Below, one piece after another: positions 1-64,000 of a stretch of 64,000 nucleotides of DNA. Under the pieces are notes generated by a model. That model had not been told where the DNA came from. It saw nothing but the letters and a program-made list of their open reading frames with translations, and searched no databases. Position numbers and translations under genes: made by a program. Position 1 is the first letter of the stretch; every line of letters starts with the position of its first letter. The stretch comes from an uncultured Acidobacteriota bacterium (GTDB taxonomy: Bacteria; Acidobacteriota; Polarisedimenticolia; Polarisedimenticolales; DASRJG01), in assembly GCA_964383585.1 (NCBI GenBank), contig CAYLHQ010000012.1:36714-100713 (forward strand), written 5' to 3'.

Positions 1-2
1 CG

Positions 3-191
3 AAGGACGAGCGCGGCTGCTGCATGAAGACGGTCTACGATCGCTGCCTCCCGAGCGCGCTCGCCTTCGCCGACCGGTCGGCGGCCGAGAGGTTCGCGAA
101 GGAGCACGGAGGATTCGTCACCTCCTTCGATCGCCTCGCCTCGGCGGGGTTCCGCCCGCCGATCTCCCAGCTCCGCACCCGGCCCCAGTAG
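3..191 (+). CDS. 3' fragment of a NosL-like gene (5' end lies outside the window)
   Basis: Frame 3 is open from the window edge to TAG 189-191. The translation ...LAFADRSAAERFAKEHGGFVTSFDRL resembles the conserved C-terminal A-x2-F-x2-EHGG-x-V-x-F block of NosL-family proteins (recalled from memory). It overlaps the convergent radical SAM ORF by 157 nt, which lowers confidence. Confidence 0.35.
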   Translation, partial: KDERGCCMKTVYDRCLPSALAFADRSAAERFAKEHGGFVTSFDRLASAGFRPPISQLRTRPQ

Positions 192-1462
192 GCGGCGTCG
201 AGCGCCGCCGCGTAGAGGACGCTCGGCCATCCGTTCGAACGGAGCGCGTGTCGCGCGAGACGCGCGGCGATCCGGTCGGGCCGGTAGAACTGCCGGGTGA
301 TCCAGTCGTGCCCTTCCTGGAGCTCCTTCGAGGTCATCCGCGCGGGCTCGAAGACGACGTGGTGGTAGTCGTAGCGCGCCCAGTCCCTCTCGAAGACGCG
401 ATCGCCCATCGTTACGAAGAGGCGGGTCCCCGGAAGCGGCGTCAGGACCGAGACCTGGATCGCGTCGACCTCGAGCGCGCCGAGTCCTGCGAGGGTCTCC
501 TCGAAAACCGCGGGGCCGTCCGCGTCGAAGCCGAAGACGAGCCCCGCCTCGACGCCGATCCCGTGGGCGTGGAGGAGGCGGATCCGGTCCCGGTACTCCT
601 CGGCGCGGTGAAACCCCTTGTCCACGGCGCGCAGGTTCGTCTCGCGAAGCGTCTCGAGACCGACGAAAAGGCCGACGCACCCCGAATCGGCGGCGAGGCG
701 CACGAGCGCGAGGTCGTCGGTGATCGCGAGCGCCGACTGGCTCACCCAGCGCTTCCCGAGCGGCGCGAGCCCGCGGAAGAGGTCGCGCGCGTACGCCGGG
801 TCCGCGGTCAGGTTGTCGTCGACGAAGACGACGAACCGCTTCGGTAGGGCGGCGACCTCGGCGACGACCTCCGCGACGGGACGGGTCCGGAAGTTCCCCC
901 CGTGGAGCGCGCCGACCGAGCAGAAGGCGCAGCGGTTGGGGCAGCCGCGCGTCGCCTGAACGGCCTGGACGGTGACGTAGTCGCGGCCGGCGAGAAGCTC
1001 TCTCGGGACGCGCTTCAAACCGGCGAGCGAGGGAGGCTCCTCGTTCCGGTAAACCGGCCGCAACGCGCCGCGGCGCGTGTCCTCGACCGCGAGCGGCCAC
1101 ACCCCTTCCGCCTCGCCGATCACGACGGCGTCGGCGTGGCCGCAGGCCTCCTCGGGCCGGAAGGTGGGGTGCATTCCGCCGAGGACGACCGGAACGCCGC
1201 GCGCGCGGAACCGCCGGGCGATCTCGTACGCCCGCGGCGCCGCCGCCGTCATGCACGAGATCCCGACGAGGTCCCAGACCCCCTCGAACGGGACGTCGTC
1301 GACCTGCTCGTCCACGATCGTGACCCGGTCGCACGAGGGAGTCTCCGCCGCGACGGTGAGCAGGCTCAGGAGAGAGAACCGGAAGGTCTTCCCGTTGAAG
1401 AGGCGTTTCCGGCCGATCCGGTGCCAGCCGGCGCTCGCGGGGGCGATCAGGAGGATGTTCAT
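35..1462 (-). CDS. B12-binding-domain radical SAM protein
   Basis: 475-aa ORF. The N-terminal region looks like a B12-binding domain (MNILLIAPA...VVLGGMHPT). The canonical radical SAM cluster motif CPNRCAFC (CxxxCxxC) is followed by a TIM-barrel-like region. The last ~50 aa are low quality and overlap the NosL-like fragment. Confidence 0.85.
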   Translation of the reverse strand: MNILLIAPASAGWHRIGRKRLFNGKTFRFSLLSLLTVAAETPSCDRVTIVDEQVDDVPFEGVWDLVGISCMTAAAPRAYEIARRFRARGVPVVLGGMHPTFRPEEACGHADAVVIGEAEGVWPLAVEDTRRGALRPVYRNEEPPSLAGLKRVPRELLAGRDYVTVQAVQATRGCPNRCAFCSVGALHGGNFRTRPVAEVVAEVAALPKRFVVFVDDNLTADPAYARDLFRGLAPLGKRWVSQSALAITDDLALVRLAADSGCVGLFVGLETLRETNLRAVDKGFHRAEEYRDRIRLLHAHGIGVEAGLVFGFDADGPAVFEETLAGLGALEVDAIQVSVLTPLPGTRLFVTMGDRVFERDWARYDYHHVVFEPARMTSKELQEGHDWITRQFYRPDRIAARLARHALRSNGWPSVLYAAALDAAYWGRVRSWEIGGRNPAEARRSKEVTNPPCSFANLSAADRSAKASALGRQRS

Positions 1463-1589
1463 CGGCGTCTCCCTTCCACCCGGTCATGCGCGGAGGGAGG
1501 GCGGGAAGGATCACTCCCGGTCGAAAGCCGTGCGTGGGGCGCTGGGGGTATCATCCGGGTCGTCCAGCGGAAACCCGGGAGGGACGACG

Positions 1590-1775
1590 ATGGATCCGGA
1601 GGCGCCCCTCGAGCCCGACCCCGTCATCGAGGCCTACAAGGCGCACGTGGACCGGACCCTCCTCCGCGAGAACCTGAAGCGCAGCGTCGCCGAGCGGCTC
1701 GCGAACTTCCTGGAGCTGCAGCGCCTCGCGGAAGAGGCCAGGCGCGCGGGCGAGAGGGCGCGGGGCGGGCGGTGA
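1590..1775 (+). CDS. small helical protein, putative antitoxin-like partner of the downstream nucleotidyltransferase
   Basis: ATG at 1590 is preceded by GGGAGGG. The 61-aa product is charged and helical (...VIEAYKAHVDRTLLRENLKRSVAERLANFLELQRLAEEARRAG). Its stop TGA 1773-1775 overlaps GTG 1772 of the next ORF (GTGA coupling). Confidence 0.5.
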   Translation: MDPEAPLEPDPVIEAYKAHVDRTLLRENLKRSVAERLANFLELQRLAEEARRAGERARGGR

Positions 1776-1930
1776 CCGACTTCGCCGGTTTGATCGGCGC
1801 CCTCGCGAACGGTCGGGTGGAATTCCTGATCGTCGGCGGCCTGGCGGCCATCGTGCACGGCTCGGCGCGCATGACGCAGGACATCGACGTCGTGTACTCC
1901 CGGGCCCCCGAGAACGTGAAGAGGCTCGTG

Positions 1931-1942
1931 GAGGCCCTCACG
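1931..1942. repeat. left copy of the 12-bp direct repeat (putative target-site duplication) GAGGCCCTCACG
   Basis: Identical 12-mer at 1931-1942 and 2142-2153. Both copies are in frame with the respective gene halves (E-A-L-T). Confidence 0.75.
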
Positions 1943-2141
1943 ACGTGACGCGAATCGTGGGGACGGGAGGATCGAGGGACGCCACCGAAGTTGCGGTGGG
2001 ATCTGGGGATTCCCTTTCCGCGCCGATCGGAAGCCCAGGGCTCGCGACTTCGCGGCACGGGCTTCGCGATGGAACTCTCGGACCCACCGCAACTTCGGCC
2101 CCATGCACGGCGCGAGTCCTCCCCACCGTTCGCACCACCTT
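1943..2141 (+). mobile_element. MITE-like non-autonomous element, copy A (199 bp, no ORF)
   Basis: Flanked by the 12-bp direct repeat. The ends form imperfect inverted repeats: left ACGTGACGCGAATCGTGGGGACGGGAGGA versus the reverse complement of the right end, AAGGTGGTGCGAACGGTGGGGAGGA. There is a perfect 16-bp internal stem (1985-2000 pairs with 2083-2098). The element is homologous to 51897-52096. Confidence 0.6.
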
Positions 2142-2153
2142 GAGGCCCTCACG
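2142..2153. repeat. right copy of the 12-bp direct repeat GAGGCCCTCACG
   Basis: See the entry for 1931-1942. Confidence 0.75.
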
Positions 2154-2525
2154 CCCTTCGCGCCCTATCTGCGCGGCGCGCCCGCCGGGCTTCCGTTCGA
2201 ATGGTCCGTTTCGACGGTGCTTCGTGGACTCAACTTCACCCTGACGACTAGGCTCGGCGACATCGACCTTCTCGGCGAGCTTACCGGCGGGGGAACGTAC
2301 GAGGACCTCGAAGGATCGACGCTCGGCGTCGAGCTCTTCGGGTGTCGGTGCCGTTGCCTCGATCTCGACACGCTCATCCGGGTCAAGCGAGCGGGGGGCA
2401 GGCCGCGTGATCTGGAAGCCGTCGCGGAGTTGGAGGCGCTGGCGGAGGAGAGAAGGCGCCTCGGCGGGACCTGACCCCGACAGGGACCTGTCGCATATCC
2501 CACACCCGCCGTCCGAGACGGAACA

Positions 2526-3860
2526 GTGCGGGGCCGGTTCCGACGAAATTCGATGGAATCCTCGTCCGGCACGTCGGTTGCCTGGACCGGGGACGTGCTC
2601 ACGAAACGACTCCTCCACGCTGTCCTGCTCCTGTCCGCCATCCCCGCCGCGGCGGGAGAGCTTCCGCTCCTCGATCTCGCCGCCCTCCTCTCCGAGGCCG
2701 AGGCGTCGGCCCCCGCGCTCCGCGCCGCAGGGTCGCGCGTTCTCGCGGCCGAAACCCTCCCTGCGCGGGCGGAGGCCCTTCCCGATCCGATGGTCTCGTT
2801 TTCCCTCCAGAACGAGAGCCTCGAAACGTTCACGCTCGGCGATTCGCAAATGTCGAACGCGACCTTCACCTGGACGCAGGAGATCCCCTTCCCTGGAAAG
2901 CGGGCCCTCCGCGCCGAGGCGGCGCGGGCGGAAAGCGGCGTTGCCACGGCGGAGGCGGAGCGGATCCGACGCGAGATCCTCGCCGCAGTGAAGACGCTCT
3001 ACGTCGAACTCCACCGGATCCATCGCGTGCGCGGGCTCGTCGAGGAGAACCGCCGTCTCGTCGTCGCCCTGCGCGACGCCTCGCGGGCGCGCTTCGAGAC
3101 GGGGGAGGCCCCCCTCGAGGGGCCTCTCGGCGCCGGGGCCGAGATCGCGCGGATCGACGCCGAGATCGAAGATCTGGAGGGGCAACGGTCGGAGGCCGAG
3201 GCGGGTCTTACGCGTCTTCTCGGCAGGAGCGAGACGGACCGCTTCGGTCCCGCCGTCGCCGCGCCGGCGGTGGCCCCTTTCGATCCGGACGAGCTCCTGC
3301 GGGCCGCCGCCCTGCACGCGACCCGCGTCGGCGTTCTCCGCGCCGTCGAGCGGCGCGAGGAAGCGCGCATCGAATCCCTCAGGCGCGATCTCAAGCCCGA
3401 CTTCTCTTGGAGCGCCGGGTACGCCTACCGAGGAAGCCTCGACCCGATGGTGATGGGGATGTTCGGCGTCACGCTCCCCCTCTTCCGCGACCGGAAACAG
3501 GTTCAGGCGCTCGCCGGGGCCGAGCGCTCGCTCGAGGCCGTCCGTCACGAGGCGAAAGACGCCGCGCTCGAGGCGGAATCCTCGGTGCGCGAGGCACTCG
3601 CGCGCGCGAAAAGCGCCGAGGATCAGGCGCGGGTCTTCGAGGACGCCGTCCTCCCCCAGGCCCGCGCCGCCCTCGACGCCGCGACGGCCGCCTACACGAC
3701 CGGCCGCGTGGACTTCGCGACGATCCTCGGGTACGCCCGCGAGCTTCTGGCCGACGCGCGGCGGATCGAAGATCTCCGCGCTCGGCGCCTTGCCGCCCTC
3801 GCCCTGCTCGAGCCCAGCGTCGGGCGCGACCTCGTCCTGCCCGCGGGAGACCCGTCATGA
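2526..3860 (+). CDS. TolC-family outer membrane efflux protein (CusC/CzcC-like)
   Basis: 444-aa ORF with a signal-like N-terminus (LLHAVLLLSAIPAAAG) and two coiled-coil/beta-barrel repeats typical of outer membrane factor proteins. Its stop overlaps the next start (ATGA at 3857-3860). The start is uncertain (GTG 2526 or ATG 2553). Confidence 0.85.
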   Translation: MRGRFRRNSMESSSGTSVAWTGDVLTKRLLHAVLLLSAIPAAAGELPLLDLAALLSEAEASAPALRAAGSRVLAAETLPARAEALPDPMVSFSLQNESLETFTLGDSQMSNATFTWTQEIPFPGKRALRAEAARAESGVATAEAERIRREILAAVKTLYVELHRIHRVRGLVEENRRLVVALRDASRARFETGEAPLEGPLGAGAEIARIDAEIEDLEGQRSEAEAGLTRLLGRSETDRFGPAVAAPAVAPFDPDELLRAAALHATRVGVLRAVERREEARIESLRRDLKPDFSWSAGYAYRGSLDPMVMGMFGVTLPLFRDRKQVQALAGAERSLEAVRHEAKDAALEAESSVREALARAKSAEDQARVFEDAVLPQARAALDAATAAYTTGRVDFATILGYARELLADARRIEDLRARRLAALALLEPSVGRDLVLPAGDPS

Positions 3861-5119
3861 GCCCCCGCGGACGCAGCGTTCTCGTCGTCGTCTCGCTCGC
3901 CGTCCTCGTCGCCGTCGTCGCCCTCGCGTGGCTTACCCCGCGCGGGACGGCACAGCACCACGGTTCGGCGACGCAGTTCCACTGCCCGATGCATCCGCAG
4001 GTCGTGCAGGACCGCCCGGGGAAGTGCCCGATCTGCGCGATGGGTCTCGTTCCGGCCTCGCGAGTCGAAACCGAAGTGCCGCACGAGGGCGCGCACGGCC
4101 CGAAAGGGCTCGCGCGCGTGCGTCTGACGGAGGCGAAGGCGCGCCGGATCGGCGCGCGGTCGGTGCCGGTCGAACCCGCCCGCTTCGACCGGGTCGTGCG
4201 CGCCGCGGGAAACGTCGCGATCGACGAGACCCGCCTGCGGCAGGTCCACACGAAGACGGCGGGATGGGTGGAGAGGTTGTGGGCGAACGCGGTGGGAGAG
4301 CCCGTCCGACGCGGCGCGCCCCTCCTCGCGATCTACAGCCCCGAGCTGCTCGCCGCGCAGGAAGAGTTCCTCGTCGCGCTCCGGGCGAACGAGCGGCTCG
4401 CGGCGAGCGGCTCCGAGGAGGTTGCCGCTTCGGGGGACTCCCTCCTCGCCGCCGCGCGCAGCCGGCTGCGCCTGCTCGACATGACCGAGGACGAGATCGC
4501 GGCCCTGGAGAAGACGGGGGTTGCGTCCCGCACCGTCGTCGTTCCGTCCCCCCTCTCGGGGACGATCCTCTCGCGCGGCATCGCCGAAGGGGCGCGCGTC
4601 GAACCGGGGACGATGCTCCTCGAGGTCGCGGACCTCTCGAAGGTCTGGGTGCTCGCCTCCGTCTACGAGTACGAGTTGCCGTTCGTCCGGGAAGGCCAGG
4701 AGGCGTCGATGACCCTCCCTTACCTTCCGGGGCGCGAACATCGGGGGAAGGTGGCGAAGGTCTATCCGACCCTCGACTCGGCGACGCGGACCGCGACCGT
4801 GCGGATCGAGTTCACGAACCCGGACGGGTCGCTCAAGCCGGAGATGTACGCCGAGGTCCGCCTCGTCGCCGACCTCGGGGAGAGGCTCGCCGTCCCGACG
4901 GGGGCGGTGATGGAGACGGGAACGCGGAGCGTCGTGTTCGTCGACGAGGGGGACGGCGTCTTCACGCCGCGCGAGATCGCGGTCGGCCTCCGTCTTCCGG
5001 ACCGGGTCGAGGTGCTCTCCGGGCTCGAGCGTGGAGAACGGGTCCTCGCGGAGGGGAACTTCTTCGTCGATTCGGAGTCGAGGCTCCGCGCCGGGCTCGA
5101 GGCCGCGGCGGAGCGATGA
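3857..5119 (+). CDS. cusB: RND efflux membrane fusion protein, CusB-like, with an N-terminal heavy-metal-binding domain
   Basis: One TM helix is followed by FHCPMHPQVVQDRPGKCPICAMGL (the YHCPMHP...CPxCGM metal-binding motif). A barrel-sandwich/beta-barrel MFP body follows. ATGA overlaps occur at both ends (3857 and 5116). Confidence 0.85.
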   Translation: MSPRGRSVLVVVSLAVLVAVVALAWLTPRGTAQHHGSATQFHCPMHPQVVQDRPGKCPICAMGLVPASRVETEVPHEGAHGPKGLARVRLTEAKARRIGARSVPVEPARFDRVVRAAGNVAIDETRLRQVHTKTAGWVERLWANAVGEPVRRGAPLLAIYSPELLAAQEEFLVALRANERLAASGSEEVAASGDSLLAAARSRLRLLDMTEDEIAALEKTGVASRTVVVPSPLSGTILSRGIAEGARVEPGTMLLEVADLSKVWVLASVYEYELPFVREGQEASMTLPYLPGREHRGKVAKVYPTLDSATRTATVRIEFTNPDGSLKPEMYAEVRLVADLGERLAVPTGAVMETGTRSVVFVDEGDGVFTPREIAVGLRLPDRVEVLSGLERGERVLAEGNFFVDSESRLRAGLEAAAER

Positions 5120-8100
5120 TCGAGCGGATCATCGACTTCTCCGCGCGGCACCGCCTCCTGGTGCTGATGCTGACGGTCGTCGCCGTTCTGTTCGCGGTGC
5201 GCGCGATGCGCGAGGTCCCGCTCGACGCGATCCCCGATCTCTCGGACACCCAGGTCATCGTCTTCTCGAAGTGGGACCGTAGCCCCGACATCGTCGAAGA
5301 CCAGGTGACGTACCCCATCGTCACCTCCCTCCTCGGAGCGCCGGGCGTCAAGTCGATCCGTGGCTTTTCGGATTACGGCTTCTCCTACGTCTACGTGATC
5401 TTCGACGACGGGACCGACCCCTACTGGGCGCGGAGCCGGGTGCTCGAGTACCTGAGCGAGATCCTCCCGCGGCTTCCCGCAGGGGTGACGACGGAGCTGG
5501 GGCCGGACGCGACGGGGGTCGGCTGGGTTTACCAGTACGCGCTCGTCGACCCCGAAGGCCGCCACGACCCGGCAGACCTGCGATCCTTTCAGGACTGGAC
5601 GCTCCGGTACTGGCTCCAGGGTGTGGAAGGGGTCGCCGAGATCGCGTCGTTCGGCGGGTATCAGAGGCAATACCAGATCACGCTCCGTCCCGAAGCGCTC
5701 CTCGCGCGGAACGTCACCGTACCGCAGGTCGTCGAGGCGATCCGGAAGGGGAACGACGAGGTCGGGGCGCGGGTGCTCGAGCTTTCCGGCGCGGAGTACA
5801 TGGTGCGGGCGCGGGGGTACGCGCGATCGATCGAGGACTTCGAGAACCTCGTCGTGACCGCGGACGCTCGGGGGGTCCCCGTCCTCGTGCGCGACGTCGC
5901 GCGGGTCGGCGTGGGTCCCGACATGCGACGAGGGATCGGCGACCTCGACGGACGGGGGGACGTCGCGGGAGGGATCGTCGTCATGCGCCACGGGGAGAAC
6001 GCGCTCCGCGTGATCGAGCGCGTGAAGGCGAGGCTCGACGACGTGCGAGGCTCGCTTCCCGAGGGGGTGGAGATCGTCGCGACCTACGACCGGTCGGAGT
6101 TGATCGAGCGCTCGATCGACGTGCTGAAGAAGGAGCTGATCCTGGCGATGGTCGTCGTGAGCCTGGTCGTGCTCCTCTTCCTGTGGCACGTCCCTTCCGC
6201 GATCGTCCCGATCGTCACGATCCCGGTCTCGGTCTGCCTCGCCTTCATCCCGATGTGGGGGATGGGGATCACCTCGAACATCATGTCGCTCGCGGGGATC
6301 GCGATCTCGATCGGGGTCCTCGTTGACGGCGCGATCATCGAGGTCGAGAACGCCTACAACAAGATCCACCGGTGGCAGGCCGCTGGAGGGAAGGGGGACT
6401 TCCACGAGGTGCGCCTGGAGGCGCTCAAGGAGGTCGGGCCGGCGGTCTTCTTTTCCCTCCTCGTCATCACCGTGTCGTTCCTTCCGGTCTTCACCCTCGT
6501 CGATCAGGAAGGGCGGTTGTTCAAGCCGCTCGCCTACACGAAGACGCTGACGATGGCCCTCGCCGCGGTCCTCGCGACCACGCTCGACCCCGCGATGCGC
6601 ATGCTCTTCGCGCGGATCGAGCCGTTCCGGTTCCGGCCGCGAGTCCTGTCGAAGGCCGCGAGCGGTTTGTTCGTCGGGCGGTACCGCGCCGAGGAGGATC
6701 ACCCGATCAGCCGGCGGCTGATTCGGTGGTACGAGCCCGTCTGCCGCCTGGTCCTCGACTGGCCGAGGGCGACGATCGCGATCGCTCTCGCCCTTCTGCT
6801 GTCGACGATACCGGTGTACTTCTCCCTGGGCTCCGAGTTCATGCCTCCGCTCGACGAGGGGACGCTCCTGTACATGCCGACGACCCTCCCCGGGATTTCC
6901 GTCGCGGAAGCCGCGGCCATGCTCGAAGAGACGGGACGGCTCATCGCCGAGGTGCCCGAGGTCGCGAGCGTTCACGGGAAGGCGGGACGCGCCGATTCGG
7001 CGACCGACCCGGCGCCGTTGTCGATGATCGAGACGGTCGTCGTCTTGAAGCCGCGCTCGGAGTGGAGGTCGGTCGAGCGGTTCTACTCCGGCTTTCCGGA
7101 TTGGATGAAGGCCCCGTTCCGGCTCGTCTGGCGAGACCGGATTTCCCGAGAGGAGTTGGTCGCCGACCTCGACCGGCGCGTCCGCCTTCCGGGCGTCACC
7201 AATTCGTGGACGATGCCGATTCGCACGCGGATCGACATGCTGACGACGGGGATCCGGACGCCCGTCGGAATCAAGATCCTAGGACCGGACCTCGGTGAGA
7301 TCGAGCGGCTCGGCTCGGAGATCGAGTCGGTCGTCGCCGGGCTGAGCGGCACGCGAAGCGTCTTTGCCGAAAGGACCGCCGGCGGGTACTTCCTCGACTT
7401 CGACCTGAAGCGTGAGGCCCTCGCGAGGTACGGAATCGCCGTCGCGGACGCGCAGATGGTCCTGATGGCCGCCGTCGGGGGCGAGACGGTGACCACGACG
7501 ATCGAGGGGCGCGAGCGCTACACGGTGAGCGTCCAGTATCCGAGAGAACTGCGCGACAACGTCGAGGCGCTACGACGGGTGCTGGTCCCGGCCTCATCCG
7601 GTGTGCAGATCCCTCTCGAGCAGATCGCCGATCTCCGCTTCTCGACGGGCCCCGGGATGATCCGGAACGAGAACGGCCTCCTCGCGGGGTACGTTTACGT
7701 CGACATCTCGGAGTCCAACGTCGGCGGGTACGTGGCCCGTGCGAAGGAAGCGGTCGCGCAGGCGGTGTCGTTCCCTCCGGGCTATACCGCCGTCTGGAGC
7801 GGGCAGTACGAGAACATGCTGCGGGTGCGGGAGCGCCTGAAGCTCGTGATCCCGCTCACCTTGTTCCTCATCTTCCTCATTCTCTACATGAACACGCGCT
7901 CGGTGGTGAAGACGGGCATCGTCCTCCTCGCGGTTCCCTTCTCCCTCGTCGGTGCCGTCTGGTTCCTGTGGCTTCTCGACTACAACGTCTCGATCGCCGT
8001 CTGGGTGGGGATGATCGCCCTCATGGGCCTCGACGCGGAGACGGGCGTCTTCATGCTCCTCTTCCTCGATCTGTCGTACGAGCAGGCGGTGCGCGAGGGA

Positions 8101-8409
8101 AGGATGCGGAACCACCACGACCTTCGGGAGGCGATCGTCCACGGGGCCGTGAAGCGGATCCGGCCGAAGATGATGACCGTCCTCGCCGCCTTCGTGGGTC
8201 TCCTCCCGATCATGCTCTCCCAGGGGACCGGCTCCGACATGATGAAGCGCGTCGTCGCGCCGATGATCGGCGGCCTCGTCACGTCGTTCGTGCTGGAACT
8301 ACTCGTCTACCCGCCGCTCTACGAGATGTGGAAGCGGCAAAGGGGACATTCCGGTTTTTCTTTCCATTCTTCAAGCAGCGGTGAACCTCAGATCGCCGGG
8401 GCGCCTTGA
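5116..8409 (+). CDS. cusA: CusA/CzcA-family heavy-metal RND efflux pump
   Basis: The product reads co-linearly with E. coli CusA as I recall it: MIERIIDFS...DAIPDLSDTQVIVFSKW...DPYWARSRVLEYL...LGPDATGVGWVYQYAL...EGTLLYMPTTLPGIS. The last ~22 aa (RGHSGFSFHSSSSGEPQIAGAP) are encoded by the palindromic repeat at 8341-8439. Confidence 0.92.
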   Translation: MIERIIDFSARHRLLVLMLTVVAVLFAVRAMREVPLDAIPDLSDTQVIVFSKWDRSPDIVEDQVTYPIVTSLLGAPGVKSIRGFSDYGFSYVYVIFDDGTDPYWARSRVLEYLSEILPRLPAGVTTELGPDATGVGWVYQYALVDPEGRHDPADLRSFQDWTLRYWLQGVEGVAEIASFGGYQRQYQITLRPEALLARNVTVPQVVEAIRKGNDEVGARVLELSGAEYMVRARGYARSIEDFENLVVTADARGVPVLVRDVARVGVGPDMRRGIGDLDGRGDVAGGIVVMRHGENALRVIERVKARLDDVRGSLPEGVEIVATYDRSELIERSIDVLKKELILAMVVVSLVVLLFLWHVPSAIVPIVTIPVSVCLAFIPMWGMGITSNIMSLAGIAISIGVLVDGAIIEVENAYNKIHRWQAAGGKGDFHEVRLEALKEVGPAVFFSLLVITVSFLPVFTLVDQEGRLFKPLAYTKTLTMALAAVLATTLDPAMRMLFARIEPFRFRPRVLSKAASGLFVGRYRAEEDHPISRRLIRWYEPVCRLVLDWPRATIAIALALLLSTIPVYFSLGSEFMPPLDEGTLLYMPTTLPGISVAEAAAMLEETGRLIAEVPEVASVHGKAGRADSATDPAPLSMIETVVVLKPRSEWRSVERFYSGFPDWMKAPFRLVWRDRISREELVADLDRRVRLPGVTNSWTMPIRTRIDMLTTGIRTPVGIKILGPDLGEIERLGSEIESVVAGLSGTRSVFAERTAGGYFLDFDLKREALARYGIAVADAQMVLMAAVGGETVTTTIEGRERYTVSVQYPRELRDNVEALRRVLVPASSGVQIPLEQIADLRFSTGPGMIRNENGLLAGYVYVDISESNVGGYVARAKEAVAQAVSFPPGYTAVWSGQYENMLRVRERLKLVIPLTLFLIFLILYMNTRSVVKTGIVLLAVPFSLVGAVWFLWLLDYNVSIAVWVGMIALMGLDAETGVFMLLFLDLSYEQAVREGRMRNHHDLREAIVHGAVKRIRPKMMTVLAAFVGLLPIMLSQGTGSDMMKRVVAPMIGGLVTSFVLELLVYPPLYEMWKRQRGHSGFSFHSSSSGEPQIAGAP

Positions 8410-8439
8410 AGTATTGGAACAAAAAGCGGAATGTCCCCT
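8341..8439. repeat. AT-rich imperfect palindrome, AGGGGACATTCCG(C/G)TTTTT family; likely hairpin/terminator
   Basis: The left arm AGGGGACATTCCGGTTTTTCTTTCCATTCTTCAAG (8341-8375) pairs with the reverse complement of 8405-8439, AGGGGACATTCCGCTTTTTGTTCCAATACTTCAAG. The first 22 nt of the reverse complement of the right arm (AGGGGACATTCCGCTTTTTGTT) are identical to the outer arms of the 46778-46952 palindrome; the left arm has two substitutions in that stretch. Confidence 0.7.
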
Positions 8440-8450
8440 ATCTTGTCCCC

Positions 8451-9479
8451 GTGCGAATCCTCGCTGTCGAATCCTCTTGCGACGAGACCGCCGCCGCGGT
8501 CGTGGAGGACCGGAGCAAGGTCCTCTCCTCCGTCGTCGCCTCGCAGGACGACGTTCACGCGCGGTTCGGGGGGGTCGTCCCCGAGCTCGCGGCGCGGCGC
8601 CACGTCGAGCGGATCCGACCGGTGATCGAAGAGGCGCTCGCGCGGGCGGGAACGACGCTCGACGGGATTGACGCGATCGCGGTGACGGTGGGACCGGGCC
8701 TCATCGGCTCGCTCCTCGTCGGCCTTTGCGCCGCGAAGGCGATCGCGTGGCACCGGGGCCTTCCCCTCCTCGCGATCAACCACCTCGAGGGGCACGTCCG
8801 GTCCCCCTTCCTCGAACACCCCGACATCGAGTTCCCCGCGGTCGCCCTCGTCGTCTCCGGTGGGCACACCGCCCTGTACCTCTGCCCCGAGGAGGGGGTC
8901 TACGGGTCGCTCGCGCGCACCCGCGACGACGCCGCGGGCGAGGCGTTCGACAAGGTCGCGAAGCTCCTGGGCCTGGGGTACCCCGGGGGGCCGGTCATCG
9001 ACCGCCTGTCCGAGGGGGCCGACGAGCGCCGGTTCGACTTCCCCCGCGCGGTGATGAAGAACCACTCCCTCGACTTCTCCTTCAGCGGCCAGAAGTCGGA
9101 GGCCCGGCGGCAGGCGCTCGAGCTCGGCATCGCCTACCCCGAGGCGTCGGGAGGGGAGCCGACCGGCCTCATTCGGGATTTCGTCGCCTCGTTCCAGCGA
9201 TCGGTCGTGACGCCGCTCGTGCGGAACACCGTCACGGCCTGCCGGGAGCACGACGTCCGCTCGGTGATCGTCGCGGGGGGGGTCGCGTGCAACCGGCGGC
9301 TTCGGCGGGCGTTCGAGGAAGCGGCCCAAAAGGAAGGGCTGCGCGTGCACATCCCGTCGCCGAAATACGCCACCGACAACGCCGCGATGATCGCCGCGGC
9401 CGCCTTCCTCCACCTCGAAGCAGGACGGTTCGCGCCGCTCACGCAGGGAGCGGACGCGAACCTCCGACTGGGTGCCTGA
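8451..9479 (+). CDS. tsaD: tRNA N6-adenosine threonylcarbamoyltransferase
   Basis: VRILAVESSCDETAAAVV..., HLEGH and other Kae1/TsaD family hallmarks. GTG 8451 was chosen because the upstream TTG-extended part lies inside the repeat. Confidence 0.9.
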   Translation: MRILAVESSCDETAAAVVEDRSKVLSSVVASQDDVHARFGGVVPELAARRHVERIRPVIEEALARAGTTLDGIDAIAVTVGPGLIGSLLVGLCAAKAIAWHRGLPLLAINHLEGHVRSPFLEHPDIEFPAVALVVSGGHTALYLCPEEGVYGSLARTRDDAAGEAFDKVAKLLGLGYPGGPVIDRLSEGADERRFDFPRAVMKNHSLDFSFSGQKSEARRQALELGIAYPEASGGEPTGLIRDFVASFQRSVVTPLVRNTVTACREHDVRSVIVAGGVACNRRLRRAFEEAAQKEGLRVHIPSPKYATDNAAMIAAAAFLHLEAGRFAPLTQGADANLRLGA

Positions 9480-9484
9480 ACGGG

Positions 9485-9649
9485 CTACTCGCGTTTCTGG
9501 TCCCTCTTCCCGTACTTCTCCTCGACCGCCCGCCTCAGGATCCACTCGATCTGGCCGTTGACGCTCCGGAGATCCTGGGAGGCCCACCGATTGAGGGCCT
9601 CCCAGAGCTCCGGGTTCATGCGCAGAAGGAAGGACTTCCGCTCGGCCAC
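9485..9649 (-). CDS. Arc/CopG-type ribbon-helix-helix DNA-binding protein (54 aa)
   Basis: Not in the supplied ORF track. GTG at 9649 is preceded by GAGGAGGGG. The translation is VAERKSFLLRMNPELWEALNRWASQDLRSVNGQIEWILRRAVEEKYGKRDQKRE, a typical RHH pattern. It lies 12 nt downstream of the SPFH gene stop. Confidence 0.6.
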   Translation of the reverse strand: MAERKSFLLRMNPELWEALNRWASQDLRSVNGQIEWILRRAVEEKYGKRDQKRE

Positions 9650-9661
9650 CCGCCCCTCCTC

Positions 9662-10540
9662 TTACTGGTAGAGGGTTCCGGCATTGACGACGGGGGAGGC
9701 AGCGCTCTCGCTGCAGAGCACGACGAGCAAGTTGCTCACCATCGCCGCCTTCCGCTCCTCGTCGAGTTGCACGACGTTCTTCGCCGACAGCCGGTCGAGG
9801 GCCAGTTCCACCATGCTGACGGCGCCCTCGACGATCTGGTGTCTCGCGGCGACGACCGCGACCGCCTGCTGGCGGCGGAGCATCGCCTCGGCGATCTCCG
9901 GCGCGTAGGCGAGGTGGCTGATCCGCGCTTCGACCACGCGGATCCCGGCGCGGTCGAACCGCTCCTGCAGCTCCCGCTCGAGCTGGGCGTTGACGTGCTC
10001 GGTCCCGCCGCGGAGGGTCATGGTGTCCTGCTCGTGGTCCTCGAACGTGTCGTACGGGTAGGCTCCCGCGAGGTGCCGGACCGCCGCCTCACTTTGGACG
10101 ACGACGTACTGCTCGTAATCGTCGACGTCGAACGAGGCGCGGTAGGTGTCCTCGACCTGCCAGACGACGACCGCTGCGATCTGGATCGGATTCCCCGCCT
10201 TGTCGTTGACCTTGAGTTTCTCCCCGTTCAGGTTCCGGGCGCGGAGCGTGATCCTCTTCTTCGCGTAGAAGGGGTTGGCCCAGCAGAACCCGTTCTTCTT
10301 CACCGTCCCCGTGTAGGTGCCGAACAGCACGAGGACCCGGGCGTCGTTGGGGTTCACGATGAAGAGTCCGACGAAGATGAGAATGGTCGCCAGCAGGAGC
10401 AGGCCGGCGGGGATCAGGAGCAGGACCCGTTCGGTTCGGATCCCCGTGACGAACACCCCCACCGTCGCGACCGCGAGAAGGAGACCGAGAAAGAGCATCG
10501 GATAGCCCGACACGACCGTACGCGCCCGTTCCTGATTCAT
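9662..10540 (-). CDS. SPFH/band-7 domain membrane protein
   Basis: 292 aa with two N-terminal TM helices, followed by an SPFH core ([18 protein letters not shown]...IAAVVVWQV...) and a coiled-coil-like tail. Confidence 0.85.
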
Positions 10541-10698
10541 GACCGCTCTCCTTTCCGAGAAAGCAATCGTATTGATATCATTTTGCTTTCATCCGTCAAG
10601 GACTTCTCAAAAAGATCGAAATTGTTCCCTTTCTTCCCCCTGCGGGAGGGCTTGGAGGGACGGGCGCGACCCGCTACCCTTTGCGGCCGGGAGGAGAC

Positions 10699-11481
10699 AT
10701 GGCCCGGACGATCGACCTCTCGGGGAAGACCGCGCTCGTGGCGGGGGTGGCGAACCAGCGGTCGCTCGCGGCCGTGATCGCGGAAACGCTCGCCGAGGGA
10801 GGAGCGCGCCTCGTGCTCACCTACGCGGGGGAGCGCTTCCGCGAGAACTGCGAGGCGCTGGCGGCGCGCTGGCCGGGGACGGTGCTCGTCCCTTGCGACG
10901 TGACGAGCGACGAGCAGATCGACAACGCGTTCGAGGTCGTCGCCGGCCGCGTCGGAGGGATCGACGCCTTCGTCCATTCCGTCGCCTTCGCGAGGCGGGA
11001 GGATCTCGAGGGGGAATTCCGCGCCACCTCGAGGGACGGATGGCGGACCGCGCTCGAAATCAGCGCCTATTCGTTCATCGCGATGTCCCACCGCGCCGCG
11101 CGCTTGATGGAAGGGCGCGGCGGGGGATCGATCGTGACGCTGACCTTCCAGGCCAGCCAGTGGGTCTTCCCGAATTACAACGTGATGGGCAGCGCGAAGG
11201 CGGCGCTCGAGCACGCCGTGCGGCAACTCGCCTACGAACTCGGCCCGGGAGAGGTGCGCGTCAACGCGATCTCCGCGGGCCCGATCCCGACGCTTTCGTC
11301 GAGGGGAATCTCGGGCTTCACCGACATCCTCTCCCACCACCGGGAGATCGCGCCGCTCGGACGGGTCATCGAAGCGCGAGAGGTCGGCGACACCGCGCTC
11401 TTCCTGTGCAGCGAGATGTCGTCGGGGATCACCGGCGCCACGATCTACGTGGACACCGGCTACCACATCATGGGGTACTGA
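10699..11481 (+). CDS. fabI: enoyl-[acyl-carrier-protein] reductase (NADH), FabI
   Basis: MARTIDLSGKTALVAGVANQRSLA...NYNVMGSAKAALE...ISAGPI are FabI family signatures. ATG 10699 is preceded by GGAGGAG. Confidence 0.9.
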   Translation: MARTIDLSGKTALVAGVANQRSLAAVIAETLAEGGARLVLTYAGERFRENCEALAARWPGTVLVPCDVTSDEQIDNAFEVVAGRVGGIDAFVHSVAFARREDLEGEFRATSRDGWRTALEISAYSFIAMSHRAARLMEGRGGGSIVTLTFQASQWVFPNYNVMGSAKAALEHAVRQLAYELGPGEVRVNAISAGPIPTLSSRGISGFTDILSHHREIAPLGRVIEAREVGDTALFLCSEMSSGITGATIYVDTGYHIMGY

Positions 11482-11800
11482 GAGAGTCTCGCCGCGCGAC
11501 GACCGGACGCTCCGGGAGCGCGGGATCCCCCTCGGGGACCCGCCCCTTGACGGTCTTCGGAGGCTCCCCGATCGTTCCCGTGGCGGACGCGAAGACTTCC
11601 CCCCGGCGAAGGACGTTGACACGGACCCTCGTCGCGTCGATCTGGAGACGCTCCAGTTCGTAACCGCTCCGGAGGATCGCGCGGGCAGCGGCGTCGACCC
11701 CCAAGGGAGCAGCCTCCACCGCGGCGGGGATGCCGGGAGCCGCGAGGCCCGCGAGGGCCCCGACGAGAGCCATCGCTCGAATCGCTCGCGCTCGTTTCAT
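11468..11800 (-). CDS. small secreted protein, diverged paralog of 11887-12240
   Basis: ATG 11800 is preceded by GAGAGGAGAG. There is a signal peptide (MKRARAIRAMALVGALAGLAAPG). The core VRVNVLRRGEVFASATGTIGE aligns to VRVIRGGKVLATATGRIIE of the neighbour. The C-terminal tail is poor and overlaps the fabI 3' end by 14 nt. Confidence 0.45.
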   Translation of the reverse strand: MKRARAIRAMALVGALAGLAAPGIPAAVEAAPLGVDAAARAILRSGYELERLQIDATRVRVNVLRRGEVFASATGTIGEPPKTVKGRVPEGDPALPERPVVARRDSLSTP

Positions 11801-11886
11801 GACGCTCTCCTCTCGATCGAAGCACGGGGCCCCGGGCCGGAAACGCCGGGGAGGGCCGCCGCGGACGGCGCCGGGGCCCGGGGGGG

Positions 11887-12240
11887 TCAACCGTCGATCT
11901 TCACGACCTGCGTCGAGCCTGCGGTGTGGATCTCCGCCAGCGTGCGCTTTCCCCCCTCCGTTTTGTAGAGCACGCGGTCGCTTTCGGGCCGGGAGGAGGT
12001 CTCGATGATCCGTCCGGTCGCGGTGGCGAGGACCTTCCCGCCTCGGATCACCCGCACCTCGACGGCTCCGCCGCCTTTGTCCTTCCACTGCAGGTCGTAC
12101 CAGCCCTTCTGGATCGCCTGCCCGCCGATCAGAATGTCCTGGGAGAAGTTGACCTCGCGGGTGTCGACCGCGAGAAGGGGCGTGGCCGCGAGGGCCAGCG
12201 CGAAGAGAACCGTGAGCGCGATCCGGGAACGATTCGTCAT
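11887..12240 (-). CDS. small secreted protein of unknown function (117 aa)
   Basis: Signal peptide MTNRSRIALTVLFALALAATPLLA, with a beta-rich mature part. I recognise no family. Confidence 0.6.
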   Translation of the reverse strand: MTNRSRIALTVLFALALAATPLLAVDTREVNFSQDILIGGQAIQKGWYDLQWKDKGGGAVEVRVIRGGKVLATATGRIIETSSRPESDRVLYKTEGGKRTLAEIHTAGSTQVVKIDG

Positions 12241-12285
12241 GGCGTTTCCTCCGTGGTACGCGTCCAGGAGTACGGCTTCGCGCCC

Positions 12286-12310
12286 TTGAAGTTCGCAATC
12301 GAACGTTGAA
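12286..12310. promoter_or_regulatory. candidate operator: TTGAA-GTTCGCAATCGAAC-GTTGAA
   Basis: The 14-bp palindrome GTTCG-CAAT-CGAAC is flanked by TTGAA repeats. It lies 46-70 nt upstream of the 12240 start and directly downstream of the Crp/Fnr gene. It does not match the TTGAT-N4-ATCAA consensus cleanly. Confidence 0.2.
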
Positions 12311-12366
12311 ACCGCGCGAGCGGTCGCGGGGAGGCGGCGAGCGGCGGCGAAAACGCCGCGAGCGAA

Positions 12367-13161
12367 TCAGGCGCCGGGGTGGGTTTCGTCCTCGATCTGG
12401 TCGATCAGGAGATCGAGGTCGGGAATGATCACCTCGCGCGTTCCGAACTTCGCGATCCCGGCGTCGTGGAAATCCCGGATCATACGGGAGAGGCTCTCCG
12501 GGCGCGCCCCGAGCATCGCCGCGAGATCGCGACGAGAAAGGGGCAGCTCGATCGTGATCTGCCCGCGGTCGTCGACCTCCGCCGAGCGGTCCTTCAGGAC
12601 GAGGAGGATGTGCGCAAGCCTCGCCCGCAGCGGGAGGGTGAGGGCGCGCACCCGCTCCTCCTCCGAGCTCTGGAGGTCCTCGGCGAAGCGGCGGAGGAAG
12701 GCCATCCCCACCGCCGGATTCTGCTGGAGGATCTGACGAACCGCCGCCTTGTCGACGAAGCAGACCCGGCAGGAGGTCAGGGCCTCGGCCGTCACGTTGT
12801 ACGGCCCCCCGGAGAAGTATGCGAGGTACCCCAGGGTGTGCCCCGCCCCGAGCATTCCCACGACGACCGACCCCCCTTGGGAATCGGACTTCCGGAGGGT
12901 GACGGTGCCGTCCTCGATGCAATGGATCCCGAGACAGGTGTTCCCCTCGTAAAAGACCACCTGTCCCGGCTCGTAGATGTTACAGGTCTTGGCGCGGTCG
13001 AGGAGGTCCAAGTCGTCGTCCGCGAGGCCGCACCACTCGCTTTGCTCCCGCGCCTGGCACGCGAAGCAGTTCGCCGGCCGGAGGACTCGGAGGCGGCCGA
13101 GACTCTTGGGTTCCCCGTTGGGCACGCCGCTCATTGTGGACACGGACTTGACCTTCATCAA
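12367..13161 (-). CDS. Crp/Fnr-family transcriptional regulator with an N-terminal Cys cluster
   Basis: cNMP-binding-like beta-roll plus a C-terminal HTH (LSRRDLAAMLGARPESLSRMIRDF). The N-terminal CFACQAREQSEWC, plus further Cys residues, is suggestive of an FNR-type Fe-S sensor. The start is uncertain (13161 or 13134). Confidence 0.85.
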   Translation of the reverse strand: MMKVKSVSTMSGVPNGEPKSLGRLRVLRPANCFACQAREQSEWCGLADDDLDLLDRAKTCNIYEPGQVVFYEGNTCLGIHCIEDGTVTLRKSDSQGGSVVVGMLGAGHTLGYLAYFSGGPYNVTAEALTSCRVCFVDKAAVRQILQQNPAVGMAFLRRFAEDLQSSEEERVRALTLPLRARLAHILLVLKDRSAEVDDRGQITIELPLSRRDLAAMLGARPESLSRMIRDFHDAGIAKFGTREVIIPDLDLLIDQIEDETHPGA

Positions 13162-13234
13162 GCCCGCGCCTGAGAGTCGTCAAGGTAGGACCTCCGGCCC
13201 TCGGGTAAGGTCCCCGGGCCCAGGGGAGCCGAAC

Positions 13235-13633
13235 ATGAGGCCGATCTCCCGAGACATGGCTGCCGAACAGGCCCGTCAGGTCGAGTTGCTGGAGTCGTTC
13301 CAGGACGTGATCCGGATCCGGGCGCAGGCCGGTCAGTTCGTCTTCTATTCCCGCCACATCCCCCCGGGCCTCTTCCTCGTCCTCGCCGGATCGGTGGCGG
13401 TGCTCCGGGGGGGTGGGCGCGAGGACCTTCCGGCGCTGGGAACCCAGGACGCCGCCGGGGGGGCGTTCTTCGTGCCGGCCCTCGAAGAACTCGACCAACC
13501 TGCCGGGGCGGGGGTCGTGGTGCAGCGCGAAGCGGAGATGCTCTTCATCCCACGGAGCCTCGCCCTGGGCGCCACCGCCGTCCGCCGCTTTCTCGAGAAC
13601 GAAGGGCGATTCCCCGCCCTGTCCTTGCGCTGA
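13235..13633 (+). CDS. stand-alone cyclic-nucleotide-binding-like domain protein (132 aa)
   Basis: ATG 13235 follows GGGGAG. The sequence FVFYSRHIPPGLFLVLAGSVAVL... resembles a cNMP-binding/Crp effector domain, and there is no HTH. Confidence 0.55.
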   Translation: MRPISRDMAAEQARQVELLESFQDVIRIRAQAGQFVFYSRHIPPGLFLVLAGSVAVLRGGGREDLPALGTQDAAGGAFFVPALEELDQPAGAGVVVQREAEMLFIPRSLALGATAVRRFLENEGRFPALSLR

Positions 13634-13663
13634 TCCGCCGACGATGGAGGAGGAGCCGACCCG

Positions 13664-15937
13664 ATGACGACACGGACCGAAACGTTCACCTACGACGACG
13701 CCATCGTCCGGAAGTTTCTGCTCGCCACCCTGGTCTGGGGGGCGGTGGGGATGCTGGTGGGCGTCCTGGTCGCCATCCAGCTCGCCTTCCCGGCGGCGAA
13801 CCTGGGTCTCCCTTGGACTTCCTTCGGACGTCTGAGGCCGCTCCACACGAACGCGGTGATCTTCGCGTTCGCCGGAAACGCGATGTTCACCGGCATGTAC
13901 TACTCGACCCAGCGCCTGCTCAAGACCCGGATGTTCTCGGACCTCCTGAGCTCGCTCCACTTCTGGGGCTGGCAGGCGATCATCGTCGCCGCCGCCGTGA
14001 CGCTTCCCTTGGGTTTCACGACCTCGAAGGAGTACGCCGAGCTCGAGTGGCCGATCGACGTCGCGATCGCCCTCGTCTGGGTGATCTTCGCCGTCAACTT
14101 CTTCGGAACCCTGGCCCGGCGCCGGGAGCGCCACATTTACGTCGCCATCTGGTTCTACATCGCCACCATCCTCACGATCGCGCTCCTCCACATCTTCAAC
14201 AGCCTCGAGGTCCCGGCGAGCCTCTGGAAGAGCTATTCGGTCTACGCGGGGGTCCAGGACGCGTTCATGCAGTGGTGGTACGGCCACAACGCGGTCGCGT
14301 TTTTCCTGACCACCCCCTTCCTCGGCCTCATGTACTACTTCATGCCGAAGGCCGCCGACCGCCCCGTCTTCTCCTACAAACTCTCGATCCTCCACTTCTG
14401 GTCGCTGATCTTCATCTACATCTGGGCGGGCCCCCACCACCTCCACTACACCGCCCTCCCCTCGTGGGCCGCGACGCTCGGGATGCTCTTCTCGCTGATG
14501 CTTTGGATGCCCTCGTGGGGCGGCATGGTGAACGGCCTGCTGACCCTCCGGGGCGCCTGGCACAAGGTCGCCGACGACGCGATCCTGAAGTTCTTCGTCG
14601 TGGCGATCACGTTCTACGGGATGTCGACCTTCGAGGGGCCGCTCCTTTCGATCAAGAGCGTCAACTCGCTCTCGCACTACACCGACTGGACGATCGCCCA
14701 CGTGCACGGCGGCGCGCTCGGCTGGGTCGGGTTCATGACCTTCGGCATGGCGTATTGGCTCATGCCGCGTCTCTTCCAGACGAAACTCTGGAGCAACCGT
14801 CTCATGGAGATCCACTTCTGGACCTCCACGGTCGGGATTCTCCTCTACGTGCTCCCGATCTACGCGGCCGGGCTGACGCAGGGGCTCATGTGGCGCGCGT
14901 TCGACGAGACGGGTCGCCTGGCCTACGGCGACTTCATCGAGACGACGATGCGCCTCATCCCGATGTACTGGTTCCGCGTGCTCGGTGGGGTCTTCTACCT
15001 CTCCGGCACGGTCCTGTGCATCGTGAACCTCGCGAAAACCTGGGGTTCCCGGCCTTCGCGGTACGAAGTGCCGGTCCACGAGGCCCCCGCCCTCTCCCCC
15101 GAGTACACGGACCCGTCGCCGGTTGCGTCCTACCTGCGGCGCGTCAAGGCCCCGGTCGCCGGTCTCGCCTACACGATCGAGCGGTTCGTCGACGCGACCT
15201 GGCACCGCCGCTGGGAGCGCCTCCCCCTCGTCTTCAGCGCGTGGGTAGCCGTCGCGGTCGTCGTGGCCTCGCTCTTCGAGATCATCCCGACCTTCCTGAT
15301 CCGGTCGAACGTGCCGACGATCGCCTCCGTGAAGCCGTACACCCCGCTCGAGGTCGTCGGGCGCGACCTCTACATCGCCGAGGGGTGCAACAACTGCCAC
15401 TCGCAGATGGTTCGGCCGATCCGCGCCGAAACGGTCCGCTACGGCGAGTACGGGAAGCCCGGGGAGTTCGTGTACGAGCACCCGTTCCTGTGGGGATCGC
15501 GCCGCATCGGACCCGACCTCCAGCGGGTCGGCGGGAAGTACCCGAACCTCTGGCACGTCCGCCACATGGAGAATCCGCGCTCGACCACGCCGCAGTCGAT
15601 CATGCCGCCGTATCCGTGGATGCTCACCGAGCGGATCGATTTCGAGGGGATCCCCGTGAAGCTGCGTGCGATGCGCACCGTCGGGGTTCCCTACACCGAG
15701 GCCGACGTCGCAGGAGCCGCGGCGTCGGCCCGCGAACAGGCGCGCGCGATCGCGGAGGACGTCGCCGCCCAGGGCGGCGCTCCGGGGCTCGAGGACAAGA
15801 AGATCGTCGCCTTGGTCGCCTACCTCCAGCGGCTCGGCCAAGACATCAAGGCCGTTCCACCCCCCGGCGCGCCGGCCGAAGCCGCACCCGCGATCGCCTC
15901 CGCCGGGAGCGGCGGGGGCTCCGGAGGGGACAGGTGA
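13664..15937 (+). CDS. ccoNO: cbb3-type cytochrome c oxidase, fused subunits I and II (CcoN-CcoO)
   Basis: A single 757-aa ORF. The CcoN part has 12+ TM helices and His ligands (HFWSLIFIYIWAGPHHLHY, HVHGGALGW). A ~50-aa linker follows, then CcoO with a TM anchor and heme motif CNNCHSQMVRP. Confidence 0.92.
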   Translation: MTTRTETFTYDDAIVRKFLLATLVWGAVGMLVGVLVAIQLAFPAANLGLPWTSFGRLRPLHTNAVIFAFAGNAMFTGMYYSTQRLLKTRMFSDLLSSLHFWGWQAIIVAAAVTLPLGFTTSKEYAELEWPIDVAIALVWVIFAVNFFGTLARRRERHIYVAIWFYIATILTIALLHIFNSLEVPASLWKSYSVYAGVQDAFMQWWYGHNAVAFFLTTPFLGLMYYFMPKAADRPVFSYKLSILHFWSLIFIYIWAGPHHLHYTALPSWAATLGMLFSLMLWMPSWGGMVNGLLTLRGAWHKVADDAILKFFVVAITFYGMSTFEGPLLSIKSVNSLSHYTDWTIAHVHGGALGWVGFMTFGMAYWLMPRLFQTKLWSNRLMEIHFWTSTVGILLYVLPIYAAGLTQGLMWRAFDETGRLAYGDFIETTMRLIPMYWFRVLGGVFYLSGTVLCIVNLAKTWGSRPSRYEVPVHEAPALSPEYTDPSPVASYLRRVKAPVAGLAYTIERFVDATWHRRWERLPLVFSAWVAVAVVVASLFEIIPTFLIRSNVPTIASVKPYTPLEVVGRDLYIAEGCNNCHSQMVRPIRAETVRYGEYGKPGEFVYEHPFLWGSRRIGPDLQRVGGKYPNLWHVRHMENPRSTTPQSIMPPYPWMLTERIDFEGIPVKLRAMRTVGVPYTEADVAGAAASAREQARAIAEDVAAQGGAPGLEDKKIVALVAYLQRLGQDIKAVPPPGAPAEAAPAIASAGSGGGSGGDR

Positions 15938-16131
15938 GCCTCACCGAGATCATGTCCCACGCGGGACTCGAGGGGTACGCCGAGGTCGGGCTCGTCCTGT
16001 TCCTCCTCCTTTTCCTCGGGATCCTGGTCTACACGTTCCGCAGGCGTAATCAGGCCACGTTCGACCGCGCGAGCCGCATGCCGCTCGACGACGCCCCGAC
16101 CCAGACGGAGGGACCGCGCCGCCATGACTGA
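15934..16131 (+). CDS. ccoQ: cbb3 oxidase small subunit CcoQ/FixQ-like
   Basis: GTG 15934 overlaps the ccoNO stop (GTGA); ATG 15952 is an alternative start. A single TM helix (AEVGLVLFLLLFLGILVYTF) is followed by RRR, as in FixQ. Confidence 0.55.
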   Translation: MSLTEIMSHAGLEGYAEVGLVLFLLLFLGILVYTFRRRNQATFDRASRMPLDDAPTQTEGPRRHD

Positions 16132-16774
16132 GATGAGCGAGAGGGACAAGCTGTTCGATCACGAGTACGACGGGATCCGGGAGTACGACAACCCCCTTCC
16201 CGGCTGGTGGGTCTTTCTCTTTTGGGCCTCCATCGTCTTTTCGGTCGTCTATTTCATCTACTACCAGCTCGGCCACGGCGAATCGGAGACGGCGCAGTAC
16301 GAGAGGACGATGCTCGCGCACTACGCGCTTCTGGCCGAGCAAATCACGAAGGCCGGTCCGATCACCGACGAGACGATCCTCGGATTCCAGGACAAGCCGG
16401 ACATGATGGCGGCGGCCGCGAACCTCTTCCAGTCGAAGTGCGCGGTCTGCCACGGGACACAAGCCCAGGGGAACATCGGCCCCAACCTCACCGACGATTA
16501 CTGGCTCCACGGCGGAAGGCCGACCGATCTCTACCGGGTGATCTCCGACGGGGTGGTCGAGAAGGGGATGATCTCCTGGAAGACCCAACTCGGCCTCGGC
16601 GACATGCTCGCGCTCGCGGCGTACGTGGGCACCCTCCACGGAACGAACCCTCCGAACGCGAAGGCCCCGCAGGGAGAGAAGGTCGATCCCGCGGCGATCG
16701 CGACCGCGGCGCCTCCCGCTCCGGAATCCCCGGGAGCCGAGGCCGCGCCGCGCGCCGCCGGCGCGAACCCGTGA
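16124..16774 (+). CDS. ccoP: cbb3 oxidase subunit III (CcoP), monoheme form
   Basis: The N-terminal FixO/CcoP signature is HEYDGIREYDNPLPGWW. There is one TM helix and only one CxxCH motif (CAVCH). The product is 216 aa. Confidence 0.8.
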   Translation: MTEMSERDKLFDHEYDGIREYDNPLPGWWVFLFWASIVFSVVYFIYYQLGHGESETAQYERTMLAHYALLAEQITKAGPITDETILGFQDKPDMMAAAANLFQSKCAVCHGTQAQGNIGPNLTDDYWLHGGRPTDLYRVISDGVVEKGMISWKTQLGLGDMLALAAYVGTLHGTNPPNAKAPQGEKVDPAAIATAAPPAPESPGAEAAPRAAGANP

Positions 16775-16787
16775 CGGAGGTGGCCTC

Positions 16788-18188
16788 ATGACGGTGGAGG
16801 TCTCGGCTCCGCCCACACCGCCCGAGCGCGTGCTGCCGACCCTCAACCGGGACGGGACCAGGCGCTGGTTGCGCCCGAAGCTCTCGAAGGGGCCGTTCTG
16901 GCGGCGGCGCCTCTTCACGGCCTGGGGGCTCATCGCCCTCTTCACGGCCATTCCGTACCTTCGCTGGGACGGAAAGCCGTGGATTCTCCTGGACGTCGTG
17001 CAGCGGCGTTTCACCCTGTTCGGCAGCACCTTCCACCCGACCGACACGGCGCTCCTGATGCTCTTCCTGCTCGCGATCTTCGTGGCGATCTTCCTCCTGA
17101 CCGCGATCCTCGGCCGGGCGTGGTGCGGCTGGGCCTGTCCGCAGACGGTCTACATGGAGTTCCTCTACCGGCCGATCGAGCGCTGGATCGAAGGGACCCG
17201 CGCGAGGCAGCTCAAGCTCGACGCGGAGGGACCGAACGTCCGCCGATTCGTCAAGAACGCCGTCTTTCTCGTCGTCTCGATGTTCCTCGCGCACACCTTC
17301 CTCGCCTACTTCGTCGGTGTCGAGGCTCTCGCCCGCTGGATCGCCCGCTCCCCGTTCGAGCATCCGGCCGCGTTCCTCGTGATGGCGGCAACGACCGCCC
17401 TCATGTTCCTCGACTTCGGCTGGTTCCGCGAGCAGGTCTGCCTCGTCGCGTGCCCGTACGGACGCTTCCAGTCGGTTCTTCTCGATCGCCGGTCGCTGAT
17501 CGTCGGCTACGACCCGCTGCGAGGAGAGCCGCGCGCCCCGCTCAAGGGGAGGACCTCCGCGAAGGGCGACTGCATCGACTGTTCCGCGTGCGTGATCACC
17601 TGCCCGACCGGGATCGACATCCGCGACGGGCTTCAGATGGAGTGCATCCATTGCACACAGTGCATCGACGCTTGCGATGTCGTCATGGAAAAGGTGGGAA
17701 AGCCCCGAGGCCTCATCCGTTACGGCTCGCGTGACGAGTTCGAGGGGAAGCCCCGGAAAATCTTGAGGCCGCGGGTGGTGCTCTACCCCGCACTCCTCGT
17801 CGTGATCGTCGGGGCGCTCGGCTGGGCGCTCGCCCACCGTGCGCCTTTCGACGTCACGGTGCTGCGAGGGATGGGCGCGCCGTACGCGGTGCTTCCCGAT
17901 GGAGAGGTCTCGGGACCGATCCGCGTGAAGGTCGTGAACCGGAGCGGCGCCGAGCGGCGCTACACCGTCTCGATCGCGGAGCCTCCCGGGCTTTCCCTGA
18001 TCGCGCCGGTCAACCCGTTCACGCTGGGGGACGGCCGGTCGGAAACTTCCGGGATGTTCGTGAACGCTCCGGCGAGCGTCTTCCGGGACGGCCTTCTCGA
18101 AATCGTCGTTCGCGTCGAAGACGATTCCGGATTCGTGAGGGAAGTCCCGTATCGGCTCCTCGGTCCGTCGGGTGGAGGGGTGTCATGA
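16788..18188 (+). CDS. ccoG: cytochrome c oxidase accessory protein CcoG/FixG (polyferredoxin)
   Basis: GRAWCGWACPQTV and two ferredoxin-type Cys clusters (CIDCSACVITCP, CIHCTQCIDAC), followed by a C-terminal Ig-like domain. Confidence 0.9.
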   Translation: MTVEVSAPPTPPERVLPTLNRDGTRRWLRPKLSKGPFWRRRLFTAWGLIALFTAIPYLRWDGKPWILLDVVQRRFTLFGSTFHPTDTALLMLFLLAIFVAIFLLTAILGRAWCGWACPQTVYMEFLYRPIERWIEGTRARQLKLDAEGPNVRRFVKNAVFLVVSMFLAHTFLAYFVGVEALARWIARSPFEHPAAFLVMAATTALMFLDFGWFREQVCLVACPYGRFQSVLLDRRSLIVGYDPLRGEPRAPLKGRTSAKGDCIDCSACVITCPTGIDIRDGLQMECIHCTQCIDACDVVMEKVGKPRGLIRYGSRDEFEGKPRKILRPRVVLYPALLVVIVGALGWALAHRAPFDVTVLRGMGAPYAVLPDGEVSGPIRVKVVNRSGAERRYTVSIAEPPGLSLIAPVNPFTLGDGRSETSGMFVNAPASVFRDGLLEIVVRVEDDSGFVREVPYRLLGPSGGGVS

Positions 18189-18673
18189 AGCGGGGCTGGT
18201 ACTGGCCGCTCCTCATCGTCGTGCTTCTCTTCGTCGGAGGAATCGGCCCGAACTTGATCCTTCTCGCGTTCGCGACCGGCGACCCGTCGTTCTCGGTCGA
18301 GCCCGATTACTACGAGAAGAGCCTTCGCTGGGACGAACGGCTCGCCCAGGATCGCCGGAACTCCGAACTCGGCTGGACGCTCGCGATCGCCACGCGTCCC
18401 GGCCCGCCTCCCGAGGGCGGGATCGAGCTGACCGCGCGCCTCGCCGACCGGTCGGGAGCGCCCCTCGAGGGTGCGACGGTGACCCTCGAGGCGTTCCACA
18501 ACGCCCGCGCGAGCGACGTGCTCGCGCTCGCGCTCGAAGACGTCGGGGAGGGCTCGTACGGTGCCCGCCTCCTCGCAAGGAGGCCGGGGCTGTGGGAGTT
18601 CCGCTTCGTCGTGCGGCGGGACGGAGAGGTGTTCACCCGCACGCTCGTGGAGGACGTGTGGCCGGGGATCTGA
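18185..18673 (+). CDS. ccoH: FixH/CcoH-family protein
   Basis: ATGA overlap with ccoG. The N-terminal TM helix is followed by the FixH-like motif ...DPSFSVEPDYYEKSLRWDE... Confidence 0.8.
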   Translation: MKRGWYWPLLIVVLLFVGGIGPNLILLAFATGDPSFSVEPDYYEKSLRWDERLAQDRRNSELGWTLAIATRPGPPPEGGIELTARLADRSGAPLEGATVTLEAFHNARASDVLALALEDVGEGSYGARLLARRPGLWEFRFVVRRDGEVFTRTLVEDVWPGI

Positions 18674-19380
18674 TCGCCCTCTGCGCGGCCGTGCTGGGGG
18701 CGAGCCTCGTCGGGAGCCTGCACTGCGCCGGAATGTGCGGCGGGCTCGTCGCGTTCGCCTCCGGGTCCGCGGGCGACGGCCCCCGCGGCGGGCGCGTGGC
18801 GCGCCATGGCGCTTACCACGGCGGGCGCCTCGCCGCGTACGCCCTCCTCGGGGCGGCGGCCGGGGCTCTCGGCGCCGCCCTCGATCTCGGCGGGAGGCTC
18901 GTCGGGGTGCAGCGCGCGGCGGCCCTCCTCGCGGGACTCTTCGTGGCGCTGTGGGGCGGCCATACCCTCCTGACGGCGCTCGGGCTGCGCCTGCCGCAGC
19001 CGAAGGCCCCGGCCCCGCTACGGCGCGCGCTCGGTCGCGGCCTCGACCGGTTCGCCGCGCGGCCACCCGCGGAACGTGCCCTCGCGGTGGGGCTCCTCTC
19101 GGCACTCCTTCCGTGCGGCTGGCTCTGGGCCTACGTGGCGGTCGCAGCGGGGACCGGCGGTGCCGCGGCCGGCGCCGCGGTGATGACGGTTTTCTGGGCG
19201 GGGACGGTGCCCGCGCTCGTGGCGGTCGGCGCGCTCGTACAGGCGGCGTCGGGCCGCCTGCGGCGCGTCGCTCCCGCCGTTTGCGCCGCAGTGCTCGTCG
19301 CCGTCGGCTTGACGACGGTCGTCCTGCGGGCGGCGGCCCCCCCCGCGCACGAGGAGCCCTCCTGCCATGCCGGTCGCTGA
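18658..19380 (+). CDS. integral membrane protein, DsbD_2/TauE-like (HCAGMCGG motif)
   Basis: GTG 18658. The product is multi-TM and Ala/Gly-rich, with LHCAGMCGGLV and LLPCGWLW motifs typical of the membrane protein family often found between ccoH and ccoI. Confidence 0.65.
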   Translation: MAGDLIALCAAVLGASLVGSLHCAGMCGGLVAFASGSAGDGPRGGRVARHGAYHGGRLAAYALLGAAAGALGAALDLGGRLVGVQRAAALLAGLFVALWGGHTLLTALGLRLPQPKAPAPLRRALGRGLDRFAARPPAERALAVGLLSALLPCGWLWAYVAVAAGTGGAAAGAAVMTVFWAGTVPALVAVGALVQAASGRLRRVAPAVCAAVLVAVGLTTVVLRAAAPPAHEEPSCHAGR

Positions 19381-21814
19381 GGCCGCTCCTCCTTCGCTCG
19401 CCTGCGTCCACTGCGGGCTCCCCGTGCCCCGCGCGCGCCGCCCCGCCGGAACCGCGGCGGAGGCGTTCTGCTGCGACGGGTGCGAAGCGGTCTACGGGGC
19501 GCTCCGCGCGCACGGCCTCGCCCGTTACTACGCTCTCCGCGAATCTTCGGGAGCGGCCGGCCGGCCGGCGCGGGTGACCGGTCGTTCGTTCGAGGAATTC
19601 GACGACCCTTCGTATGCGGCGCGCATGGTACGGGAACTCCCGGACGGCTCCGCGCGGACCGAATTCTTCCTCGAAGGCGTCCACTGTGCCGCGTGCGTGT
19701 GGCTCGTGGAGCGCCTTCCGGACCTCGATCCCGGTGTCCTCGAGGCGAGGCTCGACCTCCCCCGCTCTCGTGTGCGCGTCACCTGGGACCCCGAGCGCAG
19801 CCCCCTTTCCTCCGTCGCGCGGAACCTCGATCGTCTCGGGTACACCCCGCACCCGCTCCGCGGGGAAGCCGCGGAATCGGCCCGGCGCCGGGCGGAACGC
19901 TCGATGCTGATGCGCCTCGGGATCTCGGGGGCCTCGGCGGGGAACACGATGGCGATCGCCTTCGCGCTTTACGGAGGTCTCCTCCACGGGATGGAGCCCC
20001 CGTACGAAGCGCTGTTCCGCTGGACGAGCCTCGCGATCTCGATCCCCGCGCTGATCTGGGGCGGTGGCGTGTTCTTCCGCGGCGCCCTCGGTGCCCTGCG
20101 GGCGAGGACCCTCCACATGGACGTTCCGATCGCGCTCGGGATCGTCGCCGGCTTCGCCCACGGCGTCGCGAACACCGTCCGCGGCGAGGGTCCCGTCTAC
20201 TTCGAATCGGTGACGATGCTGATCTTCCTCCTCCTCGCGGGGCGCTGGATCCAGATGCGGCGGCAGCGCACCTCGGCCGATTCGGCGGAACTCCTCGCGG
20301 CGCTCTGCCCTTCCTCCGCCCGTCTGCTCGACGGCGGCGCGGCGCGGACGGTGCCGGCCGAGTCGCTCGTGCCGGGCATGGCGATCGAGGTACTCCCCGG
20401 CGACCTCTTTCCGGCGGACGGCACCGTGACGATCGGAAGCTCCACCGTCAACGTCGCCCTTCTGACCGGAGAATCGCGCCCCGTCGAGGTCGAACCCGGC
20501 TCCGCCGTCCACGCGGGAACGCTGAACCTCGCGTCGAGACTCGAGGTCGAAGTCGTCGCCGCAGGGGAGGAAACGCGGGTCGGGAAACTCATGCGGCTCG
20601 TGGAGGAGTTCGCATCGCGCCGCGCCCCGATCGTGCTCCTCGCGGACCGGATCTCCGGGATCTTCGTCGGCGCCGTCCTCCTCCTCGCCGCCGTCACCTT
20701 CGCCCTGTGGGCGTCGCGCGGGGTCTCGACGGCCCTCGACCACGCGATCGCGCTACTCATCGTGACCTGCCCGTGCGCGCTGGGGCTTTCCACCCCGCTC
20801 GCCACGACCCTCTCGATCGGTCAGGCGGCGCGTGCGGGGATCCTGGTGAAGGGAGGGGACGTCCTCGAGGCGCTGACGCGGCCGGGGCGCGTTTGGCTCG
20901 ACAAGACCGGCACGCTGACCGAAGGGCGTCTCCGGCTGCTCGAGCGGGAGGGTCCCGAAGAGGCCTGGCGCCTCGTCGCCGCCGCCGAGCGGCACTCGGG
21001 CCATCCGGCGGCGCGGGCGATCGTGGAGGCGTGCGGGGAACTCGACGCGCACGTACGGGTCCGCGAGACCCAGGGGGGCGGAATCGAGGGGACCGTCGAC
21101 GGCCGGGCGATCGTCGTCGGTTCGCCCGGCTTCGTCGCCGCGCGATGCGGCCCGCTCGACGAGGTCCGGTCTTCTCGTCTCGCGGAGTGGACCGCGCGCG
21201 CCCTGACGCCGGTCGTCGTCGCGGTCGACGGCCGCGTCGTCGGGGCGGCCGGGCTCGGGGATCCGATACGTCCCGACGCACCCCGTGCCGTCGAGCGGCT
21301 GCGCCGGTCGGGGTGGAAGGTCGCCATCCTCTCGGGGGACCACCGGGACGTCGTCGCTGCCGTCGCACGCGCCCTCGGGATCGATCCCGCGGACGCGCGC
21401 GGGGAGATCGGTCCGGAGCAGAAGTCGCGCATCGTGCGAGAGTCGGCCTCGGACGGGACGGTCGTGATGGTGGGGGACGGCGTGAACGACGCCGCCGCAC
21501 TCGCCGCCGCCCGTGTCGGGATCGCCGTGCACGGGGGGGCGGAGGCCGCCCTCGCCGCCGCCGACGTCTTCGTCACGCGAAGCGGGGTGGAGCCGCTTCT
21601 CGAGGTCTTCGACGGGGCGCGCCGGACGTTGCGCACCATTCGCTGGAACCTCACCTTCTCGCTGCTCTACAACGTCGTCGGAGCGGGGCTCGCCATGGCG
21701 GGACTCATCAACCCGATCGTCGCCGCCGTCCTGATGCCGCTGAGTTCGCTCACCGTCGTGGGGACGACGGCGGCGTCTCGGATGTTCCGGCCGTCCGGGG
21801 GGGGAGCGCCGTGA
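19367..21814 (+). CDS. ccoI: copper-translocating P1B-type ATPase (CcoI/FixI)
   Basis: N-terminal Cys motifs and an HMA-like GVHCAACV; CPC in TM6 (CPCALGLSTP); DKTGTLT; GDGVNDAAAL. Confidence 0.9.
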   Translation: MPVAEAAPPSLACVHCGLPVPRARRPAGTAAEAFCCDGCEAVYGALRAHGLARYYALRESSGAAGRPARVTGRSFEEFDDPSYAARMVRELPDGSARTEFFLEGVHCAACVWLVERLPDLDPGVLEARLDLPRSRVRVTWDPERSPLSSVARNLDRLGYTPHPLRGEAAESARRRAERSMLMRLGISGASAGNTMAIAFALYGGLLHGMEPPYEALFRWTSLAISIPALIWGGGVFFRGALGALRARTLHMDVPIALGIVAGFAHGVANTVRGEGPVYFESVTMLIFLLLAGRWIQMRRQRTSADSAELLAALCPSSARLLDGGAARTVPAESLVPGMAIEVLPGDLFPADGTVTIGSSTVNVALLTGESRPVEVEPGSAVHAGTLNLASRLEVEVVAAGEETRVGKLMRLVEEFASRRAPIVLLADRISGIFVGAVLLLAAVTFALWASRGVSTALDHAIALLIVTCPCALGLSTPLATTLSIGQAARAGILVKGGDVLEALTRPGRVWLDKTGTLTEGRLRLLEREGPEEAWRLVAAAERHSGHPAARAIVEACGELDAHVRVRETQGGGIEGTVDGRAIVVGSPGFVAARCGPLDEVRSSRLAEWTARALTPVVVAVDGRVVGAAGLGDPIRPDAPRAVERLRRSGWKVAILSGDHRDVVAAVARALGIDPADARGEIGPEQKSRIVRESASDGTVVMVGDGVNDAAALAAARVGIAVHGGAEAALAAADVFVTRSGVEPLLEVFDGARRTLRTIRWNLTFSLLYNVVGAGLAMAGLINPIVAAVLMPLSSLTVVGTTAASRMFRPSGGGAP

Positions 21815-21948
21815 GCGTGATGTTCATCCTCCTCCCGGCCTCCCTGCTCTTCGCCCTGGGCGCGGTCCTCGTGTTCCTTTGGGCGGCCCGCTCCGGGCAG
21901 TACGACGACGTCGAGACCCCCGCCTCCCGCATCCTCGATGATGAATAG
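21811..21948 (+). CDS. ccoS: cbb3 oxidase maturation protein CcoS/FixS
   Basis: GTG 21811 overlaps the ccoI stop (GTGA). The translation (V)SVMFILLPASLLFALGAVLVFLWAARSGQYDDVETPASRILDDE matches the CcoS pattern. Confidence 0.7.
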   Translation: MSVMFILLPASLLFALGAVLVFLWAARSGQYDDVETPASRILDDE

Positions 21949-22010
21949 GGGACAGGTTACTCGTTTGTCGCAAAAAGGGACTTCTTGCGACAAATGAGTA
22001 ACCTGTCCCC
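21948..22010. repeat. palindrome GGGGACAGGTTACTCGTTTGTCGCAA / TTGCGACAAATGAGTAACCTGTCCCC (hairpin directly after ccoS)
   Basis: 26-bp arms (21948-21973 and 21985-22010) with one mismatch and an 11-nt loop. It starts on the last base of the ccoS stop codon. It shares the GGGGACA start with the other palindromes, and no U-tract follows it. Confidence 0.65.
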
Positions 22011-22014
22011 GAAT

Positions 22015-22023
22015 TGCTATACT
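22015..22023 (+). promoter_or_regulatory. candidate extended -10 promoter element TGcTATACT for lepA
   Basis: TG-N-TATACT lies 27 nt upstream of the lepA ATG (22050) in otherwise GC-rich DNA. There is no convincing -35 element. Confidence 0.3.
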
Positions 22024-22049
22024 GCCCGGCCGCCTCGGGCGGAAACCCC

Positions 22050-23846
<1,797 letters not shown>

Positions 23847-23856
23847 ACGGGTTTCG

Positions 23857-23896
23857 GGGCCCCCTGCCCGGGTCCATCCCACCCTGCAGGGGGCCC
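23857..23896 (+). terminator. GC-rich hairpin downstream of lepA
   Basis: GGGCCCCCTGC (23857-23867) pairs perfectly with GCAGGGGGCCC (23886-23896) around an 18-nt loop. No U-tract follows, so function is uncertain. Confidence 0.35.
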
Positions 23897-24069
23897 GTCC
23901 GAATCCTCCGCGGTGGAGCCAGCCGCCGTCGATTCCGCCCGAAAGATGGGTTCCGGCCCGTGGAAATGCCAGCCCGCGCCCGCCGGTTTGCGCGGATGCC
24001 GAACTGGACGAATAATCTCGAAGGTTTACGGTTCCCCTGGAGTCCAACCCCCGCGGAGGGTCCCCCGAA

Positions 24070-26223
24070 ATGCGTCGACTCCTGTTTGCCGCGCTGCTCG
24101 TCGGGCTGACGGGAGCGGCGGCGGCGCAGACAACCGTGTACGTCTCCCCGACGGGGACCGACCCTGCCAACTGCGCGGTCTCGACGAACTGCCGCAGCAC
24201 GGGAACGGCCTGTCGGACGATCCAGTGCGCGATCGACTCGACCGTCGGCGGGGAGACGATCCGCGTCGCCCCCGGGACCTACAACGAGTGCGTGACCGCG
24301 TTCTTCGTGGACGGCGGGTCCGGGGCCCCGGTTCCGGCCGATCTCACGATCGTCGCCGAGGACTACGAGGTCAACCGCCGGTCGAACACGACGATACTCG
24401 ACGCGACCGGTCTCGATTGCTTCGTCGACATCGGCGGACAGATCGTGTCGCTCCCGGTGGTGGAACTGGGAGATCGGGCGGTGCTTCGCGGATTCACGGT
24501 CAAGGGGAACCAGGGAGGCGGAGGCGTCCGCGGATACGGCGCCGTTCAAATCACGAACAACGTGATCGAGGGGAACTCGGCCCTACGGGGGGGCGGGGTC
24601 TACGTTTATACGGGTTATTACGTCACCGACGTCGACGGCCAGACCGCGGTCAAGCAGAACGTCATCCAGAACAACTCCGCCGCCCTCGGGGGAGGGGTCA
24701 TGGTCCGCGGCATCGCGTTCTACGGGGCCGGCGGCACGGTGACCGTGGAGTCGAACACGATCGCCTCGAACACTGCGGAAGGCGTTGACGGCGGGTACGG
24801 CGGAGGGCTCTACGTTCTGACCGACTCGTACGACCCGGCCGACGTCTCGCGCGTGAGGATTACCAAGAACTTGATCGAGGGGAACAACGCGACCCTCGGC
24901 ACCTCGGGGGGCGTCGCGTACGGAGGCGGCCTGTACGTGTCGACGTACGGGTATCCCGCGTCGGGGAGCGAGGTCATCGACGTCGACGACAACGTGATCC
25001 GAAACAACTTCGCGGAGGGATACGGCGGCGGCGTCATCGCGCAGGTGCTCGGAACGACCGGTCCCGCGTCGAACGACGATCCCGGTTACGAGATCCGGGT
25101 GCGGAACAACTCCCTTACGGCCAACGTCGCCGACGGCGGAGGAGGCGGCGTCTACGTTTACGCCCAGCACGCCGATCTCGATTCGACCGCGAAGACGACC
25201 CTCGCCGTCGAGGGAAACGCGATCGCCGGGAACTCCCACACCGGCGTCATCCAGTCCCCCTTCGTTCCGGGCGGAGGCGGGGGGGTCTACGCCGAGGTCA
25301 TCCAGGCGAGAAACCTGACGCCGAACGTCGACATCGAGTTCGAGAACAACACGATCCAAACGAACACGACGGCCGCGGTCGGCGGCGGGGCGAGCCTCTA
25401 CGTCCTCGCCGACTCCCAGCCGGACGGGGGCGCGTCTCTCGCCACCGACGCGAGGGTGCGATTCGAGAACAACCTGGTGACGACGAACACCGCGGCCACG
25501 CCCGGTCTGACCGGGGAGGGTGGCGGCGTGTATACCCTACTCGAGTCGAGAGGTCTCGCGACCGCAACCGCGACGCTCGAATTCAACACGGTCGCCGCGA
25601 ACTCCGTCGATCCGGGAGGCGCCGGCCTCTACGTCGACGCGTTCACCTATCCGGACACCTCGCTCAACCTCGGATCGACCGCGACCGAGGTCTCGAACTC
25701 GATCCTCTACGTCAACGAAGATCTCGAGTTCGAAACCGGCTTCGTCGGCGGAACCGACCAGCGATCGCTCACGGTCCGGTACAACGACGTCTACGACGTC
25801 GCCGACTCGCTGTACGGGCCGAACGTCGGGAATCGGACGGGACAGTCCGGCAATCGGAGCTTCGATCCCGAGCTGAGCGCCTTCTACGTCCCCCTGCTCT
25901 GTTCGGCCTCGATCGACGCCGGGGACCCGCTCGAGGGAACCCGCGACTCGGTCGGCCGCCTCACCTCGGAGCCGCAACCCAACGGCGGGATCGTGAACCT
26001 CGGCCACCTCGGCAACACGCCGAACGCGCCGCGGACCTTTCCCGACGTGAGCGGGGACGGGATCGTGGACGGCGTCGACGTCCTGCGCATCGCGTCGTCG
26101 TTCGCGTCGATCTCGTCGCAGCCGACCCGATTCAATCCCGCCGCCGACCGAGACCGTGACGGCGACGTGGACGGAGACGATCTCTCGTACGTGGCCGCCT
26201 TCTACGGCCAGGCATGTCCGTGA
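24070..26223 (+). CDS. secreted right-handed beta-helix repeat protein with a C-terminal dockerin-like module
   Basis: Signal peptide MRRLLFAALLVGLTGAAAAQ. Many GGG(V/L)Y...N-x-I/V-x-x-N repeats are characteristic of parallel beta-helix (PbH1) proteins. The C-terminus carries two Ca-binding-like loops (DVSGDGIVDGVDVLRIASSF ... DRDRDGDVDGDDLSYVAAFYG). Confidence 0.8.
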   Translation: MRRLLFAALLVGLTGAAAAQTTVYVSPTGTDPANCAVSTNCRSTGTACRTIQCAIDSTVGGETIRVAPGTYNECVTAFFVDGGSGAPVPADLTIVAEDYEVNRRSNTTILDATGLDCFVDIGGQIVSLPVVELGDRAVLRGFTVKGNQGGGGVRGYGAVQITNNVIEGNSALRGGGVYVYTGYYVTDVDGQTAVKQNVIQNNSAALGGGVMVRGIAFYGAGGTVTVESNTIASNTAEGVDGGYGGGLYVLTDSYDPADVSRVRITKNLIEGNNATLGTSGGVAYGGGLYVSTYGYPASGSEVIDVDDNVIRNNFAEGYGGGVIAQVLGTTGPASNDDPGYEIRVRNNSLTANVADGGGGGVYVYAQHADLDSTAKTTLAVEGNAIAGNSHTGVIQSPFVPGGGGGVYAEVIQARNLTPNVDIEFENNTIQTNTTAAVGGGASLYVLADSQPDGGASLATDARVRFENNLVTTNTAATPGLTGEGGGVYTLLESRGLATATATLEFNTVAANSVDPGGAGLYVDAFTYPDTSLNLGSTATEVSNSILYVNEDLEFETGFVGGTDQRSLTVRYNDVYDVADSLYGPNVGNRTGQSGNRSFDPELSAFYVPLLCSASIDAGDPLEGTRDSVGRLTSEPQPNGGIVNLGHLGNTPNAPRTFPDVSGDGIVDGVDVLRIASSFASISSQPTRFNPAADRDRDGDVDGDDLSYVAAFYGQACP

Positions 26224-26288
26224 AGGTCGGCCAGGAGACGACGATGAACTGCACGGCAACCGCACGGACGGAACGGAAGGGAGGCCGC

Positions 26289-26891
26289 ATGGGCCGGTGG
26301 GCTTTGGCCACGATCGCGATTCTGGCGCTCGGAACGACCGCATGCGGCGGTGGGGGGGACGACGACCCCGCTCCTTCGGGCCCCGTCGCATCGTTCACCC
26401 CCGGAACCGCGACCGCCGGCTCGATCGCGCAGCTCGCGGGGAGCTCGAGCGGCACGAGCTTCACGATCCGGATCTCCGCGACCGACATCCCCGACTTCTT
26501 CGGGGCTGCGTTCCGGATCCAAATCGATCCCGACTTCGTCGCGTACCAGGGATTCACCTCGACGGGGTCGTTCCTCCGGGACGGTGGCGTGACCAACCTC
26601 GACTTCCGCGTCGACGCCACGACCGTTCCGGGCCAGGTCATCGTGAACGCCACCCGCGTTCAAAACGCCAGCGGCACGATCCCGGGAGTGAACGTCGTCG
26701 GGACCCGCGAGTTGATCTCGCTCACCTTCCGGGTGCGGACGTTCTTCAACGCGACCTCCGACGCGAACGCGAACGGGATCCCGGACGGGAGCCTTGAATT
26801 CGTCGACCCGCGTGAGGTCTGCGACTCGGACCAGCCCGTCTGCACCCCGATCTTTGTCACGTGGTCGGCCGGGTCGGTCCGGGGCAGCTGA
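26289..26891 (+). CDS. lipoprotein with a cohesin-like domain
   Basis: ATG 26289 follows AAGGGAGG. The lipobox is LALGTTAC. The mature part (FTIRISATDIPDFFGAAFRIQIDPDFVAYQGF...GTRELISLTFRV) resembles a cohesin beta-sandwich. Confidence 0.6.
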   Translation: MGRWALATIAILALGTTACGGGGDDDPAPSGPVASFTPGTATAGSIAQLAGSSSGTSFTIRISATDIPDFFGAAFRIQIDPDFVAYQGFTSTGSFLRDGGVTNLDFRVDATTVPGQVIVNATRVQNASGTIPGVNVVGTRELISLTFRVRTFFNATSDANANGIPDGSLEFVDPREVCDSDQPVCTPIFVTWSAGSVRGS

Positions 26892-26892
26892 T

Positions 26893-29800
26893 TCACGGGA
26901 TCGTCGCCGTCCCCCCCGCCTCGATGACGACGGTCCCGCGCGGATTCCCGTCGAGCTCGACGGCGTAGACCCCCGGCGGCAGGTACCGGAGGAGCCACGC
27001 CGCTCCCAGCTCGGGGGTCTCGATCCGCTGGATCGCCCCGCCCGAGGTCCGGGAGAGGACGCCCCCCCAGTCGAGCCCCGCCGCGTCCCGGACCACCGGC
27101 GTCCCCTTCGACCCCTGGGGCCTCGCCAGGAGGAGTTGCCCGCAACGGACCGCGGTGACCGTGACTTCGAGGTCTCCGTCCTCCGGGACGACGAGCTCGG
27201 TCCTCCCGATCCCGAAGCCGTCGACCCGGAAGATCACCTCCGCCGGACCGGGTTCGAAGGGGCATTCCTGGACCCCCGAGACGAAGCCGTAGCTGTGGCG
27301 GTTTTGCCCTCCCCCCGCGACGCACTCGAGCGTCCCGGGAAGTCCGGGTGGGTCGCTCTTCAGGGTGACGCGCACGCGCGGGCCCGGAGTCGGCGTCAAC
27401 TCGACCGAGAACGCGTTCGATCCTTCCCCGATCTCGACCCGCCCCTCGTGCGTTTCGTAACGCTTCGCTCCGACCTGAATCGCGTGTGGACCTGGACGGG
27501 AGAGGAAGATCCGAGCGCGTCCCGAAGCGTCCGTGCTCCCGAACCCGCACCCTCCGTCGCTCACCGAAACGTCGATGTCGGGCTCGAACAGGTTCCCCCA
27601 CGAGCGGCGACTCATCGACGCCATGCACTTCGCCCCCTCGGGCGTCAAGAAGAGCGACGCGTTGGGAACGGGCCCTCCCGACTTCCTGTCCCGGACGAGG
27701 ACGTCGACGAGAACGGTCGAAACGGCGAGGTCGACTCGGACGAGCCCCTCCTGCGGGAGGTCGACCTGCTTGTCCGCCCGACCCTCCGGGCCGATCGCGG
27801 AGAACATGTAGGTCCCCGGTTTCTTGTTCTCGAGACGCCACCGACCGGCCGCATCGGTCTCGACGCCTCCGTCGGACGCCATTCCCCCGTCCCGAAGCTC
27901 GGAGACGGCCACGATGTAATTCGCGAGCCCCCGTCCGTCCTTCGAAACGGTGCCCTCGACCGCAGGCCCGTCCCGCAACTCGACGACCGTCGTACGCCCC
28001 GCAACGATCTCCACGCCCTTCTCGGCTCCCGGGGGAAGCGAGGCCGCCCCCTTTCCCGCCGCGAGGTCGGAGAAGAGAACGCTCGTCCGGCCGGCGACGG
28101 CGGCGGAGTGCCCGACCCCGCGACCGTCCCGAACCGACACCCAGCGGGTGGGAGGCAGGTCCACAGGGAACCTCGCCTCGACCGCACCCGCGGGTGCGAG
28201 CGTCAGGACGATCTCGGAATCTCCCCTGGCCAGGACATCGGGCTCGACGGCCGGCCCGAAACCCGGGGCGGTCGCGACGAGGGACTGCCGCGGCCCCGGC
28301 TCGGCGGCGACGGTGAACTTCCCATCCGCGCCCGTCATCCCGACGGCGATGGCGCGCTCGAGCGAGACGGAACCGGAGTCGCGGACCAGTCTCACGGTCG
28401 CCCCCGCCTTGGGCACCCCCGACGGATCGAGCACCGTTCCGCGGAGCCCGTGAGCGCGCTCGAGCGTCAGGACGATCCCGGAACGGGTTTCTCCGGCCTC
28501 GACCGTCACCGCGAGCGGCTCTCCTGTCTGGTACCCCTGTGCGCTCGCGATCAGGCCGAGCCTTCCCGCTTCGGCGTCGGAAATCCGGAATGTCCCCTCC
28601 GGCGTCGCGACCGTCCGTGAAGCGAGCGCCCCCGATCCGGCGAGAGCGAACACCTCGGCGCCGGGAACCGGTTCCCCGGACTCCCCCTCGACGAGGCCCT
28701 CGAGGATCACGCCCCGATCGAGCTCGATGCGCACCGAACCGACCGAGAGGTCGAGATCGTCCCGGGTCGCGGTGCGATACCCCTCGGCCGAGACCTCGAG
28801 GCGGAGCCGGCCGGTTTCCGGGAACCCGGCGAGTTCCGCGCGGCCCGAGGAGTCGGTGAATCCCTCGACGTTGAAGACGAGCCCCGCAGAGCCGCTGCCG
28901 AGCACGCGCGCCCCTTCGACCGGGGCTCCCGAGCGGTCGACGACGTCGACGACGACCGCGGCCCCCCGCTCCACGCGGAGCACGCCCAGGTCCTCCGTCG
29001 TTCCCGCCTCCGGGGCATCCCCGCGCAGGCGCAGGGGAAGCCCCGGCTTCGGGCGGACGTAGAGATCCCACTCCGAGGAAAGGAAGGGCCCCAGCCGAAG
29101 CGAACCGTCCCCCGAGCAGGGCGAGTTCAGGGTCGCCCCGGGAAGGAGCCTCGAAAGCCACGCCGATTCCCGGTCCCGTACCGTGAGCGCCCCGCGGCAA
29201 CCGACCGGCCGGTCGTCCTCGTCGACGAGGCGAGCGACGAGGCGCACCGGCCGTGCGGGACGGAGGACGACCGTCTCCTCGGGGGGCTTCGGAAACGAAC
29301 CCGCCGCGACGCCGAGCGGATCGTCCCACCCTCCCGCAGCGAGGAGGACCGGTCCTTCGGCGTCGGCGGGGAAGGAAAACGTCCCGTCGGCCGAGGTTTC
29401 GCCCTCGAGCGGTGCCGAAGGGCCGCACGTCCACGCGCCGATCGGATCGACACCGGACGGAACTCGTTGCGCGGGCGGAGGGTCCTCGGGGTACTTCCCC
29501 CAGATCCGCACGGCGATCGATTCGACCGGAAGCCCCTCGGCATCGACAACCTTCCCCTGGACCCTCCGCGGCGGACGCCATGCCGCCGACACCGCGTGCA
29601 ATCCGTGCCCGAGGGGGCCGAGGTCGGCCCGGCAGGTCCATCCGTCCTTCACGCGGACGAGGTCGATCCGGTAGCGTCCCGCCGGGACTGGCCCGAGCGA
29701 AACGCGAGGGAGCTCCTCGTTCTTCGTCGGGGGGGCGAGCGGCTCGCGCGCGGCGAGGGCGTTTCCTCCCGGCCCGTACAGCCGCGCCTCCATGCCGTCG

Positions 29801-30129
29801 GCCGAAGCGAGGCCGCGGACCGGCCCCTCGATCCGCGCCGCCGCCGTCACCCGGCAGTCGACCGAAGGTCCCGCGACCTCCGCCTCTCCCGGAAGGAAGC
29901 CGTCGGCCCAGCATCGGACCTTCCTGCACGCCGCGAGGACCGGAATGCGCCCGTCCGCCCCGACGGTCGCGCCGGGGCCCGCCGGGTCGGCGCACGAAAC
30001 GCCGGCGAGGGCGAGGGGCTTTTCCCCCGCGGGGTCGAGGACGCGCACCGCAATGCGGTCGGCCTGCTGCGCGGATACGGAGGGCGTCAGGAGGAAGACG
30101 AGCAGAAGGACGGAACGGTCGCGGCGCAT
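26893..30129 (-). CDS. large secreted protein built of carboxypeptidase-regulatory-like (CarboxypepD_reg/Ig-like) repeats
   Basis: 1078 aa with signal peptide MRRDRSVLLLVFLLTPSVSAQQ. It contains about ten repeats of the G-x-V-x-D-x-x-G-x-P-x-x-G-A-x-V type (for example GTVLDPSGVPKAGATVRLV). Confidence 0.75.
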   Translation of the reverse strand: MRRDRSVLLLVFLLTPSVSAQQADRIAVRVLDPAGEKPLALAGVSCADPAGPGATVGADGRIPVLAACRKVRCWADGFLPGEAEVAGPSVDCRVTAAARIEGPVRGLASADGMEARLYGPGGNALAAREPLAPPTKNEELPRVSLGPVPAGRYRIDLVRVKDGWTCRADLGPLGHGLHAVSAAWRPPRRVQGKVVDAEGLPVESIAVRIWGKYPEDPPPAQRVPSGVDPIGAWTCGPSAPLEGETSADGTFSFPADAEGPVLLAAGGWDDPLGVAAGSFPKPPEETVVLRPARPVRLVARLVDEDDRPVGCRGALTVRDRESAWLSRLLPGATLNSPCSGDGSLRLGPFLSSEWDLYVRPKPGLPLRLRGDAPEAGTTEDLGVLRVERGAAVVVDVVDRSGAPVEGARVLGSGSAGLVFNVEGFTDSSGRAELAGFPETGRLRLEVSAEGYRTATRDDLDLSVGSVRIELDRGVILEGLVEGESGEPVPGAEVFALAGSGALASRTVATPEGTFRISDAEAGRLGLIASAQGYQTGEPLAVTVEAGETRSGIVLTLERAHGLRGTVLDPSGVPKAGATVRLVRDSGSVSLERAIAVGMTGADGKFTVAAEPGPRQSLVATAPGFGPAVEPDVLARGDSEIVLTLAPAGAVEARFPVDLPPTRWVSVRDGRGVGHSAAVAGRTSVLFSDLAAGKGAASLPPGAEKGVEIVAGRTTVVELRDGPAVEGTVSKDGRGLANYIVAVSELRDGGMASDGGVETDAAGRWRLENKKPGTYMFSAIGPEGRADKQVDLPQEGLVRVDLAVSTVLVDVLVRDRKSGGPVPNASLFLTPEGAKCMASMSRRSWGNLFEPDIDVSVSDGGCGFGSTDASGRARIFLSRPGPHAIQVGAKRYETHEGRVEIGEGSNAFSVELTPTPGPRVRVTLKSDPPGLPGTLECVAGGGQNRHSYGFVSGVQECPFEPGPAEVIFRVDGFGIGRTELVVPEDGDLEVTVTAVRCGQLLLARPQGSKGTPVVRDAAGLDWGGVLSRTSGGAIQRIETPELGAAWLLRYLPPGVYAVELDGNPRGTVVIEAGGTATIP

Positions 30130-30234
30130 GGCCCCCTCCTCGCAACGAAGACTTGCGAGCAGTTTCCCCCGGGCGCGTGGACCTCGTCAAACGAAACGCG
30201 AGCGCCCCCCGTCTCCGATCGGAAACCCTCGTGC

Positions 30235-32889
30235 CTACGGAGCGGGGTGGAGCGCCTCCCACCACTCCGGCCGATCTCGGAGCCAACGGTCGAACCAGGC
30301 GACGATCGAGCGCGACCAGACGATTCGCTTCGCGTGGTCGAGGATGAGGTGGTCCTGCCCTTCGATTTCCAGGAACTCCGACGGCGCCCCCACGAGGCGG
30401 AGTGCGGCGAAGAACTGGTCGCTCTCTCCGACGGGGACGTTCGTGTCGGAGGCACCGTGCGTGAGGAGCACCGGCGTCTTCACCTTGTCGGCGTGATAGA
30501 GCGGGCTCCGGTCGACGTAGATGTCGCGCCGGTTCCAGGGGAACGAATCGGCCGTCGCCCCGGCGCTGTACGGGACTCCCCAGTACCCCTCGCCCCAGTA
30601 CGACGCGAGTTGGGAGATCCCCGCGTGCGCGACGGCCGCGGCGAAGCGCTCGCTCTTGGTCACGAGGGTCATCGTCATGAAGCCGCCGTACGACGCGCCG
30701 ATGCAGCCGACGCGCTTGCCGTCGACCGCGGGATGCGCCGCGAGGAACTTCTCGGTCCCCTCGAGGATCTCGGCCGCCGTGACCTCCCCCCAGTCGTTCA
30801 CGTGGACGGCGGAGGCTTCCTGGCCGTACCCAGTGGCGCCGGTCGGCTGGAGAACGTAGACGACGTATCCGTTCGCGGCCCACCACTCCTTCGGGTAACG
30901 GCCGCCGAAGTCGCGCTCGACGGGGGTCGTCCCCCCGTAGTAGTAGACGATCGCGGGGTAGGCGCCTCGCCGCGAGGCGTCGTAGCCCGGCGGGAAGTAG
31001 ACCCGTCCGTCGACTTCACGCCCCTTCGAGGTCGTGAAGCGGAAGGGTTCGACTCCTCCGGTGCGGACCGTGTCGAACCAGCTTCCCGAAGGCTTCGCGA
31101 GGAGCCGCGACTCTCCCGACGCGAGATCGACGAGACGGAGCGTCTCCGGCTGCCACGGCGAGGTTCCGGTCACGGCCGCCACGGAGGCGTTCTCTGCGAA
31201 GGCCCAGTCCTCGACAACGTCGACCCCCGCTTCGAGCATCTCGATCCGGCGAGTCTTCGGGTCGTAGCGGAAGAGCCGTTCGAAGTCGCGGTCGGCGGCG
31301 CGGAAGTAGACGTTCCCGTCCCGCCGGCTCCAGATCGCCCCCGTCACCGCAGGGTCGAATTCACGCGTGATCGCCTCGACCGCGTTCGCGGCCGGGTCCC
31401 ACAGATAGAGCTGGCCGTCGTACTCGTTCGGGGTGACCCCGTCGGGCACGTTCTTTCCGGCGTCTCCGAAGGTCGACGGGCTTCCCAGGACGAGGAGTCT
31501 CTCGCCGCCCGGTGACCAGGCGACGCCCGTGAGCCAGCCCGACTCGAGGAGCTTCTTCGCCTCTCCGGAGGCGAGGGTCAGCTCCCACAACTCCTGCACC
31601 GTGTAGGGGCGCTCCTTCAGGTTCTCCTTCTGACGCAGGAAGGCGATCTTCGCGCCGTCCGGAGAGAAGACCGGACCCCCGACCGAGAGCATTCCCGCCG
31701 TCAGCCGGCGCCGCCCTCCGTCCGAGACGCGCACGAGATGAAGGACTTGCCGGTCGCGCCACCCCTCCTGGCGGTCGGCGACGCCGCGATGGAGCTTCAC
31801 GCCGCGCTTGTCCTTCTCCTCCTTGATCGTCGCGGCGTAGACGATCGAGTTCCCCGCGGGGGACCAGACGTACCCGGCGAAGTTCTCGATCCGCTCGAGG
31901 AGCGGTCGCGTCTCCCCCGTTTCGAGATTCGAAAGCCACAGCGTCGAGAACGACTTCCCGTCCTTCGAGGCCTTGCGGTCCTGGGTCACGTAGGAGAGGG
32001 TCCGTCCCTGGGGCGACCAGCCGACGCCGGTCATCTCGAAGCCGCCGCGCCAACTCTGCAGGAGCCCCCCGTCTGCGGCGGCGCGCAGCTCGATCCACGT
32101 CTCGGAATCGTCGGTTCCCGGAAGGACCCGCGAAAGGGTCGTCGCGACCTGCGTCCCGTCGGGGGAGACCGCGAGCGAGGTGATCTGCGGGGGATCGAGG
32201 ATGTCGTGGATCGTGAGGTCGCGCTCGGGGGCAACGTCGCTCGAAAGACCGTCGAGACCGACCTTCGCGTCCTTCGCCTCGAGGACCGCGCCCACGTTCC
32301 ATTCCCCTTCCCGCGCGGGATCGAGGATCGTGCGGATCAAGAGGAGATGGGTTCCGGTGGGGATCTGGATCTTCCCCGAGACCTTCTCCGGCTCCTTCCC
32401 CTCCACCGCCTTCGCGGTCCCACCGGAGGCCACCGGCTCGCCGTCGAGCCACGCCCGCCTCGGATGACCCCCTTCGACCGTGAGGGTCATCTCGCGGAAC
32501 CGGTCGGTCCGGATCCGCACGGCGAGCCAGGCGACTTCGGGGACATTCCGCTTTTCGCCCGATGCGGACGCGATCGCGACACGTCCGTCGCTCCCCGCCT
32601 TCGCCGCCCTCCAACCCCCTTTTCCGTCGACCGGATCGAGCGCGCGCACGTCGAGGAGGACGTCGTCGAGCATCTCGTTCAGGCCGTACGCTCCCGGCTT
32701 CTCTTCCGCGAAGGCGGGGAGCGGGACCGGGTCGGGCCCGAGCACGAGCCACTCGGTCACGGAAATCGTCGGCTTGGCGGCGTTGTCTCCCATCGTCGCC
32801 CCCCCGGGCGTCTGCGCAGCCTCGACGGCCGGAGAGACCAGGATCAGAACCAGAGAAAGGCAAATGGAGCGGATCTTGGTGTTTGTCAT
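30235..32889 (-). CDS. S9-family serine peptidase (prolyl oligopeptidase/acylaminoacyl-peptidase type) with N-terminal extra domain and beta-propeller
   Basis: The start at MTNTKIRSICLSLVLILVSPAVEA was chosen for its signal peptide. WD/TolB-like propeller repeats are present. The C-terminal alpha/beta hydrolase domain carries GASYGGFMT (GxSxGG), with Asp/His downstream. Confidence 0.85.
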   Translation of the reverse strand: MTNTKIRSICLSLVLILVSPAVEAAQTPGGATMGDNAAKPTISVTEWLVLGPDPVPLPAFAEEKPGAYGLNEMLDDVLLDVRALDPVDGKGGWRAAKAGSDGRVAIASASGEKRNVPEVAWLAVRIRTDRFREMTLTVEGGHPRRAWLDGEPVASGGTAKAVEGKEPEKVSGKIQIPTGTHLLLIRTILDPAREGEWNVGAVLEAKDAKVGLDGLSSDVAPERDLTIHDILDPPQITSLAVSPDGTQVATTLSRVLPGTDDSETWIELRAAADGGLLQSWRGGFEMTGVGWSPQGRTLSYVTQDRKASKDGKSFSTLWLSNLETGETRPLLERIENFAGYVWSPAGNSIVYAATIKEEKDKRGVKLHRGVADRQEGWRDRQVLHLVRVSDGGRRRLTAGMLSVGGPVFSPDGAKIAFLRQKENLKERPYTVQELWELTLASGEAKKLLESGWLTGVAWSPGGERLLVLGSPSTFGDAGKNVPDGVTPNEYDGQLYLWDPAANAVEAITREFDPAVTGAIWSRRDGNVYFRAADRDFERLFRYDPKTRRIEMLEAGVDVVEDWAFAENASVAAVTGTSPWQPETLRLVDLASGESRLLAKPSGSWFDTVRTGGVEPFRFTTSKGREVDGRVYFPPGYDASRRGAYPAIVYYYGGTTPVERDFGGRYPKEWWAANGYVVYVLQPTGATGYGQEASAVHVNDWGEVTAAEILEGTEKFLAAHPAVDGKRVGCIGASYGGFMTMTLVTKSERFAAAVAHAGISQLASYWGEGYWGVPYSAGATADSFPWNRRDIYVDRSPLYHADKVKTPVLLTHGASDTNVPVGESDQFFAALRLVGAPSEFLEIEGQDHLILDHAKRIVWSRSIVAWFDRWLRDRPEWWEALHPAP

Positions 32890-32895
32890 GGGGCC

Positions 32896-33198
32896 ATGAA
32901 GATAGCACCGGGGGTTTCCGCGCGGAAACCGAGTTCGGGCAACCTGCGAGCGTCGAATTTTCGGAAGCACGACGTCACGTTCGAGGAGGCGATGAGTGCC
33001 TTCGGAGACCCACTGTCCGTCACCGTTGAAGACCCCGATCACGGGGACGGAGAGCCTCGTTTTCTCCTTCTGGGACTATCTTACGCAGGACGTCTGCTGG
33101 TGGTCTCTCATACGGAGCGCGGCGAATCGGTTCGCATCATCAACGCGCGGCAGGCCAGTCGCAGAGAGAGGACGATCTATGAAGAAGCGGAGGAATGA
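32896..33198 (+). CDS. BrnT-like (DUF497) ribonuclease toxin
   Basis: ...NFRKHDVTFEEAMSAFGDPLSVTVEDPDHGDGEPRFLLLGLSYAGRLLVVSHTERGESVRIINARQASRRERTIYEE follows the BrnT pattern (KHG-V-x-F-x-EA ... E-x-R ... RIISAR-x-A). The N-terminus is atypical. Confidence 0.7.
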   Translation: MKIAPGVSARKPSSGNLRASNFRKHDVTFEEAMSAFGDPLSVTVEDPDHGDGEPRFLLLGLSYAGRLLVVSHTERGESVRIINARQASRRERTIYEEAEE

Positions 33199-33424
33199 GG
33201 TTCGAGAACCAGACATGCGGGCCGAGTACGACTTCCGCGGCGGAGTCCGCGGGAAGTACGCAGCTCGCTTCGCCGCCGGGACCAACATCGTCGTGCTCGA
33301 CCCGGACGTCGCAGCCCGCTTCCCCGATTCACGAACCGTCAACGAAGCGCTGCGCGCGCTGGTCGCTGTCGCCGATCGCAGGGTGAGTCGGCGGTCGAAA
33401 CCACGCGCGAGTTCAAAGCGGTGA
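33179..33424 (+). CDS. putative antitoxin (BrnA-position protein, 81 aa)
   Basis: It overlaps the BrnT-like gene by 20 nt. The motif MRAEYDFRGGVRGKYAARF...VVLDPDVAARFPDSRTVNEALRAL is common in small antitoxin-like proteins paired with BrnT-type toxins (recalled from memory). Confidence 0.55.
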   Translation: MKKRRNEVREPDMRAEYDFRGGVRGKYAARFAAGTNIVVLDPDVAARFPDSRTVNEALRALVAVADRRVSRRSKPRASSKR

Positions 33425-33936
33425 TCCCACCGGCCCCCGCGATCGAGCGCCTCTCGCAACCCGTGAATGCCGACGACCTCCGTGCGCGCGCCGCACTCCT
33501 CCTCGACGCCGTCGCGTCCGGCGCGGCGGAGAGCTTTCTCGCCACGCTCACGCTCGAGCAGGCCGAAGACTGGTGGCGGAAGACACTTCGAGAAGCCCAC
33601 TCCTCCGCGATCGTCTTCGCCGCCCGCGATGCGGGCTCGATCGTCGGAACCGTGCAGATGCACCCCGCCTGGGCGCCGAACCAACCGCACCGCGCGGAGA
33701 TCGCGAAGCTCCTGGTACACCGGAGCCGGCGGGGCGAAGGCCTCGGGACCCGCCTCATGCACGCGATCGAGGGCGAAGCGGCGCGCGCCGGGTTCCGGCT
33801 TCTCACGCTCGACGCGAAGCGCGGCGCGGAGGCGGAGCGCCTCTACCGCAAACTCGGGTGGATCCACGCGGGGACGATCCCCGACTTCGCCCTCGATCCC
33901 GACGGGGTCACCCCGCACGACGCGGTGGTGTTCTAG
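33421..33936 (+). CDS. GNAT-family N-acetyltransferase
   Basis: GTG 33421 overlaps the upstream stop (GTGA). The acetyl-CoA-binding motif is LLVHRSRRGEGLGTRLMHAIEGEAARAGFRLLTLD. The product is 171 aa. Confidence 0.85.
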   Translation: MIPPAPAIERLSQPVNADDLRARAALLLDAVASGAAESFLATLTLEQAEDWWRKTLREAHSSAIVFAARDAGSIVGTVQMHPAWAPNQPHRAEIAKLLVHRSRRGEGLGTRLMHAIEGEAARAGFRLLTLDAKRGAEAERLYRKLGWIHAGTIPDFALDPDGVTPHDAVVF

Positions 33937-34003
33937 AAGCGACTCCCGTCCGCCCCTCTCGGCGGGTGAGGTGTACGATGTCGGCGCTTCCGGAGGAGTC
34001 CGA

Positions 34004-34393
34004 GTGAATCGATGGCCGGACTGGTGGGCGCAGGCCGAGCGGGATCTGGCACACGCTCGCCATGCCCTCGAGGACGCCGACCATGAGTGGGCGTGCTTCG
34101 CGGCGCAACAGGGGGCGGAGAAGGCCCTCAAGTCGCTCGTCCTCGCCCTCGGGGGCGAGCCCTGGGGTCATTCGGTCCTCGCGCTCGTGGAGGCCCTACC
34201 CGAGTCCGTCGGGCGGACCGAAGCGACGACGGACGCCGCGAGCCGACTCGACAAGCACTACATCCCGACCCGCTATCCGAACGGTTTCGACGCGGGCTTC
34301 CCCGGGAAGCTCTACACCCGCGGCGAGGCCGTCGCGGCGATCGAGGACGGGGAGCACATCCTTGCGTTCTGCAGGCGCCATCTACCTCGATAG
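34004..34393 (+). CDS. HEPN domain protein
   Basis: GTG 34004 follows GGAGGAG. The sequence WWAQAERDLAHARHALEDADHEWACFAAQQGAEKALKSL...LDKHYIPTRYPNGF is typical of HEPN proteins from HEPN/MNT pairs. Confidence 0.75.
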   Translation: MNRWPDWWAQAERDLAHARHALEDADHEWACFAAQQGAEKALKSLVLALGGEPWGHSVLALVEALPESVGRTEATTDAASRLDKHYIPTRYPNGFDAGFPGKLYTRGEAVAAIEDGEHILAFCRRHLPR

Positions 34394-34712
34394 GCCACGC
34401 CGGATCGAGGAACTGCGCGACGCGGCCCGCCGTCTCGCGACACGCCGCCCGGAAGTCCAGCGCGTGATCCTCTACGGCTCCCTCGCCCGCGGTACGGCGA
34501 CGCCCCGCTCCGACGCCGATCTTCTCGTGGTGGTCCGGGAGAGCGTCCATGGGAGCCTCCGCGACCGGATCCCGGAGATCTTGCTCGCCCTGTCTCCGCT
34601 TCCCTGTCCGGTCGATCTGCACGTTCTCACCGTCGCGGAATTCGACCAAGGCGTCGAGGAGCGAAACCCCCTCGTCCGGGAAGCGCGAGAGGGGGGAATC
34701 GCGCTGATCTAA
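34362..34712 (+). CDS. MNT-type nucleotidyltransferase domain protein
   Basis: ILYGSLARGTATPRSDADLLVVV is the GSxxRG...DxD minimal NTase motif. The only in-frame start I can find is TTG 34362 (GGGGAG lies upstream), which overlaps the HEPN gene by 32 nt. Confidence 0.7.
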   Translation: MRSAGAIYLDRPRRIEELRDAARRLATRRPEVQRVILYGSLARGTATPRSDADLLVVVRESVHGSLRDRIPEILLALSPLPCPVDLHVLTVAEFDQGVEERNPLVREAREGGIALI

Positions 34713-34746
34713 AAAAAACGGCACGCGGAAGAGACGTCGCGTGCCG
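34711..34746 (-). terminator. intrinsic terminator for the LysR-family gene (possibly bidirectional)
   Basis: CGGCACGCG (34719-34727) pairs with CGCGTGCCG (34737-34745). On the minus strand the hairpin is followed by T8 (the A8 run at 34711-18 on the plus strand). Confidence 0.65.
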
Positions 34747-34847
34747 TTCCCAATTGGGGAGGTCGCGACGTTTGTACACGGGTTTCTCCCCGCCCGTCCA
34801 ATGTCGCAAAACCATATCGCTGTATCGACCCCGCATCGCCGGTACGA

Positions 34848-35741
34848 CTAGAGTTTTTGGAGGAATCTCCTCGCCGGCTCGGGGAGGGGCGCGTCCGATC
34901 GCACCGCGCTCACGTAGGAGATCCTCGGAGCCTCCGCGAGCTCTCGACGTTCGACCCGCGGCCCCGGCGCACGCCGAGAAAAGGCGATCGCGGGAACCGC
35001 CGCGACCCCCGCCCCCGCGGCCACGAAGCGTCGCACGAGGGAGAGGTTTCCCACCTCGACCGCGGGATCGAAGCGAAGCCCTCGCTCCTCGAAGAGCCTT
35101 TCGAGACGCCGACGGAATCCCGACCCGGACTGGAGGGCCACGATCCGTTCCCGGGCCAGGTCTCCGATCGAAACCTTCCTGCGCCTCGGCGCCGCGCCGA
35201 CGGGGTAGAACAGCTCGATCCTCGTTTCGAGAAGGGGCGCGAACGAGAGCCCGTCGGTCCGCACGCCCGCCTCCGGAGCGACGAGGAGCGCGACGTCGAT
35301 CTCGCCTCCCCGGAGGGCGTCGAGGAGCCGCGGCCCCGGACCCTCCAGGAAGCGCATCGACAGCGCGGGGGTCTCCCGAAGGAGCCTCGCGAGAGTCTTC
35401 GGGAGAACCTCGCGACCGAGCGCGTCCCCCGCCCCCACGCGGAGCGCCGCCGGCCCCCCGAGGGGAAGCCCCGCCGCGGCGTCGAGCGCCTCGACCGCGG
35501 CGATCGCCGCTTCCGCGAGCGGGAGGAGCCGCGCCCCTTCCGGGGTGAGGGTCATGCCGCGGGCCCGCCGGACGAAGAGGCGAACCCCCCAGGCCGACTC
35601 GAGCTTCGCGAGGCGCGCGCTCACGCTGGGCTGGGTACGCGCCAGCGCTTCGGCCGCGCGGCCCACGCTCCCACGTCGCGCAACCGCCGCGAACGCGCGG
35701 AGCGCGGGGAGGTCGGAGGCAGGATCGGACATTGGATTCAT
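34848..35741 (-). CDS. LysR-family transcriptional regulator
   Basis: N-terminal wHTH (LRAFAAVARRGSVGRAAEALARTQPSVSARLAKLE) plus a LysR substrate-binding domain. It is divergent from purL across a 64-bp AT-rich spacer. Confidence 0.85.
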   Translation of the reverse strand: MNPMSDPASDLPALRAFAAVARRGSVGRAAEALARTQPSVSARLAKLESAWGVRLFVRRARGMTLTPEGARLLPLAEAAIAAVEALDAAAGLPLGGPAALRVGAGDALGREVLPKTLARLLRETPALSMRFLEGPGPRLLDALRGGEIDVALLVAPEAGVRTDGLSFAPLLETRIELFYPVGAAPRRRKVSIGDLARERIVALQSGSGFRRRLERLFEERGLRFDPAVEVGNLSLVRRFVAAGAGVAAVPAIAFSRRAPGPRVERRELAEAPRISYVSAVRSDAPLPEPARRFLQKL

Positions 35742-35805
35742 CGATCGATATGATACGACAAATTGATTGGATCGATGATGCGAACGGCGGTACGGTACGG
35801 GCACC

Positions 35806-38800
35806 ATGAACACCCTTCCCGTCCACCGTCTCGAAATCGGTCTCCGGCCCGGCCATCGCGATCCCCGCGGCGAGGGGGTGTCGCGCACCGTCCGCGGGTT
35901 CCTGCGCATCCCCGTCGGCCGGATCCGCACCCGCGACGTCTATCGGATCGAGGCCGACCTGACAGAAGAAGACGCGCGCCGGGTCCTCCACGAGATCGCC
36001 GACCCGATTCTCCATGCCGGCGCGGTCGGGCGTCTCGAGGACGGCCCGTTCGACCAGGCGATCGAGGTCGCCTACAAGCCCGGGGTGACCGACCCGGTCG
36101 GGAAGTCGGCGCTCGTCGCCGTGCGCGACACCCTCGGCCGCACGCTCGATCCGCGCGCGGCCGTCTACACCTCGACGCTCTACCTCTGCGAAGGTCTCGA
36201 CGGGAAGGAGGCCGCCCGGATCGCCGCGGAGTTGCTCGCGAACCCCGTGATCCAAAACGTCACCGTCCTCTCCTACGAGGATTGGCGAAGGGCCGGCCCC
36301 GACCTTTCCGTCCCCCGCGTCCGCGAGCACGCGCGCCCCGCCGTGGCGACGATCGATCTCTCCGGGACCGACGCCGACCTCGAGCGGATCTCGAAGGAGC
36401 GTCTGCTCGCGCTTACGCTTTCGGAGATGCGGACCGTTCGCGATCACTTCGCCGCGCAGGCGCGAGGGGGACGCCGCCGGGACGCCGGGCTCGGCCCCTC
36501 CCCGACCGACGTCGAGATGGAGGCGATCGCGCAGACCTGGAGCGAGCACTGCAAGCACAAGATCTTCCGTTCGACGGTCACCTACCTCGAGCCCGGCCGC
36601 TCTCCCGAAACGATCCGCTCCCTCTTCGAAACCTTCATCCGGGGGACGACCGAGGCGCTCGACCTCCCGTGGCTCGTCTCGGTCTTCCACGACAACGCCG
36701 GGGTGGTCGCGTTCGACGAGGCGATCCACCTCGTCTACAAGGTCGAAACCCACAACTCCCCCTCCGCTCTCGACCCCTACGGCGGGGCGATCACCGGGAT
36801 CGTCGGCGTCAACCGCGACCCGTTCGGGACCGGCCTCGGGGCCGACCTCCTCGCGAACGTGTGGGGCTACTGCTTCGCCTCCCCCTTCTTCGAGGGGAGG
36901 CTCCCGGCCGGCCTCCTCCACCCGCGTCGTATCCGGGACGGGGTCCATCAGGGGGTGATCGACGGGGGGAACCAGAGCGGCGTCCCGTACGGGCGCGGCT
37001 GGGAGCTCTTCGACGGCCGTTTCCTCGGGAAACCCCTCGTCTTCTGCGGCACGGTCGGCGCGCTTCCCGTGACCGTCGCCGGAAGGCCCGGCCACGAGAA
37101 AGGCGCCCGGCCCGGCGACCGGATCGTGATGGTCGGCGGCAGGATCGGGGCCGACGGGATCCACGGGGCGACCTTCTCCTCGGCCGCGCTCGACGAATCG
37201 GCGCCGATCCAGGCGGTCCAGATCGGCGACCCGATCACGCAGAAGCGGATGTTCGACTTCCTCCTCGAGGCCCGCGACCTCGGCCTCTACACCGCGATCA
37301 CCGACAACGGCGCGGGGGGCCTTTCCTCCTCCGTCGGAGAGATGGCGCGCGTCCCTGGCGGCGCCCGCCTCGACGTCGAGAAGGCCCCGCTCAAGTACGC
37401 CGGACTCGCGCCGTGGGAGATCCTCGTCTCCGAGGCGCAGGAGCGGATGACGGTCGCGGTAGCCCCCGAGCGGGTCGGGACATTCCTCGAACTCGCGCGG
37501 CGGCGCGAGGTGGAAGCGACCGACCTCGGGGAATTCACCGGGGACGGCGTCTTTCACGTCGTGTGCGGGAACGAAACCGTCGCCCTCCTCGACATGGAGT
37601 TCCTCCACGAGGGGGATCCGGACCTCGACCTGACCGCCCGATGGGTGCCGCACGTCTGGCCGGAACCGGCCTCCGAGCCTCCGAACGATCTGGGGGAGAC
37701 GCTCGTCGCGATGGCGCGCCGGCTCAACCTGGCCTCGGGCGAGGAGAAGGCGCGCCACTACGACCACGAGGTCAAGGGGCTCACCGTCGTGAAGCCTTGG
37801 GTCGGCTCGCGCGCCGACGTCCCCGCCGAGGCGACCGTCTTCCTCGCCCGGCACGGCTCCCTTCGCGGGTACGTCCTGTCGGAGGGGGTGAACCCCTTCC
37901 TCTCCGATATCGACACCCACGCCATGGCGCGCGCGGTCGTCGACGAGGCGGTCCGCCGGCAGATCTGCGCCGGCGCCTCCCTCGAGCGGATCGCGCTCCT
38001 CGACAACTTCTGCTGGCCCGATCCGGTGGCCTCTCCCACGAACCCCGACGGTGAGCTCAAAGCGGCTCAACTCGTCCGTGCGTGCCGCGGACTGCACGAA
38101 CTCTGCGTCGCCTACGGGGCGCCGCTCGTCTCGGGGAAGGACTCGATGAAGAACGACTCGACCTTGGGGGGGGTGCGGATCAGCGTGCCGCCGACCCTCC
38201 TCGTCTCGGCCCTCGGGCAGATCGACGACGTGCGCGGGGCACTGACCCTCGAGCCGCGGGAGGAGGGAGACCTCGTCTACCTCCTCGGAACCACGCGCGA
38301 CGAGACGGGGGGAAGCGAGTACTTCCGCTGGCTCGGCGAACGGGACGGTTTCCTCCCGGAGGTCGGGAAGCCGGCACCGTACGTGGGAAACAAGGCGCCG
38401 CGGGTCGATCCCGAGGAGACGCTCCCGCTGTACAGGACGCTCGCGCGCGCGATCCGCGACGGCCTCGTCCGCTCCGCGGCGACGCCGTCCCGGGGCGGGC
38501 TCGCGTGGGCCCTCGCGCGGAAAGCCCTCGCCGCGCGCCGCGGCCTCGACCTCGACCTCGACCTCTGTCCCGACCTCGTCGAGCTCCCCCCCGACGTGGC
38601 CCTCTTTTCGGAATCGTGCGGACGATTCGTCGTCACCGTGGCCGGAAAGGACGCGGACGCCTTCGAGTCGCGCTTCGCCGGAATGGCCTGCAGCCGGGCG
38701 GGGAAGGTCGGCGGCGATCGCCGGATTCGCGCTCGCCTCGGGGGGCGGACGGTCGTCGACGTCGACCTTTCCATCCTTGGCCGCGCGTGGAAGGAGACCT

Positions 38801-38814
38801 TCGCCGATGTCTGA
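35806..38814 (+). CDS. purL: phosphoribosylformylglycinamidine synthase subunit PurL with an N-terminal tandem PurS-like extension
   Basis: The product is 1002 aa. The PurL core starts at about aa 190 (...AQTWSEHCKHKIF...), followed by the AIR-synthase-like repeats. The first ~185 aa contain two PurS-like units (HRLEIGLRPGHRDPRGEGV... and IEVAYKPGVTDPVGKSAL...). Confidence 0.9.
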   Translation: MNTLPVHRLEIGLRPGHRDPRGEGVSRTVRGFLRIPVGRIRTRDVYRIEADLTEEDARRVLHEIADPILHAGAVGRLEDGPFDQAIEVAYKPGVTDPVGKSALVAVRDTLGRTLDPRAAVYTSTLYLCEGLDGKEAARIAAELLANPVIQNVTVLSYEDWRRAGPDLSVPRVREHARPAVATIDLSGTDADLERISKERLLALTLSEMRTVRDHFAAQARGGRRRDAGLGPSPTDVEMEAIAQTWSEHCKHKIFRSTVTYLEPGRSPETIRSLFETFIRGTTEALDLPWLVSVFHDNAGVVAFDEAIHLVYKVETHNSPSALDPYGGAITGIVGVNRDPFGTGLGADLLANVWGYCFASPFFEGRLPAGLLHPRRIRDGVHQGVIDGGNQSGVPYGRGWELFDGRFLGKPLVFCGTVGALPVTVAGRPGHEKGARPGDRIVMVGGRIGADGIHGATFSSAALDESAPIQAVQIGDPITQKRMFDFLLEARDLGLYTAITDNGAGGLSSSVGEMARVPGGARLDVEKAPLKYAGLAPWEILVSEAQERMTVAVAPERVGTFLELARRREVEATDLGEFTGDGVFHVVCGNETVALLDMEFLHEGDPDLDLTARWVPHVWPEPASEPPNDLGETLVAMARRLNLASGEEKARHYDHEVKGLTVVKPWVGSRADVPAEATVFLARHGSLRGYVLSEGVNPFLSDIDTHAMARAVVDEAVRRQICAGASLERIALLDNFCWPDPVASPTNPDGELKAAQLVRACRGLHELCVAYGAPLVSGKDSMKNDSTLGGVRISVPPTLLVSALGQIDDVRGALTLEPREEGDLVYLLGTTRDETGGSEYFRWLGERDGFLPEVGKPAPYVGNKAPRVDPEETLPLYRTLARAIRDGLVRSAATPSRGGLAWALARKALAARRGLDLDLDLCPDLVELPPDVALFSESCGRFVVTVAGKDADAFESRFAGMACSRAGKVGGDRRIRARLGGRTVVDVDLSILGRAWKETFADV

Positions 38815-39607
38815 GACCGTCGCCGTTGTCGTGATCACCGGTCTCGGCCTGAACTGCGAGGCCGAAACCGAAGCCGCGTTCCGGATGGCGGGGGCCCACC
38901 CCGAGCGAGTTCACCTGCTCGATCTCCTCGACGGGACGGCGAAGCGCCGTCTGTCCGACTACCGCCTCGCCGCGTTCATCGGGGGGTTCGCCTTCGGAGA
39001 CCACCTGGGGGCGGGAACCGTCTTCGCGAACAAGATCCGCTGGCGGCTCTACGATGACCTCCTCCGGTTCGTCGAGAAGGGAGGTCTCGCCCTCGGGATC
39101 TGCAACGGGTTCCAGACGATGACCCGCCTCGGTCTCGTCCCGGGCCTCGACGGCGACTACCGGACACCGCGCGCGACCCTCGCCCCGAACGAACGCCCCG
39201 GGTACCGCGACGCCTGGGTGACTCTCGCCTTCGACCCCGCGTCGCCGTGCGTGTGGACGCGGGGCCTCGACACGATGGATCTCCCCGCGCGGCACGGCGA
39301 GGGGCGTTTCCTCTGTGACGAGGACGTGCGGGAGCGGCTCGAGTCGGGACGGCAGATCGCCTGCCGGTACGTCGGCCCGAGCGGAAAGCCGACGCAGGAG
39401 TGGCCGTACAACCCCAACGGTTCCCCGGACGCGGTCGCCGGGGTGTGCGATCCCTCGGGACGTCTCTTCGGCCTCATGCCCCACCCGGACGCCTACCTGT
39501 ATCCCTTCCAGCACCCGCGTTGGTTCCGGGATCGGGGCGAGTCCCGGCAAGGAGACGGGATTAGGATCTTTCGGAACGGGGTCGAGGCCGCGATCGGGAT
39601 ACCATGA
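38807..39607 (+). CDS. purQ: phosphoribosylformylglycinamidine synthase glutaminase subunit PurQ
   Basis: It overlaps purL by 8 nt. Class I glutamine amidotransferase features are the nucleophile elbow LGICNGFQ and a downstream HP(D/E) (LMPHPD). Confidence 0.85.
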   Translation: MSETVAVVVITGLGLNCEAETEAAFRMAGAHPERVHLLDLLDGTAKRRLSDYRLAAFIGGFAFGDHLGAGTVFANKIRWRLYDDLLRFVEKGGLALGICNGFQTMTRLGLVPGLDGDYRTPRATLAPNERPGYRDAWVTLAFDPASPCVWTRGLDTMDLPARHGEGRFLCDEDVRERLESGRQIACRYVGPSGKPTQEWPYNPNGSPDAVAGVCDPSGRLFGLMPHPDAYLYPFQHPRWFRDRGESRQGDGIRIFRNGVEAAIGIP

Positions 39608-39629
39608 GCCCGGAGGAGGGCTCCGCGAC

Positions 39630-40439
39630 GTGCCCGAGACCACGTACAACGCGACGCTGATCGGCCGCGAAGACCTCCACGCGCACCTTCGGATCTTCCG
39701 AGTCCGTCCGGACGCCGACCTCTTCGACTTCGAGCCGGGGCAGTACTCGGTTCTCGGCCTCCTCGGCGGCGAGCCGAGGGTCCCCGAGGCAGACCCCGAA
39801 GAGCCTCCGCCTCCCGCCGGCGCGATGATCCGGCGCGCCTACAGCATCGCATCGTCGAGCCTCGAGCGCGGTTACGTCGAGTTCTTCGTGAACCTCGTGA
39901 CGAGCGGAAGCCTCACCCCACGTCTCTTCGCGCTGCCTCGCGGCGGGCGGATCTGGCTCGGGCCGAAGGCGACGGGGATGTTCACGCTCGACCGGGTGTC
40001 GCCGGGGCGGGCGGTCGTGCTCGTCGCGACGGGAACGGGGCTCGCTCCGTACGTCTCGATGCTGAGGACCATGCTCGTGCGCGAAACGGCGCGGCGGTTC
40101 GTCGTCCTGCACGGGGCGCGCTACTCGTGGGACCTCGGATATCGCGGAGAGCTCGAAAGCCTCTCGAGGCTTCGCACGAACCTCACCTACATCCCGTCGA
40201 TCACGCGGCCCGAGCGCGATCCTCACTTCACCGGCGCCGTGGGGCGCGTGCAAGCGCTCCTCGACCAGGGGATCGTCGAGAAGGAGACGGGTGTTCTTCT
40301 CGACCCCGCGCGGACCGAGGTCTTCCTCTGCGGAAACCCGGACATGATCCGGGACGCGAAGGCGATGCTCGTCGGGCGCGGCTTCGTCCCCGACAAGGGG
40401 CGCGAGGCGGGAACGCTGCACGTCGAGGAATATTGGTAG
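39630..40439 (+). CDS. ferredoxin-NADP(+) reductase (Fpr-type)
   Basis: GTG 39630 follows GGAGGAGGG. FAD-binding motif RRAYSIAS and NAD(P)-binding motif VVLVATGTGLAPY are present. The C-terminus ...HVEEYW is typical of bacterial subclass I FNR. Confidence 0.8.
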   Translation: MPETTYNATLIGREDLHAHLRIFRVRPDADLFDFEPGQYSVLGLLGGEPRVPEADPEEPPPPAGAMIRRAYSIASSSLERGYVEFFVNLVTSGSLTPRLFALPRGGRIWLGPKATGMFTLDRVSPGRAVVLVATGTGLAPYVSMLRTMLVRETARRFVVLHGARYSWDLGYRGELESLSRLRTNLTYIPSITRPERDPHFTGAVGRVQALLDQGIVEKETGVLLDPARTEVFLCGNPDMIRDAKAMLVGRGFVPDKGREAGTLHVEEYW

Positions 40440-40440
40440 G

Positions 40441-40526
40441 AAAAGGGGACTGGCACCTTTTCCGGTCGCCGGAAAAGGTGCCAGTCCCCTTTTTCACACC
40501 GGAAAAAGTGCCAGTCCCCTTTTTCA
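40441..40526. repeat. AT-rich perfect palindrome (GGGGACTGGCACCTTTTCC family) plus a tandem extra half-copy; likely bidirectional terminator
   Basis: AAAAGGGGACTGGCACCTTTTCCGG (40441-40465) pairs with CCGGAAAAGGTGCCAGTCCCCTTTT (40469-40493). A second right-arm copy, CCGGAAAAAGTGCCAGTCCCCTTTTT, lies at 40499-40524. The element lies in the ~100-bp gap between the convergent stops of fpr (40439) and the TonB-dependent receptor (40539). Confidence 0.75.
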
Positions 40527-40538
40527 CAGTCCCCATTC

Positions 40539-42611
40539 TCACCACCCCCATTTCGTCACGAGCCGCACCGACCGGCTCTCCATCGGGTGGAAGTGGACGT
40601 CCTCCACCCCCTCCTCCGGTTCCCCGGGGAGGCGCGAGGCGTAGAAGTACTCGATATCGCTGTCGTCCCGGTCGAAGAGGTTGAAAACCTCGACCGCGAG
40701 CGACACGTCGCGCGCGAACCGCCATCCGGCTCGGAGCGACGCGAGGGATGTCGAGCCCGAGCGGACCGAGCCGTCCTCGATCAGCGGGCGCGGACCGAAG
40801 TAGCGCCACCGGATCGCACCGAAAAACCCGCGTGGGGAATCGAACGCCGCTCCCGCCGACACGGCCGAGGTCAGCGCCCCGGGGATGAACTCCCCGGCCG
40901 AATCGTCGTCGGTGAAACGGCCGCGGGTCCACGCGGCGTCGAGCTCGAGGGTGAGCCAGGGAGCGGGCCGCCAGTGATTGGCGATCTCGACGCCCGTGCG
41001 CCGGCTCGGCCGGCTCGCCTCGGTCCCGCCCGCGTCCCCGACGAAGAGAAGTTCCGAGTCGAGCTCTAGGACGAAGAACGTGACGCTCGTCTGCAGCCCA
41101 TCGAGTGCGGAGGTACGAAACCCGACGTCGGCCCCGGTCGCGCGCACCAGGGGATCGACCGGCTCGGCGGGCTCGCCCGAACGCGGATCGACCCGGATCG
41201 TCGCGCCCCGCGCGTCGTTGCTGTGGTAGCCGGCGCCGAGATTGACGTAGACCTCGGTGCGAGACCACGGCCCGAAGACGAGCGAGAGTTTCGGACTCAG
41301 GAGAGAGTCCGACCGGCTCCCGGAGTTCTCCGCCAAGTCGCTCGAGACGTCGGCCCGGAACACGTCGGCCCGGAGGCCGGCGCGGGTCCGGAACCAGGCG
41401 TTCCACTCGATTTCCGCGTCCACGAACGCGGCGCCGAGAAGTTGCTCGACGTCGTCGGCGCGGACCGTGTCCCGAATTGCGCCGCCTGCGGTATCGAAGA
41501 GGCCGTTGTCGATGAAATCCGCACGCGCGTCGAGGCCCCAGTTCCACCGAACGGCGCGTCCGCCCGGACCCGCGACGTACCCTCGCGCGAATCGCGCGCC
41601 GAGGGCTGTTCGGCGGTCCCTCTGAAGGAACTCGTCTCCTTCCGCCGGGTCGTCGAGGAAGTAGGTGAAGTTCGAGAGGAGGTCGAGGGAGTAGCGGAGG
41701 ACGTACCCCGAAAGCGTCGTCGTCGAGCCGACGTTCCGGGTCCGCCAGGACGCGGAGAGGCTGTACCGCCCCGATTCCCCGCCGAGATCGTCGTCGAGTG
41801 AGCCGAAACGGCCGACGAGCCCCTGCTCGACGGCGCGCCTCGGGATCTGGTCGGTCGCGTCCCACTCCCCGTCGTACGCCATCGCGGTCACCGTGAGCCC
41901 ACGGTCGGCCTCCCCCCGCGTCCAGCGGACGACGCCGTTCCAGCGACGGAAGTCGTCGGGGCGCTCCCACGGGCCGTCGTAGTGGGAGAACTCGACCGCG
42001 CCGAGGACGGTCCCTTCGCCGATCGGGAGCGAGCCCGCCGCGAGCGCGCGCGCGTAGTCGTCGGTCCCGGCGACGAGATCCACGATCGGCCGATCGAGCG
42101 CGCGGACGAGATCGAAATCGACCGATCCGGCTGCCGAGAAGTCCCCCACCTCCGCCCAGTACGGCCCCTTCCGGAACCGCGCGCGCTCGACGAGTTCCGG
42201 GATGACGAAGTTGAGGTCGGCGTATCCCTGGCCGTGGGCGTGCGTCGGGAGGTTCACCTGCATCCCGTCGAGCGTCACGTGAAAGTCGGTGCCGTGGTCC
42301 AGGTTGAACCCGCGCAGGAAGTACTGGTTTCCCTTTCCGCCCCCGCTGTGCTGCGTTGCGATCGTCCCGGGAACGGTTTCGACCAGTTCCCCGGGGCGCA
42401 GAAGGGGTCTCCGTGCGAGGTCTTCCTTGCCGGTCACCCCCTCGGAGCCCGAGGTCGCGATCCCGACAAGATCGTCGGCCCGGGCCGTGACCTCCACGTC
42501 CTCCGGTGTTTCGGGAGCCGGGAGGGGTTCTTCGCTTCTCGTTTCCTCCTGTGCGAAAAGACAGACGGAGCAGGCCATGGCGAGCGCCATCGAAGTGGCC
42601 GCCGTTTTCAT
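40539..42611 (-). CDS. TonB-dependent outer membrane receptor
   Basis: Signal peptide MKTAATSMALAMACSVCLFAQ. The plug domain reads ...PGTIATQHSGGGKGNQYFLRGFNLDHGTDF... A long beta-barrel ends in the aromatic C-terminus ...VTKWGW. ATG 42641 is an alternative start. Confidence 0.85.
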   Translation of the reverse strand: MKTAATSMALAMACSVCLFAQEETRSEEPLPAPETPEDVEVTARADDLVGIATSGSEGVTGKEDLARRPLLRPGELVETVPGTIATQHSGGGKGNQYFLRGFNLDHGTDFHVTLDGMQVNLPTHAHGQGYADLNFVIPELVERARFRKGPYWAEVGDFSAAGSVDFDLVRALDRPIVDLVAGTDDYARALAAGSLPIGEGTVLGAVEFSHYDGPWERPDDFRRWNGVVRWTRGEADRGLTVTAMAYDGEWDATDQIPRRAVEQGLVGRFGSLDDDLGGESGRYSLSASWRTRNVGSTTTLSGYVLRYSLDLLSNFTYFLDDPAEGDEFLQRDRRTALGARFARGYVAGPGGRAVRWNWGLDARADFIDNGLFDTAGGAIRDTVRADDVEQLLGAAFVDAEIEWNAWFRTRAGLRADVFRADVSSDLAENSGSRSDSLLSPKLSLVFGPWSRTEVYVNLGAGYHSNDARGATIRVDPRSGEPAEPVDPLVRATGADVGFRTSALDGLQTSVTFFVLELDSELLFVGDAGGTEASRPSRRTGVEIANHWRPAPWLTLELDAAWTRGRFTDDDSAGEFIPGALTSAVSAGAAFDSPRGFFGAIRWRYFGPRPLIEDGSVRSGSTSLASLRAGWRFARDVSLAVEVFNLFDRDDSDIEYFYASRLPGEPEEGVEDVHFHPMESRSVRLVTKWGW

Positions 42612-42687
42612 CAATGTGAACACGCATCCCCCTTCCCGCATCGCGCGGGCGTTTCCTCTGGACCGCGTCTTGTGGATGGGTCGGAGA

Positions 42688-43161
42688 TCAGGAAGGTGGG
42701 GCGCGGGGAGATCGGTGGAGGGCGAGCGGGACGCCACCCGGCCGAAACAGAACCGTCGGAGTTGCAATCGAGAGTGGGCGTTCCGGAGGCGTGGCCCCCG
42801 TGTCCTCGAAGCCGGATTCTCCCGGGGGCGCCGCGCCCGGAAGGAAGCGTGCGGACTTGCGGGGGTCGTCCCGGTCTGCGGGGGGCGACCAGGGATCGGG
42901 CCTCCCCTCGTCGAAGCCGCCGCGATCGGCGTGAGTGTGACCGGCGCCTCCGTGCTCATGGAACCCGAGATGGAGGTGGTCGTGGACGACGTGCGCGGAG
43001 CCGTTCCGGTGATGGTGGGGACGATCTTCACCCGTTGCACCCAGCCAGAAGAGACAAACGAACCCGAGCAAACCCGAGACGCTCCGCTCGGGGAAAAAAT
43101 GGGGACTGGCACCTTTTCCGAAGACCCTCCCGGAAAAGGTGCCAGTCCCCATTTCTCTCAT
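42688..43161 (-). CDS. hypothetical His-rich protein (start uncertain)
   Basis: The ORF has high GC3 by eye. It encodes a hydrophobic segment (LLGFVCLFWLGATG) followed by HHHRNGSAHVVHDHLHLGFHEHGGAGHTH. ATG 43161 overlaps the upstream stop (ATGA) but would put the 43099-43152 palindrome inside the coding region. The next in-frame start is TTG 43071. Confidence 0.35.
   Translation of the reverse strand: MREMGTGTFSGRVFGKGASPHFFPERSVSGLLGFVCLFWLGATGEDRPHHHRNGSAHVVHDHLHLGFHEHGGAGHTHADRGGFDEGRPDPWSPPADRDDPRKSARFLPGAAPPGESGFEDTGATPPERPLSIATPTVLFRPGGVPLALHRSPRAPPS
43099..43152. repeat. perfect palindrome of the GGGGACTGGCACCTTTTCC family
   Basis: ATGGGGACTGGCACCTTTTCCG (43099-43120) pairs perfectly with CGGAAAAGGTGCCAGTCCCCAT (43131-43152). 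It starts 6 nt downstream of the sulfatase-like gene stop. Confidence 0.75.
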
Positions 43162-45275
43162 CGCGCCTTCTCAAGCGCGAGGCGCGCGTTCTCGAGCGTT
43201 GGGTCGAGCTCGAGCGCCCGCTCGAGGTGGGGCACGGCGCCTCGCCGGTCTCCCCGGTTGAGGGCCAGGATCCCGAGGTTCGCCCAGGCAACCGCGTCTT
43301 CAGGATCCGCGGCGACGGCGCGCTCGAACCACTTCGAAGCCTCGTCGTACGCCCTGCGCTTCAGGGCGACCGTACCGAGGCCCGTCGCCGCTCCGGGTGC
43401 CGTCGGATCGAGGTCGATCGCCGCACGGAAATGCGTCGCGGCATCTTCGATCGCTCCGGCGTCGTCGAGAAGCTCTCCCAGGCGCACCCTCAGCGCCGCG
43501 TTCGAGGGGGCGAGCGCGACCGCGCGCTCGAGGAGGGAACGCGCCTCCGCCTCGTTCCCGGCCGCGAGCGTGAGCGCGCTCAGGCGTTCGAGCGCGTCGA
43601 CCCGCCTCGGATCGCAGGCGAGGGCCTGACGGAACCGCCGCTCGGCCAGGACGCGGTCGTTCCGGGCGACGAGGGCGTTCTCGCCGAGGCGATACGGCGC
43701 CTCGCAGTGCTCGGGATACCGCTTCAGGACCTCCTCGAACACGGCATCGGAGCGGGAGGTGTTTCCAGCGAACTGCCAGGCGCGCCCCATCTCGAGCCGC
43801 ATCCAGAGATTCCCGGGGTCCGCCGCGAGGATCTTCTCCATCAGGGCGATCGCCTCGTCGTAGCGACCCGCGGCCAGGAGACCGGTCGCGCGCTTCGTGT
43901 CGAGGAACTCCCGCACCCGGTCCTTCGGATCGGGGAGCGAATCCCGGTCGACGTCTTCGAGATCCGGAGGGGCGACGGCTCCGACGTAGCCGAGACTCTG
44001 CAGCCGGTCGACCACGTCGGCGTCCGCCGGGCCGGGTGAACCGTCGGAGGCGTCGCGCGCGAGACGCCCCACCCAGTCCCGCACGAGCCCTCGTCCCGCC
44101 TCCATCTCCTCCGGGCGGTCGGAGGCGAGATCGCGCGTCTCTCCTTCGTCCCCGCGGAGGTCGTACAACTCGGGCCGGGGGGCGTCGATCAACTTCCAGC
44201 CCCCCCGCCGCAGCGCGTACAGCTCGCTCCAACCGAACTCGAGTCGCGGAAGGAGGTTCTCGACCAGCACCCCGTTCCCCGCCTCCGGCGCCTTTCCCCC
44301 TCCGAGGAGCAGGGGGGAAAGGTCCCTCCCGTGCAGCGCGTTCGAGAATCCGACCCCGGCGAGCGATGCAACGGTCGGCGCCACGTCGACGAGCGAGACC
44401 TCGTCCTCGAAGACCGCCCGCGCGGGAATCTTCCCTTCCCACGCGACCAGGACCGGTACGCGCACCGTCGGCTCGTAGACGAAGAGGCCGTGTTGCGTCT
44501 CCCCGTGCTCGCCGAAGGCCTCCCCGTGGTCCGCCGCGACGACGATCAGGGTGCGATCGAGGCGGCCGCCCTCGTCGAGGCCTCTCAGGAGTCGGCCGAT
44601 CTGCATGTCGGTGTAGGCGATTTCGCCTCGATACCGGTCCGGGAAATCCGACAGGAACGGCTCGGGCGGGGCATAGTCGGCGTGCGGGTCGAAGTAGTGG
44701 ACCCAGGTGAACGCAGGCTCCGAACGCCCCAGCCCCCGGAGCCACGCGAGCGCCGCGTCGGTCACCGCCGCCGCCCGTCGCTCGCTCGGCCGGGCCCCCC
44801 GTGCCGCCGCTCCGGCCGGCGGCTCGATCGCGCCGGGTCCGTCGAAGCGATCGTCGAACGTCTCGAACCCCTGATCGAGGCGGAAGGGGCGGGACAGGAC
44901 ATAGGCGCCGACGAAGCCTCCGGTTCGCCACCCCTCGCGACGGAAAACCTCCGCGAGGGTTTCCTCGGATTCGGGGAGGGAAAAGGTCCCGTTGTTGCGG
45001 ACTCCATGGGCCGCCGGGTACCGGCCGGTCAAGATCGAGGCGTGGGACGGGAGCGTGATCGGGGCGACGGTCGACGCCTGGGTGAAGCGGGCGCCTCGGG
45101 CGGCGAGGCCGTCCAGGACGGGGGTCCGGGCCGCCGGATCTCCGTAGCAGCCCAGCCGATCGGCGCGGAGGGTGTCGATCGTGACGAGGAGGATGTCGGG
45201 ACGGACCGCGCCGCCGCCGCAGCCCGAAGCCGCGACGACCAAGACGGCGGCGGCGAGGACGATTCGCTTCGACAC
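43158..45275 (-). CDS. sulfatase-like (alkaline phosphatase superfamily) lipoprotein fused to C-terminal TPR repeats
   Basis: GTG 45275 gives a lipoprotein signal (VSKRIVLAAAVLVVAASGC); ATG 45338 is an alternative start. The metal site is LLVTIDTLRADRL. The nucleophile position reads TLPSH rather than C/S-x-P-x-R. The C-terminal ~300 aa are TPR-like (repeated ...A..L..A...P....). Confidence 0.8.
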   Translation of the reverse strand: MSKRIVLAAAVLVVAASGCGGGAVRPDILLVTIDTLRADRLGCYGDPAARTPVLDGLAARGARFTQASTVAPITLPSHASILTGRYPAAHGVRNNGTFSLPESEETLAEVFRREGWRTGGFVGAYVLSRPFRLDQGFETFDDRFDGPGAIEPPAGAAARGARPSERRAAAVTDAALAWLRGLGRSEPAFTWVHYFDPHADYAPPEPFLSDFPDRYRGEIAYTDMQIGRLLRGLDEGGRLDRTLIVVAADHGEAFGEHGETQHGLFVYEPTVRVPVLVAWEGKIPARAVFEDEVSLVDVAPTVASLAGVGFSNALHGRDLSPLLLGGGKAPEAGNGVLVENLLPRLEFGWSELYALRRGGWKLIDAPRPELYDLRGDEGETRDLASDRPEEMEAGRGLVRDWVGRLARDASDGSPGPADADVVDRLQSLGYVGAVAPPDLEDVDRDSLPDPKDRVREFLDTKRATGLLAAGRYDEAIALMEKILAADPGNLWMRLEMGRAWQFAGNTSRSDAVFEEVLKRYPEHCEAPYRLGENALVARNDRVLAERRFRQALACDPRRVDALERLSALTLAAGNEAEARSLLERAVALAPSNAALRVRLGELLDDAGAIEDAATHFRAAIDLDPTAPGAATGLGTVALKRRAYDEASKWFERAVAADPEDAVAWANLGILALNRGDRRGAVPHLERALELDPTLENARLALEKAR

Positions 45276-45336
45276 GGAACGCGACAAGATACCGCGTTTC
45301 CGAAGCGGCGGACGGGCGGGATAAGATCTTCCGCAC

Positions 45337-46779
45337 ATGGAAATCTTGGCGGTCCTTCTCCTCGTCGTCTCGGCGATCATCCTGTTCGCCACCGAAGCGC
45401 TGCGCGTGGACGTGGTGGCGATCCTCATCCTGGTGGCCCTCGCCCTCTCCGGTCTCATCGCTCCCGAGGAGGCGCTTTCCGGGTTCTCCAATCCCGCGAC
45501 GGCAACCGTCGCCGCGATGTTCGTCCTCTCCGCCGGACTCCGTCACACCGGGCTCGTGGACGCCTTCGCGGACGGGGTCGATGCGCTGCTCGGCCGGAGC
45601 GCGATTCTCGTGACGCTCGGTCTCATGATCGCCGTCGGTCTCGTCTCCGCGTTCATCAACAACACGGCTGCAGTCGCGGTCCTGATCCCGATCGTGATCG
45701 GACTTTGCAGGCGCCATGCCTGGTCCCCGTCCCGCTTCCTGATGCCCCTCTCGTTCATGGGGCAGATCGGCGGCGTGTGCACCCTCGTCGGGACCTCGAC
45801 GAACATCCTCGTCTCGGACATCGCGCGGCGGTCCGGGATGGAACCGTTCGGGATGTTCGAGTTCTCCGCGCTCGGCCTTTGCTTCGCCGGCGTTGGCTTC
45901 GTGTACCTCGCCCTGGTGCCGTCGTTGCTGCTCCGGAGGAACGGCGACGCCCCTCCGCAGCCGCTCGCGGCCCGCTACGAGCTGGGCCAGTACCTCACCG
46001 AGATCGAAGTGGGACCGGATTCCGAGCTCGTCGGACAGCGGCTCGCCGACACACAGATCGGTGAACGCCTCGGCCTCGAGGTCCTCGAAGTGATCCGGGG
46101 AGGGAGACCGGTCTGGATTCCCGCTCCGGAACAGGGTCTCGAGGCAGGCGACGTGCTCGTCGCGCGTGCTCCGATCTCGAACCTTCTCGACGCCCAGCAG
46201 GCGATGGGGCTCCGCTTCAAGCGGAACATCGAGATGAGCGAGTCGCGACTGCAGGGTTCGGGAGTCGTCCTCGTCGAGGCGCTGGTCGCGCCGGATTCTC
46301 GACTTGTCGGGAAGACGCTCCAGGAGGCCCAGTTCCGGAGGAGGTACCGCTGCCAGGCAATCGCGATCCGCCACCACGACCGGCTCGAGGCCGGAACGAT
46401 CGGGAAGGTCCGGCTCGCGGTCGGCGACGTCCTGCTGCTTCAGGGGTACCGCCGGGACATCGAGGCGCTCGCCGCCGGTCTCGCAGTGTTGACTCTCGAG
46501 GAGATCGCGGCGCCCGAGGTCCCATGGCTCAACAAGGGGCTCGCCGTCGGCGCAATCTCGGGAGCCGTCGCGTTCGCGACGCTCGGCGTGGCGCCGATCC
46601 TCGTGACCGCCATGGCAGCCGCCGCGTTCCTCGTCATCGCGCGCGTGCTGACGATCGAGCAGGCCTACCAGGCGATCGATTGGAAGGTGATCTTCCTCCT
46701 CGCCGGGGTGATCCCTCTCGGGATCGCGCTCGAGAGCAACGGGGCGGCCGGGCTCCTCTCTCGGGGGGTGATGTTTTAG
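45337..46779 (+). CDS. SLC13/DASS-family permease with two TrkA-C domains, apparently C-terminally truncated
   Basis: The N-terminal transport half is ~205 aa, followed by two TrkA-C-like domains (...GQRLADTQIGERLGLEVLEVIRGG..., ...GKTLQEAQFRRRYRCQAIAIRHHD...). Only ~90 aa of the second transport half remain before TAG 46777-79, which sits on the first bases of the 175-bp palindrome. Confidence 0.75.
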   Translation: MEILAVLLLVVSAIILFATEALRVDVVAILILVALALSGLIAPEEALSGFSNPATATVAAMFVLSAGLRHTGLVDAFADGVDALLGRSAILVTLGLMIAVGLVSAFINNTAAVAVLIPIVIGLCRRHAWSPSRFLMPLSFMGQIGGVCTLVGTSTNILVSDIARRSGMEPFGMFEFSALGLCFAGVGFVYLALVPSLLLRRNGDAPPQPLAARYELGQYLTEIEVGPDSELVGQRLADTQIGERLGLEVLEVIRGGRPVWIPAPEQGLEAGDVLVARAPISNLLDAQQAMGLRFKRNIEMSESRLQGSGVVLVEALVAPDSRLVGKTLQEAQFRRRYRCQAIAIRHHDRLEAGTIGKVRLAVGDVLLLQGYRRDIEALAAGLAVLTLEEIAAPEVPWLNKGLAVGAISGAVAFATLGVAPILVTAMAAAAFLVIARVLTIEQAYQAIDWKVIFLLAGVIPLGIALESNGAAGLLSRGVMF

Positions 46780-46952
46780 GGGACATTCCGCTTTTTGTTT
46801 CAGAAACGATAGGGGGGGAAGGGAAAAAGGGGACAGGCACCTTTTCGGGAGAACCTTGCGAAATGAACGCAGCGGCCCTCCCCGAAAAGGTGCCTGTCCC
46901 CTTTTTCCCTTCCCCCCCTATCGTTTCTGAAACAAAAAGCGGAATGTCCCCT
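46778..46952. repeat. ~175-bp composite near-perfect palindrome (both repeat families nested); bidirectional terminator-like
   Basis: The left arm 46778-46850 (AGGGGACATTCCGCTTTTTGTTTCAGAAACGATAGGGGGGGAAGGGAAAAAGGGGACAGGCACCTTTTCGGGAG) is the reverse complement of 46879-46952 apart from one position near the loop. It spans exactly from the permease stop to the ilvE stop. Confidence 0.8.
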
Positions 46953-47832
46953 AAACGGCGACGTACTCGACCTTGACGCCGTCCCGCACGCGCAGGCGGC
47001 GGAAGTCGTCGAGGAGTCGCTTCGTCACGGGCCCGGGCACTCCCGCTCCCACACGGCGTCCGTCCACCGCGATCACGGGGACGATCTCAGCGCCGGTGCC
47101 GGTCATGAAGACCTCCTCGGCGTTGTAGAGATCATGCAACCCCACCACGGTCTCGGCGGTCTTGAAGCCGGCGTCGCGCGCGAGCTCGAGCACCGCGCCT
47201 CGCGTGATCCCCGAAAGCGCCCCCTGCATGGTGTCGGGGGTCTTGACCCAGCCGTCGCTCACGAAGAAGAGGTTGTCGGCGGTGCACTCCGCCACGTACC
47301 CCTGATGGTTGAGCATGATCGCCTCGAGCGCTCCCGACCGCTTGGCGTCGAGCTTGCCGAGGATGTTGTTCAGGTAGTTCAGGGACTTGATCCGCGGGTC
47401 GATCGAGTCGTTCGGGATCCGTCGCACGCTCGCCGTCACGAGCGCGATCCCCTTCTCGTAGAACTCCTTCGGGTAAAGCGCGATCTCGGCGACGATGATC
47501 ACGATGGTCGGCCGCTTGCACTTCGCCGGGTCGATCCCGAGATCCCCGTCTCCACGCGAGACCACGAGCCGGATGTACGCATCCCTCTTCTCGTTGGCGG
47601 CGACGGTGTCGCAGACGGCAGCCGTCATCTCCTCGGGGCTCAGGGGGATCTCGAGCGCGATCGTCTTCGCCGACCGGTACAGACGGTCGATGTGTTCCTT
47701 CAGCCGGAAGACGTTCCCGTCGTAGACCCGGATTCCTTCGAACACGCCGTCCCCGTACAGGAACCCGTGGTCGAACACGGAGACCTTGGCGTCCTCCCTC
47801 GCGTACAGCTTGCCGTCGACGTAGATCTTCAC
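46951..47832 (-). CDS. ilvE: branched-chain amino acid aminotransferase (class IV)
   Basis: (V)KIYVDGKLYAREDAKVSVFDHGFLYGDGVFEGIRVY...IKSLNYLNNILGK... are IlvE signatures. GTG 47832 follows GAGGAGG. Confidence 0.9.
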   Translation of the reverse strand: MKIYVDGKLYAREDAKVSVFDHGFLYGDGVFEGIRVYDGNVFRLKEHIDRLYRSAKTIALEIPLSPEEMTAAVCDTVAANEKRDAYIRLVVSRGDGDLGIDPAKCKRPTIVIIVAEIALYPKEFYEKGIALVTASVRRIPNDSIDPRIKSLNYLNNILGKLDAKRSGALEAIMLNHQGYVAECTADNLFFVSDGWVKTPDTMQGALSGITRGAVLELARDAGFKTAETVVGLHDLYNAEEVFMTGTGAEIVPVIAVDGRRVGAGVPGPVTKRLLDDFRRLRVRDGVKVEYVAV

Positions 47833-47842
47833 GGGGACCTCC

Positions 47843-48445
47843 TCAGCAGGCGACGCGCGCGGCCGGACCGGCGGCGTCGCGGATCCGTCGAACGAATCGG
47901 CGGTGGAACACCGAATCGCCCGTCAACTCCGGATGAAACGTGAGCGCCATCACGCGCCCCTCCTCGACGGCCACGGGCTCGTCGCCGAGCCGGGCCAAGA
48001 CCTTCACGCCCGGTCCGATCGACCGGAAGCGCGGCGCTCGGATGAACACCGCCTCGACGGGTCCACCGACCTCGGGCGCGTCGAGCACGGTCTCGAACGA
48101 TTCGACCTGCCGGCCGAACCCGTTCCGCTCAATGACGGCGTCGAGAAGGCCGAGGCTCGGCTGGGCCGGATGGTGGACCTCGCGGGAGAGCAGGATCGCC
48201 CCCGCACAGGTGCCGAGGAGAAATCCTCCCGAGGCGTGGAACTCCGCGAGCCCCTCGAACCAAGGCTCATCCGCCATGAGGTTGAGGAGGGTCGTGCTCT
48301 CTCCCCCCGGGATCACGAGGCCGTCGAGGGAATCGAGTGCGAAGACCCTCCGCACCTCGACCGCCTCGGCCCCCGCCCTCTCGAGCGCCTTCCGGTGAGC
48401 GTTGAAGTCGCCCTGGAGCGCGAGCACTCCGATCCGCCCGGACAT
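47843..48445 (-). CDS. pdxT: pyridoxal 5'-phosphate synthase glutaminase subunit
   Basis: MSGRIGVLALQGDFNAHRKAL...GLVIPGGESTT...GTCAG...FHPE. It begins 2 nt after the pdxS stop. Confidence 0.9.
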   Translation of the reverse strand: MSGRIGVLALQGDFNAHRKALERAGAEAVEVRRVFALDSLDGLVIPGGESTTLLNLMADEPWFEGLAEFHASGGFLLGTCAGAILLSREVHHPAQPSLGLLDAVIERNGFGRQVESFETVLDAPEVGGPVEAVFIRAPRFRSIGPGVKVLARLGDEPVAVEEGRVMALTFHPELTGDSVFHRRFVRRIRDAAGPAARVAC

Positions 48446-48447
48446 CC

Positions 48448-49344
<897 letters not shown>

Positions 49345-49378
49345 CGTCCCCTCCGCCGCCGCGCTCCGCGGCGCGTGG

Positions 49379-50926
49379 TCAAAGGATCGGTACCGTCTCG
49401 AACCTCTCCCCGCGGCGGCTCGCCGCGCCCTGCGGAATGCGTTCCCGAAGCAAGGTCCCGAGGATGCGAATCCCGGCGCGAATCGCCTCGGGCTCCGCCG
49501 ACGAGAAGGTGAGGCGCATCGTGTTGCGGCCTCCTCCGTCGGGGTGGAACAAGTCCCCGCGGCTGAAGAGCACTCCGCGCTCCCGTGCCGCGCCGAAGAT
49601 GTCGCCCACGTCGACGTTCTCGGGGAGCGTGACCCAAAGGAAGAGCCCCCCTTCCGGTCGAGTCCATCGCACCGCGTCGGGGGCGTGGGCGTCGAGGGCT
49701 TCGAGCATCGCCCCGCGGCGTTCGCGGTAGGCGACGCGCACCCGTCCGAGGTGCTCCTCGAGCCCGCCGTCCTCGAGGAACGCGTGGAGGGCGGCCTGCA
49801 CGAGGAGGCTCGTCCCGTGGTCTTCGATCTGCTTTAGGACGAGGAGGCGCTCGAGCACCGGGGCCGGGGCCGTCGCCCATCCGATCCGGAGGCCGGGCAG
49901 GAGCTTCTTCGAGAACGTGCTCAGGTGCACGACGCGCCGACCGCCGTCGAGCGCATGGAGGCTCGGAAGATCCTCCCCCTCGAACCGCAAATCGCCGGCC
50001 CACTCGTCCTCGACGACCGTGCAGGAGTGCCGCGCGGCGAGGTCGAGCAGCTCCCGCCGCCGGTCGAGCGAGAGCACGCGGGTGGTCGGATTCTGGAAAT
50101 TCGGCTGCACGTAGAGAACCCGCGGACGGTGGCGCTCGAGGGCCATCGCGAGGAGGTCGGTTCGGATCCCTTGCTCGTCGACCGGTACGCCCACGAGGCG
50201 CGCGCCGAGGGACGCAAGCGCGCTCAACGCCCCCGTGTAGGTGGGCTCCTCGATCACGACCGGATCGCCGGGATCGAGGAAGGCCCGGAAGACGAGCTCG
50301 ATCGCCTGCTGGGAACCGTTCGTCACCAGAATGTCGTCGGCCGTCGCCGACGAGCCCTCCTTTCGCATCCCCGCGGCGATCGCCTCGCGGAGCGGAACGA
50401 ACCCCGCGGGTGGACCGTACGAGAGAACCTCCGATCCCCGCTCCTTGAGGACCCGGCTCATCGCCCTGCGGAACGCGTCAACCGGCATGAGGTCGGTCGC
50501 CGGATACGATCCGGAAAACGAGATCCCTTCGGTCGCGATGGCGACCCGGTACGCGGCGAGAAGGCCGGCAACCCCGGGGCCTTCGACCGCCCGCGAGAAC
50601 CCGGTGAACCAGGCGTCATCGTTCGACGGCGGTATCGGTTGGGATGCGGGGGCGGACGGCGAAACGAGGAATGTCCCCCGGCCGGTCTGGCTGCGGGCGA
50701 ACCCGTCCTCCACAAGCAGGTCGTATGCGGCAACCACCGTGTTCCGGTTCACCCCGAGTTGGCGGGCGAGGTCCCGCGTCGGCGGCAGCCGTTTTCCCGA
50801 CGGCAGGCGTCCCGACGCGACGGCGGCGCGGATCCCGTCCGCAATCTGGCGGTAGACCGGAACGGAGGAATCGGCGTCGATCCGGAGACCGGCGATGGTC
50901 ACGCTTGGCTCCCCTTGGACCAGCAC
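49379..50926 (-). CDS. MocR/PdxR-type regulator (GntR HTH fused to a fold-type I aminotransferase-like domain)
   Basis: The N-terminal wHTH is [50 protein letters not shown] ~360-aa aminotransferase-like domain follows, with a PLP-lysine region ([16 protein letters not shown]). Confidence 0.8.
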
Positions 50927-50969
50927 GGACTATAGGTACACCTCACCCGGCGAAGGTGCAACTAGTCCA

Positions 50970-51848
50970 TTATGGTCCAATGACGAGGAGGGAGAGAGCG
51001 ACCACCGTTACCAGCGGAAAGAAGTACCACTCCGCGTGCTTCAGGGCGTGCCGCCACCGCGGCGAGTCGGTGCTCTCCCGGAAGACGGTCGCCGCGAGGA
51101 CGATCGCCCCCGCCATGCCGAAGATCGCGACAGCCCTCTCGTCGATCGACGCCAGGACGCCGAAGACAATGCCGTTCACGAGGTGCGGTCGCGCCAGGCG
51201 GCCGCGGTAGAGGATGAGGTTCGACAGGACCGGAACGGCGAACAGAGCGAGGAGCCCGAGTTGCCAAAGATCGGGCGGGTGGCTCTGCCATTCCGGGGAT
51301 CCGCCTCTCCAGGGAGCCGCCGCCGACACCGCAAGTGCGGCCGATCCCGAGAAGCCGACCAGCCAGGCAAGGCGCTTTCGAAGACCGGGCGCGTCGGGAC
51401 GGGGTTCGAGCAGGTAGGCGGCCGCGAAAAGGAAGGCGAGCGGCCAGAACGGACTCGTCCACGCGAATCCCCCCAGGATCGCCGGGAGGGCGAAGATCCT
51501 TCCCCGCCGTTTCTCGAGGTAGCCCTCCATCGCCCAGGCGCTGGCCCCGAAAAGGGCGTACGGGAGAACCCAGACGAGTTCCGTCACGGCCGTCACGGCG
51601 AGGGCTGCGGCGGCGAAGAGCAGGAACGAGGTCACGAGGTGGTCTCGTGTCTTCTTCTTGAGGCCCATGAAGAGGAAGAACGTTCCGGCGGTGGCGAGCG
51701 CCGACTGCGTCCAATGCGGAACCCCTCGAAAATCGACGAGCCATAGGAGAAGGAAGACGGAGCCCATCCCCACGTACTCCATCTTCAACTTGCGGCCGAC
51801 CCGCTCGATCGCGTCGGGGCGGTAGTCTCGCGGAACGAACGTCTCCAT
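50970..51848 (-). CDS. polytopic membrane protein of unknown function
   Basis: ATG 51848 follows GGGGAGG. The product has about 8 hydrophobic segments, and I recognise no family. Confidence 0.6.
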   Translation of the reverse strand: METFVPRDYRPDAIERVGRKLKMEYVGMGSVFLLLWLVDFRGVPHWTQSALATAGTFFLFMGLKKKTRDHLVTSFLLFAAAALAVTAVTELVWVLPYALFGASAWAMEGYLEKRRGRIFALPAILGGFAWTSPFWPLAFLFAAAYLLEPRPDAPGLRKRLAWLVGFSGSAALAVSAAAPWRGGSPEWQSHPPDLWQLGLLALFAVPVLSNLILYRGRLARPHLVNGIVFGVLASIDERAVAIFGMAGAIVLAATVFRESTDSPRWRHALKHAEWYFFPLVTVVALSLLVIGP

Positions 51849-51896
51849 GGTGCCTCCCCGGATGGTCCGGCGACCGGATTCTACGATGCGGGGGGC

Positions 51897-52096
51897 AAGG
51901 TGGCGCGAAGGGGGGGGGAGGACTCGCGCCGCGTACGAGGCCGAAGTTGCGGCGGGACCTAGGGTTCTCCGCTCCGCGCCGAAGGGAGCGTTCCCCTCGT
52001 GACTCCGCGTCACGGGCGTTCCGATGGAACTCCAAGACTCGCGGCAGCTTCCGCTCCCCATGCGGGTGCAGCGATCCCCACGATCCGGACCACGTT
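51897..52096 (+). mobile_element. MITE-like element, copy B (diverged, intergenic)
   Basis: It aligns in the same orientation over essentially its whole length with 1943-2141. Shared strings include CCGAAGTTGCGG, TCCGCGCCGA, CACGGGC, GATGGAACTC and CCCCATGC. Its left end AAGGTGGCGCGAAGGGGGGGGGAGGACTCGCG matches the terminal repeat of copy A. I estimate identity at about 70% by eye. Confidence 0.5.
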
Positions 52097-52198
52097 GCGG
52101 CGGCCGGACGGAAGGGAAACGCCGCCTCGACCTCGCCCTCCGGGCCGACCCCGCTCTCGGGGAGGCCGGGGCGGCTGCGCGAGCGCACCGGCCGCGGC

Positions 52199-52204
52199 TA
52201 GAAT
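52199..52204 (+). promoter_or_regulatory. candidate -10 box TAGAAT upstream of the cyclophilin gene
   Basis: This is the only AT-rich hexamer in the GC-rich spacer, 36 nt upstream of ATG 52241. The -35 region is weak. Confidence 0.25.
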
Positions 52205-52240
52205 GCGCGGGTTCGCACCACTCACGAGGGAGAACGATTC

Positions 52241-52912
52241 ATGAGAACCGTCGCAGGCATCGTGGCGCTCGCCGTGTTCGCGGCCCTTCCGGCCGCGGCG
52301 GCCGACGCCCAGAAGGCTCCGGCCAAGAAAGGGGAGATCGCCATCCAACAGATCGACCAGCAGATCGCAGGCGTCAAGATCGACAAGTCCGACGCTCGTT
52401 GGAAGACACGGCTCCCGAAGCCGCAGAAGGTCGCGTTCGACGCGGCGACCAAGTACTACGCCCGCATGGAGACGAACAAGGGTCCGGTCAAGATCGAGCT
52501 CATGCCCGACGTCGCCCCCATGCACGTCACGAGCTTCATTTACCTCTCGCGCCTCGGGTTCTACGACGGCCTCTCGTTCCACCGCGTGATCCCCGGCTTC
52601 ATGGCGCAGGGGGGCTGCCCGCTCGGCACGGGAACCGGAGGGCCCGGGTACGAGTACGGCGGCGAGTTCTCCCCCTCGGTCAAGCACGACGTTCCCGGGC
52701 TCCTCTCGATGGCGAACGCCGGACCGGGCACCGACGGGAGCCAGTTCTTCCTGACGTTCGTCCCGACGCCCTGGCTCGACGGGAAGCACACGATCTACGG
52801 GAAGGTCGTCGAGGGGATGGACACCCTGAAGAAGCTCGAGGCCGCGGGCTCGCAGAGCGGCCGGACCACCGAGCCTCTGAAGATCGAGAAGGTCACGATC
52901 GAAGTGAACTGA
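52241..52912 (+). CDS. secreted peptidyl-prolyl cis-trans isomerase (cyclophilin type)
   Basis: Signal peptide MRTVAGIVALAVFAALPAAAA. Cyclophilin signatures are FHRVIPGFMAQGG...GGPGY...MANAGPGTDGSQFF. Confidence 0.9.
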   Translation: MRTVAGIVALAVFAALPAAAADAQKAPAKKGEIAIQQIDQQIAGVKIDKSDARWKTRLPKPQKVAFDAATKYYARMETNKGPVKIELMPDVAPMHVTSFIYLSRLGFYDGLSFHRVIPGFMAQGGCPLGTGTGGPGYEYGGEFSPSVKHDVPGLLSMANAGPGTDGSQFFLTFVPTPWLDGKHTIYGKVVEGMDTLKKLEAAGSQSGRTTEPLKIEKVTIEVN

Positions 52913-53381
52913 TCCGGAAGGGACGCGCGAGCTCGTCGAGGACCGCCTCGACGATCGCCTCGAAACGCTCGCGGAGGCGCGGGCCCAGTTCGAGCGAGAA
53001 GCGGTCGAGGAACTCCGGCACGACGCCCACGATCCGGACTTCCGGCGCGGGGTCGAGCGCGAGCGCGGCCCGGATCAGCTCTCCGAGGTCCGATCCATGC
53101 GCGGAGGAGGGGTGGGGAAGGAAGCCCGCCACCTCCTCCGCGGGAATTCGGTAGATCGCCCCCGCCTCCGCGCGCGTCCGGATCGCGTCGACCAGGATCA
53201 CCCGCTCCTTCCCCCGAAACCACGGGAGCAGCTCGAAACCGGTCGTTCCTCCGTCGAGCACCTCGACCCCTTCGCCGAGCGCTCTCGCGCGAAGTGCGCG
53301 CGCGACGTGCACCCCGATCCCCTCGTCGCCGAGAAGCTCGTTCCCGACGCCGACGACGAGGGTGTGCGCGTGCCCGGTCAC
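52893..53381 (-). CDS. [NiFe] hydrogenase maturation endopeptidase (HyaD/HybD/HoxM family)
   Basis: GTG 53381 overlaps the large-subunit stop (GTGA). The sequence reads LVVGVGNELLGDEGIGVHVA...DGGTTG...VILVDA. Its 3' end overlaps the convergent cyclophilin gene by 20 nt. Confidence 0.8.
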   Translation of the reverse strand: MTGHAHTLVVGVGNELLGDEGIGVHVARALRARALGEGVEVLDGGTTGFELLPWFRGKERVILVDAIRTRAEAGAIYRIPAEEVAGFLPHPSSAHGSDLGELIRAALALDPAPEVRIVGVVPEFLDRFSLELGPRLRERFEAIVEAVLDELARPFRISSLRS

Positions 53382-54868
53382 CGCACCCGGAACTCCCGGA
53401 CCGGCCTCCCGGGCTCGAGCACGTGGACCGCGCACGCGAGACAGGGATCGAACGACCGTACGATCCGGGCGAGGGGGAAGGGATTCTTCGGATCGGCGAC
53501 CGCGGTCCCGATCATCGCCTGCTCGATCGGTCCGGGCTTGCCGGCATCGTCGCGCGGGGAGGCGTTCCAGGTGGTCGGCACGACCGCCTGGTAGCGCGCG
53601 ATCACCCCGTTCCGGATCTCGATCCAGTGTCCGAGGGCCCCCCGAGCGGCGCACCAGAGGCCCATCCCGCGCGCCTCTTTCGGGATCTTGTGCTCGTTGC
53701 AGACCGGATCGTCGAGCTTCACCTCCATGACCATTGCGGTCAGCTCGTCCGCGATCACCTTGCACTCCACGGCACGCGCGAGGTGGCGTCCCATCACCGA
53801 GCAGAGGTCCCCGAGCTCGACGTCGAGCGTCGTCATGCACTCGTCGAGGAGTTTGACGACCTTCGGGTTCGATTTCGTGCGGTAGGCCAGCATCATCCGC
53901 GCGAGCGGCCCCACCTCGTAGGCGGACCCGTCGTAGCGGGGCGCCTTGAGCCAGCTGTACCCCCCCTTCTTGTCCGGGTTCGGGCTCGTCTCGCCCTCCG
54001 CCGGATGGAGCCCGCTCGGCGAGTCGTACCAGGACGAGGCGACGTCCTCGGCGATCTTCGCGGGATCGACCGGGCCCGGAACTCCCCCGGTCAACCGTCC
54101 CATCGGGAAGAATCGCTTCCGCTTCAGGACGTCGGGCTCGTCGTCGAGATCGAACAACCCGAACGAGAGGAAGTTCCCGCAGCCCTTCCCGAGCTGGAAG
54201 TGGTCCCGGTAGACCTGGGCGATCGTCAGCACGTCGGGAAGGTAGACGTTGTCGATGAAGTCGGTGAGTTCCTTGAGCCGCCACACCGAAGTCGTGACGT
54301 TGTCGAGCCGCGGGACGATCGTCACGCCGCCCGGGGCGAGCGAGGCCATGTGCGGCATCTTCCCCGACCAGATCGAGCACAGCTCGTGGGCCTTCAATCG
54401 GGCCTGGTAGGCCTGGATGTAGTGATCGATGAGCGCCTCGCGGACCGCGCGCGGCACCCGGTAGTCGGCCTCGTACCGCGGAACGAAAGGCGGCATGTCG
54501 GGCCCCTCGAAGTAGTCGAGGGCCGAGAGGTGGTAGAAGTGCAGCACGTGGGATTGGATGTAGTTCGCCCCCTGCATGAGGTTCCGGATCACGCGGCCGT
54601 TTCTCGGCGGCATGATGCCGAAGGCGTTTTCGAGGGCCTGGGAGGACGCGATGCCGTGGGGCGTCGGGCAGACGCCGCAGAACCGCTGCGAGATCTGGAT
54701 CGCGTCGAGCGGGTTGCGGCCGATGAGGATCTGCTCGAATCCGCGGTAGAGCGTCCCCTCGCACCGCGCGTCGACGACCTTCCCCTCCTCGACGGACGCC
54801 TCGATCTTGAGGTGCCCTTCGATGCGCGTCATCGGGTCGATGGAGACCTTGGTGGTGGACGTGCTCAC
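53378..54868 (-). CDS. [NiFe] hydrogenase large subunit
   Basis: The N-terminal Ni-binding region is RIEGH...QRFCGVCPTPH. The C-terminal region DPCLACAVH is followed by a 15-aa extension (protease substrate). The product is 496 aa. Confidence 0.92.
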   Translation of the reverse strand: MSTSTTKVSIDPMTRIEGHLKIEASVEEGKVVDARCEGTLYRGFEQILIGRNPLDAIQISQRFCGVCPTPHGIASSQALENAFGIMPPRNGRVIRNLMQGANYIQSHVLHFYHLSALDYFEGPDMPPFVPRYEADYRVPRAVREALIDHYIQAYQARLKAHELCSIWSGKMPHMASLAPGGVTIVPRLDNVTTSVWRLKELTDFIDNVYLPDVLTIAQVYRDHFQLGKGCGNFLSFGLFDLDDEPDVLKRKRFFPMGRLTGGVPGPVDPAKIAEDVASSWYDSPSGLHPAEGETSPNPDKKGGYSWLKAPRYDGSAYEVGPLARMMLAYRTKSNPKVVKLLDECMTTLDVELGDLCSVMGRHLARAVECKVIADELTAMVMEVKLDDPVCNEHKIPKEARGMGLWCAARGALGHWIEIRNGVIARYQAVVPTTWNASPRDDAGKPGPIEQAMIGTAVADPKNPFPLARIVRSFDPCLACAVHVLEPGRPVREFRVR

Positions 54869-54874
54869 GGCGGG

Positions 54875-55828
54875 TCACCTCCTCTGGTAGATGGGCGAGT
54901 GGGCGTCGGGGAACCCCTTCTCGGTGCAGCCGATGCAGGGGGCGTTCGCCCCGATGCACCAGTTCACGCTTCCGTTCCAACGGCGGATCGGACAGTCGGC
55001 GTTCGTGAACGGACCCTTGCAGCCGAGTTCGAGGAGGCACCCCTCCTCGCCGAACTTGGTCGCGAAGACGCCGTCGTCGAGGTAATCGCGATAGATGCAT
55101 CGGGCGTGCACCGAACGGCCGAAGAAGAGCTTGAGCCGGCCCTGTTCATCGAGCTCCTCCGGCTTCGGAAGGCCGTAGAGGAGGATCTTGGCGACCGTCC
55201 CGATGAACCAGTCCGGATGGCAGGGGCAGCCGGGGATGTTCACGACGGGGGTCTTGATCGCGCGGAGCGCGAAGAAGTCGGAAAGTCCCATGCACCCCGT
55301 CGGGTTGGGCGCCGCGGCGGGGAGACCTCCGTAGGCCGCGCAGGTGCCGACGGTGAGCGCCGCCAGGGCCTTCCGGCCGAAGCGGTCGATCCACTCCTGC
55401 ATCGGGACCGGCGTTCCTCCCTCGGACCCGATGTGACCGTACGCACCGTTCGCCTTGGTCGGGATCGCCCCCTCGACGATCAGCACGAACTTGCCCGCGT
55501 GGGTTTCGACCGCCTTCTTCGCCGCGTCGAGCGAGATCGAGCCGGTCGCCGCCATCAGCGTCCCGTGGTAGTTGACGATGAGGCGGTGGCCGGGAAGGAC
55601 CTGCTCGAGGATGACGTTTTTGATGCTCGGGTGGATCGTGTTGATGACCGAGACGGAACAGCCGCTGCACGCCGAGGCTTGGAGCCAGACGATCGGGTAC
55701 TCCCTGACCGCCCCCTCGAGCGCGAAGGCGAGGCGGCCGAGGAACTCCTCGGCCACCGCAGCGGCGACCGGGGCGGCGACGGCCCAGCGCACGAACTCCC
55801 TCCGTGAGATCCCGCGGGCGCGGCTCAT
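54875..55828 (-). CDS. [NiFe] hydrogenase small subunit with a twin-arginine signal peptide
   Basis: ATG 55828 follows GGAAGGAGG. The Tat motif is SRREFV. Fe-S cluster ligand motifs are CSGCSVS, GTCAAYGG, PGCPCHPDW, CLLELGCKGPFTNADCP and WCIGANAPCIGC. There is no C-terminal hydrophobic anchor. Confidence 0.9.
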   Translation of the reverse strand: MSRARGISRREFVRWAVAAPVAAAVAEEFLGRLAFALEGAVREYPIVWLQASACSGCSVSVINTIHPSIKNVILEQVLPGHRLIVNYHGTLMAATGSISLDAAKKAVETHAGKFVLIVEGAIPTKANGAYGHIGSEGGTPVPMQEWIDRFGRKALAALTVGTCAAYGGLPAAAPNPTGCMGLSDFFALRAIKTPVVNIPGCPCHPDWFIGTVAKILLYGLPKPEELDEQGRLKLFFGRSVHARCIYRDYLDDGVFATKFGEEGCLLELGCKGPFTNADCPIRRWNGSVNWCIGANAPCIGCTEKGFPDAHSPIYQRR

Positions 55829-56050
55829 CGAGGCCTCCTTCCTGTCGAGATTCTCGGCACCGGCGTTGAAAATCCCCACACCCCACCCTTTCGCTCCGCA
55901 AATCCGAGGAACGGAAAAGCGGCGCTCTCATGGACCTTTCGCCCGGCCGTCGTTCCGAGAGTTCCGGCGTCCGGTCCTCGGGAGGGGTTTGGAGGCAATC
56001 CCGATGCCCGGCGGTGGGGGGTGCGGAGCGGCCCGGCGAGCGCGCGGCGG

Positions 56051-57667
56051 TCAGACGGCCGACGTCGCCCGCGCACGCATCGGGAGCCGGTCGTCGACGG
56101 CCCGGAGAAACGCGTCGATCCCCTCTCCGCGGACGGCGGAGAGGAGCCACGCCTCGCGCCCGTCGAGGAGCGCGTTCCTCCGCTCTTCATCGATCAGGTC
56201 GGCCTTCGTGAACACGAGCATCCTCGGGATGTCGAGGTACTCGAGGTCGCGCAGGATCCCCTCGACCGCCGCGATCTGCGCCTCGTAGCGCGGGTGCGAT
56301 CCGTCGACCAGGTGAACGAGGAGGTCCGAGCCCTCGATCTCTTCGAGCGTCGCCCGGAAGGCGGCGATCAGGTCCTTCGGGAGGTCGCGGATGAACCCGA
56401 CCGTGTCGTTGATCACGATGTCCCGTTCCCGGGGGAGCCGGAGCCTCCGGCTCGACGGGTCGAGCGTCGCGAACATCCGGTGCTCGACGAAGACCTCGCT
56501 CTTGGTCAGCACGTTGAGGAGGGTGCTCTTCCCCGCGTTCGTGTACCCGACGAGGGAAACGACGGGGACGTCGCGCTCCTTCCGCCGCGCCCTGCGCTGT
56601 TCGCGCCGCGTCCTCTCCGCGGCGAGCTGCTTCTCGAGATGGCGGATGCGGTCGCGCACGCGCCGCCGGTCGATCTCGAGCTTCTGCTCTCCGGGTCCGC
56701 GCCCGCCGATCCCCCCCTCGAGGCGGGAGAGCCCCGAGTCGCCGCGCGTCATGAGGCGCGGAAGCAGGTACTTGAGCTGCGCGAGCTCCACTTGGATCTT
56801 CCCCTCGGCGGTCTTCGCGCGACGGGCGAAGATGTCGAGGATCAACTGCGAGCGGTCGAGCACCTTGAGCGCGGTCGCCTCGGCGAGGGCCCGCGCCTGC
56901 GCCGGGGAAAGGTCCTGGTCGGCGACGATGTAGTCGGCCTGGAGCCGCGAGGCGCGCACGATCAGGTCCTGGAGCCGCCCCGAGCCGATCCAGGTCCGCG
57001 CGTCGTACGCCTGCCGCCTCTGGAGAATCCGGTCGACGACGCCGAGATCCGCCGACGCGGCGAGCTCTTCGAGCTCGTTCATCGACTCCTCCGCGAGCGC
57101 CCGGCTTCCCGTCGTGACGTGGACGAGGATCGCCCGTCCCGACTTCCCCGCGACCTTCGTGCGCGTCCTCCGGCGGTCGAACTCGCGTTCGAGCGCGCGG
57201 ATCATCTCGAGGAAGTCGTCGTCGATGACCCCGGCCGGCCGCGGAGGGAAGACGCGGTAGCGGCCGCCGTCGGCGACGACGTCTTCGATCTCCCGCTCGC
57301 GACGCCTCCGGGCTCCCTCCCGACCGAGCGGCACGACGGCGCCCCTGGGAAGCGCCGGAAGCGAGGGCTCCGCCGGCGGAGGGGGCGACTGCTCGTCGGC
57401 CGGAAGGAGGTGCGCCACGCGGACCGGACCGGGGGCCCCGTCTTCCTCGACCGCCACGAGGGCCATCGCGTCGAGGCGATGGAGGGCGAGGGGAAGGAGG
57501 TCCGCAGCGGAGAGCGGGTCGTCCGCGGCGCGCGTGGCGATCCACCGGAGCGTGCAGAAGCGTTCCCTTCCGGCGGGGGCGCTGGGCTCCCGCGGGACCC
57601 GGACCGACTTCGCGTCGCCGAGGCTCACCGCCTCGACCCGTCCCGCGCGGTCCACGAGGACCCCCAC
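56051..57667 (-). CDS. hflX: GTPase HflX (annotated from the first canonical start; the true N-terminus is probably further upstream)
   Basis: The HflX N-domain reads DRSQLILDIFARRAKTAEGKIQVELAQLKYLLPRL. The G-domain has GYTNAGKSTLLN, DTVGF and TKAD. The in-frame sequence upstream of GTG 57667 (to 57886) still reads like a long-form HflX N-terminus. Confidence 0.85.
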   Translation of the reverse strand: MGVLVDRAGRVEAVSLGDAKSVRVPREPSAPAGRERFCTLRWIATRAADDPLSAADLLPLALHRLDAMALVAVEEDGAPGPVRVAHLLPADEQSPPPPAEPSLPALPRGAVVPLGREGARRRREREIEDVVADGGRYRVFPPRPAGVIDDDFLEMIRALEREFDRRRTRTKVAGKSGRAILVHVTTGSRALAEESMNELEELAASADLGVVDRILQRRQAYDARTWIGSGRLQDLIVRASRLQADYIVADQDLSPAQARALAEATALKVLDRSQLILDIFARRAKTAEGKIQVELAQLKYLLPRLMTRGDSGLSRLEGGIGGRGPGEQKLEIDRRRVRDRIRHLEKQLAAERTRREQRRARRKERDVPVVSLVGYTNAGKSTLLNVLTKSEVFVEHRMFATLDPSSRRLRLPRERDIVINDTVGFIRDLPKDLIAAFRATLEEIEGSDLLVHLVDGSHPRYEAQIAAVEGILRDLEYLDIPRMLVFTKADLIDEERRNALLDGREAWLLSAVRGEGIDAFLRAVDDRLPMRARATSAV

Positions 57668-57902
57668 GAGCCGGTTGAGATCGCGGGTGACGGCGGCGAG
57701 CTCGCGGGCGAGGTCGTGGCTGACGACCGAATGGGGCGGAACCTTGCGGCGGTACAGACGCTCGAGGCGGTCGCGTTCCGCGTGGGACAGCCCGTGCAGG
57801 TTCCCGTGGACGGTGTGAATCTCTCGCGACCTCCGCGGGGCCGGATCGGCCCGCGAAGAACGGTGTACCGCGAGCGGCCCCGGACTTCAAGCCCGGCGGG
57901 TG

Positions 57903-58865
57903 TCAGATCCTCCCGACGAAGTGGGTCCCCGCCCTCCCCTCGATCGCGTCCGGGAGGCTCGGGGGGTCGGTGATGAGGGCGCGGCGCCCCCCCGACTCGA
58001 GGAAGTGGATCACCGCCTCGATCTTCGGCCCCATGCTCCCGGGAGGGAAGTGCCCCTCGGCGTGGAGCCGCTCGATCTCCTCCAGCGTGACGGCGCCCAG
58101 GGGACGTTGGTCGGGCTTCCCGAAGTTCACGTAGACCTTCGGCTCCGCCGTGAGGATGATCAGGAGGGCCGCCCCGATGTTCGCCGCGAGGACGCTCGAC
58201 GTGAGGTCCTTGTCGATCACCGCCTCGATCCCGACGTATTTCCCGTCGTGGTCCTTCTTGATCGGGATTCCGCCGCCCCCGCACGCGACGACGATGTGCC
58301 CCTGCCTCGCGGCGTCGCGGATCATCTGCCGCTGGACGACCCGGAGCGGCCTCGGGGAGGGGACGAGCCGCCGCCAGCCGCGACCGGAGTCTTCGCGGAT
58401 CTTCCAGCCCATCGTGTCCCGCCGCCTCTCGGCCTCCTCCCGGGTCAGAAACGGCCCGATCGGCTTGTTGGGATCGGTGAAGGCGGGATCGCTCTCCTCG
58501 ACGAGCACCTGCGTCACCACGGTGACGACGTACCGCTGCACGTTCCGCCTGCGCAACTGGTTCAGAAGCGCCTGCTGGAGGATGTACCCGAGGCTCCCCT
58601 CGGTCATCGAGACGAGCACGTCGAGCGGCATGATCGGAACTTCGTCCCGGGCCTTCTCTTGCTGGATCAGGAGGCTCCCGACCTGCGGGCCGTTCCCGTG
58701 GGTGATGACGAGGTGGTAGTCTTTCTCCACGAGCGACATCAGGAGCTGCGCGATGATCTCCGCGTTCCGCTCGTGCTCTTCGATCGTCCCCCGCTCCCCC
58801 TTCTGCATGAAGGCGTGGCCGCCCATGGCGACGAGGACGATCGGCTTTCCCTGTGGTTCCGTCAT
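57903..58865 (-). CDS. arcC: carbamate kinase
   Basis: IVLVAMGGHAFMQ...VITHGNGPQVG...GGGGIP...IDKDL... are carbamate kinase signatures. The product is 320 aa. Confidence 0.9.
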   Translation of the reverse strand: MTEPQGKPIVLVAMGGHAFMQKGERGTIEEHERNAEIIAQLLMSLVEKDYHLVITHGNGPQVGSLLIQQEKARDEVPIMPLDVLVSMTEGSLGYILQQALLNQLRRRNVQRYVVTVVTQVLVEESDPAFTDPNKPIGPFLTREEAERRRDTMGWKIREDSGRGWRRLVPSPRPLRVVQRQMIRDAARQGHIVVACGGGGIPIKKDHDGKYVGIEAVIDKDLTSSVLAANIGAALLIILTAEPKVYVNFGKPDQRPLGAVTLEEIERLHAEGHFPPGSMGPKIEAVIHFLESGGRRALITDPPSLPDAIEGRAGTHFVGRI

Positions 58866-58941
58866 GGCGCCAGTCTAGCCCCTTTGAACTTCCCCCGCCT
58901 TTCGGTCAAGATGCCAGGGACTCGAGAGGAAAGGAGATCCC

Positions 58942-60987
58942 ATGGCCCGAAAGCCCGTCGCGGCCGCCCCCGCCCGCGTTCTGCCCGGCCCGAAGACCGG
59001 CGTCCCGCCCGAGGTCTACCTCAAGCTGCTCCGCAAGATGCTCGAGGTGTATTACACCGAGGAGCGCCTCAAGCTCTTCGTCCGTGCCGGGAAGGTCTCG
59101 TTCCACGCCTCCACCCGCGGCCACGAGAAACTGCAAATCGCGACCTCCATGCTCCTCGAGCCGGGCAAGGACTGGTTCTTCCCCTACTACCGCGAGAAGG
59201 CCCTCATGATCGGTCTCGGGATGAGCCCGAAGGACGTCTTCCTCCACATGCTGTCCAAGGCCGACGATCCGTGCGGCAACGGGCGGAACATGAGCGAGCA
59301 CTTCTCGAGCCGCGCGCTCCGCGTCGTCTCTCCCACCGCCTGCACCGGCACGCAGTACCTCCAGGCCGTCGGGATGGCGAAGGGGGTGAAGGCCGAGAAG
59401 GGGGACGAGATCGTCTACGTGTCTTCGGGAGAGGGGGCGACCTCCGAGGGGGAGTTCTTCGAGGCGCTCAACTACGCGGGGAGGGACCGGCTCCCCGTCC
59501 TCTTCATGATCCAAAACAACGGCTACGCGATCAGCGTCCCCCAGAGCGTCCAGACGGGGACGGAGATCCACACCGTGGCGAAGGGCTTCGGCGTGCGGTC
59601 GATCGAGGTCGACGGGACCCGCTTCACCGACATGTACACGGCGCTCGCGCCGCTCGTGAAGGAGATGCGCGGCGGTTCGGGGCCGCTCCTCGTCGAGGCC
59701 CACGTCGTGCGCCTCGACTCCCACTCCTCCTCGGACGACCAACTGAAGTACCGGAGCGAGGAGGAACTCGAGAAGATCCGCGAGCGCGACCCCGTCGCCC
59801 ACACCCAGGGGCGCGTCCTGTCCTGGGGGCTCATCGACGAGAAGGGTCTCGAGGCGCTCCACGCCGAGATCAAGGCCTCCGTCGACCGGGCCGCCGACGA
59901 GGCGGACGCGGCGCCGGCTCCCGATCCCTCGATCGCCGCGCTCCACGTCTTCTCCGGGAAGAGTCCGGTCGAGAGCGAACGGGCGCCGAAGGCGATCTCC
60001 TCCGCCCCGATCACGATGATCGACGCGCTGAATCACGGCTTGCGGGAGGAGATGGAGCGGAACCCGAAGATCGTCATGTGGGGCGAGGACATCGCGGACC
60101 CGAAGGGAGGGGTCTTCGGCGTCACCCGGGGGCTGACCGACGCCTTCCCCGGCCGCGTGGAGAACTCCCCGCTCGCCGAGGCGACGATCGTCGGGGTCGC
60201 GAAGGGGATGGCGATCCGCGGCTACAAGCCGGTCGTCGAAATGCAGTTCTCCGATTACTCCTTCCCCGCCTTCATGCAGATCCGGAACGAGATCTCGACC
60301 TTGCGCTGGAGGAGCGGCGGCGCCTGGTCGTGCCCCGTCGTCGTGCGGATGGCGACCGGCGGGTACATCCGGGGAGGACCGTTCCACAGCCAGTCGCCGG
60401 AATCCCTCTACGTCCACACCCCCGGTTGGTACGTCGTCTATCCCTCGAACGCGGAGGACGCCAAGGGCCTGATCAAGACCGCCTGCCGAATCGACGACCC
60501 CGTGATCTTCCTCGAGCACAAGGGGCTCTACCGCCAGGTCTTCTCGAAGTCTCCGGAACCCGACGCCGACTTCCTGATCCCGTTCGGGAAGGCGAAGATC
60601 GTGCGGAGCGGGACCGATCTGACGGCGATCACCTGGGGGAGCGGCGTGATCCGCTGCCTGCGTGCGGCGGACGCCCTGGAGCGGGAGGGATTCTCGGTCG
60701 AGGTGATCGACCTCAGGACGCTCGTCCCGCTCGACGAGGAGACGTGCCTCGCCTCCGTCAAGAAGACCGGCAAGTGCATCGTGGTCCACGAAGCGCCGGT
60801 CCTCGGCGGGTTCGGGGGAGAGGTCGCCGCCCGGATCGCGTCGGGGGCCTTCGAGCACCTCGACGCGCCGGTGCGTCGCTGCGGCGCCAAGGACGCCTTT
60901 CCGCCGTATGCTCCCTCCCTCGAGGCGGCGGTCCTGCCGTCCCAGGAGGACGTGACGGAAGCCATCCGGGAGCTCGCAACCTGGTGA
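58942..60987 (+). CDS. 2-oxoacid dehydrogenase E1 component, fused alpha and beta subunits
   Basis: The alpha part has a TPP-binding region (SSGEGATSEGEFFEALNYA...NNGYAISVP). The beta part reads ITMIDALNHGLREEM...GEDI...FGVTRGL...RVENSPLAEA. The whole is a single 681-aa ORF. Confidence 0.85.
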   Translation: MARKPVAAAPARVLPGPKTGVPPEVYLKLLRKMLEVYYTEERLKLFVRAGKVSFHASTRGHEKLQIATSMLLEPGKDWFFPYYREKALMIGLGMSPKDVFLHMLSKADDPCGNGRNMSEHFSSRALRVVSPTACTGTQYLQAVGMAKGVKAEKGDEIVYVSSGEGATSEGEFFEALNYAGRDRLPVLFMIQNNGYAISVPQSVQTGTEIHTVAKGFGVRSIEVDGTRFTDMYTALAPLVKEMRGGSGPLLVEAHVVRLDSHSSSDDQLKYRSEEELEKIRERDPVAHTQGRVLSWGLIDEKGLEALHAEIKASVDRAADEADAAPAPDPSIAALHVFSGKSPVESERAPKAISSAPITMIDALNHGLREEMERNPKIVMWGEDIADPKGGVFGVTRGLTDAFPGRVENSPLAEATIVGVAKGMAIRGYKPVVEMQFSDYSFPAFMQIRNEISTLRWRSGGAWSCPVVVRMATGGYIRGGPFHSQSPESLYVHTPGWYVVYPSNAEDAKGLIKTACRIDDPVIFLEHKGLYRQVFSKSPEPDADFLIPFGKAKIVRSGTDLTAITWGSGVIRCLRAADALEREGFSVEVIDLRTLVPLDEETCLASVKKTGKCIVVHEAPVLGGFGGEVAARIASGAFEHLDAPVRRCGAKDAFPPYAPSLEAAVLPSQEDVTEAIRELATW

Positions 60988-60997
60988 GGAGGGCAGC

Positions 60998-61255
60998 ATG
61001 AGCCGTGGGCGCGTGGGCATCCTGGTGTATCTGGTCGTGAGCGTGCTGCTCGGCCTCGGAGCGGGCGAGTGGTTCTTCCGAATGTTCGATCAGGTCGTGC
61101 CGAAGGCGGTTTCCACCGATTTCAACCGGGCCGCGGCGCGGGCCTATTTTTTGTTCAACGGCGCTCTGCTGGGAGTCGGGATGTGCCTCTGGGGTCTGCT
61201 CGCCGTACTCCTCGCGCCGGTCCTGCGCGACAAGCCCGCGAGCCCCGAGCCGTGA
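60998..61255 (+). CDS. small two-TM membrane protein (85 aa)
   Basis: ATG 60998 follows GAGGAGGG. There are two hydrophobic helices. Its stop overlaps the next start (GTGA at 61252-55). Confidence 0.45.
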   Translation: MSRGRVGILVYLVVSVLLGLGAGEWFFRMFDQVVPKAVSTDFNRAAARAYFLFNGALLGVGMCLWGLLAVLLAPVLRDKPASPEP

Positions 61256-62097
61256 CCGCCCTCGCCCCCGGGCTGCTCCGCGGGAAGACCGCCTGGGTCA
61301 CGGGAGGCGGTTCGGGTCTCGGGCGGGCGATGGCGACCCGGTTCGCGTCGCTCGGAGCGAGCGTCGCCCTTTCGGGCCGGCGCGAAGAGCCGCTTCGCGA
61401 GACGGCGGAGGCGATCCGCGCGGCGGGGGGAGACGCGGTCTGGGCGCCGTGCGACGTGCGGGTCCCCGACGAGGTTGCGGCCGCGCTCGACCGGATCACG
61501 GAGTCGGCCGCGCTTCCCGACATCCTGGTCAACAACGCGGCCGGGAACTTCCTCGCGCGCTCGGAGGATCTCTCCCCGAACGCCTTCGCGTCGGTCGTCG
61601 GGATCGTCCTCCACGGGACCTTCCACTGCACCCAGACGATCGCGAAGCGCTGGATCGCGGCGAAGCGCGGAGGGACGGTCCTCTCGATCGCGACGACCTA
61701 CGCCGAGACCGGGTCCGGGTTCGTCCTCCCCTCCGCGTGCGCGAAAGCGGGTGTCGTCGCCCTCACGCGATCGCTCGCGGTCGAGTGGGCGCGCCACGGG
61801 ATCCGCCTGAACGCGATCGCCCCGGGGCCGATCCCGACGGAAGGGGCGTTCTCGCGCCTCCTCCCGTCGAAGGACCTCGAGGCCGAGCGGAAGAAGCGGA
61901 TCCCGGCGGGGCGGTTCGGCACGCCGGAAGAGCTCGCGGAAGTCGCGGCCTTCCTCGTGTCCGACGCCTGCGACTGGATGCGGGGCGAAGTCGTGACGTT
62001 CGACGGCGGCGAGTGGCTCCGCGGCGCCGGGGAGTTCAACGACCTCCTGGAGATGCCCGAGCCGGTGTGGGAGATGTTGCGGAAGAAGAAGGGGTGA
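61252..62097 (+). CDS. short-chain dehydrogenase/reductase (2,4-dienoyl-CoA reductase-like)
   Basis: GKTAWVTGGGSGLGRAMA..., NNAAGNF, and S...K active-site spacing (CAKAGV). Confidence 0.8.
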   Translation: MTALAPGLLRGKTAWVTGGGSGLGRAMATRFASLGASVALSGRREEPLRETAEAIRAAGGDAVWAPCDVRVPDEVAAALDRITESAALPDILVNNAAGNFLARSEDLSPNAFASVVGIVLHGTFHCTQTIAKRWIAAKRGGTVLSIATTYAETGSGFVLPSACAKAGVVALTRSLAVEWARHGIRLNAIAPGPIPTEGAFSRLLPSKDLEAERKKRIPAGRFGTPEELAEVAAFLVSDACDWMRGEVVTFDGGEWLRGAGEFNDLLEMPEPVWEMLRKKKG

Positions 62098-62792
62098 GCG
62101 TCTTCCTCGTCACCGGGGCGGCGCGCGGGCTCGGCCTCGAGATGGTCCGGCAACTTCTCGAGTCGGGGCACAGGGTCGTTGCCTGCCCCCGTCGCGCCGA
62201 GTCGTGCGGCCTCGACGCCCTTTCGGTCGCCCACGCGTCGGCGCTCTGGATCGTCCCCATGGACGTGACCGACGGGCCCTCGGTGCGGGAGGCGGCACGC
62301 CGGGTCTCGTCGCGCGTTCCCCACCTCGACGTGCTGGTCAACAACGCCGGGGTTCTCCATCGCGGAGAACCTTCGGTCGAGGCGCTCGATTTCTCGGGTC
62401 TCGAAGATGCCTACCGCGTGAACGCCCTCGGGGCGCTCCGCGTCACGGCGGGGTTCCTCCCCCTCCTCCGGAAGGGAGCGGGCAAGAGGATCGTCAACGT
62501 CTCGTCGCTCATGGGCTCGATCGAGGACAATGCGAGCGGCGGCGCCTACGGGTACCGGATGTCCAAGGCGGCGCTCAACATCGCGACGAAGAATCTCGCG
62601 ATCGAGTTGAAGGGCGATGGGTTCGTCGTCGTTGCGATGCACCCGGGGTGGGTCCGCACACGGATGGGAGGGGAACGGGCGCCGCTCGACATCGAGCCCG
62701 CCGTCCGGGAGCTGCTGGCGACCGCCCTCTCGGCCGGACCCGACCGGAGCGGCGGGTTCTACGGCCCGGGAGGAACGAGGTTGCGTTGGTAA
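62094..62792 (+). CDS. short-chain dehydrogenase/reductase (CsgA/C-factor-like subgroup)
   Basis: GTGA overlap with the previous SDR. Motifs are VFLVTGAARGLGLEMVRQL, NNAG and YRMSKAALN. Confidence 0.8.
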   Translation: MSVFLVTGAARGLGLEMVRQLLESGHRVVACPRRAESCGLDALSVAHASALWIVPMDVTDGPSVREAARRVSSRVPHLDVLVNNAGVLHRGEPSVEALDFSGLEDAYRVNALGALRVTAGFLPLLRKGAGKRIVNVSSLMGSIEDNASGGAYGYRMSKAALNIATKNLAIELKGDGFVVVAMHPGWVRTRMGGERAPLDIEPAVRELLATALSAGPDRSGGFYGPGGTRLRW

Positions 62793-62848
62793 GAAAAGGG
62801 GACTGGCACCTTTTCACGGCTGTGAAAAGGTGCCAGTCCCCTTTTCTT
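62791..62848. repeat. perfect 27-bp-arm palindrome of the GGGGACTGGCACCTTTTC family; bidirectional terminator-like
   Basis: AAGAAAAGGGGACTGGCACCTTTTCAC (62791-62817) pairs with GTGAAAAGGTGCCAGTCCCCTTTTCTT (62822-62848) around a 4-nt loop. It fills the entire gap between the convergent stop codons (TAA 62790-92 and TGA complement 62848-50). Confidence 0.8.
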
Positions 62849-63159
62849 CAATACCCGCCGCGGCCGTAGCCGCCGCCGCCGCCCCTGCGGCCGCCACCGC
62901 CACCGCCCTCACGCTCGCGCGCCTCGTTGACGGTCAGCGGACGGCCTCCGTAGTTCGTGCCGTTCAGCGAACGAATCGCCGCGTCGGCCTCGTCCTGACT
63001 CCCCATGTCGACGAAGCCGAACCCGCGCGGCCGGCCGGTGTCGCGGTCGGTGATCAGCTTCACCTCGCGCACCGTACGGCCGTCCTGGGCGAAGAGCGCC
63101 CGAACGTCGTCTTCGGTCGCGTTGAAGGGGAGGTTGCCGACGTAGAGTCTCGTACCCAT
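62848..63159 (-). CDS. RRM-type RNA-binding protein with a Gly/Arg-rich tail
   Basis: MGTRLYVGNLPF (RNP-2) ... RGFGFVDM (RNP-1) ... GGGGGGRRGGGGGYGRGGY. ATG 63159 was chosen because AGGAG lies 9 nt upstream. Confidence 0.85.
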   Translation of the reverse strand: MGTRLYVGNLPFNATEDDVRALFAQDGRTVREVKLITDRDTGRPRGFGFVDMGSQDEADAAIRSLNGTNYGGRPLTVNEAREREGGGGGGRRGGGGGYGRGGY

Positions 63160-63260
63160 CGAACCCATCTCCTGCCGAACGGCCGGGGCGGCCCGTTCAC
63201 CGGCTCGGAGCCTTCCGGCTCCGTCATCCTTCCGCGCCCTCACGCCCCGAGGTGGGGCCG

Positions 63261-63297
63261 AAACGAAAAACGCCGCAAGACCGTTCCTGCGGCGCGC
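63261..63297 (-). terminator. intrinsic terminator-like hairpin plus U-tract between the decarboxylase and RRM genes
   Basis: On the minus strand CGCCGCA-GGAACGGTCT-TGCGGCG is followed by TTTTTCGTTTC. Confidence 0.45.
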
Positions 63298-63349
63298 GAA
63301 ATCCGAGTTCCCCTGACACAGACATCGGTGAGGCCGCGAACCGCGCCGA

Positions 63350-63378
63350 AGTTAGACCCGGAAGCCCCTAACTGTCAA
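63350..63378 (-). promoter_or_regulatory. candidate sigma70-type promoter TTGACA-N17-CTAACT
   Basis: The minus strand reads CTTGACAGTTAGGGGCTTCCGGGTCTAACT. It overlaps the decarboxylase stop and would give a ~180-nt leader for the RRM gene. Confidence 0.3.
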
Positions 63379-64000
63379 GAGTTAGAGCCCACCGCCCCTG
63401 CGGCCTCCTTCAGGAGGTCGAAGGCGAGATCGAGGTCTTCGGGAAGGGTCCTCGGGTTCCCGATCGAGACTCGGAGCGTGAACCGGTCCCTGAGGCGGGT
63501 GTGGGAGAGGTAGATCTTCCCGCCGCGGTTCACCCGTTCGAGGATCGCCTCGTTTCGCCGGTCGAGCTCGGCCTCCACACCGGAGAACGCCCGCGGTCGG
63601 TTCCGGAAGCAGACGGTGGCCATGGGGACGGGGGCGAGGAGCTCCCAGTCGGGGTCGGCCTCGATCCGGAGGGCGAAGCGCCGGGCGAGGCGGACGTGCT
63701 CGCGAATACGCGCCCCGAGCCCCTCGGCCCCGAACCACCGGATCAGCATCCACATCTTGAGGGCTCGGAACCGCCGGCCGAGCTGGATCCCGTACTCGTT
63801 GTAGTTCCGCACCCCCGGCGCGTCCGGGGTCCTGAGGTACTCCGGGACGAGGGAGAAGGCCTCGCGGAACCGTTCGGATCCACGGAAGAGGAGGAGCGAC
63901 GCGTCGAACGGGGTGAACATCCACTTGTGGGGGTTGACGACGATCGAGTCGGCCTCCTCCCAGCCCGCGAGGAGGGAGCGGTACTCCGGGACGAGAGCCA
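63375..64000 (-). CDS. group II PLP-dependent (aromatic-L-amino-acid/glutamate-type) decarboxylase, 3' part (5' end outside the window)
   Basis: The frame is open to the window edge. It contains the PLP-lysine motif SIVVNPHKWMFTPFDAS and the C-terminal small domain. Confidence 0.85.
   Translation of the reverse strand, partial: ALVPEYRSLLAGWEEADSIVVNPHKWMFTPFDASLLLFRGSERFREAFSLVPEYLRTPDAPGVRNYNEYGIQLGRRFRALKMWMLIRWFGAEGLGARIREHVRLARRFALRIEADPDWELLAPVPMATVCFRNRPRAFSGVEAELDRRNEAILERVNRGGKIYLSHTRLRDRFTLRVSIGNPRTLPEDLDLAFDLLKEAAGAVGSNS

Follow-up and report, generated by a model that had tools for sequence, protein, structure and literature searches.

THE PERMEASE-ilvE LOCUS AND ITS PALINDROME

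The stretch of DNA analyzed here (64 kb; below, the window) contains an SLC13/CitMHS-like permease open reading frame (ORF) and a convergent ilvE gene, which are joined by a perfect palindrome of 181 bp (Table 1). An ungapped inverted-repeat search revealed that its two 75-nt arms are 100% complementary, with 31 nt between them, and that this inverted repeat, at 46775 to 46955, is the longest in the window. The initial annotation had described the same hairpin with arms of 73 to 74 nt and one mismatch and had it begin within the TAG of the permease gene and end within that of ilvE; the hairpin is confirmed, slightly longer and free of the mismatch, and it covers both TAG codons and runs 2 nt past each of them. 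The predicted RNA fold of the region has an energy of -170.6 kcal/mol, versus -72.9 +/- 5.5 for shuffled sequences (z = -17.8). Both arms contain GGGGACATTCCGCTTTTTGTT, which has five matches in the window at up to three mismatches, including those at 8342 and 8438 (0 expected), and GGGGACAGGCACCTTTTC, which has nine (0.03 expected).

TABLE 1 Features of the palindrome locus and related repeats, with positions in the window (L123 is a related locus described in the text; a slash marks a deletion junction)
Feature	Position	Strand	Remarks
Simple family-1 hairpin	8341-8439		Same termini as the palindrome, without the inner family-2 hairpin; arms 86% complementary
Third GGGGAC-headed hairpin type (GGGGACAGGTTACTC...)	21948-22010		30-nt arms, 93%
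Family-2 hairpin with extra half copy	40441-40523		Downstream of NAD_binding gene
Family-2 hairpin	43097-43154		Downstream of sulfatase gene
SLC13/CitMHS permease remnant with two TrkA_C domains	45337-46779	+	480 aa; second transport repeat without its last ~112 residues, including the second SNN hairpin motif
Left deletion junction, GTG AT/G TTT TAG	46770-46779	+	336 bp (112 codons, in frame) absent between 46772 and 46773
Left arm	46775-46849		TT-TAG-GGGACATTCCGCTTTTTGTTTCAGAAACGATAG-(G-rich)-AAAAAGGGGACAGGCACCTTTTCGGG; homologous to left arm of L123 element
Outer (family-1) terminal box GGGGACATTCCGCTTTTTGTT	46779-46799	+	Mirror copy at 46931-46951, minus strand
Inner (family-2) hairpin	46824-46906		AAAAA-GGGGACAGGCACCTTTTCGGG, 31-nt loop, CCCGAAAAGGTGCCTGTCCCC-TTTTT; A-tract, stem and T-tract
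Loop, 31 nt, AGAACCTTGCGAAATGAACGCAGCGGCCCTC	46850-46880		Reverse-complement orientation relative to loop of L123 element
Right arm	46881-46955		Exact reverse complement of left arm; without the 23-nt G-rich expansion of the L123 right arm
Right deletion junction, CCCCTA/AAC	46951-46956		1304 bp (MFS gene and 53-bp spacer) absent between 46952 and 46953
ilvE, branched-chain amino acid aminotransferase	46951-47832	-	Full length, 293 aa; Pfam Aminotran_4; NCBIfam PRK08320, 440 bits
Family-2 hairpin	62791-62848		Perfect 27-nt arms

THE PERMEASE REMNANT

The first transport repeat of the permease is present (INNTAAV), and the second stops after about 90 aa, without the MSNNA motif; the Pfam match covers positions 1 to 275 of the 336 of the CitMHS profile, in addition to the two TrkA_C domains. 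The product lacks the two-repeat SNN/SNT arrangement expected of a functional SLC13/DASS-type permease with TrkA_C (~590 aa). Homology to other members of the family stops at residue ~478, so that 112 residues are missing, and the missing region, which aligns with the C-terminal repeat of solved SLC13 structures, takes in the final helices of the DASS fold and its second hairpin. Almost all of the 119 other best database matches are 587 to 600 aa long; clearly shorter than ~575 aa are only P0033 (338 aa, "partial") and P0035 (564 aa), and the closest homologs among the matches listed, at 60 to 88% identity, have 591 to 594 aa. The truncation proposed in the initial annotation is thereby upheld by the homolog alignment, in which close homologs do not end at the equivalent position. 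It is scarcely credible that the 480-aa protein represents a regular short variant within its family, as its intact, in-frame ORF finishing at the usual Phe-stop and a low overall dN/dS against its relative (0.096) might suggest, given the lengths of the closer homologs, the full-length state of a 93% identical cluster mate (P0121) and the structural elements that are gone.

In a relative-rate test, the permease has accumulated 18 amino acid changes on the window branch versus 6 (also 12:3), and the control genes have 33 versus 24. This excess points to relaxed constraint, although by our estimate it is not significant against the control genes. We suggest that the remnant is probably dead and that the 480-aa "di/tricarboxylate transporter" of this metagenome-assembled genome (MAG) be treated as a probable pseudogene.

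THE ANCESTRAL ARRANGEMENT IN RELATED GENOMES

A relative (L122 to L125) has the gene order sulfatase, permease of 592 codons (93% amino acid identity), imperfect composite element of 208 bp, MFS transporter gene, 53-bp spacer and ilvE, with the element lying between the TAG of the full-length permease and the TAG of the convergent MFS gene. In other relatives (L003, 88%; L006 and L007, 74%), the MFS gene likewise lies between the permease and ilvE and the element is absent. The element is hence polymorphic for presence and absence at an orthologous site, being found in the window and L122 to L125 and in neither L003 nor L006. At the empty site of L003, the two genes overlap by CTAG, and the site differs by a 9-nt indel. 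The ilvE orthologs of L003 and L123 are also 293 aa long.

Global DNA alignment with L123 located what has been lost on either side. On the left, L123 positions 3387 to 3659 correspond to window positions 46500 to 46772 at 93% identity, 3660 to 3995 have no counterpart, and the alignment resumes with 3996 at 46773; at this junction the TAG of the ancestral permease and the final codon, for Phe, have been kept. On the right, 4208 to 5511 have no counterpart, and 5512 onward corresponds to the window from 46953 onward; as a result the ilvE stop in the window is the TAG of the element, whereas the relatives use TGA. When the 64-kb window was searched for a displaced MFS gene or permease tail, neither was recovered. 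Relative to the ancestral arrangement, the window thus shows four changes: the in-frame loss of 336 bp from the permease, the loss of the old right arm together with the MFS gene and spacer, the perfection of the arms, and the flipping of the loop.

The initial annotation had attributed the loss of the 3' ~350 bp of the permease gene to insertion of the element or an associated deletion. The loss itself is real, but the permease gene was most likely not the point at which the element inserted, since in the 93% identical relative an intact permease gene is followed, immediately past its stop codon, by a composite element of this family. The loss as then described was also incomplete, because the MFS gene and spacer, present in three related genomes, have disappeared from the other side, leaving this MAG locus without a transporter gene that its relatives possess.

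Sequence similarity between the elements is uninformative with respect to their orthology, because the window copy has 74% identity to its positional counterpart in L123 and likewise 74% to a copy from an unrelated locus. The orthology of the window and L123 elements rests on their position and on the retained GTTy-TAG. The loop of the window element is closest to that of L123, with which it shares CCGCTGCGTT, and aligns with it with a better score as the reverse complement.

ASSEMBLY SUPPORT

Long perfect inverted repeats are hard to assemble, and the Logan contigs of SRR12686701 break inside the palindrome, ending at 46804 and starting again at 46926. These are the positions at which canonical 31-mers lose uniqueness for the inverted repeat, and both deletion junctions (46772/46773 and 46952/46953) fall within contigs (L002 and L121) that this second assembler built unambiguously at k = 31 and that are 100% identical to the window. 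That an independent short-read assembly stops at precisely the points expected for an inverted repeat of 75 nt supports both junctions, and the concern about misassembly raised in the initial annotation is largely answered. The orientation of the loop and the joining of the two arms through its 31 nt come from the JGI contig alone, as k = 31 unitigs cannot resolve orientation. The 480-aa gene is also carried by contigs of 50 to 200 kb and 0.2 to 1 Mb, and the flanks are the syntenic neighbors expected from the relatives. Together with the search of the window for displaced genes, these observations make it very improbable that the palindrome, or the permease-ilvE join through it, is an assembler chimera and that the real genome resembles L123, even though the contigs of the second assembly stop within the repeat and short k-mers cannot settle how the loop is oriented.

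A DISPERSED FAMILY OF HAIRPINS

The palindrome belongs to a family of repeats with six loci in the 64 kb, against 0 to 0.03 motif matches expected, and many loci in related MAGs. The proposal that the two motif families found in its arms can combine into one element is borne out by the recurrence of the composite: among the matches listed, three further contigs, whose flanks are unrelated, contain composite arms. Two of these contigs (L127 and L128) have identical 87-nt arms and overlap in the loop that they share, as expected of opposite ends of a single element. Of the seven composite ends, six read TA/GGGGAC and provide the TAG of the adjoining ORF. The bases at the ends are TTAG in the window, CTAG in L123, ATAG in L126 and GTAG in L127, with none at L128, so that only TAG is common; TA is self-complementary and merges with the palindrome, which makes a target duplication indistinguishable. 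The short hairpins have no constant flank. Several MAGs of Acidobacteriota and Steroidobacterales contain hairpins with the 17-nt family-1 stem; of the two stems, one is accordingly common to Acidobacteriota and Woeseiaceae/Steroidobacteraceae.

An Rfam search at gathering thresholds returned no match in the window, and a permissive search returned only sub-threshold matches to generic hairpins (miRNA precursors). A literature search for the motif strings produced only primer coincidences. We also considered integron attC-like cassettes, with the genes between hairpins (a TonB receptor; a GNAT in L052) as cargo, and rejected them: the hairpins occupy intergenic 3' ends, and there are no integrase or core sites. 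A sigma-54 promoter reading of TGGCAC was likewise set aside on inspection, there being no TTGC at the correct spacing.

A LINK TO Y1 TRANSPOSASES

The inner GGGGACAGGCACC box of the palindrome recurs as the terminal inverted repeat (TIR) of RAYT-like Y1 transposase genes in related Acidobacteriota. In four loci (L073 and L129 to L131), Y1_Tnp genes lie within TIRs of 37 to 41 nt with the form TAGTTTCGGGGACAGGCACC...GGGGACA. Those of L073 are perfect over 37 nt and contain GGGGACAGGCACCTT, and similar ones occur in L129 and L130 (41 nt, 98%) and L131 (40 nt, 95%), the last three loci having the same genes beside the transposase gene; related GGGGAC TIRs are present in L132 and L133. The TIR-flanked gene matches Y1_Tnp with an E value of 2.4e-16, and its best NCBIfam match is the REP-associated tyrosine transposase NF047646 at 77.3 bits versus a cutoff of 80. 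No Y1 transposase motif was found in the 64-kb window, and among the transposase genes examined, none had the outer GGGGACATTCC box as its TIR. On the basis of the identity of the inner box with the TIRs of these RAYT-like ("TIRYT") Y1/HUH transposase genes, the element family is most likely mobilized in trans, as single-stranded hairpin DNA, by a transposase of this kind. An origin as a MITE of Tn3 or IS630 type, which GGGG-starting TIRs and a TA duplication might have indicated, was rejected: there is no 5-bp duplication, the TA is inseparable from the palindrome, and the TIR-flanked genes found are of the Y1 type instead.

These repeats are reminiscent of the TIR repeats of TIRtrons/TIRYTs (Di Nocera, De Gregorio & Rocco 2013, PMC3733652), which are GGGGWSAS-headed intergenic repeats occurring as singles, dimers and clusters. 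That study describes RAYT-like genes whose long TIRs share GGGGWSAS, a separate group in Acidobacteria, and repeats whose termini supply TAG stops. The GGGGWSAS box is matched at eight of eight positions in the inner box (GGGGACAG) and in the hairpin at 21948 and at seven of eight in the outer box (GGGGACAT) and in solo family-2 copies (GGGGACTG). As in TIRYTs, the box also forms long TIRs around a RAYT-like Y1 gene, which here was found in related genomes only. In contrast, the composite two-box foldback (~180 to 210 bp with perfect arms of 75 to 88 nt) is not among the repeats described in the available text of PMC3733652, and the outer box differs in not being found beside a transposase. 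Two abundant hairpin motifs from uncultured Acidobacteriota of marine or sediment origin, previously undescribed, are now linked to the GGGGWSAS/TIRYT class.

With the REP/REPIN-RAYT systems (Bertels & Rainey 2011; Nunvar et al. 2010; Ton-Hoang et al. 2012), the elements share an organization as extragenic, noncoding palindromic inverted doublets forming long hairpins, which are nonautonomous, are tied to a single-copy, vertically inherited Y1 transposase, and have termini that often supply TAG. They differ in that the conserved GTAG head of REPs is absent here, only the TAG being common to the ends, in that the units are much longer than the 20 to 40 nt of REPs, and in the presence of the 17-nt stem in two phyla, which is unusual for REPINs.

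Like MITEs, the element has TIRs, several copies in different flanks, and presence and absence at orthologous sites; six of the seven composite ends are flanked by TA. Bacterial MITEs such as Correia/NEMIS are similarly small and noncoding, with TIRs, many copies, presence/absence polymorphism (here, L123 versus L003), location at TA and possible terminator function, but they are mobilized by DDE transposases with true target duplication, whereas the link here is to a Y1/HUH transposase. The bacterial interspersed mosaic elements (BIMEs) of Escherichia coli are, like the element here, mosaics of palindromic unit types and linker motifs between convergent genes. They differ in sequence and in architecture, being alternating tandem arrays, as opposed to nested, symmetric units with one family inside the other.

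PROBABLE RESHAPING OF A RESIDENT ELEMENT

The reading that we consider probable is that the palindrome is a resident copy of a dispersed, noncoding REP/REPIN-like family that was reshaped, with deletion of its flanks and perfection of its arms, leaving the permease remnant behind. Each arm has the outer and the inner box, and a TAG stands at each end of the element. Quasipalindromes are reportedly subject to templated mutagenesis by template switching (Ripley 1982; Dutra & Lovett 2006), in which one arm is copied from the other to give a perfect palindrome, with short microhomology at the point of return. Replication template switching of this kind would be the most economical cause here: the nascent strand would copy the left arm as the template for the right arm and then reanneal at the AAA at the ilvE end, using 3 nt of microhomology. 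A single switch could in this way account for the perfection of the arm, the loss of 1.3 kb and the replacement of TGA by TAG at the end of ilvE. Several features are consistent with such a switch, namely, that both window arms resemble the left arm of L123, that the palindrome runs into its flanks, and that the loop is inverted. Classical quasipalindrome cases alter a few bases, and the return proposed here, in which a gene is deleted, would be 1.3 kb away. One event does not explain everything, because the left deletion lacks microhomology and its edge does not coincide with that of the element; the permease deletion may reflect a further switch or a separate event.

As an unlikely alternative, a single deletion of ~1.85 kb might have taken away the 3' end of the permease gene, the MFS gene and the spacer along with the old element, after which a fresh, perfectly symmetric composite entered at the junction beside a TA/TAG target; in the sense of the initial annotation, such an event would be an insertion. 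Perfect-arm copies do occur elsewhere (L127/L128), same-site copies are no more alike than different-site copies, composite ends lie nearly always at TA/TAG, and the flanks read TTTA/.../TAAA, as if the element had entered TTTAAA with a TA duplication. However, TA being its own complement, such a duplication is inseparable from an extension of the palindrome, and the new copy would have had to hit the very site that a related copy already occupied. The GTTT before the TAG also matches the ancestral permease end GTTC at three of four positions, versus two of four for the ilvE spacer, and the nearest loop is that of L123, both of which argue against a fresh insertion.

A more far-reaching possibility, which we hold to be quite doubtful, is that the element is active through its hairpin or the Y1 transposase, directing precise flank deletions that fuse the adjoining ORF to its built-in TAG, as in ilvE, and regenerating itself as a perfect palindrome, with REPIN-like spread between phyla in addition. 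If this were true, REPIN-like systems, which are thought to be strictly vertical, could cross phyla, as the occurrence of the 17-nt stem in Acidobacteriota and in Steroidobacterales of the Gammaproteobacteria would then illustrate. Overall, the locus shows genome decay of an ordinary sort next to a repeat of a known type and does not overturn current views. Under the reshaping of a resident copy, it offers a clean natural example, with an outgroup, of a REP-like quasipalindrome turning into a perfect long palindrome as neighboring genes vanish, and it shows how such elements donate stop codons.

In its present state, the element may at most give the remnant and ilvE a common hairpin 3' end or a terminator that acts in both directions. 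With a 21-bp stem and TTTTT on both strands, the inner hairpin is, by its shape, at most a putative bidirectional intrinsic terminator, its 31-nt loop being atypically long for one. In a terminator scan, the short-loop family-2 copies at 40445 and 43102 are terminator-like on both strands.

A composite palindrome joins a permease remnant to ilvE

The longest inverted repeat in the 64-kb window (69% G+C; closest named relative, the uncultured Acidobacteriota MAG GCA_964628935.1) lies between a gene for an SLC13/CitMHS permease and the convergent ilvE. An inverted-repeat search recovered its two arms as 75 nt each and 100% complementary, exceeding the near-perfect 73-74 nt of the initial annotation, with a 31-nt loop and a predicted fold of -170.6 kcal/mol (z = -17.8 relative to shuffled sequences). 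Each arm combines an outer motif, GGGGACATTCCGCTTTTTGTT (five matches in the window with ≤3 mismatches; expected, 0), with an inner motif, GGGGACAGGCACCTTTTC (nine matches; expected, 0.03). As originally noted, the structure runs from the permease TAG to the ilvE TAG, both of which it covers, and the outer motif recurs in the window in a hairpin of its own.

Features of the window and of contigs used for comparison
Feature	Window position	Contig position	Details
480-aa permease ORF	45337-46779
Palindrome, left arm	46775-46849
Palindrome, right arm	46881-46955
ilvE (minus strand)	46951-47832
Permease segment	46500-46772	L123 3387-3659	93% identity
Permease tail	Absent	L123 3660-3995	336 bp, 112 codons, in frame
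Composite element	46773-46952	L123 3996-4207
MFS gene and spacer	Absent	L123 4208-5511	1304 bp
ilvE onward	46953 onward	L123 5512 onward
Hairpin	8341-8439		Outer motif only
Hairpins	40441-40523, 43097-43154, 62791-62848		Inner motif only
Third-type GGGGAC-headed hairpin	21948-22010		GGGGACAGGTTACTCGTTTGTCGCAAAAAG; 30-nt arms, 3-nt loop; between two same-strand genes
Y1 gene with TIRs		L073 5463-6358
Y1 gene with TIRs		L129/L130 1387-2289
Y1 gene with TIRs		L131 1454-2349
Y1 gene with TIRs		L132 1352-2204
Y1 gene with TIRs		L133 1267-2243

Truncation of the permease, probably by deletion beside a resident element

The permease product matches positions 1-275 of 336 of the Pfam CitMHS profile and has two TrkA_C domains. 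The truncation first proposed from its 480 aa against about 600 is borne out: of the 119 best homologs besides the protein itself, nearly all fall in the range 587-600 aa, with the closest (60-88% identity) at 591-594 aa, and similarity ends at residue ~478, after which only Met-Phe-stop follows. The 112 absent residues include the second MSNNA motif (INNTAAV is its first-half counterpart) and, when aligned with SLC13 proteins of solved structure, fall in the C-terminal transport repeat. In the DASS fold (VcINDY), this repeat provides the second substrate and ion hairpin, and the remnant is therefore probably inactive. A relative-rate count of the permease gave 18 amino acid changes on the window branch versus 6 on that of the relative (12:3 under a strict criterion), with a summed 33:24 for four neighboring control genes; the excess, by our own estimate not significant relative to these controls, is suggestive only.

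The other member of the 90% cluster of this permease, P0121 (93% identical; called as 601 aa, i.e., 592 codons plus an upstream start), is encoded on contigs L122-L125 in the order sulfatase, full-length permease, 208-bp imperfect palindrome, convergent MFS gene (MFS_3/MFS_1, 416 aa), 53-bp spacer, ilvE, pdxT, and pdxS. That palindrome, TAG-GGGACATTCCGCTTTTTGTTTCAAAGACGATAGG...GGGGGACTGGCACCTTTTCGGG-loop-CGAAAAGGTGCCTGTCCCC...CGAAAAGCGGAATGTCCCC-TAG, extends from within the permease TAG to within that of the MFS gene; this family of composite elements is thus represented at the site in the relative. The comparison of orthologous loci proposed at the outset also yielded relatives without the element (L003, 88%; L006/L007, 74%), in which the MFS gene lies between the permease and ilvE; in L003, the permease and MFS genes overlap by CTAG. 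A run of 10 Ns in L003 (3686-3695) blocks comparison of its MFS-ilvE spacer.

Breakpoints were taken from a global alignment of the window with L123. The left junction, GTG AT|G TTT TAG, retains the last Phe codon and stop of the family, and at the right junction, CCCCTA|AACGG, the ilvE stop is the TAG of the element instead of the TGA of L003 and L123. The MFS gene and the permease tail were both looked for elsewhere in the window and not found. Of the original proposal that insertion of the element or an associated deletion removed the 3' ~350 bp of the gene, the deletion stands, at 336 bp, and the insertion is unlikely, since the relative has the element after an intact permease; the truncation is most likely a deletion beside a resident element. 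The second, larger deletion, which took the MFS gene, had been missed.

The window corresponds to sequence of a 275-kb JGI contig, and the Logan assembly (k = 31) of SRR12686701 provides two contigs, each 100% identical to it, one ending at 46804 (L002) and the other starting at 46926 (L121). Given the inverted repeat 46775-46955, these are the last and first positions with unique canonical 31-mers. As the contigs stop exactly at the predicted repeat limits, each deletion junction is contained in an unambiguous contig from a second assembler, a support independent of the assembler and not of the sample, which is probably the same. The direct join of the arms through the loop, and the loop direction, come from the JGI contig and lie outside L002 and L121.

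A probable template-switch route

The window arms are perfect, resemble the left arm of L123, and lack the 23-nt G-rich expansion of the L123 right arm. The loop, in the orientation read from the JGI contig, aligns better with that of L123 as its reverse complement, with CCGCTGCGTT in common. The left flank, GTTTTAG, has the reverse complement CTAAAAC, and the ancestral ilvE end is ...GGTCAAACGG. We infer that the rearrangement probably occurred by template switching, in which the nascent strand would take the left arm as the template for the right arm, by fold-back or an inter-strand switch at a stalled fork, and, after ...CCCCTAAA, re-anneal at the AAA of ilvE. This single step would make the right arm perfect, carry the palindrome 2 nt into the flanks, eliminate the former right arm along with the MFS gene and the spacer, and turn the ilvE TGA into TAG; the inter-strand version would also predict the inverted loop. 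The permease deletion shows no microhomology and so would need either another switch or an independent event.

The main alternative, which we consider less likely, is a single ~1.85-kb deletion, after which a fresh perfect copy inserted at TA/TAG. It would be in keeping with the fact that the same-site copies (window 46775-46955 and L123 3998-4211; 74% identity) resemble each other no more than do copies at different loci (74-79% among the window, L123, and metagenome contigs L127/L128), but the GTTy kept before the TAG favors retention of the resident copy. The same 74%, against 86-93% for the flanking genes, indicates that the element family turns over or is homogenized faster than its surroundings.

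Relationship to RAYT-like transposases

Di Nocera et al. (2013; PMC3733652) report that TAG stops are often supplied by REP termini and that, in species without GTAG REPs, RAYT-like genes are flanked by long TIRs with a common GGGGWSAS. There the unit is named a TIRtron and the enzyme TIRYT, the TIRs of TIRYT genes form repeat families, and a distinct Acidobacteria group is described.

Our motif screen found no RAYT-like Y1 transposase gene in the window and one such ORF in all fetched DNA, in L073 from a Polarisedimenticolaceae MAG (Y1_Tnp, E = 2.4e-16; best NCBIfam match, REP-associated tyrosine transposase, at 77.3 bits, under the cutoff of 80). The ORF is flanked by perfect 37-nt TIRs, TTCGGGGACAGGCACCTTAACCCGGGTTTCGGGGACA, within which lies the inner box found in the window palindrome. 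Homologs of this ORF at 60-83% identity with flanking sequence all lie between 37-41-nt TIRs, which are TAGTTTCGGGGACAGGCAC...GGGGACA in L129-L131 and related GGGGAC repeats in L132 and L133. A vertically inherited single-copy RAYT-like gene is expected to keep its neighbors, and the neighboring genes of L129-L131, identical in kind across the three contigs, suggest vertical inheritance of this locus. L130 derives from the MAG CALZKF, which also has outer-type hairpins (L017, L048, and L103); the outer box was not seen beside the transposase genes of L073 and L129-L133. Like the composite arm, the TIRs of the Y1 genes each contain a pair of GGGGAC boxes plus an outer TAG, and we therefore place the element among the TIRYT/REPIN-like repeats. 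Judged by sequence, it is a further member of the REP/REPIN-like repeats of the GGGGWSAS/TIRYT type, with the transposase link coming from the genomes of relatives.

Distribution of the composite element and its components

A metagenome scan retrieved the composite arm on three more contigs (L126, L127, and L128) with unrelated flanks, upholding the initial view that the two motif families combine into one element and indicating a recurrent unit of ~180-210 bp rather than a one-off nesting. The L126 copy is perfect but for one extra half-unit. L127 (1-132) and L128 (1-120), from metagenome Ga0316622, have identical 87-nt arms, overlap through a common loop, and appear to be two ends of one element; that assembly is also broken within the palindrome. 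Copies with identical arms thus recur, and 6 of 7 composite ends read TA|GGGGAC, giving TAG to the adjoining ORF.

The other GGGGAC-headed hairpins of the window are all intergenic, mostly at 3' ends; the short inner-type hairpins consist of an A-tract, stem, and T-tract, with a predicted terminator-like score on both strands. A TonB-dependent receptor gene (~40539-43112, minus strand) lies between the first two inner-motif hairpins. In the 93% relative, a single hairpin (L122 7790-7850) lies between the same neighbors (NAD_binding gene and sulfatase) and the receptor gene is absent; a gene has thus been gained or lost precisely at a hairpin.

Among the matches listed for species-representative genomes, inverted pairs of the 17-nt stem GGGGACATTCCGSTTTT occur in the Acidobacteriota MAGs CAYGWQ (at least 16 loci), CAZVOE, and CALZKF and in Woeseiaceae (L041, L049, L052, L068, L074, L088, and L091) and Steroidobacteraceae (L026, L085, and L113) MAGs; lone matches listed in unrelated taxa are about the chance number by our estimate (17-mer, 596 Gb). 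The stem is common to Steroidobacterales Gammaproteobacteria and Acidobacteriota, and a REP-like stem common to two phyla is, to our knowledge, unusual. Two hairpins with this stem, 600 bp apart, bracket a GNAT gene in L052 and L068. Side observations worth retaining are the stem found in two phyla, the recurrence of perfect palindromes, and the gain or loss of genes at hairpins.

The 11-mer GGGGACATTCC, with a chance expectation of ~0.03 by our estimate, occurs as single copies inside long high-GC3 ORFs at 28597 (-), 32539 (+), and 50678 (-), followed by G/C and then a T-rich stretch; one copy is near the 5' end of a GntR-aminotransferase gene.

Follow-up and report, generated by a model that had tools for sequence, protein, structure and literature searches.

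The locus of copy B

A stretch of 64,000 nucleotides from an uncultured Acidobacteriota bacterium (hereafter the window; G+C content 69%; part of a 275-kb contig) contains two copies of a repeated element of about 200 bp. Copy A lies at 1943-2141 on the plus strand and copy B at 51897-52096. Copy B is likewise assigned to the plus strand, since its centre runs in the same direction as that of copy A. To the left of copy B is a called gene for a 292-aa membrane protein with no Pfam domain (50970-51848, minus strand), and to its right is a called cyclophilin (Pro_isomerase) gene (52241-52912, plus strand). An earlier reading of the letters alone (hereafter the sequence-only reading) had placed copy B between these two divergent genes, and this placement is confirmed.

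The arrangement of the window at this locus is carried by three contigs. Comparison with six contigs of relatives (L085-L090), in which the membrane protein is 84-85% identical, revealed a different arrangement. In all six, a gene for a 747-aa PMT_2/TPR glycosyltransferase occurs between the membrane-protein and cyclophilin genes, on the strand of the latter, reading towards it from 38 bp upstream, and the element is absent at the locus. The sequence-only reading had proposed to compare orthologous intergenic regions for presence or absence of the element. The element is absent from the six contigs, and copy B is not a simple insertion, as these contigs have a gene at this place.

The homology with the relatives breaks exactly at both ends of copy B. 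The window up to 51896 aligns to L090 from 9964 upwards, while from 52097 on its counterpart in L090 starts at 7722 and runs downwards, within the 3' end of the PMT_2 gene (L090 7619-9862). The element of 200 bp thus replaces 2,241 bp. With this segment went almost all of the PMT_2/TPR gene and, from the ancestral region between the divergent genes, about 100 bp with a TATAAC stretch before the PMT_2 gene. What is left of this gene, as identified by alignment to L090, is its 3' end at 52097-52201 (plus strand; the last ~35 codons, ...RRLDLALRADP..., with a TAG stop), and the presence of this remnant in the window argues against the PMT_2 gene being a later insertion in the relatives. On the other side of copy B, 48 bp of the ancestral upstream region of the membrane-protein gene are retained (51849-51896, minus strand), aligning to L085 and L090 up to the element. 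They contain a GGGGAGG ribosome-binding site and, at 13 nt from the element end, a TAGAAT that is conserved (reverse complement of 51878-51883). Of the new facts in this study, the most useful is the precise 2.24-kb gene deletion that is marked by copy B. For genome evolution, it represents a case, resolved to the base pair, of such an element at the junction of a gene deletion that took the divergent promoter region with it.

A degenerate repeat at the flanks of copy B (TGCGGGGGGC versus TGCGGCGGCC) had been pointed out in the sequence-only reading. The match exists (8 of 10 positions), and together with the divergence of copy B, which is far greater than that of the other copies, it could be taken to indicate a simple old insertion in the promoter region that decayed in place, with TGCGGGGGGC and TGCGGCGGCC as a worn target-site duplication. 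This explanation is hardly credible. The flanks of copy B are two ancestral sequences that lie 2,241 bp apart in the relatives, on either side of the gene missing from the window, and hence the flanking repeat is not a target-site duplication. Furthermore, the non-coding gene remnant beside copy B is still ~90% identical to the relatives, which makes decay in place to 60-65% unlikely. Considering that copy B shows 59-65% pairwise identity to the four other full copies read as DNA (A, C, D and E, described below), it is most likely, judging from these sequence comparisons, that copy B derives from a diverged subfamily.

The PMT_2/TPR gene was most likely deleted by one of two routes. Recombination between two element copies flanking the segment would remove the DNA between them; alternatively, an adjacent deletion linked to transposition would do so. 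Either route would leave one copy without matching flanking duplications, as observed at copy B.

Loss of this segment has consequences for the upstream regions of both flanking genes. The membrane-protein gene has 48 bp of native upstream DNA left, and anything further, including any -35 region, is element sequence. The cyclophilin gene has lost its upstream gene together with the TATAAC-containing region, and the TAGAAT found before it stems from the stop codon (TAG) of the deleted gene followed by AAT. Scans for sigma-70-type promoters and terminators in copies A and B and in the relatives' intergenic region gave nothing useful. Transcription of the membrane-protein and cyclophilin genes may depend on sequences in or beside the element. 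As copy B replaced the ancestral promoter region, the suggestion in the sequence-only reading that it could supply or disturb the promoters of its neighbours is reasonable, and more pointed than could be known at that time.

A second difference in gene presence was observed at this locus. A NiFe-hydrogenase cluster (small subunit, large subunit and HycI protease) is located beside the cyclophilin gene in the window (52893-55900) and in the relative L085. The relative L090 is without this cluster (6600-7600), and there dodecin is followed directly by the cyclophilin gene.

Copies of the element and their termini

Comparison of copies A and B by blastn revealed similarity in both orientations: a direct match of 159 nt (72% identity, E 3e-15) and an inverted match of 71 nt (83% identity, E 3e-15). 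The blocks CCGAAGTTGCGG, TCCGCGCCGA, CACGGGC, GATGGAACTC and CCCCATGC, listed earlier as common to both copies, were found in A and B. The earlier statement that the two copies align in the same orientation across the whole element is correct for the arms and the centre, where a centre profile matches copy B on the plus strand (E 1.7e-10), but not for the termini, which are inverted. The first 60 nt of copy B agree at 52 of 60 positions with the reverse complement of the family right end and at 45 of 60 with the family left end. At its right terminus, the reverse complement of the final 43 nt corresponds to the left-end module found in the other copies (E 2e-4 with a left-end profile). Likewise, the terminus GGTGG(Y)GCGAA...GGGGAGGA is present in both copies as claimed, although it forms the left end of copy B on the plus strand and the right end of copy A on the minus strand.

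The left terminal part of copy B (51897-51958) is a module of ~60 nt, named the R-module, which was identified with a profile (E 8e-15) and which corresponds, in reverse complement, to the right end of the four other copies (A, C, D and E). In copy B it comprises the terminal repeat, a subterminal hairpin (GGCGCGA...TCGCGCC) and the left arm of a long internal stem. The R-module is the best conserved part in all copies (AAGGTGGYGCGAA..GGGGAGGACTCGCGCCG....GGCCGAAGTTGCGGYGGG). The coordinates given in the sequence-only reading proved to be the true ends of both copies, copy A lying exactly between two 12-bp repeats and copy B between its homology breakpoints with the relatives.

Copy A is a young copy with a near-perfect hairpin and is located inside a gene. 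Its target-site duplication, GAGGCCCTCACG, is read at 1931-1942 on the left and at 2142-2153 on the right and is perfect (12/12). The gene split by this copy encodes a DUF6036/AbiEii-like nucleotidyltransferase (1772-2474, plus strand), with the N-terminal part at 1772-1948 and the C-terminal part extending to 2474. Gene callers reported it as two pieces, a 58-aa N-terminal piece with a weak DUF6036 match and a 123-aa C-terminal piece (2103-2474). Excision in silico of copy A and one duplication gave a 163-aa ORF in which the DUF6036 match (residues 13-72) crosses the junction. DUF6036/AbiEii-like nucleotidyltransferases are the kind of toxin found in Abi and type IV toxin-antitoxin systems. 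Copy A has thus inactivated a putative toxin gene. A 61-aa ORF (1587-1772) precedes and overlaps the split gene.

Further copies were found by protein search with the six-frame translation of copy A, followed by an exhaustive phmmer search with one of the matches as query. In total, five full copies and one fragment were read as DNA, all at unrelated loci: copies A and B in the window; copies C and D and the fragment on L084, another contig of the window's metagenome (JGI 3300043177); and copy E on L091, from a second metagenome. Pairwise identity among A, C, D and E is 81-96%, copy A being 96% identical to D and 91% to C. Copy C (L084:1036-1233, minus strand) lies in-frame within a membrane-protein gene and has a target duplication of 10 bp, GAGCGACCCG (10/12). 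Copy D (L084:10251-10449, plus strand) is intergenic with no visible target duplication, and copy E (L091:10098-10297, minus strand) has a weak one (7/9).

The fragment (L084:~307-348) is a solitary left end that begins with AACGTGACGCGAATCGTGGGGAT. Its subterminal sequence (AACGTG..., GGGGAT-GC) is closer to the right end of copy B than to the left end of the A type. To judge from this likeness, it is possibly a remnant of a B-type subfamily. No second B-type copy was found apart from this possible B-like left end, and a six-frame translation of copy B gave no match as protein query. The B-like fragment and the termini of copy B, which differ in kind from those of copy A, both fit the origin of copy B from a diverged subfamily.

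At least six further copies are visible solely through spurious ORFs, namely in P0001 (three tandem copies), P0003, P0081 and P0082. The spurious ORFs that run through copies have no significant Pfam domain. In P0002, another ORF from the protein search, the element lies in-frame within a membrane-protein gene, which is the context of copy C. The three tandem copies in P0001 have a period of 70 aa, i.e. 210 nt (198 bp and a 12-nt spacer). The spacers are exactly four codons long, the last one being identical to the flank downstream (RARR). P0080 contains three tandem units of 98 aa (294-nt period) and represents a related, longer element that has only the end module of ~60 nt in common with the present one. 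P0001 and P0080 are NCBI-sourced proteins, and these arrays were read as protein sequence. Head-to-tail arrays of at least three copies point either to successive insertions into the duplicated target or to amplification via the flanking direct repeats. For annotation, these arrays are of value as examples of repeats that gene callers turned into spurious 'proteins'.

The ORF of P0081, from another genome, begins inside an element copy and runs into a membrane protein whose match to PMT_2 is weak and below threshold. This ORF was tested as an element-interrupted ortholog of the PMT_2 gene deleted at copy B and is not the ortholog.

In the three A-type copies from the window's metagenome (A, at window 2142, C and D), GAG follows directly on the right end, and GAG likewise opens the duplications of A and C. 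A target preference may be reflected here (n=3). The copy A locus was also assembled independently (L083:1-28, a Logan contig of SRR12686701), and this assembly stops 28 nt into the element, possibly because it broke at a multi-copy repeat. As 2 nt of the final 30-mer belong to the flank, however, this contig end is not conclusive.

The similarity between A and B might have been limited to these two loci, as expected of chance or a segmental duplication, and the 64-kb window does contain just two copies; a two-sequence profile of A and B found no third match within it. We give this explanation practically no probability in view of the blastn E value of 3e-15 and of the copies on other contigs and in another metagenome, which have different flanks and duplications of their own. 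The check on similarity confined to two loci, which the sequence-only reading had named, is answered by the copies on L084 and L091. Copy B was correctly described there as a second, diverged copy of a repeated element, and this element is mobile, given its copies at unrelated loci with target duplications.

Classification of the element

Analysis of the copies revealed an element that is short and non-coding. Its length is 198-200 bp, and its six-frame translations match only spurious ORFs through other copies. The family ends are AAGGTGGYGCGAA...GGGGAGGAC and (R)CGTGACGCGAATCGTGGGGA. Imperfect terminal inverted repeats of ~21 bp were identified, with the left (R)CGTGACGCGAATCGTGGGGA agreeing with the reverse complement of the right (A)AGGTGGYGCGAACGGTGGGGA at ~16-17 of 21 positions by hand count, and these repeats pair in the fold (helix 1). 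Target duplications were found for A (12/12), C (10/12) and E (7/9), and in P0001 as 12-nt spacers that equal the flank; none was found for B and D. The copies A-E and the fragment occur in different contexts, and the element is absent from the relatives' loci.

Four of five MITE features were thus found (small size without coding capacity, terminal inverted repeats, target duplication and multiple unrelated sites). Taken together with the disruption of a gene, these features identify a non-autonomous transposon of the MITE type. An autonomous partner, i.e. a transposase gene with the same terminal repeats, was not found by the terminal-repeat scans, which gave only chance matches. A scan of genome contigs with the pattern CCGAAGTTGCGGN{18,40}TCCGCGCCGA gave 42 matches and a scan of viral contigs with the 16-mer CCGAAGTTGCGGYGGG gave 36, all by chance; the terminal-repeat pattern gave two chance matches among metagenome contigs, in a collection that evidently lacks the source metagenome. 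Plasmid and phage databases contained no match to the element by blastn, and no further terminal repeats were found in the ~0.88 Mb of DNA examined. Overall, our analysis indicates with high probability that copy B is a member of a non-autonomous MITE-type family of ~198-200 bp, located at the junction of a 2,241-bp deletion, and that its palindrome is a DNA-level feature. With five DNA copies, the copy number, the target preference and the duplication length (9-12 bp) of this family are poorly sampled.

A target duplication of ~12 bp, about one helical turn, implies staggered cuts by a DDE-type transposase, and such an enzyme, supplied in trans, would mobilise the element. A different mode of movement would apply to a REP/BIME-like element or a palindromic element of the IS200/IS605 type (PATE), which is moved as single-stranded DNA by a tyrosine (Y1/RAYT) transposase. 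The strong hairpin, together with the 7-bp subterminal hairpin (GGCGCGA...TCGCGCC) in the conserved end module, would fit this mode, as would the tandem arrays and the tolerance of G-T pairs on one strand, which suits a single-stranded DNA intermediate too. However, elements of this kind insert without target duplication, and here duplications were found at A (12 bp) and C (10/12) and as the 12-nt spacers of the array; moreover, a length of ~200 bp with terminal inverted repeats is not REP-like. We regard movement by a Y1/RAYT transposase as highly improbable, and since the element makes target duplications it is not classified with REP/BIME or IS200/IS605-type elements.

Well-known bacterial MITEs include the Correia elements of Neisseria, ERIC/IRU of enterobacteria, RUP of Streptococcus pneumoniae and MIC231 of Bacillus cereus. 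The present element resembles them in its length of ~200 bp, its non-coding nature, its terminal inverted repeats, its largely palindromic body and its target-site duplication, and also in having many dispersed copies that are intergenic and occasionally inside genes and are linked to rearrangements. Prokaryotic MITEs have been the subject of surveys (PMC11602168). The sequence of the element is unrelated to any family searched (no Rfam, plasmid or phage match). It also differs from these MITEs in its long duplication of ~12 bp and in its head-to-tail arrays with 12-nt spacers, the arrays being a mildly unusual trait.

The IS4 family has a DDE transposase with a YREK motif. Target duplications in this family are about 10 bp long, roughly one helical turn, and its ends read 5'-CAT or more generally 5'-NA/NT (PMC2266710). 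The duplications of the present element (10-12 bp) are in the range of the IS4 family, a likeness in duplication length alone. The ends of the element, which read AAGGTG... and (A/G)CGTGACG..., differ from the CAT of the IS4 family.

Insertion into protein-coding genes in-frame is a property of the Rickettsia palindromic elements (RPE). Copy C resembles them, as its 198 bp and the 12-bp duplication make up 70 codons that are in-frame with a membrane-protein ORF and leave it open. Copy C was found by a search based on ORFs, which favours open frames, and thus this likeness to RPE is subject to ascertainment bias. Five of the six frames of copy A are without a stop codon; when compared with shuffled sequences, this depletion of stop codons was not significant as a sign of in-frame adaptation. 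Unlike RPE, copy A disrupts its host gene. Results from this study constitute a description of a previously undescribed MITE family from an uncultured lineage, whose members split genes and insert in-frame in ORFs.

Folding and strand bias of the element

The long internal stem of copy B consists of a left arm, CCGAAGTTGCGGCGGG (51941-51956, plus strand; helix 4), and a right arm, CTCGCGGCAGCTTCCG (52038-52053, plus strand), both read from the sequence. The sequence-only reading had counted 14 of the 16 positions as pairing, and this count was reproduced with the 16-nt arms (12 Watson-Crick pairs, two G-U pairs and two mismatches). It had gone on to propose that the stem is under selection as RNA, with the plus strand of the element giving rise to a structured RNA, either an sRNA or a cis-acting hairpin. 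We consider this proposal unlikely, and the selection it postulates did not emerge from the tests described below.

Folding of copy B is no better than that of shuffled sequences on either strand (z +0.42 and -0.06). Copy A folds into a hairpin of nearly full length on both strands (-104 and -106 kcal/mol, z about -4), as is expected of a DNA palindrome. In four of the five copies (B, C, D and E), folding of the plus strand is better than that of the minus strand, which speaks for an RNA. No promoter-like or terminator-like site was found within the element, and Rfam gave no match at the gathering threshold, the best match up to E 10 being a plant miRNA hairpin (E 1.4). Copies occur in both orientations relative to host genes, which also argues against an RNA.

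Covariation was analysed with the five DNA copies aligned on the structure of copy A, a sample of low power. In this alignment, 89.2% of cells pair in comparison to 87.8% in shuffles (15 of 500 shuffles reach the observed value), and four double-sided pair changes were found in comparison to 1.8 in shuffles (43 of 500). The three or four compensatory pairs would be in favour of a conserved RNA stem. However, the covariation values lie within the shuffle and slide controls and, by the tool's calibration, within the range of related sequences without structural constraint, and the covariation term of RNAalifold is +2.68, a positive value being a penalty.

The claim that the wobble pairs of the stem work only for an RNA read from the plus strand was tested with three structures. 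With the plus-strand fold of copy A as the structure, derived changes on a single side of the stem gave 18 G-T pairs (wobble on the plus strand) and five A-C pairs (wobble on the minus strand), an excess in the claimed direction (p = 0.011). The excess is not robust and weakens with the two other structures: 18 versus 8 with a structure derived from the minus strand (p = 0.076) and 32 versus 22 with a strand-neutral self-alignment of each copy (p = 0.22). Under the plus-strand fold, C>T changes outnumber G>A changes in paired columns (14 versus 6), as compared with 3 versus 7 in unpaired columns (Fisher p = 0.056), which is again in the direction expected of a plus-strand RNA. This wobble bias is a hint, not evidence, and a single-stranded DNA intermediate explains it equally well.

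Conservation of the left stem arm is sufficiently explained by its location in the terminal module of ~60 nt, which is conserved across subfamilies. Overall, the mobile-element part of the sequence-only reading is supported by our analysis, while the part on RNA selection is not. The palindrome belongs to the ends and interior of the transposon at the level of DNA, with no solid evidence of a selected RNA, and on present evidence the element is an ordinary selfish element.

The mild plus-strand bias and the better folding of the plus strand nevertheless leave some room for a strand-specific constraint. In a broader form of this idea, folding of the element as a single strand in its plus orientation would be under constraint, be it in an RNA or in a single-stranded DNA intermediate of transposition, and copy B would have been retained at the deletion junction because it drives or shapes expression of the two flanking genes, whose ancestral promoter region is gone. 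We judge this unlikely. If true, a transposon-borne structured module would be spreading a functional hairpin through an acidobacterial genome, such as a signal for mRNA processing or stability or a regulatory unit that fires outwards. Should the weak strand bias hold true across many copies, the family would become a candidate for a mobile structure of RNA or single-stranded DNA.

The window also contains a second repeat family that is unrelated to the element. It consists of short, AT-richer palindromic repeats with the motifs GAAAAGGGGAC(T/A)GGCACCTTTTC and AGGGGACATTCCGCTTTTTGTTNCA, and it looks REP/BIME-like. These repeats were observed at 8341-8439, 21948-22010, 40433-40528, 43089-43159, 46775-46955 and 62786-62850 of the window and at L084:10556-10580. 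Nesting of both motifs at 46775-46955 gives a 181-bp structure in which arms of 75 nt show 100% complementarity.
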